Shown one piece after another: positions 1 to 64,000 of a DNA stretch of 64,000 bases. The stretch is from Geosiphon pyriformis uo1 (taxonomy: Eukaryota; Fungi; Glomeromycota). The stretch is from assembly GCA_016748015.1 (NCBI GenBank), contig JAAOMT010000571.1, forward strand, positions 871,095 to 935,094, written 5' to 3'. A program made the translations under genes and the position numbers. Positions within the stretch are counted from its first letter, which is position 1. Each line of letters starts with the position of its first letter. Below the pieces are notes generated by a model, which did no database searches, had not been told where the DNA came from, and was given only the letters and a program-made list of their open reading frames with translations.

Positions 1-393
1 AAAAAATTAGCTTTGACTATGGTGAAAATAGAATTGTTGCTAATATAGTTCATAATCAGACACCTAAAAGACCAGGTATTAAAACTAAAAAAGCATTGGA
101 CAAGCCGTTAGAGAAGATAGATTTCTCAGGTTATGATAATGATAATAATAATGTTTTCTTAGATGTCTTCTTAAAACTTTCCCCTTCCTTGAAGAACTTG
201 GTTACTGTTTTTGTTAGGAAATTTTTTGCTTTGGATATTGGCTTGGATAAAGTGGTTGGGAAATTTTCTCATAAGAAGCTAATGGTGATTAGAAAATTGT
301 TTTCAAAAGTCAATAGTTTTGGGGGGGCTTTTACCCCCTCAAAATTCTCAGGTATTATCTATGCTTCCTTCACTCCTGAATCTAGTTTGGCAC

Positions 394-1255
394 TATTACT
401 CATAAAAAAAAACAAATATAGAAAATAGCAGACCAATGAGAGAATAGTATTTAGCACGTGAGCACATTGCTCAGCAATGTGAAGCAATGTCAAAAATTAT
501 GGCACATTGCTTAGCAATGTAGAGGAATATTAGAAAACACAGCACATTGCTCAGCAATGTGAAATAATGTTAGAAAATTAGAGCACATCACTCAGCAATG
601 TGAGCATTGCTCAAGAAATCATAGTACATTACTCAGAAATGTGAGCGATCTCATAGAACATCAATTATGTATATATAATAGTAGCATTAGAAGTAGAAAA
701 AGCAGAATTTTTTAGTTAGAAATCTCCCATTCACAAATATTGAATAAATAAATTATTTATCATCCAAATCCACTCTTTACTATCAACACTATATGTTAAT
801 AGCAATTGATACTTAACCACATTGGAACAATAGCTCTTGATCATGGCTATTGATGGATACTAACTTGCATATTGTCTTGGCTCATTTCTTTATTCTTCTT
901 TTATTTGTTTGTCTTAATTGTTGTTATTACTAACTCTATTGAGGATTAACACATGGGGTACTAATGTTAGAATATAGCACTGGTAAAAGACCCAAAAATA
1001 AAAGTAAGACACTCAATTGAGGTTAGCTTACCAGGAAAAACACCAGCCATTATGCTGAAAAAGAAATTAATGAAACTGCAGTTTCGAGAAGCTATGGATA
1101 AAACTATTACCACTAAATCTCTGTCCATTATACAAAGAACTCAACCAAAACCTTCAGATAAACACACCTTCAGATTTTTATCATCAACAACAGCCTTGAG
1201 CACCAAGTTACGGGTTTGTTATTTACTCCAACCAACCAAATAATTACCTGTAACA
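394..1255 (+). repeat. Gypsy-A 5' LTR (862 bp)
   Basis: Direct repeat of 9736-10558; ends CCTGTAACA and is followed by TTTGGTGCTC. Confidence 0.95.
463..643. repeat. Tandem array of five ~40-bp units with 19-bp palindromic core CACATTGCT-C-AGCAATGTG in U3
   Basis: Cores start at 463, 503, 543, 584 and 625; the array recurs in the 3' LTR at ~9805-9985. Confidence 0.9.
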
Positions 1256-3400
1256 TTTGGTGCTCTTTGTAAGATATAATCTTACAGAAAACCAGCACCA
1301 AAAAATAAATCAACAGTGGCAGAATCAGAAAGTATAGGAGCAAACCATTTAGGATTCATGAAATCTTTATTTCAACATTACTGTTAACACTTGGGATTGA
1401 ATCACAATTAGATATCAGCAGAATCAGCCTTCAATTTCTATGTCAACAAAAGAATTGCCTATTTGTTAGGAACACTAATAAACACTGAATCAGCAAAAGA
1501 AACTTTTTACCACAAATTAATCCAAAACACCAGCTTACCAACAAATTATAACTTCACATCTATCATTACTAAGATTAATAAGAAAATTGAACATCACACA
1601 CAACAAAAATACCCAATCACTTATGCAAGTAAAGGCAAAAGAAAATTACAAACACTGGCAATAACACTTCAACGGATCCAACCATCTACTTGAAAGAAAC
1701 ACAGAATTGAATCACCTACAAATCCATCATATCATTATATTCCTGGAAGCACCATCAATATTGCATCAGCAGGCATATCTACATTAAACACAACATTAAT
1801 ATTTGAACAATTTCTATTCCAAAGTAAACAAAAAAAAAAAGATTTATTAGGACCATACAGCATATACTTTGAGGGATTCAAATTGAAATTACCAATGCCA
1901 TCAGAAGTTTGATCATCATCACCTCAACCAGATTTCGGAATTACTGATCCATAAGAACCAACCGAATTGGAAAAAAAACAAGAAGAAAAAGAGGAAGAAG
2001 AATCTAAAGATTAAGAATTTACTTACCAGAACCTGATTACTAAGAACCCAGATATTGGAACCCCAAATTTTCAGACTCAGCAAGATCAAAATTTAGAAAA
2101 TCCAGAAATCAAAACTTCACCAAATCAGAACGACTGAAATCTCGACTTAATTAATCAACAAAACTTACCTCCGAATATCATCATTAATCAGCCACCAATT
2201 GAACCAATTATCAAACTGATTCAACAGCAGCAAATACCTCTTCAACAGCCACCACTACAGCAACTTATCCAGTAACTGGTTCAGCAACTGCAACAACCAC
2301 TTCAACCACCAATGTAACAACAGCAACCAATCATGCCAATGGCTTTTGCATCAATTGCAAAACTTGAGAAGTTTACTGGCGAAGAGAATGATGCTCAGGC
2401 ATGGATCAATAATGTTACCAAAGCCATCATTGCAAATAACTGGGATGATGCAAGAACAATGCAAGTCATTCCATATTTCCTAAAGAATACTGCCAACTCA
2501 TGGTATCATAGCTTGGCCCAGAAACCCCAAAATTTTAATATATTTAAAACAGAATTTCTAAGATATTTTAGTGATAATAACAGCATCAACCACCTGGCAA
2601 GTACTTTTACCATCCTAAAACAAGAGAACACAGAAGCAGTCACCACCTACTTGGAACACTTTCACAGAAATCTGTGCCAAATCTAAACTATCCAAGCTGA
2701 TTACTTTACAGTGCCACAAATCTTAAATCAGTTCATTAGAGGCTTATGCAGCAGCATACTCCAACAAGTACGTCTGATGCATCCAGTAAACTTTCTTACT
2801 GCAGTCACTCATGCTAGAGATTTTGAAGCTGCTGAGTTAGAAGCCAACCATGCCCAAACTGTGAATTTAGTAATGAATGAATCATCTGACTTGGATTCTA
2901 AACTAAAACAATTCAGTGATTCCATTAATCAGAAATTAGAGGGATACTTAGCTGACAATCACCCAATTTATCAGCCTCCTCAATGATGTAATAATCAGAA
3001 AAACACAAATCGTTTCCAAAATCAATTGTGTCTATCATTATTAACAAATCACCCATGACAACAAGAAACATGAATTTGCCACAACTGTAGTAAACAAGAT
3101 CACCTTAGAGCCGATTGCCATGCTTATAGTAACTCACAATCGGGAAATCAATATTGGAATCCCAATCACTGGTTCTCAACTCTGAATTATTACTCAAATC
3201 AAAATCAATATCAATCTATTTACCTGCCAATGATGTTGCCGCCAATCTATCAAACACTGGTATATCAACCTCAATATATATCAACCACAGCCACCCATAA
3301 TATATCAACCACAGCCACAAATAGTCTATCAACCACAACAATTAATTTAAACACCACCACAAAACCCAGCTATGATAACATCTAGAAACCCCAAATTCAG
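1052..3400 (+). pseudogene. gag: Gypsy-A gag (N-terminal helical domain, capsid-like region, CCHC zinc knuckle ~3076-3117)
   Basis: ORFs 1052, 1463, 2333 and 2711 share one frame. KFTGEEND-W / FIRGL retrotransposon-gag pattern; CHNCSKQDHLRADC knuckle. Confidence 0.85.
1258..1275 (+). promoter_or_regulatory. Primer binding site TGGTGCTC (complementary to a tRNA 3' end ..GAGCACCA)
   Basis: TGG lies 2 nt after the LTR end; the same TTTGGTGCTCTT is found in family B. The tRNA identity cannot be determined here. Confidence 0.8.
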
Positions 3401-3717
3401 AGTAACCCAAAACTGGAGATCAGTGATGGTAGTTCACCAACCAATCTCCAGTTCAACAAATTAATCATCAAGATTATGCCAGCAGAGTTTAGAAACTGGG
3501 TATAACTAAAACCCAAGTTCCCAGAACTATTTAAGTCTTTTGATTACTCCAGAAGATGCAGCATCCAGCAAATAGGAAACCAACCAGAAGCCACTTATCT
3601 ACAACATTCTACCAGCTGCCAGCACCAAAGACAAATTACTTGCTGTCATATTCCCATTTAAACTTGAGAAAATCACATCAGTTCCATTATTCAGTAGAGC
3701 CACCAAACCAATAACCA

Positions 3718-4030
3718 TGATGTATATTGATGCCAAAGTTGATAGTCAGTATATTAAACTGATCTTGGATAGTGAATCAGCTGGCAGTATCATCACCAAA
3801 CAACTCATGGATCAATTAGGTTGCTGAGTTGACAGAACTGCCAATGCAAGGATTATTACAGCTGATGGAGCAACCAAAACTCTTATTGGTGAGATTGACG
3901 ACTTCCCATTTGAAGTTAATGACATCATAGTCCTTATCAAAGTTTTGGTAATAGAAGCCACTCAATACCAAGCACTAGTTGGTAATGACTGGCTCACTAA
4001 AACAAATGCCATATTGGATTGGACAACGCA
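3718..4030 (+). pseudogene. Gypsy-A aspartic protease
   Basis: IKLILDSESAGSII (decayed DSG) ... ALVGNDWL. Confidence 0.85.
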
Positions 4031-4466
4031 AGAGCTCTAACTCAGCCAAAATGGTCAACATACATGTATACCAGCCATATGCAGCCACTTCAAGACTATC
4101 AACACACCAGCACCACTCATTGAGTTTAAGGAAGAAGAGAAAAAACCTACCTGGAAAGCCTATCAAGTCTCATAAACTGACAATGATCACAATGAACTAC
4201 TGCCAATACTCTTCTGGGATGACAATGACAATGAAAAAGGAAAACAAAGAGAGGAACATACCTGGGAAACCACCATCAATGCTTGGATTGACAACAGCCA
4301 AAGTGAGTTGCTACCAACAATAAGCTGGAAAGAAAAAGGGAAAGAGAAGAAAAAAGAAGAAAACATATCTGGAGAAATCAAACTCACAGAAGACACAACC
4401 AAAAGATGAACAAGTTCATACTCTGTTTGCCAGCTACTATTACAGCTACCATTTATTCTACTTAAA

Positions 4467-5080
4467 TGCAAAAACTGTGAAAAGAAACTCTCTTTCATGG
4501 GAGCATGGATTGCACCAGATAAAAACCACTAGATGCAAACACATTATTACTACAAACTGTGCCATTGCAAATGCTATGATATCCAAAGTGCCAAGACAAG
4601 TAAGACAATGAACTATGTCTCGCTTGTAGTAAACAGCTACTCAATGAAGAGATGTGAAATGACATTTTTGGTCGAGGAGGAACATGTGACACTTCATGCC
4701 AGTACATAATTCTCATCAGTAACTAGGTGAGTCATGACATGCCCATAACAGCAGCTTGGCATAGAGCAATTAACTGATTGGATGGCTACTCACATGATGA
4801 GAACAAGATCTGGCAAATAGCAAATGCCAAAGTCCAAGGAGCCATGCCCAGTAAAATTCTGAAAGTTAAAAACAACCCACCTGAACAGGTTGACATCATT
4901 CTCATTCCAAATCCAGATGCTTTTCTTGACATAGAAACCAACTCAGAAAACTTCTATGAGCATTACCAAAACTTGGCACCCACCAGAAAAGAACAGGAAG
5001 AGTGTTTAGCACAGCTAAACACTCAATTATGTGACCACTGTTTAATTTTATGTGACTTTCAATATTGTAATGAGTGTGAC
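4467..5080 (+). pseudogene. Gypsy-A Cys-rich putative zinc-finger module between protease and dUTPase
   Basis: CKNC-x24-(C>Y)KLC; CLAC-x19-CDTSC; CDHCLILCDFQYCNEC. Spacing is conserved with family B. Confidence 0.65.
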
Positions 5081-5367
5081 CTCATTTACAACCCACCAAT
5101 CCATATGATCTACATGATCTCAGAAGAAGAAGAACCAATCAGCAGCTGCACATTAGAATCAGAATCAATTTTCAATCCTGACTCAAACTCTAACAATAAT
5201 GATGACAAAAATAATGGTTCCAGCTTTATTTAAAATAGCAATAACAATGACAATGATTCCAACTCAGATTCAAACTCCAATTCAAACTACGAACAATATA
5301 TCACACTTCCTGACCTTACCAAGGAGCAAGAACTAAAATAGTTCAGCAACAATAATAAAAGTATTAT

Positions 5368-5760
5368 GCCAAAACGTGTGCATAATACTGATGCAAGATT
5401 TGATCTGAGATATCCTGGAAAAGATGCCATCAAATTGAAACCACATTCATGCACTTGCATTGATCTGAAAATAGCACTGGAAATTCTAACAACCACAATG
5501 GTTTAACTAGCATTTAAGAGTAGTCTAGCAAAAAGAGAAATTAACATCAGAGGAGAAATAATTGATGCAGAATATGTGGGAAATATCATTGCTATGCTAC
5601 AAAATAATTGAGAAAAGACCTATGTAATAGAGCCAAACAAAAAAATAGTGCAGACAATATTCCTGCCTCTGGTCAAAATAGCTCAGTTAGTATTAGTAGG
5701 AAATAAGGAAGAATTAGGAATAACAGCAAGAGGGATACAGGAATTTGGATCAATGAGTAG
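5368..5760 (+). pseudogene. dut: Gypsy-A dUTPase domain (decayed)
   Basis: DARFDL, KSSLA, IIDAEYVG, KIVQ and RGIQEFGS match decayed motifs I-V of trimeric dUTPases. Confidence 0.85.
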
Positions 5761-6289
5761 AGTAGATATACTAGTTAACATGATGGAAGAAGAGATTATT
5801 GATAAGGAAGAAATTATCTCCACTAGTTGACCAATTTCTATTCTACCATATGACCAGTATATGGTAGTTATAGAAAGGAAAATGAAGGATCAGAACCAGA
5901 TTTTTGAAACAGAAACAGCACATTGTAAATTAGGAAAAATTGGATTCATCAATCTCTACATACCAGCCAGGAACTATAGCCACATCAAAATTCTTATTTA
6001 CAACAACACTGAAAAAGTTATAGAGATACCAAAAGAAACCATCATAGGACATTTAACTATTGAAATAGAGGACCAACCACCAAACCCCATTCCAGACTTT
6101 TTACAGCTTTGTGGATATGTTGACATCATATTACAAACAATATATGGATGAAATAAATGTTATTTGCTCCAACCAGAACAATTAGAACAAATGAACATGG
6201 AGAATCTAAACCCACTCCAATGCATACAGCTAAAGATGTTGCTCAACAAGTTTAATAACATCTTTACCAGTGAGAATGAATTTGGCAAA

Positions 6290-7580
6290 ACTGACATTAT
6301 CTAGCACCAGATCAAAACTGAAGATGCTATGCCAATAAAACAACGAGCATACAGAGTACCATCTGCCAGTCATAAGATCATTTGTCAAGAAATCAACCAA
6401 ATGCTCGACAATGGATTAATTCAGCCATCAATGAGCTTATGGTCATCACCAGTAGTACTCGTCTGGAAAAAAAATGGGAAAATCCACTTTTGCATAGACT
6501 ACAGAAAGCTTAATAGAGTCATGCATGGAGACAGCAATCCAACTTCACGGATTCAGAAATTATTTGATGCTTTTGATGGAAACAAATGGTTCTCAATATT
6601 AAATTTAAATAGTGGTTACTGGCAAGTAGCCATGGATTCAATAGACAAAGAAAAAACTACATTCACAACATAGGAGGGAAATTTTGAATTCGAAGTGATG
6701 CCATTTGGCTTAACAAATGCTTCAGCCACATTCCAGTGGCTAATGGAAATAGTATATACTGGCTTATTGTGAAAATCAGTAGTCGTTTATTTAAATGACA
6801 CCAATGTGTTCTCCAAAACATTTGATAATCATTTGCATCATCTACAACAAGTGTTTGAAAGGCTACAATGAACAGGACTAAAGTTAAATGCCAATAAGTT
6901 CTTCTTTGGCAAGACAGAATTAAACTTTTTAGAGCACATAGTAAGCAAAAACAGCATCAAAATGGATCCAAAAAAAATAGAAATAGTCAAGAACTTTCCA
7001 GTACCAACCAATGTGACAGAGTTAAAATTATTCTTGGGATTTGCAAGCTATTATCAATGCTTCATCAAAAACTTTTCCAAGATAGCCCAACCATTCAATC
7101 ATCTCCAAACCAAGAATGTAAAATATGAATGGACAGAAGCACAACAAGAAGCTTTTGATATTCTAAAAAGAAAGCTTATACAAGCTCCAGTACTAATCTA
7201 TCCAAATTACAACAAACTGTTTATTATTACCACTAATGTATTAAGCCAAGCATTGGGAGCAGTAGTATCACAGAGAAGACTGAATGGAAGAGAACATTTA
7301 GTCGCATATGCCAGCCGAGATTTAACTCCAGCTAAAAGAAATTATAGAACACCAGAATTAGAACATTTAGCAATTTATTGAGCAGTCATGAAATGGAGTG
7401 AATATTTGAGCCAGAAGTTTGATATATACATGGACCACAAAGGATTAACAGCACTTCATAAACAAGAATGTGGAGATGAAAGACAATTAAGATAGAAAAT
7501 GACACTATCACTATATACTTACACTATACATTATAAAAAAGGAAAAGACAATGAAAATGCCAATGGTTTGTCATGAATAA
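6290..7580 (+). pseudogene. pol: Gypsy-A reverse transcriptase and RNase H
   Basis: WSSPVVLV, FCIDYRKLN, SGYWQV, MPFGLTNA, YLND (YLDD mutated), FLGFASYY, VAYASR..ELEHLA. Several stops. Confidence 0.95.
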
Positions 7581-7799
7581 GACAAATCTAAAAACATCTC
7601 AACATAAAAATATAACAAAACCAGAGCAAATCCAACAAAAATATAACAAAAAATGAATATACAAAAATATCAACAACTACAATATTATATAAATACTCAA
7701 CTGTTCAAGAAGAAATTATCTCAAAATAAGTGAAATAATATCAAACAACAATCAAAACATTTTATCAATTATAAAAATATACTTTACCAGAAAAACAGA

Positions 7800-9025
7800 A
7801 AAAATCCAGATCAACCAATAAAAGTCATCACAGAACTAAAGAAAGAGACAATATTATTCAACATACATTCAGATCCAACAGCAGGACATTTTTATAAAGA
7901 AGCAACTATGAAAAAAACAAGAAAAAGATACTATTAGCCATCAATGTATCCAGATATTATTCAATATGTTCAGAATTGTGATGCTTGTCAGAGAAGAGGT
8001 GGAACAAAATCCAGTAAACCATTAAGACCAATCAAAGTGGGACAACCATTCGACCATATTGGAATTGACTTAGTCGGATCAGTAACAATCACCAGCAGAG
8101 GCAACAGATACATTGCAGTAGTCATGGACTATCTTACAAAATGGCCAGAAGCAAAAGTCATTCAAAGAGCAGATGCAAAATCCGTTGCCGAATTCATCCA
8201 TCAAGATTTAATTTGTCAACATGGATGTCCAAAAGAACTATTATCAGATCAGAAAACTCACTTTGTGAACAGAACATTAGCAGAATTAAGCCAGAGATTT
8301 GGAATAAAAAAACCATTATCATCACTATACCATCCACAAATAAATGGCTTAGTTGAAAGATTTAATAGAACACTGTATAAAGCAATTGCCAAAATCAGCC
8401 AAAAAAATCAAGACAAATGAGATTTGTTTATACCATCAGTATTATTTGCTTATTAGACAATAAAACAAGATACCACACAAGCAACACCATTTAAATTGGT
8501 ATATAATAAAACAGCAACATTACCAGTTGAGATAGAAATCAATACATATCCAGCTGAACCAATAACAGAAGATAATTTCCAAAAAACATTGTTAAAAAGA
8601 ACATATGACTTAATGGAAACACTAAAAAACAGATAACAGAAAGCAGCTGATAATATCTAAAAGACACAAAAAAAGCAAAAAGCATAACATGATAATCAAC
8701 TACCAGATAAATCAGTGAAATTCAAGATTGGAAACAAAGTACTATTACATTATACCAAAGCAGAAAAACAATGGAGTGGAAAATTCGACCCCAAATGGGA
8801 CAGACCATTTCACATAGAAGAAATTTTTGGAAATAGAACTTATAAATTAAGATGGGACAACAAAATTTTAACCAAAGCAGCACATAGTGATCGACTGAAA
8901 TCATATCACCAAATAACATCATCATCCAATAACATTCCACAATTAAGAGTACAATAAATACTAGTTCAACCAGATAAGATTTCACAAGATCTGGAACCAA
9001 TCATAATCATTGGACCAAAAACATA
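7800..9025 (+). pseudogene. Gypsy-A integrase (HHCC, rve core, GPY/F-like tail)
   Basis: H..GHF, CDACQ, GIDLVG, LLSDQ, YHPQINGLVERFN, PKWDRPF. Confidence 0.95.
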
Positions 9026-9086
9026 AAATCAAACAATAAAAGAGTATATAAAGATACAATATATGTGACAAAGACAACCAAGAAAA

Positions 9087-9722
9087 ATGGAAATACCAGA
9101 TCATATTCACATCATAGCTCAACAATTATTCTAGGCCCTAAGTCAACAACCTTTAGACATAGAAATTATTGTTAACAACCAAACAATTTACTATCAAAAC
9201 ACCAAAGAAAAGACAAAGAATGCACTATATCAGCAGTTACCAAAGAATGATAAAAACTGGTCAAATAACATAATAGAAAAAGTAAAGAACACTTTTGGGA
9301 AAATATCTATTATGGCACCAACAGAAGAACTTACAAAAGAGAATTGGAAGCAATGGACAGAACAACTTCCAATATCATACTATTACTACCAATTAGGACA
9401 AAAGTTGAATATTCAAGAGTTGTATATCAACAAATCCAAGAGGATATTTAACCAAAACATAATACAGCAAATTAAAGAATTTATTGGGAAAAAGATGAAC
9501 TCAACATTACATGTGAGAACAATTTACCAACTACACAACATATTTCAGAACTATCCAAAAATACTGTTACACTCTGACATAGAAACCATAACCATTAACC
9601 AATGGGGAAGAATAAACAATACACAAATAGAAGACATGAAGAACAGAGTCGAACAAACAATACTTGAAAAAGAAGTATTAGAATTAATTCAAAACAAAGA
9701 TTTCGATGGAGCTCAATATTAA
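9087..9722 (+). pseudogene. Gypsy-A ORF3, unknown ~211-aa protein in the env position (one internal TAG)
   Basis: ATG at 9087 is in frame with listed ORF 9312-9722; homologous to 53557-54264. Confidence 0.75.
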
Positions 9723-9735
9723 AAGGAGGAGATAA
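9720..9735 (+). promoter_or_regulatory. Polypurine tract of Gypsy-A
   Basis: AAAAGGAGGAGATAA abuts the TGTTAC start of the 3' LTR. Confidence 0.85.
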
Positions 9736-10558
9736 TGTTACTTATAAAAAGAAAACAGATATAGAAAATAGCAGACCAATGAAAGAATAGTATTTAGCAC
9801 GTGAGCATATTGCTCAGCAATATGGAGCAATGTCAGAAATTATGACACATTGCTCAGCAATATGGAGCAATATCAGAAAACATAACACATTGTTCAGCAA
9901 TATGGAGCAATGTTAGAAAATTAGAGCACATCACTTAGCAATGTGAGCATTGCTCAAGAAATCATAGCACATTGCTTGGAAATGTGAATGATCTCATAGA
10001 ACATCAATTATGTATATATAGTGGTAGCATTAGAAGTAGAAAAAACAGAATTCTTTAATTAGAAATCTCCCATTTACAAATATTGAATAAATAAATTATT
10101 TATCATCCAAATCCACTTTTCACTATCAACACTAGATGTTGATAGCAATTGATACTTAACCACACTGGAACAATAGCTCTTGATTATGGCTATTGACAGA
10201 TACTAACTTACATATTGCCTTGGCTCATTTCTTTATGTTATTTCTTTTATTTGTTTGTTTTAATTGTTGTTATTACTAACTCTATTGAAGATTAATGCAT
10301 GGGGTACTGACATCAAGATATAGCACTGGTAAAAGACCCAGAAATAAGGGTAAAACACTCGATTGAGGTTAGCTTACCAAAAAAAACACCAGTCATTACG
10401 CTGAAAAAGAAATTGACAAAACTGCGGTTTTGGGAAGCTACAGATAAAACTATTACCACTAAATCTCTGTCTATTATACAAAAAACTCAACCAAAACCTT
10501 CAGATAAACACACCTTCAGATTTCCATTATTGACAACAGCCTTGAGCCACCTGTAACA
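9736..10558 (+). repeat. Gypsy-A 3' LTR (823 bp, ~44-bp U5 deletion)
   Basis: Copy of 394-1255; followed by TSD GCAC. Confidence 0.95.
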
Positions 10559-10562
10559 GCAC

Positions 10563-11757
10563 AGACTACAGAAAAGCAAGAATGGCAAATATTTTAGTAA
10601 ACACTAATCTCAAAAAATCTGCTGGTCACTCAGATTGGACTGTAGTGGTAAAAAAAATTCCAGTTGGAACATCAGCTGAGGCTGTGTGTGCTGCACTTTC
10701 TGAATTTGGTTCTGTTGTGTTGATCAAGATACAATTGGTAGGGCTATAGCAAAAGACTGTGGTTGAATTTGTCCAATCAGATCAGACTAATTTGGTTGCA
10801 GATAGATGGTCTATCTTGATCAGAAAAAATACTGTAAGAGTGGCCAAGGCTAATGTAAACAAGAAATCATGGAATACAAGGGATTAGCATAGGGCTTTGC
10901 TCTATACACTGCCAATAGGCACCAATGCCCATGATATTTGGGACTTTATTGGCTCTGTGGGTGAGAAAACATGTGTCATTAATCAACACTCTGTTACATA
11001 TGTCTGGGCCAGGTGTGTTGTTGTTTGTTTTGACTCTGCCACTTCAATTAATGCTGTTATGGGAATTACATCTGTCTTAAAAGATGCCAATTTGTGTTAG
11101 TCTTATCTGAGTTCTGCTAAGTGTAATAAGTGTAAGAATTTGGATTATACATCGCTGGATTTTTTTGTAGGTGGAAATGTTTCTCCTGGTGGCCCAACTC
11201 GCAAGTTATTGTCAGATGATAATAAAAGCAGACTGGCTTCCATTTATACTAGACATTCTGCTTCAATCTCTTGTCCTGTTTCTTTTGGTGGTGTTTTATG
11301 GGCCAATATTGTTGGCAGGTTTTCATTTCTTCCTCTCCCTGTATGCAATAGCTTAGCTGCTTCTAGTTCCTCTTCAGAGATAAAACCTACTCCGGTGGTG
11401 TCTATGGAATTGAATGATAGGTTTGCTACTCTTGAGCATAGTCTTGCCAGCCTTGCAGAATGTATTGACAAGTTGGCTAAGAAGTTGGACTCACTTGGGC
11501 CAACAGTTTCTCAGTCTAGCTCTGGATGTTAGTCATTGGTGACTCTTTTATCACAGAATCAAGGAGTGGATATAGTGATGAGTGAGGGTTCAGGTGTGGC
11601 CACTAGTGGTGAGACTATTGCGGGAGTGGTGGTTTTTGATTCTTTAGTTATCTCTAAAATGGAAGAAACTCTGAACAATCTTTCAATCATAGTTATGGAT
11701 CTCTCGGCCAAAATGGACAATGTTGGTTTGGTTTCTGCTGTTCTTCATTCTCAATAA
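10563..11757 (+). pseudogene. LINE-1 ORF1, 3' part (RRM-like region, decayed zinc knuckle, coiled coil)
   Basis: ALSEFG..IKIQLVG, CNKCKNL, RFATLEHSLASLAECIDKLAKKLDS; ends HSQ*. Confidence 0.8.
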
Positions 11758-14700
11758 TAGATCTGGTTTAGAAAATTGTGACATGCAATATTTGTGGTAT
11801 CAATGTTTCTGCCAAGCTGGAAGACATTGTTTGTTGACATGTAGATTCTGGAAGTATGGTTTCTATTGTTACAAAAACAAAGTTGAGGGCCAATACTAGG
11901 TCTTAGATTATGAATAAGTTTGATGGAGTAAGGATATTCTTTTCTGGTTTGGACAAAAGATTTTTTGGCACTGGGGTGGCAATCATTATGAACAATTTTC
12001 TTACATGTCATGTGTTTAAAGTTGAGGAGATTCCTGGTTATCTTGTTTCTGTTCAGCTTCTTTTCAAAAGCAAGTTGTTAGTAGTGTTTTTGGGCCTATA
12101 CACTAGTACTTCTGCTGAAACCAGATTTGGTCAAGTTTGTGAAATCAACTTTTTTATTGCTAAGGCTGCTAATTCCTCTGCACTCATGGTTCTGGACAGT
12201 AATTTCAATAAGATGGATATAAGAAAAGTGCTAGTTTTAAGTTCTGCTTGGATTTAGGGTTGGTTAACTCTTTTAGTGAACACTCTTTGGTCAAAGCTTT
12301 CATTTGGGGCAATTTCTGGAGTGCTGTGAAGATTATTGACTACATTTTTGTAAGCAAAAGTTTGTTGTCTGCATTGGCTGGTCATGAAGTTACTTCTGTC
12401 TCTGATTTTTTTAACACTGATTATAATGCCATTTTAATTTCAGTTGGTTTGAGTGGTTTCTTGAATGCTTGGCTCAATAGCAAGCATAAGCAGACCAATA
12501 AGGATAAGTGGAAATTCAAGATCAAGGATATGGATGCTAATAAGTGGGCACAATTTAGAAAACATTCATTGGACAAGTTCTTGGAATATATAGATATGTT
12601 TAATAATACAAAGGTTACTAAAAATTTGGATGTTATGTGGGGGATTCTTAGGGAAGTGATTACAAGCTCAGCTGATAGTGTGTTTTCTAGACATTGGTTT
12701 AGTGAGTTTGATTGTCTGAAAAATAAGTGGTCTTCAAAGTTCTTTAAGCTGGAATTGTTAGTGACCAAGTTGGTGAAGTGTTTAAGCTCAGATCAGGATT
12801 CAAAAGCTGTTTACCTCTTTAAGGTGTGGTCTATTCTTGATAATAAAAAAGCATCCAAAGCATACACAATGTTTGATAATAATAAAAGTAGGAAGAGCAT
12901 TCTTCTACACCTATTAAAAGTCAAAAAATTGTACCAAAAATCTAAATACTATGAGTTTAGGGTGGCCAAAGACATTTCAATCAAAAAAGCAATAGACAAG
13001 TGCATGGAAACCTTTAGCTCCAATAAAGAACATATGATCAAAAGTGTTTTAGACCAGCCATTTAAGAAAGTAGTGCTGAATTATTTAGTAGTGGATGATG
13101 AGTTAATTTTAGAACCCAAGGAAGTTAAATCTGCTGTTGATAGTATTATGAAAGGATAGACAAGAAAATAGGTTGTTTCCATCTCTCTACCTGTTTATTG
13201 GTTTAATTAATATGCTCCCTTGGACTATGTCACTAATAATATATTCTCAAATGTCATGGATGTGATTGGTTCAGATAAGTTTCTCCTGGTGGTCAAAGGA
13301 CTGCCTGATGGGAAAGCTGCTGACATTTTTGGTATTCCTAATAAGCTATGGAAGCATGGAGATGCTCAGATTCTGAATGGTTTGTTGGACATTCTCAATG
13401 TGTGTTTGGAGTTGGGTGCAGTTCTTCTATAGTGGAGGCAAGCATGGATTTCTATGATACTAAAACCATATAACTGGGAGGGAACACTCATCAATACTAG
13501 ATCTATAGCTTTAATTAAAACAGCCAAAAAGATACTGTCTAAGATTCTTTCTGACAGGATATTTCTGGCATGCAGTAAATTTAATGTCTTTTGTGGTAAT
13601 AATTTCTCAGTTCTAAAGAGTCGTCTACTCAAACTCTGATTTTTACCATTGGCTCTATCATTGAGGATGTACTTGAAAAGAATAGGGAGCTGTGGCTGGT
13701 ACTTCAAAATATGCAAAAGACTTATGACTCAGTCAGATGGCCCTATTTGTAGAATAGTTTAGTTAGGATTAAGATGTGTCCCCATTTTATTAAATTTTTT
13801 GGAAACATACACAATGGTCAGACCAACTAGGTAATAACAGACTTTGAACTCACTGATGGATATACTGTTCATAATAGGTTAGATCAAGAAGAAGTTTTCT
13901 TGCCTTTGCTGTGGAGAATCTTCTATAATCTTCTGCTTTGTAAGGTCAAAAAGCATGAGCAATTGTGTGGATATAGGTTGAATTCAAAAATTTTGATTAG
14001 GACTAGTAGAGCTAATCCTAAGGGTGGCAAAACTTTTTTTTTTTGTAGCTGGTGCCTTTGTAAATGATACTATTTGGGTTGAGAACTGCCTGGTGGCTAC
14101 ACAGCATATTTTAAACATTGCAAGTAATTTTTTCTTGATCAATAACATTGCTATTAACACAAATAAAACAGTTGCTATTCCAGAAAGGTTTTGTTGTCTA
14201 TTAGTGGTTTTAAAATCTTTATTGCCAAAAAGGGTGAATCTTACTGATACTTAGGGATTTTTTTTTCTATGGATGGCCTGTTTAAGCTGAGTTTGGCCAA
14301 AGCTTATTTAGATGTCAAGTTTTTTTCAAATGTGGTTTTAAGGAAAGCCATTACTAAGAAGCAATTTTTATATTTGGTTTCTGCTGTTCTGCAGTCCATA
14401 GTTGGATATAGATTGCAGTTCATCTGTGTTTCCAAGGGTGTATGTAAAAAGTAAAACAAAATATTAAGAAAAAGTTTAAAGCTCAAGGCCAATCTGCCCA
14501 AGAACTTTCCAAATAAAGCTTTGTATCATCCAGAACTATATAGTTTAAGAACTTTTGAGCAAGTACTGGCTGAGAATCTGCTAGCTGGCCTGGTTAAATT
14601 CACTAATGCTGACAGAATCCTTGGTGAATTATTCAAACACAGAGCAATAGAGTTGCAGACTACTAGCTAGATGTCTTGACACTTTTTTAAATTTCTGATT

Positions 14701-16425
14701 AAGTTGCTGGTCAATCTTGCAAATTGCTTTTTGGCTGGTGCAACATGTGCTCTCAAACTGTGCAATCTATTATTGGGTGGTGATTTGCCTAATGTTTTTT
14801 GGGCCAGGAATAATATTGCAGTCTTGGATGTGCTTGGTTTTGAGTCTTATTTGAGCATAGTGAAGTCTCTTAAAAGATACGGTGTGGTGTTTATAAACCA
14901 GCTTCTGGACCGCCATAGTAAGTGTTTTATGTAGAACACTTTTTACAGGTAGAAGAAGCTGGACCCTAAAGGCCTGGTTCCTGTCTGGTTTGCTTTTTTG
15001 GTCAAATTTATTATTAAAGATGGCTTGTTGAATGGTGTGATGTTGTCTCCTTGTTCTGTTTCCACTGACTCTTCTTGTAACTTTGGTTATGTTGATGAGC
15101 ATCTGCTGAATTCTGGGTTGGGCTTTATAATCATATATACAAATGGTTCTGTCAAGAATTTGGGTTTGTTACATGCTCATGGTGGTACCACTGCCTATTT
15201 TCCAGATGTAGACACTAGTGTTGGAATTAAAATGGATGGGTTGCTGTTGTCAATTTTGGTGGAAATACAGACTATTGCACTTGCTTTGGAGTGTGTGCCC
15301 ACTTCTTGATTAGTTGACTTGTATACAGACAGTCAAGCTTCACTAGACTTATGTAAATCTACTAGTGGTATGGCTGGTCTTAACTTTTATGATAAATGTT
15401 GGATTGAAAAGAAACATATTTGCTGTGTCATTGCAAAAAAAAATTTGTCAGTTATGTGGAATAAGGTCAAAGACCATTCTGGTATTGTTAAAAACAAACA
15501 TGCTGATTTCTATGCTAATGCAACTGTTACCTCTAAGTCCTTTCTACCTATTGTGATACCTTATCACTTTCTCATTGTTGAAGGCAGACCTGTTTCCAGA
15601 AACACTCATCATGTTGCCAAAAAATTATTTAATGCTGTTTATTCTGTTGGTTGGGAGGCCAGATGTGTTGATAGTGTCATTAGTGTGGATCTCAGTAACT
15701 GTTTTGATAAAGCCAGGATTTTTTGTGTTTGGCATCCTAATGGCAGAATCAGATCTGGTTACACTAGCACTGCATCAGTGACACTTCAGTCATACTTCAT
15801 GAAGGCACTCCATTATTACCTGCCTGTGGCCAAAAAAAAAAAGATGTATAATCCGAATTATCCAAGTGTTTTCTGCATTCAGTGTGGTTTAGTAGAGGAC
15901 TTTGATCATGTTTTCTCCTGTAGTCGTGATGTGAATGTTAGAAATATCTTATTATCTGATGCTACTTTGGAATGTAATGTATTGCTGGGTGCTTTTGTCA
16001 ATGGAAATGCAATTGCTGATTTGCTAAATAAGGCTGCTTCTTCTATAAACTTGTTTACAGTGCTGGTTAAGAGTTTTGTGCTAAAGAGTTGGGTGGTTAA
16101 CATAGTAGACCATTTGGATGCTGACTCTGATGGGGGTGTGTTGGTTGTCAATTTTATTTGTCATTTTGCTGAGAGTTACAGATCTGCCATTTGGCTGTCA
16201 GTAGCTAAGTTGAGGGTCTATTATGAAAAATATAATCTCCTGCTACATGATGAATTATCTATTTCTTTGGTGTCTGGTTTATCTTTTTCATAGTCTGCTG
16301 GAATGATCTGGGATTTCAGTTTCAGGCTAGGTATTCACATGTGTTTTGGGTTGCATCTGTGTTTAACCAGATTAGATTTTGGTTTTCTGTGTGATATCCC
16401 TGTGGTGGAGTATTTAGATATATAA
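11754..16425 (+). pseudogene. LINE-1 ORF2 (APE endonuclease-RT-RNase H-zinc knuckle)
   Basis: IVTCNI, GVAII, IDYIFV, GAFVNDTIW, IYTNGS, YTDSQ, KVKDHSG, CIQC..HVFSC. Many stops. Confidence 0.9.
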
Positions 16426-18678
16426 TGCTGCTTTAATTGGCCCAAATGACTGGTCACATGTAAAAAAGACATAAGCCATGCTTAATTTAGATTATTTTGA
16501 TCAATGTATTTAGGTAGTGGTTGGGCTACATTCATAAAACTTCTAATAAAAAAAATAAAAAAAAGCTAATTTAAAATCAACTAAAAAATTAATAATATTA
16601 ATAATAAAAATAGTTAAAAATACAATAATAAAAAACCAATAAAATAAAAATCTTGGTATATGTTTTAATACTAATAAAATTTTTATTTTTTTATTAATAT
16701 ATAATTTAATTATAATTTAATATATTATGTCAAACTAAATAACTTAAATTAAATATAGTTTATATACTTTTTATATATGACCAAATATAAGTTTAATTTA
16801 GATTAAATTATGTTAAAATATAAAGAAAAATTTATTTTAAAAAGTTATTTTATTTATAATAATAATTAATATATTACTATTTTAATCAAATTATTTAATT
16901 ATTTAGTAATTATATTTATATTAGACTTAATATTATTAAGTTAATTTTTTTAGAGAGTAATTAGTTTAATATAAAATTTATTATTAAATAAATTAGCATT
17001 ATATTTATCTATATAAATATCATCAAAATTATATTCAGTTTTAATCATTATTACATTTAAAAAAAAGCTAATTTACAGTTTTATTAAGAACAAATATTTT
17101 ATTTTAGACAATAAAAATCATATTTTTAAGTTTTATATACCAGAAAAAATGTTCAAAAAAGTAATAATTAAAATAACCAAAAAATTAATAGATTTAATAA
17201 CAAATTTAATCAAAGCAGTTAAACTTAAGATTTATAAATTCAAAAAGTCTAATCTAAATTTGACAACAGAATTAACAACAAAAATTACCAAAAAGACAAC
17301 AAAAAAAAAACCAAAAAAACAGAAGTATAAAATTTTTTATCAATAAAAAATAACACAAAAACTTGAAATTAATAGTAGACTTAACAAATAACTTAAAAAA
17401 AAATGAAAATATCTTTTAATCAATAAACAAATGATTTAAGCTTTAATATTTATAACAATAATAGCACTTAAAAGTTTTTTACCAAATATAATATTTGTAT
17501 AAAATGCTAATTTTAATAACAATAAAATTTATAAATTTATAAAAATTTAATATTACAATAATAAAATATTAATAATAATAAAAATTAGAAAAATAGAAAA
17601 TAAAACAAGTATAACTACCAACTTAAGCAATTAAATCATTAATTTTAAAAACAGTATAACCAAAAAAAGTTTGACTAAATTGGTTTTATAAGTATTTTTT
17701 AAGATAATAACTTTTTTTTGATTAAATAAAAAAATAATTTTAATATTGTTTTTTTTTACTAGCACAAACTACTAGACAAAAACAGTAATAGCAGAAAAAA
17801 AGTTTTTAAAAATAACAATAACATATTGTTATAAGTTTATAAATTTTAATTTAATCAAAAAAATATTGCCAAAAACACCAAAAATTTTTTTTAAATTATT
17901 AAAAAATATGCCAAAGAAAATATTATAAGTAAAATAAAAACAAAAATAAAAATAAGAGAGCCAAAAACCATTACAAAAAATTTTGTAATTTTAAATATAG
18001 TTAAAAAAAAATATTAATATTAACATTAATAATAATAATTAAAAAAAACTTGAAAGAAAAGTTTACATAAAACAATTTTACATTGTTTTTTAAAATTAAT
18101 TTAAGTCTAACAAAGCCAAATTACAACTTAAACAAAAAATTAAACAAAATTAATTTAATCTTAAAAGTATTATCAAATACCAAAGTAAAAACTATTTATT
18201 CAAAGAATCTTTAATAACTAAAAATTATTTTTTAAATACTATTAAAAACAATACCAAAAAACAATAAAAAAGATATTAATTCAATTTATATTTTGATTAA
18301 CTTAATCTTTAAATAACTTAACAGATTGTTTTGTTTCTAAAACTAATAATAATCTGTTAAAAAACACTATATTTGACAATATAGTTAATAATTAATCTTA
18401 AATTATTATAAAAAATATATTATTATTGTTATTATTCATATTAAAAAAAAACTGGTTGTTATTAAGAAAATTTTTTCCAAGATTTTATTTGAAACTACAA
18501 AAAAATTTAGTATAATAATAGTAAATACAAATAATTACTGCTGTTAATTATTTGTAAAGTAATAATAATAGTAGTAATAATAAAAGCAAAAAAAACCAAC
18601 TTGTTAACTAATTTATTATTAAAAACTTTAGAACTTTTAGAAAAAATAAAAACAACATTAAAATTAACTTAAATATAT

Positions 18679-18780
18679 ATTTTTTTTATTGCTTAACAAG
18701 TGAGATCCAAACACTACCTATAACAATACATCAAAAAAATAATCTAAACTAGGCATGAATCATGCATTTTCCACACAACC
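18679..18780 (-). mobile_element. 5'-truncated LINE 3'-UTR stub with poly(A)
   Basis: Reverse complement matches the LINE-2 3' UTR (~26540-26626); flanked by direct repeat TAAATATAT (18670-18678 and 18781-18789). Confidence 0.8.
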
Positions 18781-19952
18781 TAAATATATTTCTTAAAAGA
18801 AACTTTAATTGAAAAAAACCACCAAATAAAAATAAAAAAAATATTTTAAAAGTTATCAAAAACAGCTTTTTATTATTAATATTTAAAAAAAATATTGTTA
18901 GGATGTTTTGCCTAATTGCTTTAATAACAAAAAAAAATTTTCTTATTAAAATTTTATTAGTTACTATAAAAAAAGTAATATTTAAAACTTTTTTACTCTT
19001 TGCTTTAATTGTAATTATAAAATTTTAAAACTAATTACAAACTTAAAAAAAAATTAAAAAAATTATTTTGTAATTTAAAACCAAATAATTTAAATATTAA
19101 TATTTAATATTAATAATTAAAAAAATTTTATTAAATATAAAATTATTTTAAAATATTTGATTTTAAAATTATAATATTCAAGTTTTTTTGAAAATTAAAA
19201 ATAACAAGTATATGTTTTAGCTATTAAGTAAAAATAAAAAAATAAAAAATAAAACAGATATAATTACAAGTCTAAAAAACCAAATTATTAATTTTAAAAA
19301 CAATATAATATTATTAATAAAAATTTGAATTAATAATTAATATATATTATTATTTTAATTTATTACTTATTATTTTATCAAATTATGAAATATTATTTAA
19401 TTAATAATTTAATTTATATAATATACAAGTATAATTAAAATACAATAATTAGATAATATTATATACTAAATTATATAATATTTAAAAATTCACCAAATAT
19501 GTAAAAATTTGATAAAAAATTCAACAGTTTATTAAAATATTTAATAGTTTATAAAAATAACTTGTAATTTAAAATATGCTTTTTAATTTACCAAAATATT
19601 AACAAAAAAAATACAAAATTATAAAATAATATTACAATAAATTATATAAAAAAAAGCTTTTTTTTTTAAAAAAATATATTTTAGTTTAGAAATATTTTAA
19701 TTCAAAATAATTAATTTAATTATAGTAAACAATAAAATAAAATCTACTTTAAACCCCAAAAACTTTTTTTATAATTATTATAGTTTAAAACTTACAAATT
19801 TAATTAATATTTTAAAATTAATTAGTTAATTTTAGACTTACCTTCTAAAATTCTTAAAAAATGCATTTTCTAAAAAAGAAGTTTTTTTATTTTTATTTTT
19901 TTTCTGGCTAGTTTATATCAATATTTTTTTACTTAATAATAACCCATTTTTC

Positions 19953-21827
19953 ATGAACTTGAAAGCTACTACAAATAGCATCATGTTTAAAAAGAAAGCA
20001 TCAAAAGATGCTTTTTATGGTCTAACTGGTGGTTCTTTTTCTCAGAAAAAGAAAGTTGTCCTTGGTAATATCAAACACTCTGGTAATAAGAGAGATATCT
20101 CCTTGAATAAATTTGGGCCTAGTAATAATATATATTCTGATGTGAAAAGTCTATCTGGTAATAATAATAATTTTAACATGTCTGGTAGGTCTCTTTTGAA
20201 CTCAGCTGCTACTACACCCAAGGTAAAGCGACTTAACACTAGTGCTGTTTTTGGTTCTCTGCTTAGTTTTCCAAATTTTTGCATGGATAATAATGAAGTA
20301 GTTCTCCCTCTTTACTTACCTATTTCTTTTGATAAAAAATGGGTTGACTTTAAGATTATCAAAACTCCTGTAGAAGTGTCAATTAAGAAATTGTTTACTT
20401 TGGATATTAATTTTTCAGCTGTGAAAGAAAAATCAACAACAGCAAAGACTCAGTTAATTAAAAAATTTTTTTCATCAGTCAATGGTTTTGGAGGGGCCAC
20501 TACCTCCTCAAAATTTGAAAAAATTATCCAATCTACTTTCATTTCTAAAAAAAGCATGGAAATAACTGCTTTATTGGCCAGGGAAAAAGAGATTACCATA
20601 AACAACAATCTTAAGAGACAAGGAATAAAATCAGATTGGGCTGTGATGATCAAGAAAATTCCCATAAATACATCTAAAGATATGATTGTTGCTGCAGTAT
20701 CTGAATTTGGAGAAATTAAGTCAATCAAAATTCAACTAATTGGAATGTGGCAAAAAGCTATGGTGGAGTTTGCTAAGTTTGACCAAGCTAATTTGTTGGC
20801 CTCTAAGTAGTCATTCCTAATTGGTAAAGATTCTGTGCGTGTAGCCAAAGCAGTGGGAGATTGTGAAACTTGGACATCAAGAGATCAGTTCAGAGCACTT
20901 TTGTTTACTTTGCCAATGAGAACAACAGCACATAATCTTAAGACTCTTCTGGAAAGGGCTGGTGAAAAAACCTGTGTCATAAACAGATCTCTGGAAACTG
21001 GTAATAGGATTTGCTGTACTGTGGTTGGTTTTGAATCTGATGATAATCTAGAATCTGCCTTTCACACAGAGCCTATCTATAATAGAATAAAACTGTCTTG
21101 GGCTAGAATGAATTTGGTTTGTTGTGAAAAGTGTAGGTGTTTTGGATATTTAGCTCTTGAATATGATATTTCAGAAGTACTTGTGCTGCTATTATCTAAG
21201 AAATTATATAAAAAGATTGCTTTAGAGAAAGTTTGCTTTTGGTTTGCTAAGTTGTATGAAAAAAAAGATGTTCTAATTTCTCATCCTGCTGCCTTTAGTG
21301 GCAAATCTTGGGCCCAGATAGTCTCACTAGCTAATTTTTCCAGTGGTGCTCACTTCAAGTCTGGTTCTAGTTTCTCTTCTCTTGGCATCTTACATTTGGG
21401 TGGTACTCTTCCTTCTACTTTAGCTAATAACTCTGGCTTGGGTGATTGTTTGGCAGTATTAGAATGCTCTTTGAAGCTTTTATTAGATCAGGTTTCTGTT
21501 TTATTGAAAAAGTTGAGCTTTGTGGAGTTAATACCTTTGACTATATCCTCTTCTGCTCTCCTTCTGGTTGCCTCTGTTTTTTTAGCTTCTGTTCTGGATT
21601 CAGATATGGTTTTAGACAATGTGTTAGTGCCATCCATTCTCTTTTCTTCTGTTGGTTCAGACTTGGTGGCCAATTTCAGCTCTAGTAGTTCTAAGGTTCT
21701 AATCACCAAAGTGGGTGGATTGGAATCCAAAATGGTGGCTTTGGAAGCTTTTATTAATTTGGTTTTAGAAAGGTTAGATTATCTGTGTTCTGGTTTGGGT
21801 TCGTCAACTCTCTTTTTATCTCAATAA
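19953..21827 (+). pseudogene. LINE-2 ORF1 (nucleic-acid-binding protein)
   Basis: ORFs 19953-20810 and 20835-21827 are in one frame, split by TGG>TAG. RRM-like AVSEFGEIKSIKIQL, CEKCRCFGYLALE knuckle remnant, coiled coils, ends SQ*. Confidence 0.85.
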
Positions 21828-24800
21828 TCAGTTTTGTTTGGAAAATTGCTACATGTAATGCCTGAAGTATGAACAATTCTATAAAACAGAAAGACATTGT
21901 TTATTAACATAAAGATATGGGCAATTTGGTTTCAATTATTACTGAGACTAAGTTGAGAGATAGAGTCTGTCCATGGATCACTGACAAGTTTGATGGTGTC
22001 TGTGTTTTTACTTCTGGTTTGGATTCTGAATACTTGGGTTCTGGTATTGCTATTGTCATGGATTTTTCTTTGGCAAAACATGTGTGCAAAGTTTTTGAAG
22101 TGCCTGGTCGGATCCTATCCATTAAATTTCTTTTCAAAAATAAACTTTCTGTGTTAGTTTTGAGACTTTACACTGATGCTTCATTTGGAGTTCAGTTTTC
22201 ACAGACTGGTGAGATCAATTTTTTTATTGTAAAGGCTGTTAACAAATCTTCTTTTGTTATCCTTGGTGGTGACTTCAATGAAAACAATTTGCAAAAATGT
22301 GCTAGTTTTAAAAAGTGTATCAGCTTGGGGCTGGTTAATTATTTGATAGGTAGTTTGTTTGTGGATTGTCCTACATAAAAGAATTCAAGGAGTGTGAAAA
22401 AGACAATTGATTATATATTGGTCTCATTAAATTTAGTTAATGTAGTAGTGAATCATGATGTCATGGACATTGATGATTACTTTGACACTAATTATCATGC
22501 TGTTTCTGTTTTGGTGGATCTGGGTGGTTTGCTAAACACTTGGTTAAACTCTCTTCACAGACAGGCAAATAAAGATTGCTGGAAGTTTGATTTTAATGGT
22601 GCTGATAATACAAAGTAGAACAAGTTTAAAAATACTATGGCAGCCAATACTGTAGTGTTCTTTAATAATTTTACCACCTCTAAGCAATTTTTAGACTTGA
22701 ATACAATGTAAAATACAGTTTGCAAAGTTATAACACTTTTGGCTGATAAGATATTTAGGAGGAAATGGTTTAAGGGCTTTGACGGTGTTTTTACCAAGGA
22801 ATCTTTTAGGTTTTATAAGCTAGAGCTTTTGGTCTCAAAGATTGCTAAGACCTCTTATGAGAAGAATGTTGATAGATTTGCTTTTTTTATAGAATGCTAG
22901 AATTCTTTGAACAATGTTAAAACATCAATTGTGCAGAAAATTGTAAACTCTGGTGTGGGTTCTGATCATATGTGCTCGGCTTTTTTCAGTGTGTAAAAAA
23001 CATATTATGTCTCTAAGCTTGCTGAGTCTTTATAAGCTGAAGATTCAAGAATTAGGTCAGCTATTGATAGATGGATGAAAAATTTTACAGTCAACAAAAG
23101 TAGCACAATCAGAAGTGTGCTAGAATGTCTTTTTTAAAAAGTGGTTTTGGACCATCTGGTAATTAGGGATAAACTGATTCTGGAACCCAACCTAGTTAAG
23201 GCCAAAGTTGACATTGTTATGGAAGATTAAACCAAGAAATACAATGTGGTAAACAATTTTTTTGATGATTAGTCTCATCAATATTGGCCTTTGGAGTACA
23301 TTTTTCATGATGTTTTTTCAAATGTAATGTGTTTGGTTAGTTTTGATAAGCTACTCAGGGTGGTTTCTGATTTGCCTGATGGCAAAGCTGCTGGTTTCTC
23401 TTGGGTGTCAAACAAGCTTTAGAAGCATTACAATGAATCGGTTTTAAATATGCTTTTGGTGCTTTTAAACTTCTGTTTGTTTCATGAGTCAGTGTTTGGT
23501 GCTTGGAAGGAAGCTTGGGTTTCGATGATTCCAAAACTATATGAGTGGAAGGGAGTTCTTACAAACATCCAACCTATTGTCTTGATTGAGACTGCCTACA
23601 AAATTCTTTTTAAGATTCTCTCAAACAGGATTTCTTTGGCATGCAGCTCTTTTAATGTCTTGTGTAAAGACAATTTCTCAGTTCTGAAGGGTACAACAAC
23701 ACAATCTCCTATTTTTGCTATTGGTTTGGTTATTGAGAATGCTTTGAAGAAGAACCATAAACTTTGGCTGGTCTTACAGGACATGCAAAAGGCTTATAAC
23801 TCTGTTAGTTGAGAGCATCTTAAGAACAGTTTGGTTAAAATAAAAATGTGCGACAAGTTTATTAAATTCTTTGATAACATTTACAATAATCTTGTTAATA
23901 GGGTGATGACAGATTTTGGTTTAACAAATGGATATCAAGTGCATGATGGTTTGGATCAGGAAGAGGTGTTTTTATTGCTTCTTTGGTACATATTTTATGA
24001 TCCTCTTTTGTGTGAGGTCAAGAGACAGAAGAGCATTTGTGGATATAAGCTAAACTCTTATTTTGTTGCCAAAACTGGTCATTTGGAATTTCAAGCTGGA
24101 TTAACATCTTTTTTTACTGTTGATGCTTTTGTTAATAACACAATTTGGATTGATAGCAGCCAAGCTGCAACCCAACACATTTTTGATGTTGTTAGCAAAT
24201 TTTTTTGGATCAATAACATTTCTATTAACAATGACAAAACAGTGGCAATTCCCATTAATTGTAAAGTTACATGTTTTAATTTGTTTATCAGCAGTTTGTC
24301 TATATCAATTGCCAAAAAAGAAGAGTCTCATCACTACCTGGGAATTTTTTTGTCAACTGAGGATTTGTTGAAGCTTAGTTTGGCTAAGACTAATGCTAAT
24401 GTTAAATTTTTTGCCAATCTGGTTTTAAGAAAGACCATTTCTGATAAACAGTTTTTGTATCTGGTTTCAGCAGTTCTCCACCTTATTGTTAGCTACAGAA
24501 TACAGTTCAGTTTTGTTCCTATCAGTGTATGTGATAAGTAGAATTCTTTGATTCACAGGGGCTTAAAGCTAAAGTCCAGTCTACCTTTCAATTTTCCCAA
24601 TAATGTGTTTTATCATCCTTTATTGTATGGTTTGAAAACTTTCAAGTAAGTCCAAGCTGAAAGCAAAGTTGCTTCCATTGTGTGTTTTGCAAATTCTGTT
24701 GGGGTTTTGGGTCAGTTGTTTTTGCACAGATCTCATGACTTGCAGATTCTGTTTTAAAGTCTATTCCACCTGTTGGTGTTTCCAGTTCATATAAAAGTCA

Positions 24801-26512
24801 GTGTTTTTAATAATTTTTTGGCAGATGTAGTTTGTATTTTTCTTGGGTGTGGTCTGTCTCTGGGTGGTCATGTGAACAATTCTTTCTATTTTCATGGTAG
24901 AACTCTCATGTCTTCTGTTCTTGGCAAGACTAATTATTTTAAGTTTTTTTTATCTTTTCAGAGATATAGTATTGCCTTTGTTGAACAACTCTGTGGTAAA
25001 AATAGAGCTGTTTTTAATTGGAAGACATTCAAGTATTAGAAAAGGCTAGACCCACATGGCCTTATCCCTAAGTGGTTTAGACTTTCTGTTAACTTTCTTA
25101 ATAGTGTTGCTTCTTCCTCTGTCTTTTTTTTTTCTGTGAGTATTGCTGAGCTTTTGGATATTTTAGAATCTAGTGAGTTTGAATTGATTTATGATTAGTT
25201 GCTGGGTCTTAAGACTGACTGCTTTTCTGTCTATATAGATAGATTTCTGAGGTGCTTGGGGAGTATTGACATGAGAGCTGGTACAGCAGTTTTTTTCAAG
25301 AACATAAGCTTGGGTTTGGAAGTCAGAGTATCTGGTTTAATGTCTTCTACTTTGGCTAAGTTGCAGGCCATCATATTGACTTTTAAGTGTGTTTTTCCTA
25401 ATAGCACAGTTAGTGTCTTTATGAACAGTCAGACTGCCTTGGATGCATGCAAACCAGAATTGGGTCTGGTTTATCCAGATTTTCAGAATCACTTTTGGGT
25501 TGAACATTAACACATTGTGAACATTATCAGAAAAAAAAATTTGAGTGTTAGCTGACATAAGATAAAAGATCATTCAGGTGTTATGGATAATGAATAGGCT
25601 GATGCATTTGCTGATGCAGCATTTCTCTCTTTCTGGTGTCTTATTTCTTGTGTAAAGGAATGTTGTATTTTAGCTAAAGATAATGTTATTTCTGGTAACT
25701 CTAAACATTTTGTTCATGGGATTTTTTGGTCCATTCTTCATGTGCACTGAAAGGTCAGTTCAGGTTCTAGAGTCTTAAATAATAGTCTGTGCTTGGATGT
25801 TAATTGGCTTAATTCATCATTGGTATGGCATCCAGACTTGCACATGACTACTGGCTTTACTAGTAAATCTACAACTGGCACTTGCACATATTTTATGAAA
25901 GCTTTACACTATCAACTGCTGGTTGCTGTTCAGAAGTGATTGTATGACAGATGCTATCCAAGTATACTGTGTCTATATTGTGGTGAGGTTGAGGTTTCTG
26001 ATCATGCTTTTTTTTGTGTGGTTGATGATTCTATTCATTGCTGCTTTTTGGATGCTCATACTACTGCTTGGAGTGCACTTTCTGGTCTTTTCATCTCTAC
26101 TTCAAGTGTTTGTCAATTATTGTCTTCTTGTATCTCAAATGTTATAGTTTGCACAGTTCTTTACAATAGTTTTGTTTTTAAAAAATGGCTTTATAAAGCT
26201 ATATCTGTCTTTGAAAATGCAAAATTAGCTGGTTAGAAAGTTGTAGAATTCATATATAACTTGTGTCTTGCTTTTAAGGACAAGGTTTGGTTGGTTTACA
26301 CTAAGCATCATGTCTATATAGAGAAGAGTAGAATAATACCACATAATAGTTCAGCTCCAGTTTTAGTTTTAGGGCTGTCTGTGGTGCTTTCTATGAGTGT
26401 TATTAGATTACTGAGTATTGCTGAGACATTTGGTGTTGGTTTTGAATTTTGCAAGTCTTGTTTGTTTTTTTCAGGTGTTGGAGATTTAGTCTCAGTACAT
26501 ATAGACACTTAG
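21824..26512 (+). pseudogene. LINE-2 ORF2 (APE-RT-RNase H-zinc knuckle)
   Basis: ETKL, LGGDFN, IDYI, LQDMQKAYNSV, GLDQEEV..IFYDPLL, YLGI, STLAKLQAI, CLYCGEVEVSDHAFFC. Confidence 0.92.
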
Positions 26513-29500
26513 TGTGGTTCTGATCAGCCTGAATGGCTGGTTGCATATAGAAAATGCATGATTTATGTCTAGTTTAGATCAGTTTACTTGATGTATTGTA
26601 TTAAGTAGTATTTGGATCTTACTTGTAAAAAAAAAAATAAAAAAAAAATTTCAGACTTAAACCAAAAACAATTTCTTTTATATTTTTTTATTTTAATTTT
26701 AATTTTTATTTTTTTTATATTATTAGGTAGTTTATAGTCAAAATTTTCTGTAAAAAAATTGATTTTTATAGTAAAATAATTATATATTATTAAAAAGCTT
26801 ATAATTAAAATTTCTTGTAAAAAAATTAACTTTTATTGCAAAATAATTGTATAAAATAATTGGTATAAAATTAATTATTCTATTATAAATTCAATAGCAA
26901 CAATAATCTAAAGTATAAAGAAATATTTTAAAGATAAATTAGCTTATTAAAAGTTTATTAATTTCTGTTAATAATAAAAATAACAGAAAAATAACATTAA
27001 TAATATTACAAAAAATAATTAAAATTTTTAATAATATTTAATGTTTTCTTAAAAATTTAAAACACTAAAAATACAATTGCTAAAAAATACAAAAATATCA
27101 ACAAAAACAAAATAATTAATGTTATTTTTTTTAATTATAACAATTTTATTATTTATTATTATTACTGTTACTTATTTACTATTTTTTAAAACTTTAAGCC
27201 AATTATTAATCTGTTTTATTATTAATATAATAACAATTATATTATTAACTATTTTTAATTTAAAGTTATTAACTATTAATAAAAAAATTAGTTTAATCTA
27301 ACTAATTTTTATTACAAAAATTGTTATTAATTAACAAATAACAGAAATAATTTTAATAATTAACTGGTTTTATAAAATAATAATTAGCAATAATTAAAAT
27401 ATTTTTACATTTAATTTAATTATTTTATAATATTTAAAGACCAGAATTTTCATTAAACTGTATTTTTTAAAAGTAAAATTATAACACAACAAAAATTTTT
27501 TAATAATATTACAATTTTATTAGCAAAAATAACTGAAAATACCAATTAATTTAATATTTTTTTTTCAAATTTAAAGTTAATAAATTATTATTTTTATTTA
27601 ATAATACAACTGTTTTAAAACAAAAAACAATTACAGTTATATATATAGAAACCAAAATTAAAAAAAATTAATTCAATTAATTTTAAATAATATATTTATT
27701 AAAAATATTATTACTTATTAGCTAATATAAAAACTTAAACAAATATTAACATTTTAGTCTAAACAATAATTATTATAACCAATAATATAAAAAAAACTTT
27801 AATAAAAAAATTATTAATTTTTTTTTTACAATTAATAAAATTATTATTTTAATTAAAGTTTTAATTATAAATATACTTTAATATTAAGTTTTTGTTAAAA
27901 ACAATTAATTTTTTAAAGCCAATATAAATTTGTATTAAAAAATACAAAAATTAAAAATTTTATATCAAAAATAATACATTAGAATATCTGTTATTTGTAA
28001 TATTTTTAACAATTAATTAAAAAAAGTTTCCATGTTTAAATTTAAAAAAAAATCTTTATTATTAAAACTATATAATACTTAATTTATAATTTAATTAAAC
28101 TAAAAAAACAAAACAAAATTTTTTAACATATTTAAAACATAATTAATAATTTTTTAAATTAAAACTTCAAACCAATATAGTAAAATAACATTAATAGTTA
28201 AATAAACTAGTAGTTAATATGTTTTTTACTTAAACTAAGAATCAGAAAAAAAAACAATTTATATTTTATTTAAATACAAAAATTATAACAAAAAATTTTT
28301 ATTTATAAAAACTTATATATTACCAAAAAAAAATATGAAAATTATATTTATTACTATTGTAAAATTTATTATTAAAAATAATTTGGTTATTCAAAATAAA
28401 AAAAATAAAAAAAAAACTTCTTTCTTTCTTACCTCCAAAAAATCCTCAAAAAGTGCATTTTCTGTGAAAAAAAGTTTTTTTGTTTCTTTTAGTCTATATC
28501 AATATTTTTTACCTAATAATAACCCAATTTTTCGTGGATATAGAGGCTACTGCTAGTAGCACTACATCTAAGAAGAAGGCTCCTAAGAGTGCTTTTTATG
28601 GTCCTGCTGGTGGTTCTTTTTCTCAGAAAAAGAAAGTTGTTCTTGGCAATGTCAAACACTCTGGTGATGAAAGAGATATATCCTTAAGCAGATCTGGATC
28701 TGGTAATAGTGTTTATTCTGATGTAAAAAGTTTCTCTGGTGAGGATGAAAATGTTAGCATGTCTGGTATGAATGGTGGATCTCTTTTGGGCTCTATTACT
28801 ACTACACCCAAGACAAAGTGAGTCAACACTGGTGCTGTTTTTGGTCCTCCACTCAGCTCTCCCAACTTTCATATGGATGATGATGAAGTTGTGCTCCCTT
28901 TTTACTTGCTTATCTTTTTTGACAAGAAGTGGATTAACCCAAAAATTATCAAGACTTTTGTGGAAGTATCAATTAAAAAATCATTTGTTTTGGATATTAA
29001 TCTTTCAACTGTAAAAGGTAAATTGGCTACTGCAAAAACTTAGTTAATCAGAAAAATTTTTTCATCAGTTAATAGTTTTGGGGGGGCCACTATCTTCTCA
29101 AAATTTGAAAAGATCATCTAATTTACCTTCACTTCAGAAAAGAGCATGGAAATAGCCACATTATTGGTTAGAGAAAAAGGAATCAATGTAAACAGCGATC
29201 TTAAGAAACAAAGAATGAGATCAGATTGGGCTGTGATAATCAAGAAAATTTCCATGAATATGCCTAAAAATATGATCATTACTGCAGTATCTGAATTTGG
29301 GGAAATTAAGTCGATCAAAATTCAATTAATTGGAATATGGCAAAAGGCTGTGATAGAGTTTGCTGAATTGGACCAAGCTAATTCATTGGCCTCAAAGTAG
29401 TTGTTCCTGATTGGTAAAAATTCTGTGCATGTAGCCAAAGCAGTAGGAGATTGTGAGATTTGGGTATCTAGGAATCAGTTTAGAGCACTTCTGTTTACTC

Positions 29501-29848
29501 TATCTGTGGGAACAACTGCTTATGATTTGGGCAATTTTTGGAAAAGACTGGTGAGAAAACATGCATTATAAACAGGTCCATGGAAACTGGTAATAGAATT
29601 TACTGTGCAGTGGTCAGTTTTGCCTCTGATAATAATCTAGAATCTGTTTTTCACATGGAGCTTATCTTCAATGGGGTGAAACTCTCTTGAGCTAGAATGG
29701 ATTTGGTTTATTGCAAGAAATGTGGGCATTTTGAACATTTAGCTCTTGAATGTGATACACCAGATGCAATCATGCTGCTGTCATCTAAGGAATTATACAA
29801 AAAAGATGCTTCAGAAGAACTTCATTTTTGGCTTGCTAAATTTTATGA

Positions 29849-30819
29849 TGTTACCAGTAGAATTTTAGCTATTAATTAGCATGAAATTACCCTTATAATT
29901 CCTATTATTAATTAGCATACATTATTATTAATTCGATTATTACTTATTATTTAATCAAATTATCAAATATTATTACTCAATTAATAATCCAATTTATACT
30001 CTAGAAATTAAAATGATCAAATTACACAATACTCTGAACCTTTTAACATAGTCAAAATTCGCTGAAATTAATGAAAATTTGCTGAAATAATCAATAGTTC
30101 AGTGAAATAACTTGTAAATTTGCTGAGATGTATCTTTAGTTCACCCAAATTGTAGCAAAAAGAAAAGTACAAGTTCAAAGACTAGTACTATAACAAGTTG
30201 TATAAAAGAAGAGCTTTTTTTTTCAAGGAAATGTATCTTCTCATAGTATTTTACTATAGTATTTTACTTTGGATATCTTAATTGAAACAAATCATCTTTT
30301 ATAAAATCAAATAAAAATTAAATATTCGAAAACCAAATTCTTAAATTATTATACTTGAAATTCTCTCAACACAATTAACATTTTGGAATTGATTAGCTAC
30401 CAATTTCAATAAACTGTTAGTAACTTCAGGCCTGAATAGAAAACGTTTCCCTTGATAAAATCCTATTTCTTTTATATTTTTTTTATTTTTCTTTTCTTTT
30501 TTTATTACAATTATTAGGGTAGCCTACAAACAAAATTCCTGTAGAAGAGTTGATTTTCATAGCAAAGTAACTACACATTTTTAGTAAGTTTCCAGATGAG
30601 CAATTCTTAGGAAAAAGTTGACATTTACTACAATGTAACTACATAAAGTAACTGGCAAGGAATCGGCATTCTACTTATAAGCCCAGCAGTTCAAATTATA
30701 GAAGATAATTTGAAGATAAATTCAGTTACCGGAGGTTCAACTACTTCTAAAAAATGTGAATTTGCAACCAATAGACATTTACAATATTCAAGAAAAGAGA
30801 CCAAGAACCTCCAATAACA
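29849..30819 (+). repeat. Solo LTR of Gypsy family B, without matching TSD
   Basis: TGTTACCAGTAG...CCAATAACA; homologous to the reverse complement of 61516-62528; flanks are ATGA and TTGT. Confidence 0.92.
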
Positions 30820-31197
30820 TTGTCTAACAGTCTTGAAAAGGTCTTTGGGGCTTTTGGCAGATCAGGTATCTGCCATTATGAAGAAGCTAAGTTTTGTGGA
30901 ATTGGTGCCTCTAGCATCCAAGTTATCCATCTCATCTTTGGTCGTTCCAGTGCTTTTGGACTCTGTTGTGAATTCAGATATGACTCTAGATGATACATTG
31001 GCATCTCCCGTTCTTCCTCTTTTAGTTGTTGCAGACACAGCTGCCAATCTTAGCTTGAGTAGTTCTAAGATTTTAACCACCAAGATGGGTGGATTGGAAT
31101 CTAAGTTGGTGGCTTTAAAAGTGTCAGTTGAGTCAGTTTTGAAGAAATTGGATTGATTGTGTTCTGGTTTGGGTTTGTCAGCTCCTATTATCTCTCA

Positions 31198-34100
31198 ATA
31201 AGTAATTTGGTCTAGAAATTCACTATGTATAATGTTAGGAGTTTGAACAATTTGGCTAAACAGGATGATGCTATTAGATAGTATAAAGATTCTTACAATT
31301 TGGTTTCTGTTTTTACTGAGACTAAACTTAAAGGTCACATTGGATCATGGATTAAAAATAGGTTTTCTGGTTTGAAAGTTTTTAGCTCTGGAATGAATTC
31401 TGAACATTGTGGGTCAGGGGTTGCAATTGTTTTGAATGATGATTTTGCTTGTCATGTATGCAAAATTTCAGAGGTTTCTGGACACTTCATTTTTGTTTGT
31501 TTTCTTTTTGCTGGCAAAGCTTCTGTTATGATTATGGATCTGTATGCTGGTGCTTTAGCTGGTGTATGGTTTGAGCAGGCTTTTGCTGTCAATGCTCTTA
31601 TTGCATCAGCAATTAGCTCTAGCTTTTATGTTTTTTTTGGTGGTAATTTTAATAAAGATGGAGCTGGGCATAGTGCAAGTTTCAAAAAATGCTTGGATTT
31701 GGGATTGCACAATGTACTTTCAACAAGTCCCATATCTAAGTCTCCTACATAGTGCAATTCCAGAGGAGTGAAGAAAACTATCAACTTCATTTTTGTAAGT
31801 AATCATCTCTTATCAGCTGTGTTTGGTGGATGCATTGGTGGAGTTTCTGATCATTTTAATACTGATTACTTGGCTGTGTTAATTTCAGTGGGGCTGGGTG
31901 GTCTTTTAGACAAGCAGTTAAATATATTGCACAAGCTTGCAAACACAGACTGTTGGAAGTTTGATTTTAAGAACTCAAATGCTGCTAAATGGAAATGTTT
32001 TGATAATTGTGCTGCTGCTGAGATGTTGCTTTTGAGTGATGATTTCACTGCTGCTAAGGATTGTGGTAACTTGAACTCTATGTGAGAACTTTTGGAAAAA
32101 GTGTTAATAAAGTCAGCAAACTCCATTTTTTCTAAATATTGGTACAGTATCTTTGACTGTTCTAGGAACAAACATTCTTCTAGATTCTACAGGCTTGAAT
32201 TGTTGATTGCCAAGATAGTCAAAACTCTGAGTGTGAGTGACTCTCTAAGATTTGTCCGTCTTGTTAAAATTTGGTCAGTTTTGAATGATGCGGAGTCCTC
32301 CAAAATTTCTGGTTTACTTAATACATGTAGCAATTCTGTGGAGGTTTTCAAACAATTGTCAGTTGCTAGGAAACATTATCATAAGGCTAAGTATGTTAAA
32401 TCTGAGCTGGCTAAGAATGCTTTTATTAACAAGACAATTGGTAAATGCATGGATGACTTTGTTTTAGGGAAGGATAATATAATCAGTAGTATTCTAGAAC
32501 ATTCCTTTCACAAAGTTGTTCTTGATTACTTGGTTTTGGATAAAGACTTAATTCTGAAACTGGCTGAAGTAAAGGCCAAAGTTGATAATATCATGGTTAA
32601 TTGGACTAGGAAACGCAAAGTACTTAAATCAGTACCTGATTTGTGGTTCCATCAGTATGCTCCTTTAGAATATGTGGTTAATGATGCTTTTTCTGGTGTA
32701 ATGAATGAAATCAGGTTGGGTGAATTATGCATGGTTGTAAAAAATTTGCTAAATGGCAAAGCTGCTGGTTTCTCAGGTGTCTTGAATAAACTTTGGAAGC
32801 ATAGTGGTGATTTGGTATTAAGTTGTCTTCTGGACTTGTTGAATTCTTGTCTTGTGCATGACAATGTTCCAGCTTTGTGGAAATGTGCCTGGATCTCTAT
32901 GATCCCTAAATCATATGAATAAGAAGAATGCCTTACTAATATGTGGCCAATTGCTTTAATAGAAACTGCTTATAAAATTTTGTCAAAGATTTTGTCTGAC
33001 CATATATCTGTGGCTTGTAGTACATTTAATGTCCTCAGAGGTGACAATTTCTTAGTTTTAAGAGGTACTCAGTCATCTGTGTTTGTTATTAGATCAATTA
33101 TAGAAAATGTTTTAGAAAAGAGTAAGGAACTTTGGCTGATATTGCAAGACATATAGAAGACTTATGACTCTGTGAGATGGTTTTATCTGAGGTCTAGTTT
33201 GAGACACATTAAAATATGCAACAGATTTATTAAGTTTTTTGAGAATATCCATTTGAACAGAACCAACAGAGTTATAACAGATTTTGGTCTCTCTGATAGT
33301 TATAAGGTGTTGGATAGACTTGACCAAAGTGAAATGTTTTCTTCACTTCTTTGGAGAATCTTTTATGATCCCCTTTTGTGCAAAATCAAAAAACAAGAAC
33401 ACTTGTGTGGATACAAAATTAATTCAAGATTTGTTGTTAGGTCAGACAGAGTAGAATCACAGACTGAGATGACATTTTTCTTTGCTGCTGGGGCTTTTGT
33501 GAATGACACAATTTGGATGAGCAGTAGTCAAGCTGCCATCTAATGTATTTTGGACATTGCAAGCAAGTTTTTTGCTCTTAATGATATTTTTATAAACACA
33601 AAAAAAACTGTTGCCATTTTTTTCAATCAAAGGATAAAGAACATTTCTTTGACTATTAGTGGCACACCAATTGCAGTGGCCAAAAAAGGTGAATCTTATC
33701 AATATTTGGGCATTTTTTTATCAACAGAAGGGCTTTCAAAGCTGAGTTTGTTGAAGGCGCATTCAGATGTGCACTTCTTCTCAAGTGTGGTTTTGTGCAA
33801 AGCTATATTTGATAAACAATTCTGTTATCTGGTGTTGTCAGTCCTGCAACCTATTATTAGCTATAGGATTCAGTTTAATTTCATTCCTAATGCTATTTGC
33901 TCTAGATGGAATGCTATTATAAGGAGGAGCTTAAAATTTAAGATGCATCTCCTTCATAATTTTCTTACAACTACATTGTCACATCTTTCATTTTATGGCA
34001 TCAAAACATTTGTCCAGGTACAGTCTAAGAGTAAGTTGTCTTCCATCATTAATTTTGTAAATGCTCCAGATATTTTAGAACAGCTTTTTATTCATTGGAG

Positions 34101-35877
34101 TTTGGATTTGCAAGTTGCCAGCTGGTCACCTGTTTATCTGTTGTGCTGTTCTATCAGATTGTGGATCAATCCTAGGGATAATTTTTTAGCTGGAATAGTG
34201 AAAATTTTATTGTTCTGTGGACTGTTTTTTTCTACTCTGCCAACAGCTTTTTGTCACTCTGTTGGAACACCAATCTCTAAAGTTCTTGGTAATAGTGTAT
34301 TTTTTGGGGTGGCCCATTTACTAATGCATTATGGAGTCACATTCACAGATCAACTGATAAACAAAAAGAGTGAGTGCTTTAATTGGAAATGCTTTAAGTG
34401 TTAGAAGTGGTTGGATCTGCGTGGCCCTGTTCCAGCTTGGTTTGACTTGGCTGTTCACTTTTTGGGTGCTCATTTGCTAGCTGCTGATGTTAGGCTGTGT
34501 ATATCTGTTGACCATCCAGTGAATTCTATTGTCACCAGCACAATCAGTGAGGCTAAAACTATTCTTTTGAATTCTGGTCTGGTTTCATTTAATGTGTTCA
34601 CAGACAGTTTTGTGAAACATTTTGGTTTTTGTTCTGTTGTTGTCAGGGCTGCTGTATTCTTTCAAAAGTTTGGTCTTGGTGTTGGTATGAAAGTTCAGGG
34701 TGTTATGTTATTTACTTTAGTAGAACTCAAAGCCATTGCTCTTGCACTTGTCTGTGTCTCTTTAGGTAGCAGTGTTTTTATCTACTCTGATAGCCAGGCT
34801 GCTCTTTCTGCTTGTGAAGATAAATTGCTTTTGGCTCATCCAGATTTCAGAAAAAAGCTATGGATAGAGCATAGGCAGATTGTCAACTTTATTAGGAAGA
34901 AGTTATTTGCTGTGTCATAGCTCAAAATCAAAGACCATTCTGGCATCCTGGGAAACAAGTGTGCTGATGAGATTGCCTTGGATGCCTGCTGGTGCAATGC
35001 CTTATTTTCTACTTATGTTGATGAGCTTTTTTTAAAATCAGATGATCTGGTGTTATCTTGCAACATTTGACATTACATTAGGAACTTTTTTAGAACATTA
35101 TATCGAACAAATTGGGAAAATGAGTTTGGATTCAAAATCAGTGATACTTGTAATATTAATTCAGTGAATTGAAAGAAAACTTTCACAGTCTGGCACCCTG
35201 ATAGTCACATGGCTTCTGGCTACACAAGCTGTCAGTCAGTAGCTTTGAGGTTATATTTTATAAAGTTATTGCATGGCTGTTTGCCTGTAGCAGTCCACAA
35301 GCGTGTGTACTATAATTTTTACCCTAATGTCAAGTGTCTGTTTTGTAGTATGGTTGACACATCTGATTATTCTTTCATGTGCTCTTCTAATATGTTGGCT
35401 CACAATGAGATCTTGTCTGAATTTTGTGTGAGGTAGTTATTACTGCTTAATGTCATTGTCTTTTCTTTTATGATAATACAGAATCTATCTTTTTGTGCGA
35501 GTAATGTAGGATTTTATTCTATGTTGGCTAAAGACTTCGTGCTGAGTGGCTGGTATTATGAGGCTTTGAATGCTCTTGGTTGCTCTGTTGTGGCTGGTGT
35601 GATGGTGATTGATTTTGTTAAGAATCTGGTCTCATCACACAGATCTGTGATATGGTGTGGAAGATCTAATCACTGATTATCTATGGAAAGGGCAGGACAA
35701 ATAGTTGCCGATGGCAATATGTCATATTTAGTAGATGATATTAGAGATAGATTGAGTATTGGAGTTGTCAGATTGCTTAGTATAGATGAGACCAAAGGAG
35801 TATATTCTGGTCTGTATACTAGTTATCAGATTTTTTTGGGTATGGGAGGTATGATATCAGTGGTGGCTAATTTATAG
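31198..35877 (+). pseudogene. LINE-3 ORF2 (APE-RT-RNase H-zinc knuckle)
   Basis: TETKL, GGNFN, WRIFYDPLL, GAFVNDTIW, VFTDS, ELKAIALAL, YSDSQ, CLFC. Confidence 0.9.
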
Positions 35878-36667
35878 TGTAGCCTGGACTGGCCTGAGTG
35901 GTTGGTCACATGTTGTAAGTGTGTAAATTGCATTTGGCTTTGTGATGTATATATATCACATGTTTTCTAGATAGTGATTGGGCCATACTTATTAAACCAA
36001 AATAAAAAAAAAAAAAATAAAACAAAAAATAAAACAAAAAATAATGTTTTATTTGTAGATAATTGTTACTAAAAAATATAATTGAATTAACATTTTAATA
36101 AAAAAAATTTATGATAAAATCTGTTAATATATTTTACTTATTTCTAAAAAATAAAAAGAAAATAATTTTATCTAAGTAATATATAATAATATTTTTGATA
36201 AATTCTATTATTACTTTTACAATATTAAAATAATTTACAAAGTAGCAATAATTTTAATCAATAAAAAAATTCAAAAAAATGTTTAACAAATAAAAAAAGC
36301 TAAATATATTAAATATACTTTAAAATATATTAAATTTAATTATAAATAAAGTTAAATTTTATTATCTAATATTTAATTATGTCTATTCTTTTAAAAAAAT
36401 CTAAACTTAATTAAAACAAATAAATATTTAGTTGTATAAAAAATATATTATGTTTTATGATGACCAATAATATTTAAAATATTATGTTCTTAATATATTA
36501 TTACTTATTATAAAAAATAAATATAAATTCAAATTTAAAAAAAACCAAATAAAGTTGTATTAATTACTTTAATTTATTTTATTAAAAACCAATCTATATT
36601 ATAACTTAAATATTTTAACAACAATAAACAAAAAATTAAATCTAAAAAAGTCCACAAAATTAATATT

Positions 36668-36742
36668 ATATATATATTACATGTTTTCTAGATAGTGATT
36701 GGGCCACACTCATTAAATCAAAATAAAAAAATATATATATTA
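36668..36742 (+). mobile_element. ~60-bp 5'-truncated LINE 3'-end stub inserted in the ghost dUTPase
   Basis: CATGTTTTCTAGATAGTGATTGGGCCACACTCATTAAA is near-identical to the LINE-3 3' end; A tail; flanking ATATATATATTA repeats. Confidence 0.85.
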
Positions 36743-38909
36743 AATATGATTTACAATATTTAAAAAAAACACTTTGGTTTTGCAACCAAAATTGTTAACA
36801 AAAATTAAGCTTAAAATTGGTTTTGAAATTTTATTAAAAACAATAATACAAATTACTTTCCAATTATTATTAACAAAAAAATTAATATTAAAAAAAATTA
36901 TAAATGTTAGATATATTAAAAACATTATAATAATGCTTTAAAATAAACTAATTAATTATTTAAAATTAAATATACAAAAAAGATTAATTAAGCTATTTAT
37001 TTATTTTTAATCAATATTTTGAATTTATAATTAATTTAAAACAAAAAAATCAAGCAAAAGTAAAAAAACTTAAAGTTTTAGATTAATTAAACAATTTATA
37101 ATTTTAATAAATATAGTTTTTAATATACAAAATAAATTTGATTAAATTTTTAAACTGCCAAAAACAATTACAATTTTACTTTTTAGAAAACATAAAAAAA
37201 AATTTGCAAAAAACATATAATTTTTATTTTTAATATTTATTTATTAGAAAAAATTAAAAAATTTAATATTATTATAGTTAATTTCTTAAAAATTAAAATT
37301 ATATATAATAATATTTTTCAAAAAGAGCTGTTATAAAAAGTCTTAAATTTCACAAAAATTATTAAACACTTTCAAAATTTAAAATAATTTTAACTACTAA
37401 AATTATTATATTATTGTTAAAAAATTATTCTGAATTAATATAAAATAGCTAAAATTATAACAATAAAAGCAATTTAAACAACTTATTATAAAGTATACTA
37501 ACATATTTGCAAAAAATAATAATAATTTAAACAAAACTGATTTGGTTTAACATTAAATTTATATAAAAATACTAAACCAAAATAATAACAAATATATTAA
37601 ATATTATTTTTAGTTACCAATTTATTAGAGAAAAGTACAATAAATGTTTAACAATATATTTATTTAATTTTTAATAAATTCATGACTTTTATCAGTAGTT
37701 TTTATTAAAAAAACAAAATAAAATAATTTTGTGTTAATTATTATTAATTAAATAATATTATAATTAAAAATATTTATTTTTTATCACAAATTAATAATAT
37801 GTTAAATACTTTTAAAAAATTTAAATACTTTTTAACAATAAATCTAGAAAATAAATATTAACAAATTGTTATAAATTTTAAAACTCATTCAAAAACAGTT
37901 TTTATAATACCAAAAAAAACTATAAATTTAATATAATGTTTTTTAAATTGTATAATATATCAGCAATTTTTAATAACTTATAAATATTGTTTATGCTAAA
38001 TTCTTATAACAGTTAATAATTGTTTATTTTAATAATATTAATATTTACTTTTTATTTTTTAAAGATTATTTAGTTAATTTGTAAAAAGTTTTTTAATAAT
38101 TACAAAAATTAAAATTAAAATTAAATATTAAAAAATATTATTTTGAAAAAACAAGTTTGGTTTTTCTTGGTTATATTATTAATAAAAATAATATTTAACC
38201 AAATCCAAAAAAAATTAGTGCTATACAAAATTTTAAAATATGAATTAAAAGCTTAAATAAAATGGTTTAACAATCTTAAATAACAAAAATTTTAATTTAA
38301 TAATTTAAATAATTTTTTGGCATTAATATTATTAAAATTATAAGATTAAGCTTTTTTAAAAATTATATTGGTTAAATTACAAATAATATTTCAAAGCAAA
38401 ATTTATATTAATTTTAAATTTTTAGCTTTTTTAAAATTATAAAAGATAATAAATAAATAAATTATTTTTAATAACAAACTATTTTTAAAACAAGATTACT
38501 TTTTATTATTTATATTTTTATCTAATTTTATTTATTTGTTTTTATAAAACCAAAAATTACAAGTTTAAAAAACTACTTAATCTAATTAAAATTAAAACAG
38601 TATTGTAATTAATATTAAAAAAATCAACAATATTTAAAATTACTTAATTAATTATAACATTAATAAAAAAAGTTAAATCCAAAATATAGTTAATTTTTTT
38701 TAAAAATTTTTATATTATTATTTTAGTTATAAAATTATTTAATAAAAATTATTTAAATTTAAATTTAAACTTTTTTTAAATTTTTTTTTATTAAATATTT
38801 AATGAGTGAAGCCCAACCACTATCTAGTACATAGAGCCAAACTGAAACCCAAACTAAACGTGATTCACATTCTACATGTGGCTAGCCACTCAGGTCAGAC
38901 AAGGCAACA

Positions 38910-41900
38910 CTACACACCTATATTAACCTGTATCTGACCACTCAGACCAGAAAAGAAACAACATGGTTTATGATAACCAAAGCAAACAGCAAAAGATTCA
39001 ATCACCCCGAACAATCTAACAATACCATCAGACAATATCGAGAATACTCCATGAGAGAGCCTAGAAACAACTCCACCATTATGAACCAAACCAGCCTTCT
39101 CCATTACCACCTAGTGACTAGACTTCACCAACCACACTTTGGTACAATGCAATTCTACAACAAACCTTATAAAATCAACAATCTGAGCAACAGCCATCTT
39201 TCTATTATCAAAAACACCACAAGCCTCCTGACACCAATCACTCAACACAAACCTTTTGTAAACCAGAGTGTACAACCCAACATTGACAGAGCATTAAGAT
39301 AAAACCTGCAACACGGCGGATAAAGAAATATTGAAAACACCAGCCAAGGCAGACCAATGGGCAGAAGCCTCAGCCAAGATCTTATCACGAATGCCAGACT
39401 CATGAACACAAGTAAAAGCATGGTCAGAGAACTTTACACCACCACACAGCAAACACAATATACCAGGGTAGTACTTATTATACAACCTTTTTCTAACTGC
39501 CACCAGCAACCTTCTGTGCACAGCTTTCATAAGATAAGTGTGAAGTGTCAAAGATTTATGACTAGTGAAGCCAGTAAGCATATGAGAGTCAAGATGCCAC
39601 ACCTTTGCCATGACAACCCAGTCGATGCAACCAATCAATGCATCAGGAATTACATCATAACCAGGGCCAGCTTCCCAATGAGTATGACAAATTAACCAAA
39701 AAATATTCCTAACAAAATGACAGGCATTACTGGAAACAGCAATACTCTTAGCAACCATAAAACGTTTACGCACACCAGCCAATAGTGAAAAGGAAGAACC
39801 AGAAACAGCCCAAGCAGCCAAGTCAGCTCTCTCATTACCAGAAACCCCAGAATAGTCCTTCACCTTAACCCAACTCACAACAAGATCCTTATCTCTGATT
39901 AGATTGAAAATATGATGCCTCTCTAGCCAGCATTGATTATGGAAATCAGAGCAGACCAAAGACAGCTCAGACACACAAGCATCAATGGCAACTTGGCTGT
40001 CAAGATACAGCACCACAGTACTTGAAAAAGGAACACATTCCAGAAACAAAGTGACAGCCTGCAACTCAGCCATAGTAGATGACAAAAGATCATGAACAGC
40101 AACACCAACACTCAGATCCAGTGCCAGAAAGTATGCAACAGCACTACTGGCAACCTCAGCAGAGCCAGCATTCCTCAAAAACCCATCTGTAAAAACCTCA
40201 AAAAAACCAGATCAAACATCATGCAATCCATCCTTAACAGCAGAAAACTTCTCAGATCCCAAAATGTCCAAGCCACACAACCCATCAGAGCCAGTAGAAC
40301 AAGAAGACGAGAAGCCTTAACTCTTTAAAAACTCAGAAGAAACCGCAAACTAGTGAGACACAGAACCATGCGGGTCCAATTTTTTTCAACAGTGAAAAGT
40401 CTTCCAATCCAACAAGCCACCCTTTTTATCAAAAAGCTGATCACCAAAAGCAACACCAAAATGCTTAAAAGATTTGACCAAATCAAAGTACAGGGACTTC
40501 CCAAGAATAAATAATAAAGGAAAGTAACCAGAACTATAAAATGCAGTGAGAAAATTGTTTACCAAAGACAGTTCATTGCTCAAAAAAATCTTTACCACTC
40601 CAGCCAAAAAATTGTTTACTGGATTAACACACAACCTGATAGGAAACTGCAAAGGATTCAAAGAAGCCCAACCAAGAACTTACAAATCCAAAAATCTATA
40701 ACTAAACAAATGCCCAAGAATACTAGAAGCATTAGAGAATACAATCAGAGCAGCCACCTTCCCTTCAGACTGCACTTGTTTAAAGGGTTTCAGCCCATAT
40801 AATGAAGAATGATACAAAGCAACATCAGAAAAGTTATGGGGAAGGTGAGCTTTAGCTCTAAGACACTTCCTAACTAAGACATCCTACTTGTGACAAACAC
40901 TAGGAGAGATAAAACTGAACTGCATACAATAGTTGACAATAGACTACAAAACAGCCAAAACCAAATATGAAAACTGCTTATTGGTAATAGCCTTTCTTAG
41001 TACAACATTAACAAAGAAACGAATGTCTGCATGAGCTTTAACAACACTTGGCTTGGACAACCCCTCTGTAGACAAAAAGATACCCAGATAACAATGTGAC
41101 TCACCCTTTTTAGCTATCAAAATTGGCTGACCACAAATACTCAATGAAGCAATCTTAACACCCTGATTTATGGGGATAGCCACTGTTTTTTCACTGTTAA
41201 TAGAAATATCATTGATCACAAAAAATTTACTGACAATGTTCAACGCATATTGAGTAGAGGCCTGACAATTCCCAACCCAGATAGTATCATTAACAAATGC
41301 ACCAGCTGAAAAATAAGAAGTCAAACCACTATCATCCTCGATTCTGTCATTTTTTAAAACAAACTTAGTATTAATTCAGTACCCACACAATTGTTTATGC
41401 CTTTTGACTTTACACAAAAGCGGATCATAGAAGATTCTCCACAGAAGAGGTAAAAAGACCTCACCCTAATCCAGCCTATCATGCATCTTGTAACTACCAG
41501 ATAAACCAAAATTAGTCATAACCCTGTTAATTCTATCCTTGTAAATACCACCAAAAAACTTAATGAATCTCTCACACATCTTGACACGCCATAAGCTAGT
41601 TCTCAAATGATACCATCCAACTGAATTATAGGCCTTCTGCATATCTTGTAAGACTAATCATACTTCTCTATTCTTCTCAATAGTATTTTTAACTACCGAC
41701 CCAACAGCAAACACTGAAGATTGTGTGGATGTACCCTTCAACACCAAAAATTGTCACTCTGAAGAACGTTGAATCTGCTACAAACCACCGAGATATGATT
41801 GAATAGAACCTTTGAAAGAATCTTCCTGGCAGTCTCAATCAAAGCAATGGGCCGAGTGTTTGTAAGAACCCCATCTCAGTCATAAGGCTTAGGAATCATT

Positions 41901-43600
41901 GAAACCCATGCCCTTTTCCACAAAACAGGTACCACACTAACAGATAAACACACATTGAATAAAGCCAACAAGCACCCCAAAACTATCTTACCACCACATT
42001 TTTACAACTCATTTAGAATACTGGATAAACCAGCAGCCTTGCCATCAGGCAGACCACCAACAACTGAAAGCAACTCACTCATACTGACAGCACACATAAT
42101 ACCAGAAAAGGCATCATCCTGAACATAGTCCAATGGAGTGTACTAACAAGCCCAAAGATCAGGTAGCACCGAATGCACTAAGCGTTTCCTCGTCCACCCT
42201 TTCATAATCTTGTCTACACTAGACTTCACCTCCTTAGACTCCAACATCAATTTGTTATCAACCACTAAGTGATCTAACACCATCTTGCAAAATGGCCTTT
42301 CCAACACACTCTTGATCATACCACCTTTGTTCAAACAAAAATTTTCCATGCACTTCTCAATTGCAATTCTAATGGAAACTTCTTTGGTCAGCCTTGACTC
42401 AAACATCTTTGATCTCCTGTAATCCCTGTGAACTGATGACAAATGCTTAAAAATAACATCAGATTTCACTTTTGACCCTAACAAGTCAACAAAAGCACAA
42501 GTCTTATCATTATCAAGAGTTCACCACCTACACACAAGGTGATTTATATCAGGCAAATTACCAGAGTGAAATTTCTTAATGACCTTGGTCACCAACAATT
42601 CCAAACCAAAGAACTTAGAGGAATGCCTGTTTTTTGTACAATCAAACTTGCTAAACCACTGTCTCAAAAACAATGCATTAGCAGACTCCACCAAGACCTT
42701 CTCCAAAACTGCCCACATAGCATCCACATTGCCACAGTTTTTAGCACCAGAGAACACATCACTCAACAATAAGAGCTTAGATGAGAAGAGATCCTTAAAC
42801 TTAGCCTATTTAACACAGTCAGCATCTTTGATTTTGAACTTCCAATGATTTCTATTAGCCTGTCTATGCATGCTATTCAATTCAGCATCTAGGAGTCCAC
42901 CTAAACCAACTGACACCACAACTGCCCTGTGATTAGTGTCAAAGAAGTCCAAAACAGAAACAACTTGATGACCAGCCATAGCAGAAGACAAATCACTACT
43001 AACAAAAATATAATCAATTGTTTTTCCAACCCCTCTTGAGTTGCTCCATGTAGAAGCTCCAACCAAATGATGACTGAAAAATGAGTTAACCAAACCCAAA
43101 TCCAAACAGAATTTGAAACTTGCACTCTTACTAGATCCATTCTCATTAAAGTCCCCACCCAAAATGACAAAAAAGCTGGAATTGACAGTCTTTGCAATAA
43201 GAGAGTTAACCTCAGAAGACTGATCAAATCTAACCCCAGGAGAAACACCAGCATACAACTTTAGAAGAGTAACCAAGAGCCTGCTCTTAAACAAGAGTCG
43301 AACAGAAATGACTCGACCAGAAATCTCCTCAACTTTTGAAACATGACGAGCCAGAGAATTGTTCATGATTACAGCAACACCAGCCCCAAGATAACCAACA
43401 TCCAAACCAGAAGTAAAAATTCGAACTCCATCAAACTTATCCTTAATTTATGGCCCAAAAAAGGCTCTTAAGTTCATTTTGGTAACAAAAGAAACCATAT
43501 TTCCAGAACTCACATGCCAACAAACAATGTCTGCTTGCTTAGTAGGGACATTGATACCTCGAACATTACATGTAGCAAATTTCCAGATCAGACTGGTTAT
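38910..43600 (-). pseudogene. LINE-4 ORF2 (APE-RT-RNase H-zinc knuckle)
   Basis: LGGDFNE, TIDYIFV, GAFVNDTIW, AELQA, LDSQ, WVKVKDYSGVSGNERAD, CLLC..HAFTC. Confidence 0.92.
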
Positions 43601-45562
43601 TGGGATGAAGATGGGAGAGAACAATCTGGATCAGAGCACAAGAAATCTAATCTTGCCAGGACAGAACTAACTGAAGCTTCCAAAGCAGACATTTTAGATT
43701 CTAAACCACCCATTTTGGAGGTAAAAACCCTTGAACCACTCGAACTGAGAACAGCAGTAGACTCATCAGCACCAGAAAAGGGGGGAGCAGATACAGTCGG
43801 CTCATCATCCAGAGTCATATCCAAATTCACAACCAAAACCACAGACACAGAAACAACCAGAGACACACTTCCAAAAAGAGGCACCAATGGCACCAATTTG
43901 ACAAAACTGAGTTTTTTCAAAATACCAAAAACCTGATCTGCTAAAATCTCTAAAGAGTGTTTTAAAGCTGCCAAACAATTGCCTAATTGAGACACGACAA
44001 GAGGATTAGACATTAATAAAGAAGGAACCAAACCAGGATACAAATCAGTGCCAAAAGAACCAGAGGAAAACACACGAGAGGTGACACCACCAGCAACTTA
44101 AGTCCAAGTTTTATCAGTGAAAGACACAGGACATGAAATAAGTGCTTGCTTTTTTTTATAAATGCCAGCCAATCGAACTCGATCTTGATCAAAAATTACC
44201 CATTTTCCATGAACACCAAAATTCCCACCCACAGGACAGATGGCAGTGACATGACCAAATTGTTCACACTTGATACAACAGGCCAAACAAAGACCAGCCC
44301 AGTGCAAGTTCACAATCTTGAAAACTGGAACCAAACCAATAGCAGCCAATTTGGCCACTTTACTTTCAAAACAGATTACAGCACACCAAACACAAGCATA
44401 TGATGTAAAATCATGGCCAATAACACAAGTTTTCCCACCATAGGTCTCCACCAAGTCCGAAAGATCATGAGCAGTCATACCAACTGGAAAAGTATACAGC
44501 AAAGCACGATAATGGTTTCTTGAAATCCATAATTCTTTGTCATTTACCACTAAAGTCACATGCACAGAATCTTTTCTCACAAGAACAGATCACTTAGAAG
44601 CAACCAAACAAGCAATTTCAGTTGATTCAAATTCAACTACAGCTTTTTGCTATAAACCAATCAGCTGCATCCTGATAAAAATAACCTTGCCAAATTTGGA
44701 AAACACAGTCTCTATTGCTGATTTAAGAAGATTGACTGAAATCTCCTTGATGATTATCTTCTAATCTGTATGGCTGTTTACTTTTTTGAGATCAGTGTTG
44801 ACAACAACTTTTTCATTGATTGCCATTAATTTGGCTTTATTCAAACTAGATTCACTTATGAAGGTCAATCTTATGATTCCAGGAAATTTTGAGGGAGTTG
44901 AAGCACTCCCAAAGCCATCAATATGATAAAAAATTTTCTTAATTGAAATCAACTTATTACTATTAGTTTTTCCAGACACATTTGACAACTCTACATCCAA
45001 GGCAAACAATTTAACTGGTTCAAAAGCGCAATGTTCCAAAACACGTGAAATCACAAGTGGCCACTGATTGGATCCAGCAAATTTAGCTCCAGGAAGCACC
45101 AACTCAGTATTGTCGTCACTCATGCTTGCGAAGGAAATCGCCTTTGGTGGCTGTCCCAGAATGAAGGTTCTTGTTCATGTTTTCCTAGGAGTTGTATCGT
45201 CTTCTATTTCATCAGTCTCAGAAGTGTTGGGGTCCATATAACTCGTCTTCTCAGCAACTGTGCTTTCTAAATTCTCGGCATCTAACACTTCACTAACACC
45301 CACTTTCTCACTATTCACCTCATTTCCTCAAGATCTCTACAGTCCAACACCATCACCATATAGTATATTCATTAAGAATAGGCTGTCTGACAAGTCCACA
45401 ATGCCACCAGAAACACCAGACAACTTTGTTTTTTTGTATAAAGAACCATGCAAGTATACTCTCAACGTGTACTTTAATTTTTTTACTGCCAGACTGGAAC
45501 CCCAACCCAGCCAAACTCAAACTTAAAGTGCCAGCAGAAAAGCTCACTAGATCTATAGGCAC
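43597..45562 (-). pseudogene. LINE-4 ORF1
   Basis: Fragments 45353-45562, 44761-45123, 44098-44580 (CIKCEQFGHVTAIC CCHC knuckle) and 43597-44073 ending SQ*. Confidence 0.85.
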
Positions 45563-46701
45563 AAATAAAAATACATTTGAAGAAATAATGAAAGAGACAA
45601 GAAGAAAAAAAGATAAGAAAGGCTATCTTTTCAACAACTCCAAGCTCTCATTGTGGTCAAGGGATCAACAAAAGAAAGAGTCTTTATTTTAGATTTTTTT
45701 TAAAATTAATACTTTTTAAAATTATTTTTATTGAAATTATTATTTAAAATAACAAAAAAAAATTATTAATAGTTTTAATTATCAAAAAATTAATAATATT
45801 AATTTGAACAAATTTAACTTCCAAAATATATTAATATAAAAGTTTAAAATTAAGACTAAAAATTTATTTTTGAAAAATAATCCAATTAATTAGCTATCTT
45901 AGTAATTTTGTATATATATTTAACTAAATTAATATTTATAATAATTGTTATATTAAAATTCAAATAATAAAAATTTTGGCCAAAAACAAAAACTTTAATA
46001 TTATTAAATTTATTTTTAATTTATAACTTAATTTTTTAATTTTTGTTTTAGTATAGTAAATATCAAATTATTTAATTTATTATAACATTTTATAATGTCT
46101 TTTTGTTTTGTAAAATTATTTATTTTTTTTATATTATACATGATAATTTTCTAGAAAAATTCTTATTTAATTTTACTATTATTATAGCAATAAAGTTTAA
46201 AAACTTAAAAATATTAGTTTTAAAACTATCTAATTAAAAAATAACATAAATAAAAACACTAAATCTATTAATAATATATTAATAGTTTTTTTGAAAAAAT
46301 TGTTTAAAATTATGTTAAAATTAGAAACTAAATTTACAAAAAAAGTTTTTTAAATTATAAAAAAAACAAAATATTTAATTTTTTAAGCATTAAGAAAACT
46401 TAATCAAAAAAGAGCTTTAATCTTCTTTTTAACTTATTTAATCATAAAATTGCTAATAAAAAATATTATTAAAAAAGTTTTTAATAAAAATAAAACTTAT
46501 TTATTATTATTATTAAAAGTTTAATTAAAAAACATTATTTAAGTCCAAAATTTGTTAAAAACAACTAAATTTTTTTTTTTAACATTTTATGAGTGCAGTT
46601 TAAACACTATCTAGTGCTATACATCAAAAAAATAATTTATACTAAGCATGAATCATATATTTACTACATGTGACCAGCCACTTGGGCTGATTAGAACATT
46701 A

Positions 46702-49700
46702 CTATACAGTTATATGAACAGAAACAGAGTCATTTATATCCGAGAAAAATAAACATGATTTGCAAAAACCAAAACAAACACCTAATGTCTCAGCGATGCC
46801 AAGCAATTTGACCACACCAGCAGAAAACTCTGAAACCAAATCCAAAACTGTTGCAAGAGCCAAACCATCCAGTAGAATTAAGTTGGCTTTCTCCATATAG
46901 GCTCAATGTTTAACACAGACCAATCAGATATTATCTCTAAAAGTGATACCAAGAGATCTCACAAACTTAATAATCTCCAAACCAGCAATCTTTGGATCAT
47001 GAAAAATGGAGACAGCTTTGTGAAACCAACCATTAAACACAAAACCCTTATAAAAGGCCATAGAGACCGAGAAATCAAAAACACAAGATAACAACAGCTG
47101 CAATACACAAGAAGAAGAATGAGATAAACCAGAAAGAGTTTTCCAAGAATTGACATAAGAGTCCAATATATGGGATCGAGTAGAATTGTCAATTTTACAA
47201 AAAAACACATGATCCAAAGTTTCTACCTTGTCACAATATAAACAAAGCACACTAGAATAATGTCTGTTGTATAGGCACTTCTGAACTACAACAGAAAGCC
47301 AATAATGCAAAGCTTTCATAAAATAAGTACGGATGCCAGTCGAAGATTTGCTAGTAAAACTGGTGTTACCAGAGGTTTTTGGTCTCTTCTTAGCTCTTGT
47401 ATATTTGTTGTAATACTGTTAATTCATGACTATAGGAAGTGTTTAAACCTCCAATAACTGAATTTTATCTTCAAATTATCTCCTATAATTTGAACTGCTG
47501 GGCTTATAAGTGGAATGGCCAATTTCATGCCAGTTGCTTTGTGTAGTTACATTGTAGTAAATGTCAACTCTTTCCCAGGAATTGCTCATCTGAAAGCTCT
47601 CTAAAAATATGTAGTTACTTTGCTGTGAAAGTCAACTCTTCTACAGGAATCTCATCTGTAAGTTACCCTAATGATTATGATAAGAAAATAAAAGAAAAAT
47701 AAAAGAAATGTAAAAGAAAATTGAATTCTGTCAAGGAAATTGTTTTTGATCCAGGCCTGGAGTTACTAACAGTTTATTGAAATTGGTAGCTAATTAATTT
47801 CAAAACGTTAGTTGGGTTTTGAGAATTTTCCAAGTGTAATAATTTAAAGAATTTGGTTTTTCAAATTATTTGATATTTATTTTGTTTTTGTGTGTAAAAA
47901 ATGATTCTAATTGTTAAATCTGAAGTAAGATACATTTTCTTGAAGAGAAAAGCTCTTTTTTTATACAACTTGTCATAACACTATTCTATGAACTTGAACT
48001 TTGCTATTTTCTACAATTTTGCTGAACTAAAGATATATTTCAGTAAACTACAAGTTATTTTTGCAAACTATTAGATATTTCGGTGAACTATCAATTATTT
48101 TGGCAAATTTCTACAAATTTCGGTGAACTTTTTGAATGTTACATAGTTCGGGGTATTGCATGATTGATCATCACAATTAGGTTACATTTATGTTATGTGC
48201 AAATTGGATTATTAATTAAATGATAATTTCGGACATTTTGCTAATGTAATAAGTAATAATTTGAACCGATAATATATGCTAATTAATGATAGGGATTATA
48301 AAGATAATTTCATGTTAAATAATATCTCTAATTTTGTCTGGTAACACCAGTGGCTATATGCAAATCAGGATGCCAAACCAGTGAAGAGCAGGGCCAATCT
48401 ACCTCAGAAATCAAGCTATTAGCCAAGAACTTAGAGCCAGAATCAACTTCCCAACATGTGCAACAAATGAAGTGATAAATATTGTGAACAAAATGTCTGG
48501 AATTTTCAGAAACTACACTATTATCAGCAACTATAAAATGTTCATCTAAGTGAGAAATAAGATGCTGATCAGAAAGAGAAGCAGCACCAACAATCAAGTC
48601 AGCATGCTCATTTCTGGAAATGCCAGAGTGACCTTTTACTTTGTGCCAACTGACACTTAAGTTCTTACATCTAACAACATTTGCAATATGTCAGCACTCT
48701 ACCCAGCACTGATTGCAAAAATCTGGACACACAAGACTCAATTCAGACTTGCACGCATTCAGAGCAGATTGACTATCTAAGAACAACCAAACAGAACTAG
48801 ATGCGGGAACACACTCCAAGGCCAATGCAATATTCTGCAATTCTGCCAGAGTAGATAACATCAAACCTGAAACACCAACACTAAGGTCCAAACCAATGTT
48901 CTCGAAAAAAGCGGCAGCACCAGCCCTACAGTCTGATGTGCCCAAATTCTTCAGAGATCCATCTGTGTATACAAATATGTCATTTAACCCAACACTAGAA
49001 AGACAGTCACAAATAGAAACAAAATCATCAGAGTCAAGAATGTTCAGAAAAACATCACCATTCGAAGCTAGAAGACCAGCAGAGGGAGAATTCACACTAT
49101 TGAGAAAAGTCATTGCAAGCTTGAACCACTCAGGGATGAGGCCATGGGGGTCAAGTTTTTTCCACTGTTTGAAAATGTACCAATCAAGTACAGCACCATG
49201 ACGATTATGAAGTTGGTCCACAAAAGCAACACCAAACTTCCAGAGAGAAGGAAAAGACCTGGAAAACATTAACTCACCCAGAATGGAAGACATGGGAATG
49301 CTACCACAGGACTGAAAAGAGTTGGCCAAAGAGCCACCCAAAGACAAGTTGCAATTAAAAAAAATATGAACCATGCCTACCAAAAAGTTATTAAAAGCAC
49401 TAACATGAACATGAACAGGAGAATTCAATGGATGAACAGGATGCCAACACCAGACTTGCAAATCATGAGACCTATGCACAAACAGGTGACCCAAAATCCC
49501 ACCAGAGTTCACAAAACTGACAAAAAAGACAACCTTGCATTCAGACTGGACTTGCAAAAAAGATTTCAAACCATAAAAAGAAGAGTGATGAAGTGTATCA
49601 CTAGGAAAGTTAAGGGAGAGACCAGACTTAAGCTTCAAGTCCTTATGAATCAGAGCATCCTATTTGCTACAGATGCTGACCAGAACAAAACTAAATTGTG

Positions 49701-52367
49701 TTCGATAACTGACTATGGGTTGGAGAACTGCCGACACCAAGTATAAGAATTGTTTATTAGAGACAGCCTTTTTTAGAACCAAATTGACAAAAAATCGAAC
49801 ATCCAAATGTGCTTTAGCTAAACTAGGTCTTGAAAGACCCTCAGTTGAAAGAAAAATACCCAGATACCAATGAGATTCCTCCTTTTTGGCAATAGAGATA
49901 AGTGAACCACTAATAAAAAGAGAAGGACTACTGACCCGGCTATTGATCAGAATGACCACTGTTTTGTCATTATTAATTGAGATATTATTAATCTGAAAAA
50001 ATTCACTGGCAATATTAAGAATATATTGAGTAGCAGTCTGATTGCTACCAACCCAAATTGTGTCATCGACAAAAGCTCCAGCAGCAAAAAAAAAGAAAGC
50101 CCAGCTTGAGATTCAGGACGACCACTTTTGGAGACAAAATGAGAGTTTAATCTGTATCTACATACATTTTCCTGTCTCTTGACTTCACACAAAAGAGAAT
50201 TGTAAAATATGTGTCACAGAAGTGGAGAGAAAACTTTTTCCTGATCCAAACCATCATGAACACAATAACTATCAGTCAAACCAAAATCTGTTATAACTCG
50301 ATTGGTATAATTCTTGTGAATATTACCAAAAAATTGAATGAATTTGCTATACATCTTAATCCTAATCAAACTTTTTTCGAGATGCTCCTAGCCGACTGAG
50401 TCATAAGTCTTTCGCATGTCCTGCAAAACCAGCCAGAGTTTCCAGTTCTTTTTCAAGGCATCCTTAACTACTAAACCAATAGCAAAAATGAGAGACTGAG
50501 TAGTTATACTTTTCAAAACCAAAAAATTGTCTCTATGAAGAACATTAAAAGCACTGTAAACTGTGGAAATCTTATCAGAAAGAACCTTAGAAAGAATCTT
50601 ACAAGTTGTCTCAAGTAATGCAATGGGATGTGTATTTGTTAAAATGCCTTTTCACTTATAAGGTTTGGGAATCATCAAGACCCAGGCCTCTTTCCAAGGA
50701 CTGGGTACAGATTCACCAGTCAAACAAGAATTTAAAAGCACCAATAACATGTCCAGAACCAGCTTATCACAATGTTTCTAAAGTTCATTAGATATATCCG
50801 ACAAACCAGCAGCTTTGCCATCAGGAAGATCAGAAACTACCCTAAACAATTCATCGAAACTGACTGAATCTATCACACCAGAAAAGACCTCATCAAAAAC
50901 ATATTCTAATAGATGGTATTGGCAGCACCAATCATCTGAGACACTATCAACTACCCAATGTTTTCTGGTCCAACTTTCCATGATTACATCTATCTTAGAC
51001 CTAACAAAATCAGGTTCCAAAATCAGTTCATTATTAACAACCAAGTGACCAAGCACCACCTTATGAAACGGACATTCAAACACACTTTTTATTATGTGAC
51101 CCCTATTCACTTCAAAACTTTCCATCTTTTTATCAATGACAGACCTAATATTTGTATCTTTAGCACACTGAAATTCAGCAAGCTTTAATGCATGATAGGA
51201 TTTTTTGGCACTTAAAAGAGCAGAACAAACATGACCAAAGTTCACACCAGAAGTTATCATAGACTGAATGACCAAAGCCCTATCACCGTCCAAAGAATTC
51301 CAATATCTTATGAGAGAATCGAAACACTTAACATCCTTTCTATGAGACGCTTTGATAATCCTAGAAACTAAAAGCTCCAACTTGTGAAACCTTGAAGATT
51401 CTTTGGTGAAGACCTCATCAAAGCCCCTGAACTACTTTTTTTTGAATACTTCATTCACCAAAAGAATCATAATTTTGCGAATAATCTCCCACATAGCATC
51501 TAGATCCAAAAACTTTTCTGACACACAAAACTCATTCACGAACATTGTGGTATTATCCAATGTAGCACACCTAAAATTAACCCATTTATTTTCATCAGCA
51601 CTCTTGAAATCAAATTTTTATCTGTCCCTGTTCACTTGTTTGCGAAGAGAGTTTAACTGTGTATCCAAAAGCCCACCCAAACCAAAAACACAGAAACAGC
51701 CTGATGATCCATGTCGAAATGTTTACTGACATTCAAAACATCATGATGCACTAGCACATTAACCAGATTAGGAGAAATGAACACGAAATTAATAGTTTTT
51801 TGAACACCTCTAGAATTTGTCCAAGTAGACATCTTCAAGGTCTGGTTCCTAACCAAAGCATTTACCAGCCCCAAATCAAGGCATTTTTTGAAACTAGCAC
51901 ACCTACAAGACTTATCTTCATTAAAATCACCACCAAGAATGACAAAAAAAGACTTATTAACAGTCCTTGTGATAAAAATATTGATCACATCAGCCTGAAA
52001 AAACTGAACTGCTGTAGATCCACCAGCATAGAGTTCCAAAATTGACACCGAAAGTTTGTTTTTGAAAAGCAATTTAATAGATAAGAGCCAATCCAACACC
52101 TCAGAGACTTTACATACATGCCTAGCTAAAGAAGAGTTCATAATAATTACAACACCAGCACTCAAATAACCAGAATCTAGACCAAAAGTAAACACCAACA
52201 AATCTGTTGGTTATCTAGGATTGTATTTTTTCTTTAAGCTTTAACTCTGTAACAATAGAAATAAGATTGTTCATGTCCTTGTGCCAATGAATGACATCAT
52301 CTTGTTTTGTAGAATTGTTCATTCCATAAACATTGTATGTGGCAATTTTCTAGATCAGCTTACTTAT
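46702..52367 (-). pseudogene. LINE-5 ORF2 (APE-RT-RNase H-zinc knuckle), split by a solo LTR
   Basis: LGGDFNE, intact FVDDTIW, VYTDGS..AELQ..LDSQ, WHKVKGHSG, CLYC..HVFFC. Confidence 0.92.
47364..48346 (-). repeat. Solo LTR of Gypsy family B in LINE-5 ORF2
   Basis: TGTTACC..GGTAACA termini; homologous to 61516-62528. Flanks CTGG and CCAG, both derivable from a CCGG TSD. Confidence 0.93.
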
Positions 52368-52761
52368 TGAGAAGAGGTTTGTAAGGACACACTACTTGCT
52401 AAAACCAAATCATTAAAGCAGGCAGATAAGCTCAAAACAGATTTGGAAAGTCCTTCCAATATTTTCTCCAACTTAACAACATGGAGGGATGCCGAAAGAT
52501 CCACAATTGTAGCAGTCTCATTACTAGTGGCTTCACCCAAATCCACTCCCATCATTGTATTCTCTTTTTGAATCTGAAATGGAGGGGTCACCAACAGCTG
52601 ACATCTAAGGCTAGGCTGAGAAACCACTAGTACAAGTGAATCTAACCTCTTAGTCAACTCACTAATCTGACCTGTGAGGTTGATGAGACTGCTTTCAATA
52701 CTGATTAGACAAATCTCTAAAACACTACTAACAGGAGGGATAGATTTACTACTATTGATGG

Positions 52762-53576
52762 TGTTACCAGAGGTTTTTGGTCTCTTTTCTTAAATGTTGG
52801 TAATGTTGATTTGCTGTGAATTCATGTTTTCAGGAAGTAGTTGAACCTCCAATAACTGAATTTATCTTCAAATTATCTTCTATAATCTGAACTGCTGGGC
52901 TTATAAATGGAATGGCCAATTTCTTGCCAGTTATTTTATGTAGTTATGTTGTAGTAAACATCAACTCTTTCCCAGGAATTGCTCGTCTGGAAGCTCACTA
53001 AAATGTGTAGTTACTTTGCTGTGAAAGTCAACTCTTCTACAGGAATCTTGTCTGTAGGCTACCCTAATGATTGTAATAAGAAAAAAAAAGAAAAANNNNN
53101 NNNNNNNNNNNNNNNATCTAAAGTAAGATACATTTTCCAAAAGAGAAAAGCTCTTTTTTTATACAACTTGTTGTAGTACTAGTCTATGAACTTGCACTTT
53201 TTCTCTTTGCTCAAATTTCGGCAAACTAAAAATACATTTTGATGAACTACAAGTTATTTCGCTAAACTATTGATTAATTTGGGTGAACTATTCATAATTT
53301 CGGCAAATTTCTGTAAATTTCGGCGAATTTCTTATAAATTTCGGCGAATTTCTGTAAATTTTGGCAAGTTTTTGAATGTTACAAAGTTCAGGGTATTGTG
53401 TAATTTGATCATCCTACTTTCTGTTATACTAATTAGATTATTTTAATTGAATTGTGATATGTGATGATTGATTAAATAATAAATGATAATTTGAAATGAT
53501 ATTAATATACTGATTAATTATAGAAATTATAAGGGTAATTTCATGCTAATTAATAGCTAAAATTCTACTGGTAACA
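52762..53576 (-). repeat. Gypsy-B 3' LTR (contains assembly gap 53096-53115)
   Basis: Copy of the 5' LTR; preceded on the minus strand by PPT GAGGAGGAGATTA (53577-53589). Confidence 0.95.
53096..53115. other. Assembly gap (20 N)
   Basis: Run of N. Confidence 1.
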
Positions 53577-54264
53577 TAATCTCCTCCTCAAGACTGAACT
53601 TCGTCAAAGTCCAAGCACTATCTGTAATATTGAGATAGTGATCTAAAATAATTGAAGTAATCTGGTCTGAAAATTGTTGAAATTTCAGTTCTGTGAGTTT
53701 ACCAATGTATTGGACTTTCATTGATTGCAGTATTGGATTTTGTAGAACATTTTCACAAGTATTAAACAAGTCATAGAGTCTAAGAGCTGCTCTAAGTTTG
53801 TAGTGAGTGTTTGTTGGTTCAGCTGCTGTTTTGAATTCATTGTGGATTTGTTTTTGTATAGCTTCAGGAGTGAGATTTGTTGCTTCAAGTTCCAGTTTTC
53901 GTTCATAAAGTGTTTTTCCAATGTGAAAGTATTTATAGATAGGGGTGTGTTCATTGTTCTGTTCATTGAAAAGTAGTAGAAGTTTTTGTTGCATTGTAGC
54001 ATTTGGTGGAATGTCAATAGGGGCAATTAAAAGATTTTCTTCTAGTGCTTGCTTCAAAAGTCTTGGTAATCTATTTTCAGAGTGACTTCTTGTTTTTCTT
54101 CTATAGGGGTAATAGTTCTGTAAATGATTTGCTACTGGGACTGTGGTTTCTTTTTGAATGTAATTAATTTGACTTCCATTAATTGTTATAGATAAGTCAG
54201 GGAGTGTTTTCAAGGCTAACATTAATTTTTGGGATATTTGTTGAATGTTTTGGGGAATAATCAT
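53557..54264 (-). CDS. Gypsy-B ORF3, uninterrupted 235-aa protein of unknown function
   Basis: Open ATG-to-stop ORF after integrase, running through the PPT into the LTR; homologous to Gypsy-A ORF3. Confidence 0.75.
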   Translation of the reverse strand: MIIPQNIQQISQKLMLALKTLPDLSITINGSQINYIQKETTVPVANHLQNYYPYRRKTRSHSENRLPRLLKQALEENLLIAPIDIPPNATMQQKLLLLFNEQNNEHTPIYKYFHIGKTLYERKLELEATNLTPEAIQKQIHNEFKTAAEPTNTHYKLRAALRLYDLFNTCENVLQNPILQSMKVQYIGKLTELKFQQFSDQITSIILDHYLNITDSAWTLTKFSLEEEIMLPVEF

Positions 54265-54409
54265 GATAAAATTGACTATTTATCAAAAGAGAGAATAAAG
54301 AAAATTATTTTTGGATATGGGGTTTTTATTTGTTTTTGGGTTTGGGTGTTTTGTAATTATTTACTATTTTTGTCTTTGTGTTTTTATTAGAGAATTATTG
54401 TAAAATTTA

Positions 54410-55700
54410 AGTGTTCAAGTTTGGTTGTTGTTCTATTATAATTATTGGTTCTAAATTTTGGGGAATATCTTCAGGATTAATTAAAGAGGAATGTGTACCA
54501 ATTTGTGGAATTAATGGTTCAGGATTGTTTTTGGAACAATAGTGTTTCAATCTGTCTCTATGTGCAACTTTTGCTAATATTTTGTCATCAAGTCTTAACT
54601 TGTATGATCCATTGTCTAGAATTTTGTGAATATAAAATGATCCATCCCATTTGTTTTCAAATTTCCCACTCCATTGTTTTTCAGCCTTAGTTCTGTGTAA
54701 GAGAACTTTATTTCCAACTTTAAATTCATTGGTAATAGGTGGTAATTTGTTGTCATGTCTTTCTTTTTGTTGAGCTTGGGAATGTTCAATATGAGTTGTT
54801 GCTATTCTTCTTTTTCCTTCCAGTGTACTAAGAAGAGTGTAAACTCTTCTTTAAAGTGTCTCTTGAAAGTTTTCTTCATTGATTGGTTGCACTGAATATG
54901 TTTCCACTGTGAAATTAATTGGTAATGTTGCTGTCCTTCCATAAGTAAGATCAAATGGTGTGTGTTTTGTAGTATCTTGTTTTAGTGTTCTGTATGTTAG
55001 TAACACTGATGGAATAAAGATATCCCATTCCTGCTCAAAGTCTGTTGAGACTTTGGCTAGAGATTCACACAATGTTCTATTAAAATGTTCTATAAGTCCA
55101 TTTGTTTGAGGGTGATAAGGTGATGATAGAGGTCTTTTGACATTGAACCGTTCACAAATTTCTTGTATCAAGTTGTTCACAAAATGTGTTCCTTGATCAG
55201 ATAAGAGTTCAATTAGGCATTCATGTCTACAGATAATGTCTTCATAGATGAAATTTGCTACTGATTTTGCATCTGCTCTTTGGATGGCTCTAGCTTCAAG
55301 CCATTTGGTAAGATAATTCACTGCAACTACAATATAACAATTTCCTTGGGTTGTGATAGGTAATGGTCCAACTAAATCAATTCCAACTCTGTCAAAAGGT
55401 TGTCCAACTTTGATTGGATTTAAAGATTCTGTGGGATGAGTTCCTCTTCTTTTTTGACAGCTATCACAAGATTCTACATATTGTTGAATGTTTTTTTGCA
55501 TGTAAGGCCAAAAATAATGTTCAAGGGTTCTTTGAATTGTTCCCTCTTTTCCCAAGTGTGCTGAAGACGAATCTGTGTACATGTTATATAAAATTGTTTC
55601 TTTTTCATTCTCTTGTACTAATCTGAGTGGCTGGTTTGGTTTCTGTGATTTTTATAATAGATTTTGTTCTGGTATATGAAATATTGTTTTGATTGGTGTT
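54410..55700 (-). pseudogene. Gypsy-B integrase
   Basis: AHLG..YFWP..CDSCQ, GIDLVGP, LSDQG, YHPQTNGLIE, WDGSF tail. Confidence 0.95.
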
Positions 55701-55849
55701 GTAAGCAGTGTTTTTCACTTGGAGACCAGTTTTCTGGCATGGTAAGAGTCTTCAAATAATTTTTAAGATTGCTGTAATTTCTGGGATCTATTCTTGTTTG
55801 GTTATTTTGTTGGTAAGTTGGTAAGTTGTGGTAGAATTGTTGTTGGTAT

Positions 55850-57170
55850 TAATCTTATCTCATTCTTGAAAGGCTATCAACATTGGTATGTAGTTTTTCT
55901 GGTTTGTAATATACAATATATCTGTAGTCTGCTAGGAAGTCATTTCATTGAGACTGTTTGGCACTTTGTTCAGTTTTCTTTTTATTGAGCCATTTGAGGC
56001 CAATGTTGTCTGTTATTATGTCAAATTCTTTTCCATTTTTCAGATATTGTTGAAAATGTTTAAGAGCCCAAATAACTGCGGCAGCTTCTAATTCAGTTAA
56101 GCCGTATTTTAGTTCTGTTGGTTTGAGTGTTCTACTAGTATAAGCGATGACTTGTTCTTGCTCCTTTTCATCTATTTGTGATAAGATAACACCAAATGCT
56201 ATGTGTGAAGCATCAGTGGCTAGTTGAAATCGTTTGTTGAAGTCTGGGTAAGCAAGAACTGGAGCTGTTGTCAGTTTTGTTTTGAGAGTTTTAAATGCTT
56301 TTTGTTGTTCTTCAGTCCATTTGTATGACACATTTTTATTGGTAAGATAATTGAGTGGTTTGGCAATTTCTGAGAATTCTTTGATGAATTTTCGATAATA
56401 GGAGGCTAATTCTACAAATCCTCATAGCTCTGTGGTATTTTTTGGGGTTTGGAAGTTTTAGACAGCACTAATTGTTCCAGGATTTGGTTTGACTCCATCT
56501 TTGCTAACCATGTGTTCAAGAAAGATTAAGCTTGTTTTTCCAAAGTGATATTTCTCAATATTCAATTTTAATCCTGTTTTTCATAGTCATTGAAAAACTT
56601 CTTGCAGATGAATAAGATGGGCTTCAAAGCTTGGTAAGTATACATCAGTGTTATCAAGGTAAACAACTACTGATTGCCATAAAAGTTTTTCATATACAAC
56701 ATCCATGAGTTATTGAAATGTTGCTGGTGCATTGCAGAGTCCAAAAGGCATAACATTGAACTCATAGTTTCCTCCTTGGGTGGTGAATGCTGTTTTGAGT
56801 CAGTCTTTTGGATCCATTTCGACTTGCCAGTATCTACTTTCCAAGTCTAAAGTTGAGAAGAACTTGGCTTTTCCTAGAGCATCTAGCATGTCATCAATTC
56901 TTGGAAAAGGGTAGGCATCTCCAATTGTAATACTATTCAGTTGTCTATAATTGACACAGAATCTGATTTTTCTGTTTTTCTTTTTAACTAAAACTACTGG
57001 TGAGGCCCAAGGACTTCTTGATGGTTGAATTAATCCGTTATTGAGCATTCTTTGGACCTCTTCTCTGATAAATTGGTGGCTGGCAGGTGGCACTCAATAG
57101 GCTTGTTGACATTTGGTGGAGCATCTCCTGTATGAATCTGATGTTGAACAATGTTTGTTTTTCCCAAGTC
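55850..57170 (-). pseudogene. pol: Gypsy-B reverse transcriptase and RNase H
   Basis: PWASPVVLV, FCVNYRQLN, YWQV, MPFGLCNAPATFQ, YLDN (YLDD mutated), TDAS, ELEAAAV, TDN. Confidence 0.95.
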
Positions 57171-57694
57171 ATTGTTGTCTTTTGCAAATATATCTGCAAA
57201 TTCAGCTATCAATTGTTTCAATTGTCTTTGTTGTTGAGGTTTTAAGGAACCCATATTGATTCGAGAGAGTTTTTCTTCCAACAAGTGGTAGTTTTCAGTA
57301 GTGGAAATGATATTTGGATTTGGAAGTAGAGTGTGCTTTACAATTTCGATGAAATTAGAGACAATTTGAGGGTTTTCATCTTGAAAGATATTGCTGTGTA
57401 TGATTCCAATTTCTAATTTGTTTAATAAGACAATAGGGTAATTATTGGAGTTGTAGAATATAACTCAAAATTTTTTCATTCCTTTGGAAATATAAACGTT
57501 TGGAATTGATATTTCATGCTTCAAACAAATTTGTTCATTGGATTCAAAGATTTGTTGGGTAGTAGTGGGTTTTGAGCAAGTGTAAATTTTGTGATGTTCT
57601 CCAAAAGATGAAATGGTAATTGGTTGAGGAAGTTGAAGAATCTGGTGAGATTTATTTTGTGTATTAAGAGCTATGTTTACTGGAACTGTAAATT

Positions 57695-58085
57695 GTCCAG
57701 TTGAACTGAAACCTTGAGTTTCTCTTTCACTTTTTCCCAATTGTTCTCTGTTGTTTATTAATTGTAAACTCGAAATGTTGATTAAGGGTAAGTAAATTGC
57801 TTGAGCAATTTTTTCAGCATGTTCAATTTTGAATGGTTTGTCTGTCTTATTCTGTAACATAATGGTAATGTCTCCAGTGTATTCTGCATCTATAATTCCT
57901 CCTCTAATATTGATTCCTTTGTTTGCCAATAATGATCTGGAGGCAATTTGAATCATTGCTCCTGGTGGAATTTCAAGAGCAATTTTGAGATTGATTTTTG
58001 TCAAAGATTTTGGTTGGAGAATTAAAGTATCTTTTTCTGGGTATCTTAGGTCATATCCAGCATCAATTTTGTATGCTTTTTCTGG
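57695..58085 (-). pseudogene. dut: Gypsy-B dUTPase domain
   Basis: DAGYDL / SRSLLA / GIIDAEYTG / EKIAQ / RETQGFSSTG within ORF 57465-58640. Confidence 0.93.
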
Positions 58086-58239
58086 TCTGATTCTTTGGCC
58101 ATGGTTGTCAAAATATTTAAGTTGTAGAGATGGTTGCTTTTCAAGAAGATAAATGGGAGTAGTTGGTAATTCTTCTACTAGTTCAGATACTCCAAATTCG
58201 ATTTCATTTTCATCATTCCCATCTGGCAGAGGAATGCTA

Positions 58240-58845
58240 AGAGCATAATATTCTAAACACCATTGGTCGTTACAAGGCATAATACATTCTTCACACAATT
58301 GAATGTTCATTTGTTCTAATTGTTGAATTTGAGCTTCTTTGGTTGGATATGTGTGGCTTGCAATTTGGTGGTATGTTTCTACTTCATCTTCATAATCAAA
58401 TCCAGCTAATTTCATGGTATACTCAATATATTCAGCTTCTTTCATTTGGTGGACATCTTCTTGGGTGGCTCCATTAATCAATGCCATTGGTAGGTTAAAA
58501 ATCATTTCAGCATTGTGAGAGTAGTGGTAAAGTTTATTGAAAGCACTGTTGTATACTGCATTAAATGGTGTTCCTCTTCTGACTTTTTTCGAAATTGATA
58601 GAGCATATTGACAGGTTTGATCACATACTCCTCCTCTCATTGCTATATCAATCTAATTGCATTCTTCTAATAGCATTTCTCCACATGTAAGGCAAGGTGT
58701 GTTGTCCCATTTTCCACTTCTTTTTGGAGATCCAAATCATTCTCTATGGCATGTTTTGCAAAAGTAACAGGTATGAGTTTTATATTCCTCTTCTGGAGAA
58801 ATACATGCTCCTATTGATGAAAGTTTTTTGTTGCAATCTTTGCAT
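58240..58845 (-). pseudogene. Gypsy-B Cys-rich putative zinc-finger module
   Basis: CKDC-x24-CKTC; CLTC-x19-CDQTC; CEECIMPCNDQWCLE(C>Y). Confidence 0.7.
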
Positions 58846-59118
58846 TTGAGTGGAATATAGGGTGGTTGTTTCTGTGGTTCTGGTATAGAATATCTAACTT
58901 TCTTTTATCCCCTTGATTCTTCAAAAATTTCTTGTTCTGTTTCTTCAGCCCAATTGGATGTTAATCCAAGAGCCATGTAGGTTTCAGTAAGTGGCATTTC
59001 TTTCTTCTCTTCAAATTCAAATACTGGAGCTTTTTTTGATCATTTGTTAAAGGTACCACAGGTTGCAGAGTACTATGGTATATTGTTCTTGGTATGAGAT
59101 TTTAAGTTCTTGAGTTTT

Positions 59119-59421
59119 CTAGTTCAGGTTTGCATTGGCCTTGAGAAGCCAATCATTTCTAACTAAAGCTTGGTATTGGGGTGCATCTATAACAAGAACT
59201 TTAACTGGAATGGTGATTCTATCAATTGAAAAAAAGAAATCATCAATTTCTCTTACTGGGGTCTTCTTCATACCATTAGCTGTGACAATAACTGTTTGAG
59301 CTGGTCTGTCTACATTTTGTTTGAGTTGTTGCATCAGCTGGTAAGTGATAATACTTCCAGCTGATCCATTATCTAAGATTAAGTGAATGGGTTTTCCTTC
59401 CATTGTAGCTTCTGTGTACAT
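59119..59421 (-). pseudogene. Gypsy-B aspartic protease
   Basis: IHLILDNGSAGSII ... ALVRNDWL. Confidence 0.88.
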
Positions 59422-59699
59422 AGCAGTAATTGCTTTCTGTTCATTGACTGCTGCATTACTAAGCTGAAATGGTGATTTATTTGCTTCAAATTCAAATGGA
59501 AATATGTCTGACAGATTGGCATTTTGGGCAATTTGAGCTGGTGGAATGGTGTGATTGGAAGGGTTTGATCTTGGTGCTGCAACTTCACCTTCAGAAAGTA
59601 CAGTTTGTTGAAAATCCGATTCCTCTGGTATTGTAAGATAACTGGGTTGAGTGTGATAGTGATTGGGTCTTTGCTGACCCGAATTTCAGGGAACCAACT

Positions 59700-61515
59700 G
59701 GTTATTTGAATTGATTCTGTTGTGGTTATTCTGCAATTGATTTTGGGGTGTGAATTGGTTATGTTGAACTAATTTTCTTACTGGTATTTGATATTGTTGA
59801 GTGGGTAGTGTCTGATATGGCTGAATTGGTAAAAGTTGTTGATATTGTTGCTGTATTGATTGTGGAGCTGGTGGATAGTAGTTTTGATTTTGTGGTCTTG
59901 GTGAATAATAGGTTGGTGGTGGAGATTGGTAATAGGATTGTTGTGATAAAAAGTAACATTGATTACTCCTGTTTTGTTGGTCTCTTTGTTATTTCCTACA
60001 ATCTCGTTTCCAGTGTCCTGGAATTCCACAATAATAACAATTTTGAGATTGGTTGTTGGATGGTAATCCAAAATTGTTTTAGTTGCATTATTGTGGGGGT
60101 TGATATCTTTGTGGTTGTTGTTGCTGTTGTTGTTGGTTTGTGAAGTAGCTTTCAACTTTTTTTGTGAGTTGGTCTATCTTCTCTTCAGCTGCTGAGCTGG
60201 TTTCTCCAATTGCAAGATTTATAAGTTTGGTGTGATTTGCTTCTTCCATTGCTATTTCATAGCTCTTTGTATGTCTAATAGCAGTTGCTAAGTTTGCTGG
60301 AGCATGTGGACAGACTTTCTTAATCAGTTTGTCTTTTAACCCTGCTATAAACTGATCCAGAATTTGAGCATCAGAATAATAGTTATTGGTTTCCAATTGT
60401 CGGATTTGTCTGAGAAGTTTGTTAAATCTTCTAAGATAGATCATAACAGTTTCAGATGTTTCTTGTTTGATATTGCGAAAGTGGTTTCTGAGAGTGATAG
60501 AGATATTGTTATCAGTGAATTGTTATAGAAAAGCATCTTTGAATGCTTGCCAGTTTTCAAATGGTTCTTCTAAGTTTTCAAATCATTTTTCTGCTGTTTC
60601 TTGGAGAAAGTAGGGAATTGCTTTGAGCATTTTTGCTGCAATCCAACCATTTGCATCTCCTGCTTTTTGAACCTTGTCAAGCCATTCTTGAGGACTGGTA
60701 TTATTGTCTTCACCAGTAAATTCTGGAATTTTTGCAATGTAAGCAGTTGCCATTTCTTCTTCATTTTCTGTAATTTCTTCTGGTTCTGATTTAGTTCCTT
60801 CACTTTCCAAGCTTTCTGAAAGATTACTTTTGTTTTTTTGTAAGTAGTCAATGATATTGGCACTTGTTAATATTGGTTCCTGCTGTTGAGTAGGGTTTCT
60901 AGGTGACTGAAAATCTTCTGGTCTGGAGAAACAGTTGAGTGGTGAATTTAGTGTTTGTGATTAAACAAGTGAAATTGGAAAGAGTGTAATAGAAAGTGAT
61001 AATTTGACACTAATTCCTTGTTCAGGTGTTTGCAAGTGTTTGGCAAGTGTCTTTTGTAGTGTTGGAGTGTTTGAAGTGGTTCTTGAGTATTGCTTCAATC
61101 TTTGTTTGCCTTTGTTGCTTGTTTCTGTTTCTGATTCAAAGTCAAAAGAGTATTTAGACTGTACTGGGTATTTTTCTTCACAATACTCAATAATGTTAAA
61201 ATTAAGTTCTTGGAAGTAGGTGGCAAGTGTTTCACTGTTCAGGTCTTCTGTTCCCAATTGTAAATAGTGCACTAAATTATTGTAGAGGTTGCTTCTAACT
61301 TCTGAGATGTTGTAGTTTCCAAAAAGATAATTGTTGATGCGGTTTTTAATGTATTGGTATACTGATTTCTTAACAACTTCAATTCCGTCTGGAATGTTGA
61401 ATCTTTGCTTGCAGTGGGTGTAAATTGACTGGTAATACTCTAGAGTTGCTGTGTCTGGTGTGGTCACTACTTTGAATTTGTTGTTGCTGTGTTATTTCCG
61501 TGGAAGAGCACCAAA
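59700..61515 (-). pseudogene. gag: Gypsy-B gag
   Basis: N-terminal domain 60961-61467, KIPEFTGED..WLDK, QILDQFIAGL, CYYCGIPGHWKRDC knuckle. Confidence 0.88.
61496..61513 (-). promoter_or_regulatory. Gypsy-B primer binding site TGGTGCTCTTCCACGGAA
   Basis: 2 nt downstream of the 5' LTR on the minus strand. Confidence 0.8.
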
Positions 61516-62528
61516 TGTTACTGGAGGTTTTTGGTCTCTTTTCTTAAATGTTGGTAATGTTGATTTGCTGTGAATTTACGTTTTCAGAAAGTAGTTGAAC
61601 CTCCAATAACTGAATTTATCTTCAAATTATCTTCTATAATCTGAACTGTTGGGCTTATAAGTGGAATGGCCAATTCCTTGCCAGTTATTTTATGTAGTTA
61701 CGTTATAGTAAACGTCAACTCTTTCCCAGGAATTGCTCGTCTGAAAGCTCACTAAAATGTGTAGTTACTTTGCTGTGAAAGTCAACTCTTCTACAGGAAT
61801 CTTGTCTGTAGGCTACCCTAATGATTGTAATAAGAAAAAAAAATAAAAAAATAAAAAAAATGTAAAAGAAATAGGATTTTATCAAGAGAAACGTTTTCTA
61901 TCCAGGCCTGGAGTCACTAACAGTTTACTGAAATTGGTAGTTAATTAATTTCAAAATGTTAGTTGAGTTTTGAGGATTTTCCAAGTGCAATAATTAAAGA
62001 ATTTGGTTTTTTGAATTATTTGATATTTATTTCTTTTTGTGTGTATAGGAATGATTCTAAGTGATAAATCTAAAGTAAGATACATTTTCCAAAAGAGAAA
62101 AGCTCTTCTTTTATACAACTTGTTGTAGTACTAGTCTATGAACTTGCACTTTTTCTCTTTGCTCAAATTTCGGTGAATTAAAGATACATTTTGATGAACT
62201 ACAAGTTATTTCACTGAACTATTGATTAATTTGGGTAAACTATTCATAATTTCGGCGAATTTCTGTAAATTTCGGCGAATTTTTTATAAATTTCGGCGAA
62301 TTTCTGTAAATTTTGGTGAGTTTTTGAATGTTACAAAGTTCAGGGTATTGTGTAATTTGATCATCCTACTTTCTGTTATACTAATTAGATTATTTTAATT
62401 GAATTGTGATATGTGATGATTGATTAAATAATAAATGATAATTTGAAATGATATTAATATACTGATTAATTATAGAAATTATAAGAGTAATTTCATGCTA
62501 ATTAATAGCTAAAATTCTACTGGTAACA
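61516..62528 (-). repeat. Gypsy-B 5' LTR (1013 bp)
   Basis: TGTTAC..GTAACA termini; contains a 21-22-bp tandem array AAATTTCGGCGAATTTCTGT at ~62247-62322. Confidence 0.95.
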
Positions 62529-62532
62529 ATGG

Positions 62533-63990
62533 AACCAAGTAAAAATAGACTATCAGAAGATGCATGGAAGAGAGGTTTACCAACCACATCTATCCAAGTT
62601 TTTCTACCAAAAGCCAGAGGTCTGGAAACAGGTGCAGACTTTTTCTCATAAATTTTGGTCAATCTAAACTTATTTTGGGCTGAGAGAGGAGCCCTCTTGC
62701 TCTTAGGAATAGAGGATGCACCAGCTGATTTACAAACCAAATTCAAGTGACCTAGGGAATTGCAAACAGAATATAAAGGGGTAATCAAACACAACCAGTG
62801 GAAACCAATGTCTTTTATGACTGGTGTATTAGTCACAACCTGAGTCATGTCATCTTCAGAACCAAAACACACAGTAACACATTATGTGCAAGTATAATTA
62901 ACAGAGTTGTGTTTGATCAAATATGTTTTCCCACCCACAGAACCAATAAAATCCCATAAATCATGAGCTGTTGTTTTCATAGAAAGAGTGTAAAACAACA
63001 CCCTAAATTTATCCCTAATATCCCATATCTGTTTATTGATGTTAGCTTTGACCACACGAACCACATTTTTACTAATGAGAATTGACCATTCAGCAGCCAA
63101 CAGATCAGCCTGACTCTGATCTTCCAATTTGATGATCGTTTTTTGCCACAAACCCACCAGTTGCATTTTGATTATTTTAATTTGTCCAAATACAGACACA
63201 GCTATGCACACAGCCTCAATAGAAGTTCACACAGGAATTTTTTTTAACACAATTGTCTGATTTGTATGGTTGTTTACAGGGCACTTGAGATCAGTGTTTA
63301 CTACAATACCACAATTATTTGCCAACTTCCCAGCAGCCATCATTGCCTTTTCCGAAGTGAAAGTCACATGAATAATTCCACCAAATTTTGAGAAAGTAGA
63401 AGCCCTCTCAAAACTATTCACACTTGAAAAAATTTTTCTGATAAAACTCAATTTTTCCTGAGAAAACTTCCCAGTGATGACCACAAGATTAATATCTAAA
63501 GCAAAAGATTTGTGAACAGGCACTTGAACAGACAGTTTGATAGGTAAAAGAGGTGGGAGAAGAAAAAAATCGTCTAACATGTCACCATCTGTATTGACAG
63601 AACCATAATCAATCACACCTAAAGGCTTTCTTAACACTTTTTTGGTCTTTACATACAAACTCTTTGGTGTTCGATTAGGATTCCCTTCCGCAAAAGCACT
63701 ATTCTCACCATAGTCAACACTGGTTTCTTTAACCAAACACTCCTCCTCCATATCAATACTCTCAGACTCAGTAGTGTCACCTGTTTCAGAACTCCATGAA
63801 CGAGCACCAGGAGCTTTAGCAGCAACCCCTTTATTATCAATATCTTTTCCCAATACACCTCCCTTCCTCTTCTTTCTCAATACAACTATCTTGAAACCAT
63901 TCTCAGAATTAAAAACTTTAATAGTCTTCTTTATAACAGCAATAACAGGGCCAACAGTAGTCTTGTAATTGAAAAACAGTTTTGATTTAT
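62533..63990 (-). pseudogene. LINE-5 ORF1, 5' part
   Basis: Fragments 63227-63880, 62882-63211 and 62498-62872 are homologous to LINE-1 ORF1; continues at 52757. Confidence 0.85.
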
Positions 63991-64000
63991 CATATTGAAT

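What the first reader, a model, noticed from the sequence alone, without database searches (positions are those of the whole stretch)
53557..54264. Conserved non-env third ORF in the env position of two divergent Gypsy families
Seen: both elements carry a 211-235-aa ORF between integrase and PPT (9087-9722 and 53557-54264). The two LTR families look unrelated, yet the ORF3 proteins align end to end: MEIPDHIHIIAQQL.ALSQQP..IEIIVNNQTIYYQ vs MIIPQNIQQISQKLMLALKTLP.LSITINGSQINYIQ; YYYYQLGQKL vs YKYFHIGKTL; RTIYQLHNIF vs RAALRLYDLF; NQWGRI vs QYIGKL. No signal peptide, furin site or TM segment is visible, so it is not a recognisable envelope. ORF3-B is fully open while gag and pol of the same element have many stops; ORF3-A has a single C>T-type stop. 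Inference: a retained accessory gene, possibly an anti-silencing or trafficking factor suited to a heavily methylating genome.
Basis: partly seen in the sequence, partly recalled or inferred. Interest (0 to 1): 0.8.

Follow-up and report, generated by a model that had tools for sequence, protein, structure and literature searches.

The report
Non-envelope third gene of fungal retrotransposons
Two related jumping genes in what is likely the soil fungus Geosiphon carry an old, conserved extra gene where retroviruses keep their envelope gene; its protein has no membrane features and no known relative, and it likely acts in the nucleus as a regulator of the element itself.

Summary
The ORF is real. 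ORF3-B (53557-54264, minus strand) and ORF3-A (9087-9722) align at 22% (E 2e-6; 0 of 2000 shuffles reach the score) although their DNA no longer aligns. They belong to one family found in at least five Geosiphon pyriformis lineages and three unnamed metagenomic lineages. One metagenomic locus shows the same layout: RT-RNaseH, stop, integrase with its own ATG, ORF3, PPT, LTR. So this is an inherited gene of one dUTPase-bearing Gypsy clade, not a gene shared by unrelated elements. Subfamily changes avoid conserved columns (P about 0.001), but the open frame of copy B is not itself significant (P 0.12). ORF3-B runs through the PPT into the LTR. There is no signal or membrane segment and no invariant catalytic residue. 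AlphaFold gives a confident helical core with no significant fold match. A PY-type nuclear-signal motif and family-specific palindromic U3 arrays suggest a nuclear regulator, possibly anti-silencing; this is inferred, not shown. Non-env extra ORFs are a known kind, and this scan noted similar third genes in other genomes (homology untested). New protein family, function open.

The parts
53557..54264 (-). ORF3-B, 235 aa, open; N-terminal helix plus beta-hairpin (1-39), disordered basic linker (40-63), helical core (about 65-210); C-terminal tail overlaps PPT and LTR
54088..54126 (-). PY-NLS-like basic motif of ORF3-B (residues 47-59, H-x5-PY-RRKTR) in the predicted disordered linker
   Evidence: motif definition PMC2408616 abstract
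53635..53943 (-). conserved helical core of ORF3-B (residues 108-210; pLDDT 79-95 by blocks of ten)
54265..54408 (-). AT-rich spacer between integrase stop and ORF3 ATG (144 nt, 22% GC, no ATG, no strict TATA)
53580..53589 (-). polypurine tract of element B, inside ORF3-B
52762..53576 (-). 3' LTR of element B (assembly gap of 20 N at 53096-53115); target duplication CCAT follows at 52758-52761
54409..55791 (-). integrase of B (H2C2, rve, weak SH3/Tf2-1; no chromodomain hit), separated from RNase H by stops; one stop and one frameshift inside
55855..57090 (-). RT-RNase H of B, 7 internal stops
57696..58085 (-). dUTPase of B (PF00692, E 2e-22), between protease and RT
58300..58900 (-). Cys-rich region between protease and dUTPase (approximate limits)
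   Evidence: a stored homologue holding it has no Pfam hit (P0187)
59122..61400 (-). gag (zinc knuckle) and protease of B, broken by stops (5' limit approximate)
61498..61515 (-). primer-binding-site-like sequence (TGG start) after the 5' LTR of B
61516..62528 (-). 5' LTR of B (TGTTAC...GTAACA); target duplication CCAT at 62529-62532
62248..62313 (-). U3 tandem array of B, 20-bp unit x3.2 with the palindrome TTCG-C-CGAA
9087..9722 (+). ORF3-A, 211 codons, one TAG at codon 16 (9132-9134)
9027..9086 (+). spacer between integrase stop and ORF3-A ATG, with TATATAA about 42 nt upstream of the ATG and no YAG
9723..9733 (+). polypurine tract of element A, just after the ORF3-A stop
9736..10558 (+). 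3' LTR of A; target duplication GCAC at 10559-10562
9809..9976 (+). U3 tandem array of A, 40-bp unit x4.2 with the perfect palindrome ATTGCT-C-AGCAAT
7653..9026 (+). integrase of A with its own ATG, in another frame than RNase H (RH frame closes by 7591); many stops
2333..7591 (+). gag, protease, Cys-rich region, dUTPase-like region and RT-RNase H of A, broken
394..1201 (+). 5' LTR of A (ends decayed; 90% identical to the 3' LTR); target duplication GCAC at 390-393

Best explanation
ORF3 is a conserved, non-envelope third gene of one dUTPase-bearing Ty3/Gypsy clade, and its predicted small helical protein likely enters the nucleus and likely regulates the element's own expression, possibly by binding the repeats in its LTR. 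Shown: position, homology across lineages, lack of membrane features, constraint on the protein between subfamilies, decay of the individual copies. Predicted: a soluble helical core behind a helix-hairpin module and a disordered basic linker. Inferred: separate expression from an internal start (its own ATG behind an AT-rich spacer, no shared splice acceptor), nuclear import through the PY/basic motif, action on the element's DNA or RNA, and the U3 palindrome arrays as targets. Whether it activates, counters methylation or escorts the integration complex is open; a DNA-binding regulator of the LTR is the reading I rank first.
For: Family: 208 hits among 474 candidates for ORF3-B, the 120 listed all G. 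pyriformis; 72 representatives by profile; of 20 looked up, 17 Geosiphon and 3 unnamed metagenomic. Tree: B, A, C, D, E clades plus metagenomic rows, mostly 19-40% identical between lineages, P0192 11-24%. L001 repeats the layout. ORF3 DNA of A and B does not align (z 0.6) while the proteins do. B1/B2 fixed differences: 5 of 46 deeply conserved columns against 41 of 119 variable ones, Fisher P 0.002, residue-matched permutation P 0.001. Highest 19-residue hydropathy 0.19-1.29 in 10 of 10 proteins; 0-3 Cys. None of the 46 deeply conserved columns is D, E, H or C. R/K/H-x2-5-PY in 7 of 10 proteins, in a stretch with pLDDT under 50. Family-specific U3 arrays with palindromes in A and B and a thrice-repeated 7-mer in L001. 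Precedents: nuclear aORF protein of maize Grande (PMC7264820); VANC targets in tandem repeats (PMC5735166 abstract).
Against: No direct evidence of expression, localisation or binding. No significant fold or family match, so DNA binding rests on analogy: best Z 4.7 of 48,161 chains; Spo0J (Z 3.5, rmsd 5.8, 95 aligned) and KorB (Z 3.4, rmsd 5.1, 95 aligned) are at background level. The DUF1016_N lead failed. pI runs from 4.9 to 9.3, so the family is not uniformly basic. The PY motif is absent from 3 of 10 proteins, including the window's A copy; most basic residues lie after PY, not before; a 25-kDa protein may need no NLS. U3 tandem repeats are common in LTRs and may bind host factors (own knowledge); the palindrome excess is significant only for A (0 of 100 null runs), not for B (P 0.13, 0.65) or L001 (P 0.39). 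ORF3 evolves about three times faster than integrase (dN 0.83-0.98 against 0.27-0.34). The column test defines 'conserved' against the B1 residue, which favours the result somewhat.
Confidence: 0.5

Rival explanations
1. ORF3 is an escort or adaptor for the particle or integration complex: it binds the separately encoded integrase or Gag and brings the complex into nuclei or to target sites, without binding LTR DNA itself.
For: NLS-like motif; integrase is a separate ORF in A, B and L001, so it needs another route into the particle than the Pol polyprotein; retroviral accessory proteins with such roles are cited in PMC7264820.
Against: No interaction evidence. Integrase is far more conserved than ORF3 (55-62% against 23-29%), which fits a fixed partner less well than a changing target.
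Confidence: 0.2
2. ORF3 is a suppressor of host RNA silencing or another host-directed counter-defence factor that works by protein or RNA binding, not at the LTR.
For: Fast evolution under constraint; a related fungus methylates TEs and makes small RNAs from them (10.1101/2021.03.30.436303, passages); strong C>T/G>A decay in this window.
Against: No match to a known suppressor or RNA-binding fold; the NLS-like motif points to the nucleus.
Confidence: 0.15
3. ORF3 is a captured host or bacterial gene piece (such as a ParB/KorB- or DUF1016-type helical domain) that rides along with little or no function for the element.
For: Faint DUF1016_N hits (E 0.037, 3 of 47 members) and phrog_23683 (best E 4e-4, 8 of 47); an Atlas feature hit to an unnamed Mucoromycota cluster (0.93), which may simply be this family.
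Against: Profile-profile test against 10 DUF1016_N sequences: probability 0.6%, score 15.3, within the shuffled range (max 18.9). A passenger would not keep an open, alignable frame after its DNA has become unalignable, nor show the B1/B2 pattern. No non-element homologue was identified among the 20 representatives looked up.
Confidence: 0.1
4. ORF3 is a highly diverged env or cell-to-cell movement protein.
For: It sits in the env position and orientation.
Against: No signal-like or membrane segment, 0-3 Cys, no conserved R-x-x-R; all-helical soluble model; no shared splice acceptor in the spacers.
Confidence: 0.05

Closest known systems
Sense additional ORFs between pol and the 3' LTR (aORF-3S) of plant Ty3/Gypsy elements such as Athila and Bagy2 (Vicient and Casacuberta 2020, PMC7264820)
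   Same: Position and orientation; carried by many copies; function unknown.
   Different: Fungal host; no transmembrane segment, so not env-like; much less conserved than the element's integrase; no sequence match found; integrase itself is a separate ORF.
Grande gene23 and Retand TRP28 antisense aORFs (PMC7264820; PMC11963269 abstract)
   Same: Accessory gene between pol and 3' LTR proposed as a nuclear, DNA-binding regulator; gene23 has its own promoter.
   Different: Those are antisense and plant; ORF3 has no Transposase_28 or SMC hit in Pfam.
Non-env ORF3s of dUTPase-bearing bdelloid rotifer LTR elements (Vesta, Juno; PMC5408684)
   Same: dUTPase-bearing LTR elements with a third ORF that is not env.
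   Different: Rotifer ORF3s are GDSL esterases or DEDDy exonucleases with invariant catalytic residues; this ORF3 has none and is predicted all-helical in its core.
VANC anti-silencing proteins of Arabidopsis VANDAL transposons (PMC5735166 abstract)
   Same: Element-encoded, diverging protein beside tandem repeats that differ between related families, in a methylating host.
   Different: VANDALs are DNA transposons of plants; no homology shown; binding and demethylation by ORF3 are untested.
Retroviral 3' accessory genes overlapping the PPT/U3 (HIV nef, MMTV sag; recalled, no call)
   Same: B-type ORF3 reads through the PPT into U3.
   Different: Only six codons lie in U3, and that tail is a by-product of a DNA motif read in different frames in A and B; no homology.

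Membership tests
Ty3/Gypsy LTR retrotransposon (host element) | Domain order protease, RT, RNase H, integrase | tested here: met
Ty3/Gypsy LTR retrotransposon (host element) | LTRs with TG...CA ends, PBS, PPT, target duplication | tested here: met
   B complete; A has decayed 5' LTR ends but matching 4-bp duplications
Chromovirus | Chromodomain after integrase | tested here: not met
   Pfam scan of the integrase tails of B and L001 gives only weak SH3_Tf2-1 at E <= 0.01
Retroviral/errantiviral env | Sense ORF between pol and 3' LTR | tested here: met
Retroviral/errantiviral env | N-terminal signal peptide and C-terminal membrane anchor | tested here: not met
   Hydropathy only (no dedicated predictor): best 19-residue mean 0.19-1.29 in 10 of 10 proteins
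Retroviral/errantiviral env | Conserved furin site and Cys-rich ectodomain | tested here: not met
   R-x-x-R in 2 of 10 proteins at different places; 0-3 Cys
Retroviral/errantiviral env | Fusion glycoprotein fold | tested here: inconclusive
   No significant structural match to anything
Retroviral/errantiviral env | Spliced subgenomic mRNA | not testable with these tools
   No run could be listed; spacers share no YAG acceptor near the ATG
aORF-3S (additional sense ORF before the 3' LTR) | Sense ORF between pol and 3' LTR | tested here: met
   A, B and L001
aORF-3S (additional sense ORF before the 3' LTR) | Present in all or most copies of the family, not a one-off capture | tested here: inconclusive
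   2 of 2 full-length elements in the window and 208 protein hits; the share of all copies could not be counted without the genome
GDSL or DEDDy ORF3 (bdelloid type) | Invariant catalytic S/G/N/H or D/E/D/D residues | tested here: not met
   No D, E, H, C or S among 46 deeply conserved columns; no such Pfam hit among the families shown
VANC-type anti-silencing factor | Tandem repeats in non-coding DNA that differ between related families | tested here: met
   common in LTRs, so weak
VANC-type anti-silencing factor | Binds these repeats and lowers DNA methylation of the element | not testable with these tools
   needs experiment
DUF1016_N (YhcG N-terminal domain) | Significant profile-profile match | tested here: not met
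   hhalign probability 0.6%, within shuffles, on 13 against 10 sequences; single YhcG 0.1%
ParB/KorB-type helix-turn-helix domain | Structural match above background | tested here: inconclusive
   Z 3.4-3.5, rmsd 5.1-5.8, 95 aligned, tied with unrelated rows
PY-NLS | C-terminal R/H/K-x2-5-PY in a disordered stretch | tested here: met
   7 of 10 family proteins; 34 of 74 full-length stored copies keep it, most others show P>L/S; pLDDT < 50
PY-NLS | N-terminal basic or hydrophobic epitope and Kap104/transportin binding | not testable with these tools
   Most basic residues lie after PY; binding needs experiment

The most novel reading that the evidence does not exclude
ORF3 is a family-specific DNA-binding protein of a new helical fold that recognises the palindromic tandem arrays in its own LTR and keeps the element active against host methylation: a VANC-like anti-silencing system in a fungal LTR retrotransposon, in a clade that also expresses integrase as a free-standing gene.
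Probability: 0.2. Interest if true: 0.8.

Novelty: new variant of a known kind. Interest (0 to 1): 0.5.

Why it matters
LTR elements cover 41% of the G. pyriformis genome (PMC11952901, passage), in a lineage that methylates its transposons. A conserved accessory gene in these elements is a direct candidate for how they spread despite silencing, and it comes with a testable target (the U3 palindromes). It also means that hundreds of 'hypothetical proteins' annotated in this genome are transposon ORF3 copies. The three-part layout (gag-pol without integrase, integrase, ORF3) raises a separate question of how integrase is made and packaged. Extra ORFs of unknown function are a known kind, so without a functional result this is a new family rather than a new principle.

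Tried and rejected
Selection on this copy from its open frame: not significant. DUF1016_N homology: rejected at profile level. Fold searches with the first, poor model (pLDDT 42; best Z 6.4 to a designed protein) and the second model (Foldseek PDB and viral: 0 matches at E <= 0.001; VIA wide best Z 4.7; VIA second look best Z 3.7): nothing above background; residues 1-80 were barely tested. Pfam, PHROGs, NCBIfam and PDB sequence scans: no ORF3-domain hit over a cut-off. phrog_23683 (unknown function) was not followed up. Phage and viral-contig searches: no relative. ESM Atlas on P0192 and P0195: unnamed clusters, TM under 0.4 by query. Expression: no RNA holder listed. dN/dS between A, B and L001 came out at 0.45-0.65, but dS is near saturation and the alignment is protein-guided, so I give it little weight. 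A third ORF3 or integrase in the AT-rich relics of the window: none found (best z 3.3 of 32 comparisons). The C-terminal peptides SLEEEIMLP and GAQY as protein motifs: rejected, they are one DNA motif read in two frames. Complex prediction (ORF3 homodimer) was not available. No whole genome was held, so copies could be studied only as proteins. Literature: five-term searches gave 0 papers; some searches listed 1-4 papers each, none with a title or abstract start about this ORF; the Geosiphon genome papers were not listed or read, and no supplements were read, so a description there or in repeat libraries cannot be excluded.

Full report
Observation. The ORF at 53557-54264 lies on the minus strand and gives 235 aa without a stop. 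The ORF at 9087-9722 gives 211 codons with one TAG at codon 16. They align over nearly their whole length: blastp E 2e-6, 22% identity, and 0 of 2000 shuffles reach the local score. Their DNA does not align better than shuffles (z 0.6), whereas integrase DNA does (z 114).

The elements. B is a full-length minus-strand element: LTRs 62528-61516 and 53576-52762, ends TGTTAC...GTAACA, about 3-4% apart, duplication CCAT, a PBS-like stretch and a PPT. A has LTRs 394-1201 and 9736-10558, 10% apart, duplication GCAC. Both read gag, protease, a Cys-rich region, dUTPase (PF00692, E 2e-22 in B), RT, RNase H, integrase (H2C2, rve, weak SH3), ORF3. RT-RH is 47% and integrase 56% identical between A and B, ORF3 23%. 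They are two families of one clade with unrelated LTRs. In A, ORF3 stops just before the PPT; in B it reads through the PPT and ends 20 nt inside the LTR. The DNA just upstream of the LTR is conserved between A, B and L001 and is read in different frames, so the C-terminal peptides are not protein motifs.

Source and spread. All 120 listed of 208 hits for ORF3-B (474 candidates) and all 7 hits for ORF3-A (74 candidates) are hypothetical proteins of Geosiphon pyriformis, up to 91% identical, so the window is likely from this fungus. A profile search of 1.84 billion representatives gave 72 hits. Of 20 looked up, 17 are Geosiphon and 3 unnamed metagenomic proteins. A tree of 17 rows shows well supported Geosiphon clades B, A, C, D and E, with the metagenomic rows on long, weakly placed branches. 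The one metagenomic locus I could fetch, L001, has RT-RNase H, a stop, integrase with its own ATG (one internal stop), a 316-nt AT-rich spacer, ORF3, and the PPT and LTR start inside the end of ORF3. A further profile search listed only Geosiphon among its best 120 of 241; the rest were not shown.

Selection. Copies decay: 77 of 80 differences between the A LTRs are transitions, CpG is at 0.15-0.18 of expectation, and 68-70% of amino-acid deviations within subfamilies are reachable by one C>T or G>A change. Constraint shows between lineages. Among 37 B1 and 41 B2 copies (kept from 104 stored proteins of 200-245 aa; the others had gaps, low coverage or belonged to other families), fixed differences fall on 5 of 46 deeply conserved columns and 41 of 119 variable ones (Fisher P 0.002; residue-matched permutation P 0.001), and on 16% of core against 62% of linker positions. 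Caveats: 'conserved' is scored against the B1 residue; variation within subfamilies is also lower at conserved columns (P 0.005 and 0.046), so it is not pure neutral decay or codon effects remain; the stored proteins are those that gene callers found open. Pairwise dN/dS of 0.45-0.65 is weak evidence, as dS is near saturation.

The protein. The best 19-residue hydropathy is 0.19-1.29 in 10 of 10 proteins, with 0-3 Cys and no shared R-x-x-R: not an envelope. None of 46 deeply conserved columns is D, E, H or C: no sign of an enzyme or zinc finger. No fold match stands out. Spo0J and KorB DNA-binding domains span the core but only at Z 3.4-3.5. Faint DUF1016_N hits were tested by profile comparison and failed. 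The linker holds R/K/H-x2-5-PY in 7 of 10 proteins, mostly followed by basic residues; 42 of 74 full-length stored copies keep PY and 34 the whole motif, most others showing P>L or P>S. This matches the C-terminal part of the PY-NLS definition (PMC2408616, abstract only).

Expression. No RNA holder was listed, which is no evidence. The spacers before ORF3 are 22-24% GC; A and L001 have a TATA-like box (42 and 126 nt upstream), B has none; only B has a YAG near the ATG. An internal start is therefore somewhat more likely than an env-type splice, but neither is shown. In all three elements a stop follows the end of RNase H within six codons, and A and L001 have an ATG at the integrase start (B has ATA there). 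I read this as a separate integrase gene; decay in a Gln-rich linker is the alternative, since L001 and B keep the same frame across the junction.

Possible targets. Each family has its own U3 repeats: A a 40-bp unit x4.2 with the palindrome ATTGCT-C-AGCAAT, B a 20-bp unit x3.2 with TTCG-C-CGAA, L001 a 7-mer three times. The palindrome excess is significant for A only. VANC targets are described as tandem repeats that vary between related elements (PMC5735166, abstract only), but LTR repeats are also ordinary host-factor sites (own knowledge).

Mechanism. Shown: an inherited, constrained, non-membrane third gene. Inferred: a separately made nuclear protein acting on the element's own nucleic acid, first choice a regulator binding U3 (0.5); escort of integrase or particles (0.2); host-directed silencing suppressor (0.15); passenger (0.1); env-like (0.05).

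Comparison and novelty. Extra ORFs between pol and the 3' LTR are a known kind (PMC7264820, parts 1-2 of 3 read; PMC11963269, abstract; PMC5408684, abstract and section 3.3). Passages seen of PMC3248453, PMC11952901, PMC5911963 and 10.1101/2021.03.30.436303 do not mention this ORF; I did not read them whole. Two five-term searches found nothing. dUTPase in fungal Gypsy elements has been reported before (recalled, no call). This scan's notes describe similar third genes of dUTPase-bearing Gypsy elements in other genomes; sequence look-ups found no look-alike, so their homology to this family is untested. Verdict: real, a new protein family and variant of a known kind, function open; interest 0.5.

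Noticed in passing
window 7574-7655 (+), 55789-55860 (-); L001 772-801: Integrase appears to be a separate ORF: a stop follows RNase H within six codons in all three elements, with an ATG at the integrase start in A and L001. Unusual for Ty3/Gypsy and not found in one literature search.
   Followed up: partly
window 58300-58900 (-), about 4440-5200 (+): Cys-rich region with several CxxC pairs between protease and dUTPase in both elements; no Pfam hit for a stored homologue.
   Followed up: partly
window 9702-9741 (+), 53571-53608 (-); L001 3085-3122: About 35 nt upstream of and including the PPT are conserved as DNA across A, B and L001 regardless of reading frame: a likely cis-element for reverse transcription.
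   Followed up: partly
window 47364-48346 (-), 29849-30821 (+): Two solo LTRs related to element B (about 15% apart from it); the first is flanked by CTGG/CCAG, which looks like a decayed CCGG duplication.
   Followed up: partly
   Followed up: no
window 19322-19690, 26671-28396, 36112-38233 (+): A heavily decayed relative of element B, split by later insertions; 60-73% of its C's are changed to T in all four dinucleotide contexts (local GC 11-13%), stronger than and unlike CpA-specific RIP.
   Followed up: partly
window about 10560-16300, 19837-26600, 28428-36000 (+); 38600-45100, 48400-52700, 62800-64000 (-): Several broken LINE-like elements with endonuclease and RNase H domains; element A and element B both appear inserted into such elements.
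   Followed up: no
window 53096-53115: Assembly gap (20 N) that replaces about 220 bases of the 3' LTR of element B.
   Followed up: yes
P0150-P0194 (Geosiphon annotations): Many annotated 'hypothetical proteins' are chimeras of ORF3 with gag, protease, dUTPase, integrase or LINE pieces, likely made by gene callers across nested decayed elements.
   Followed up: partly
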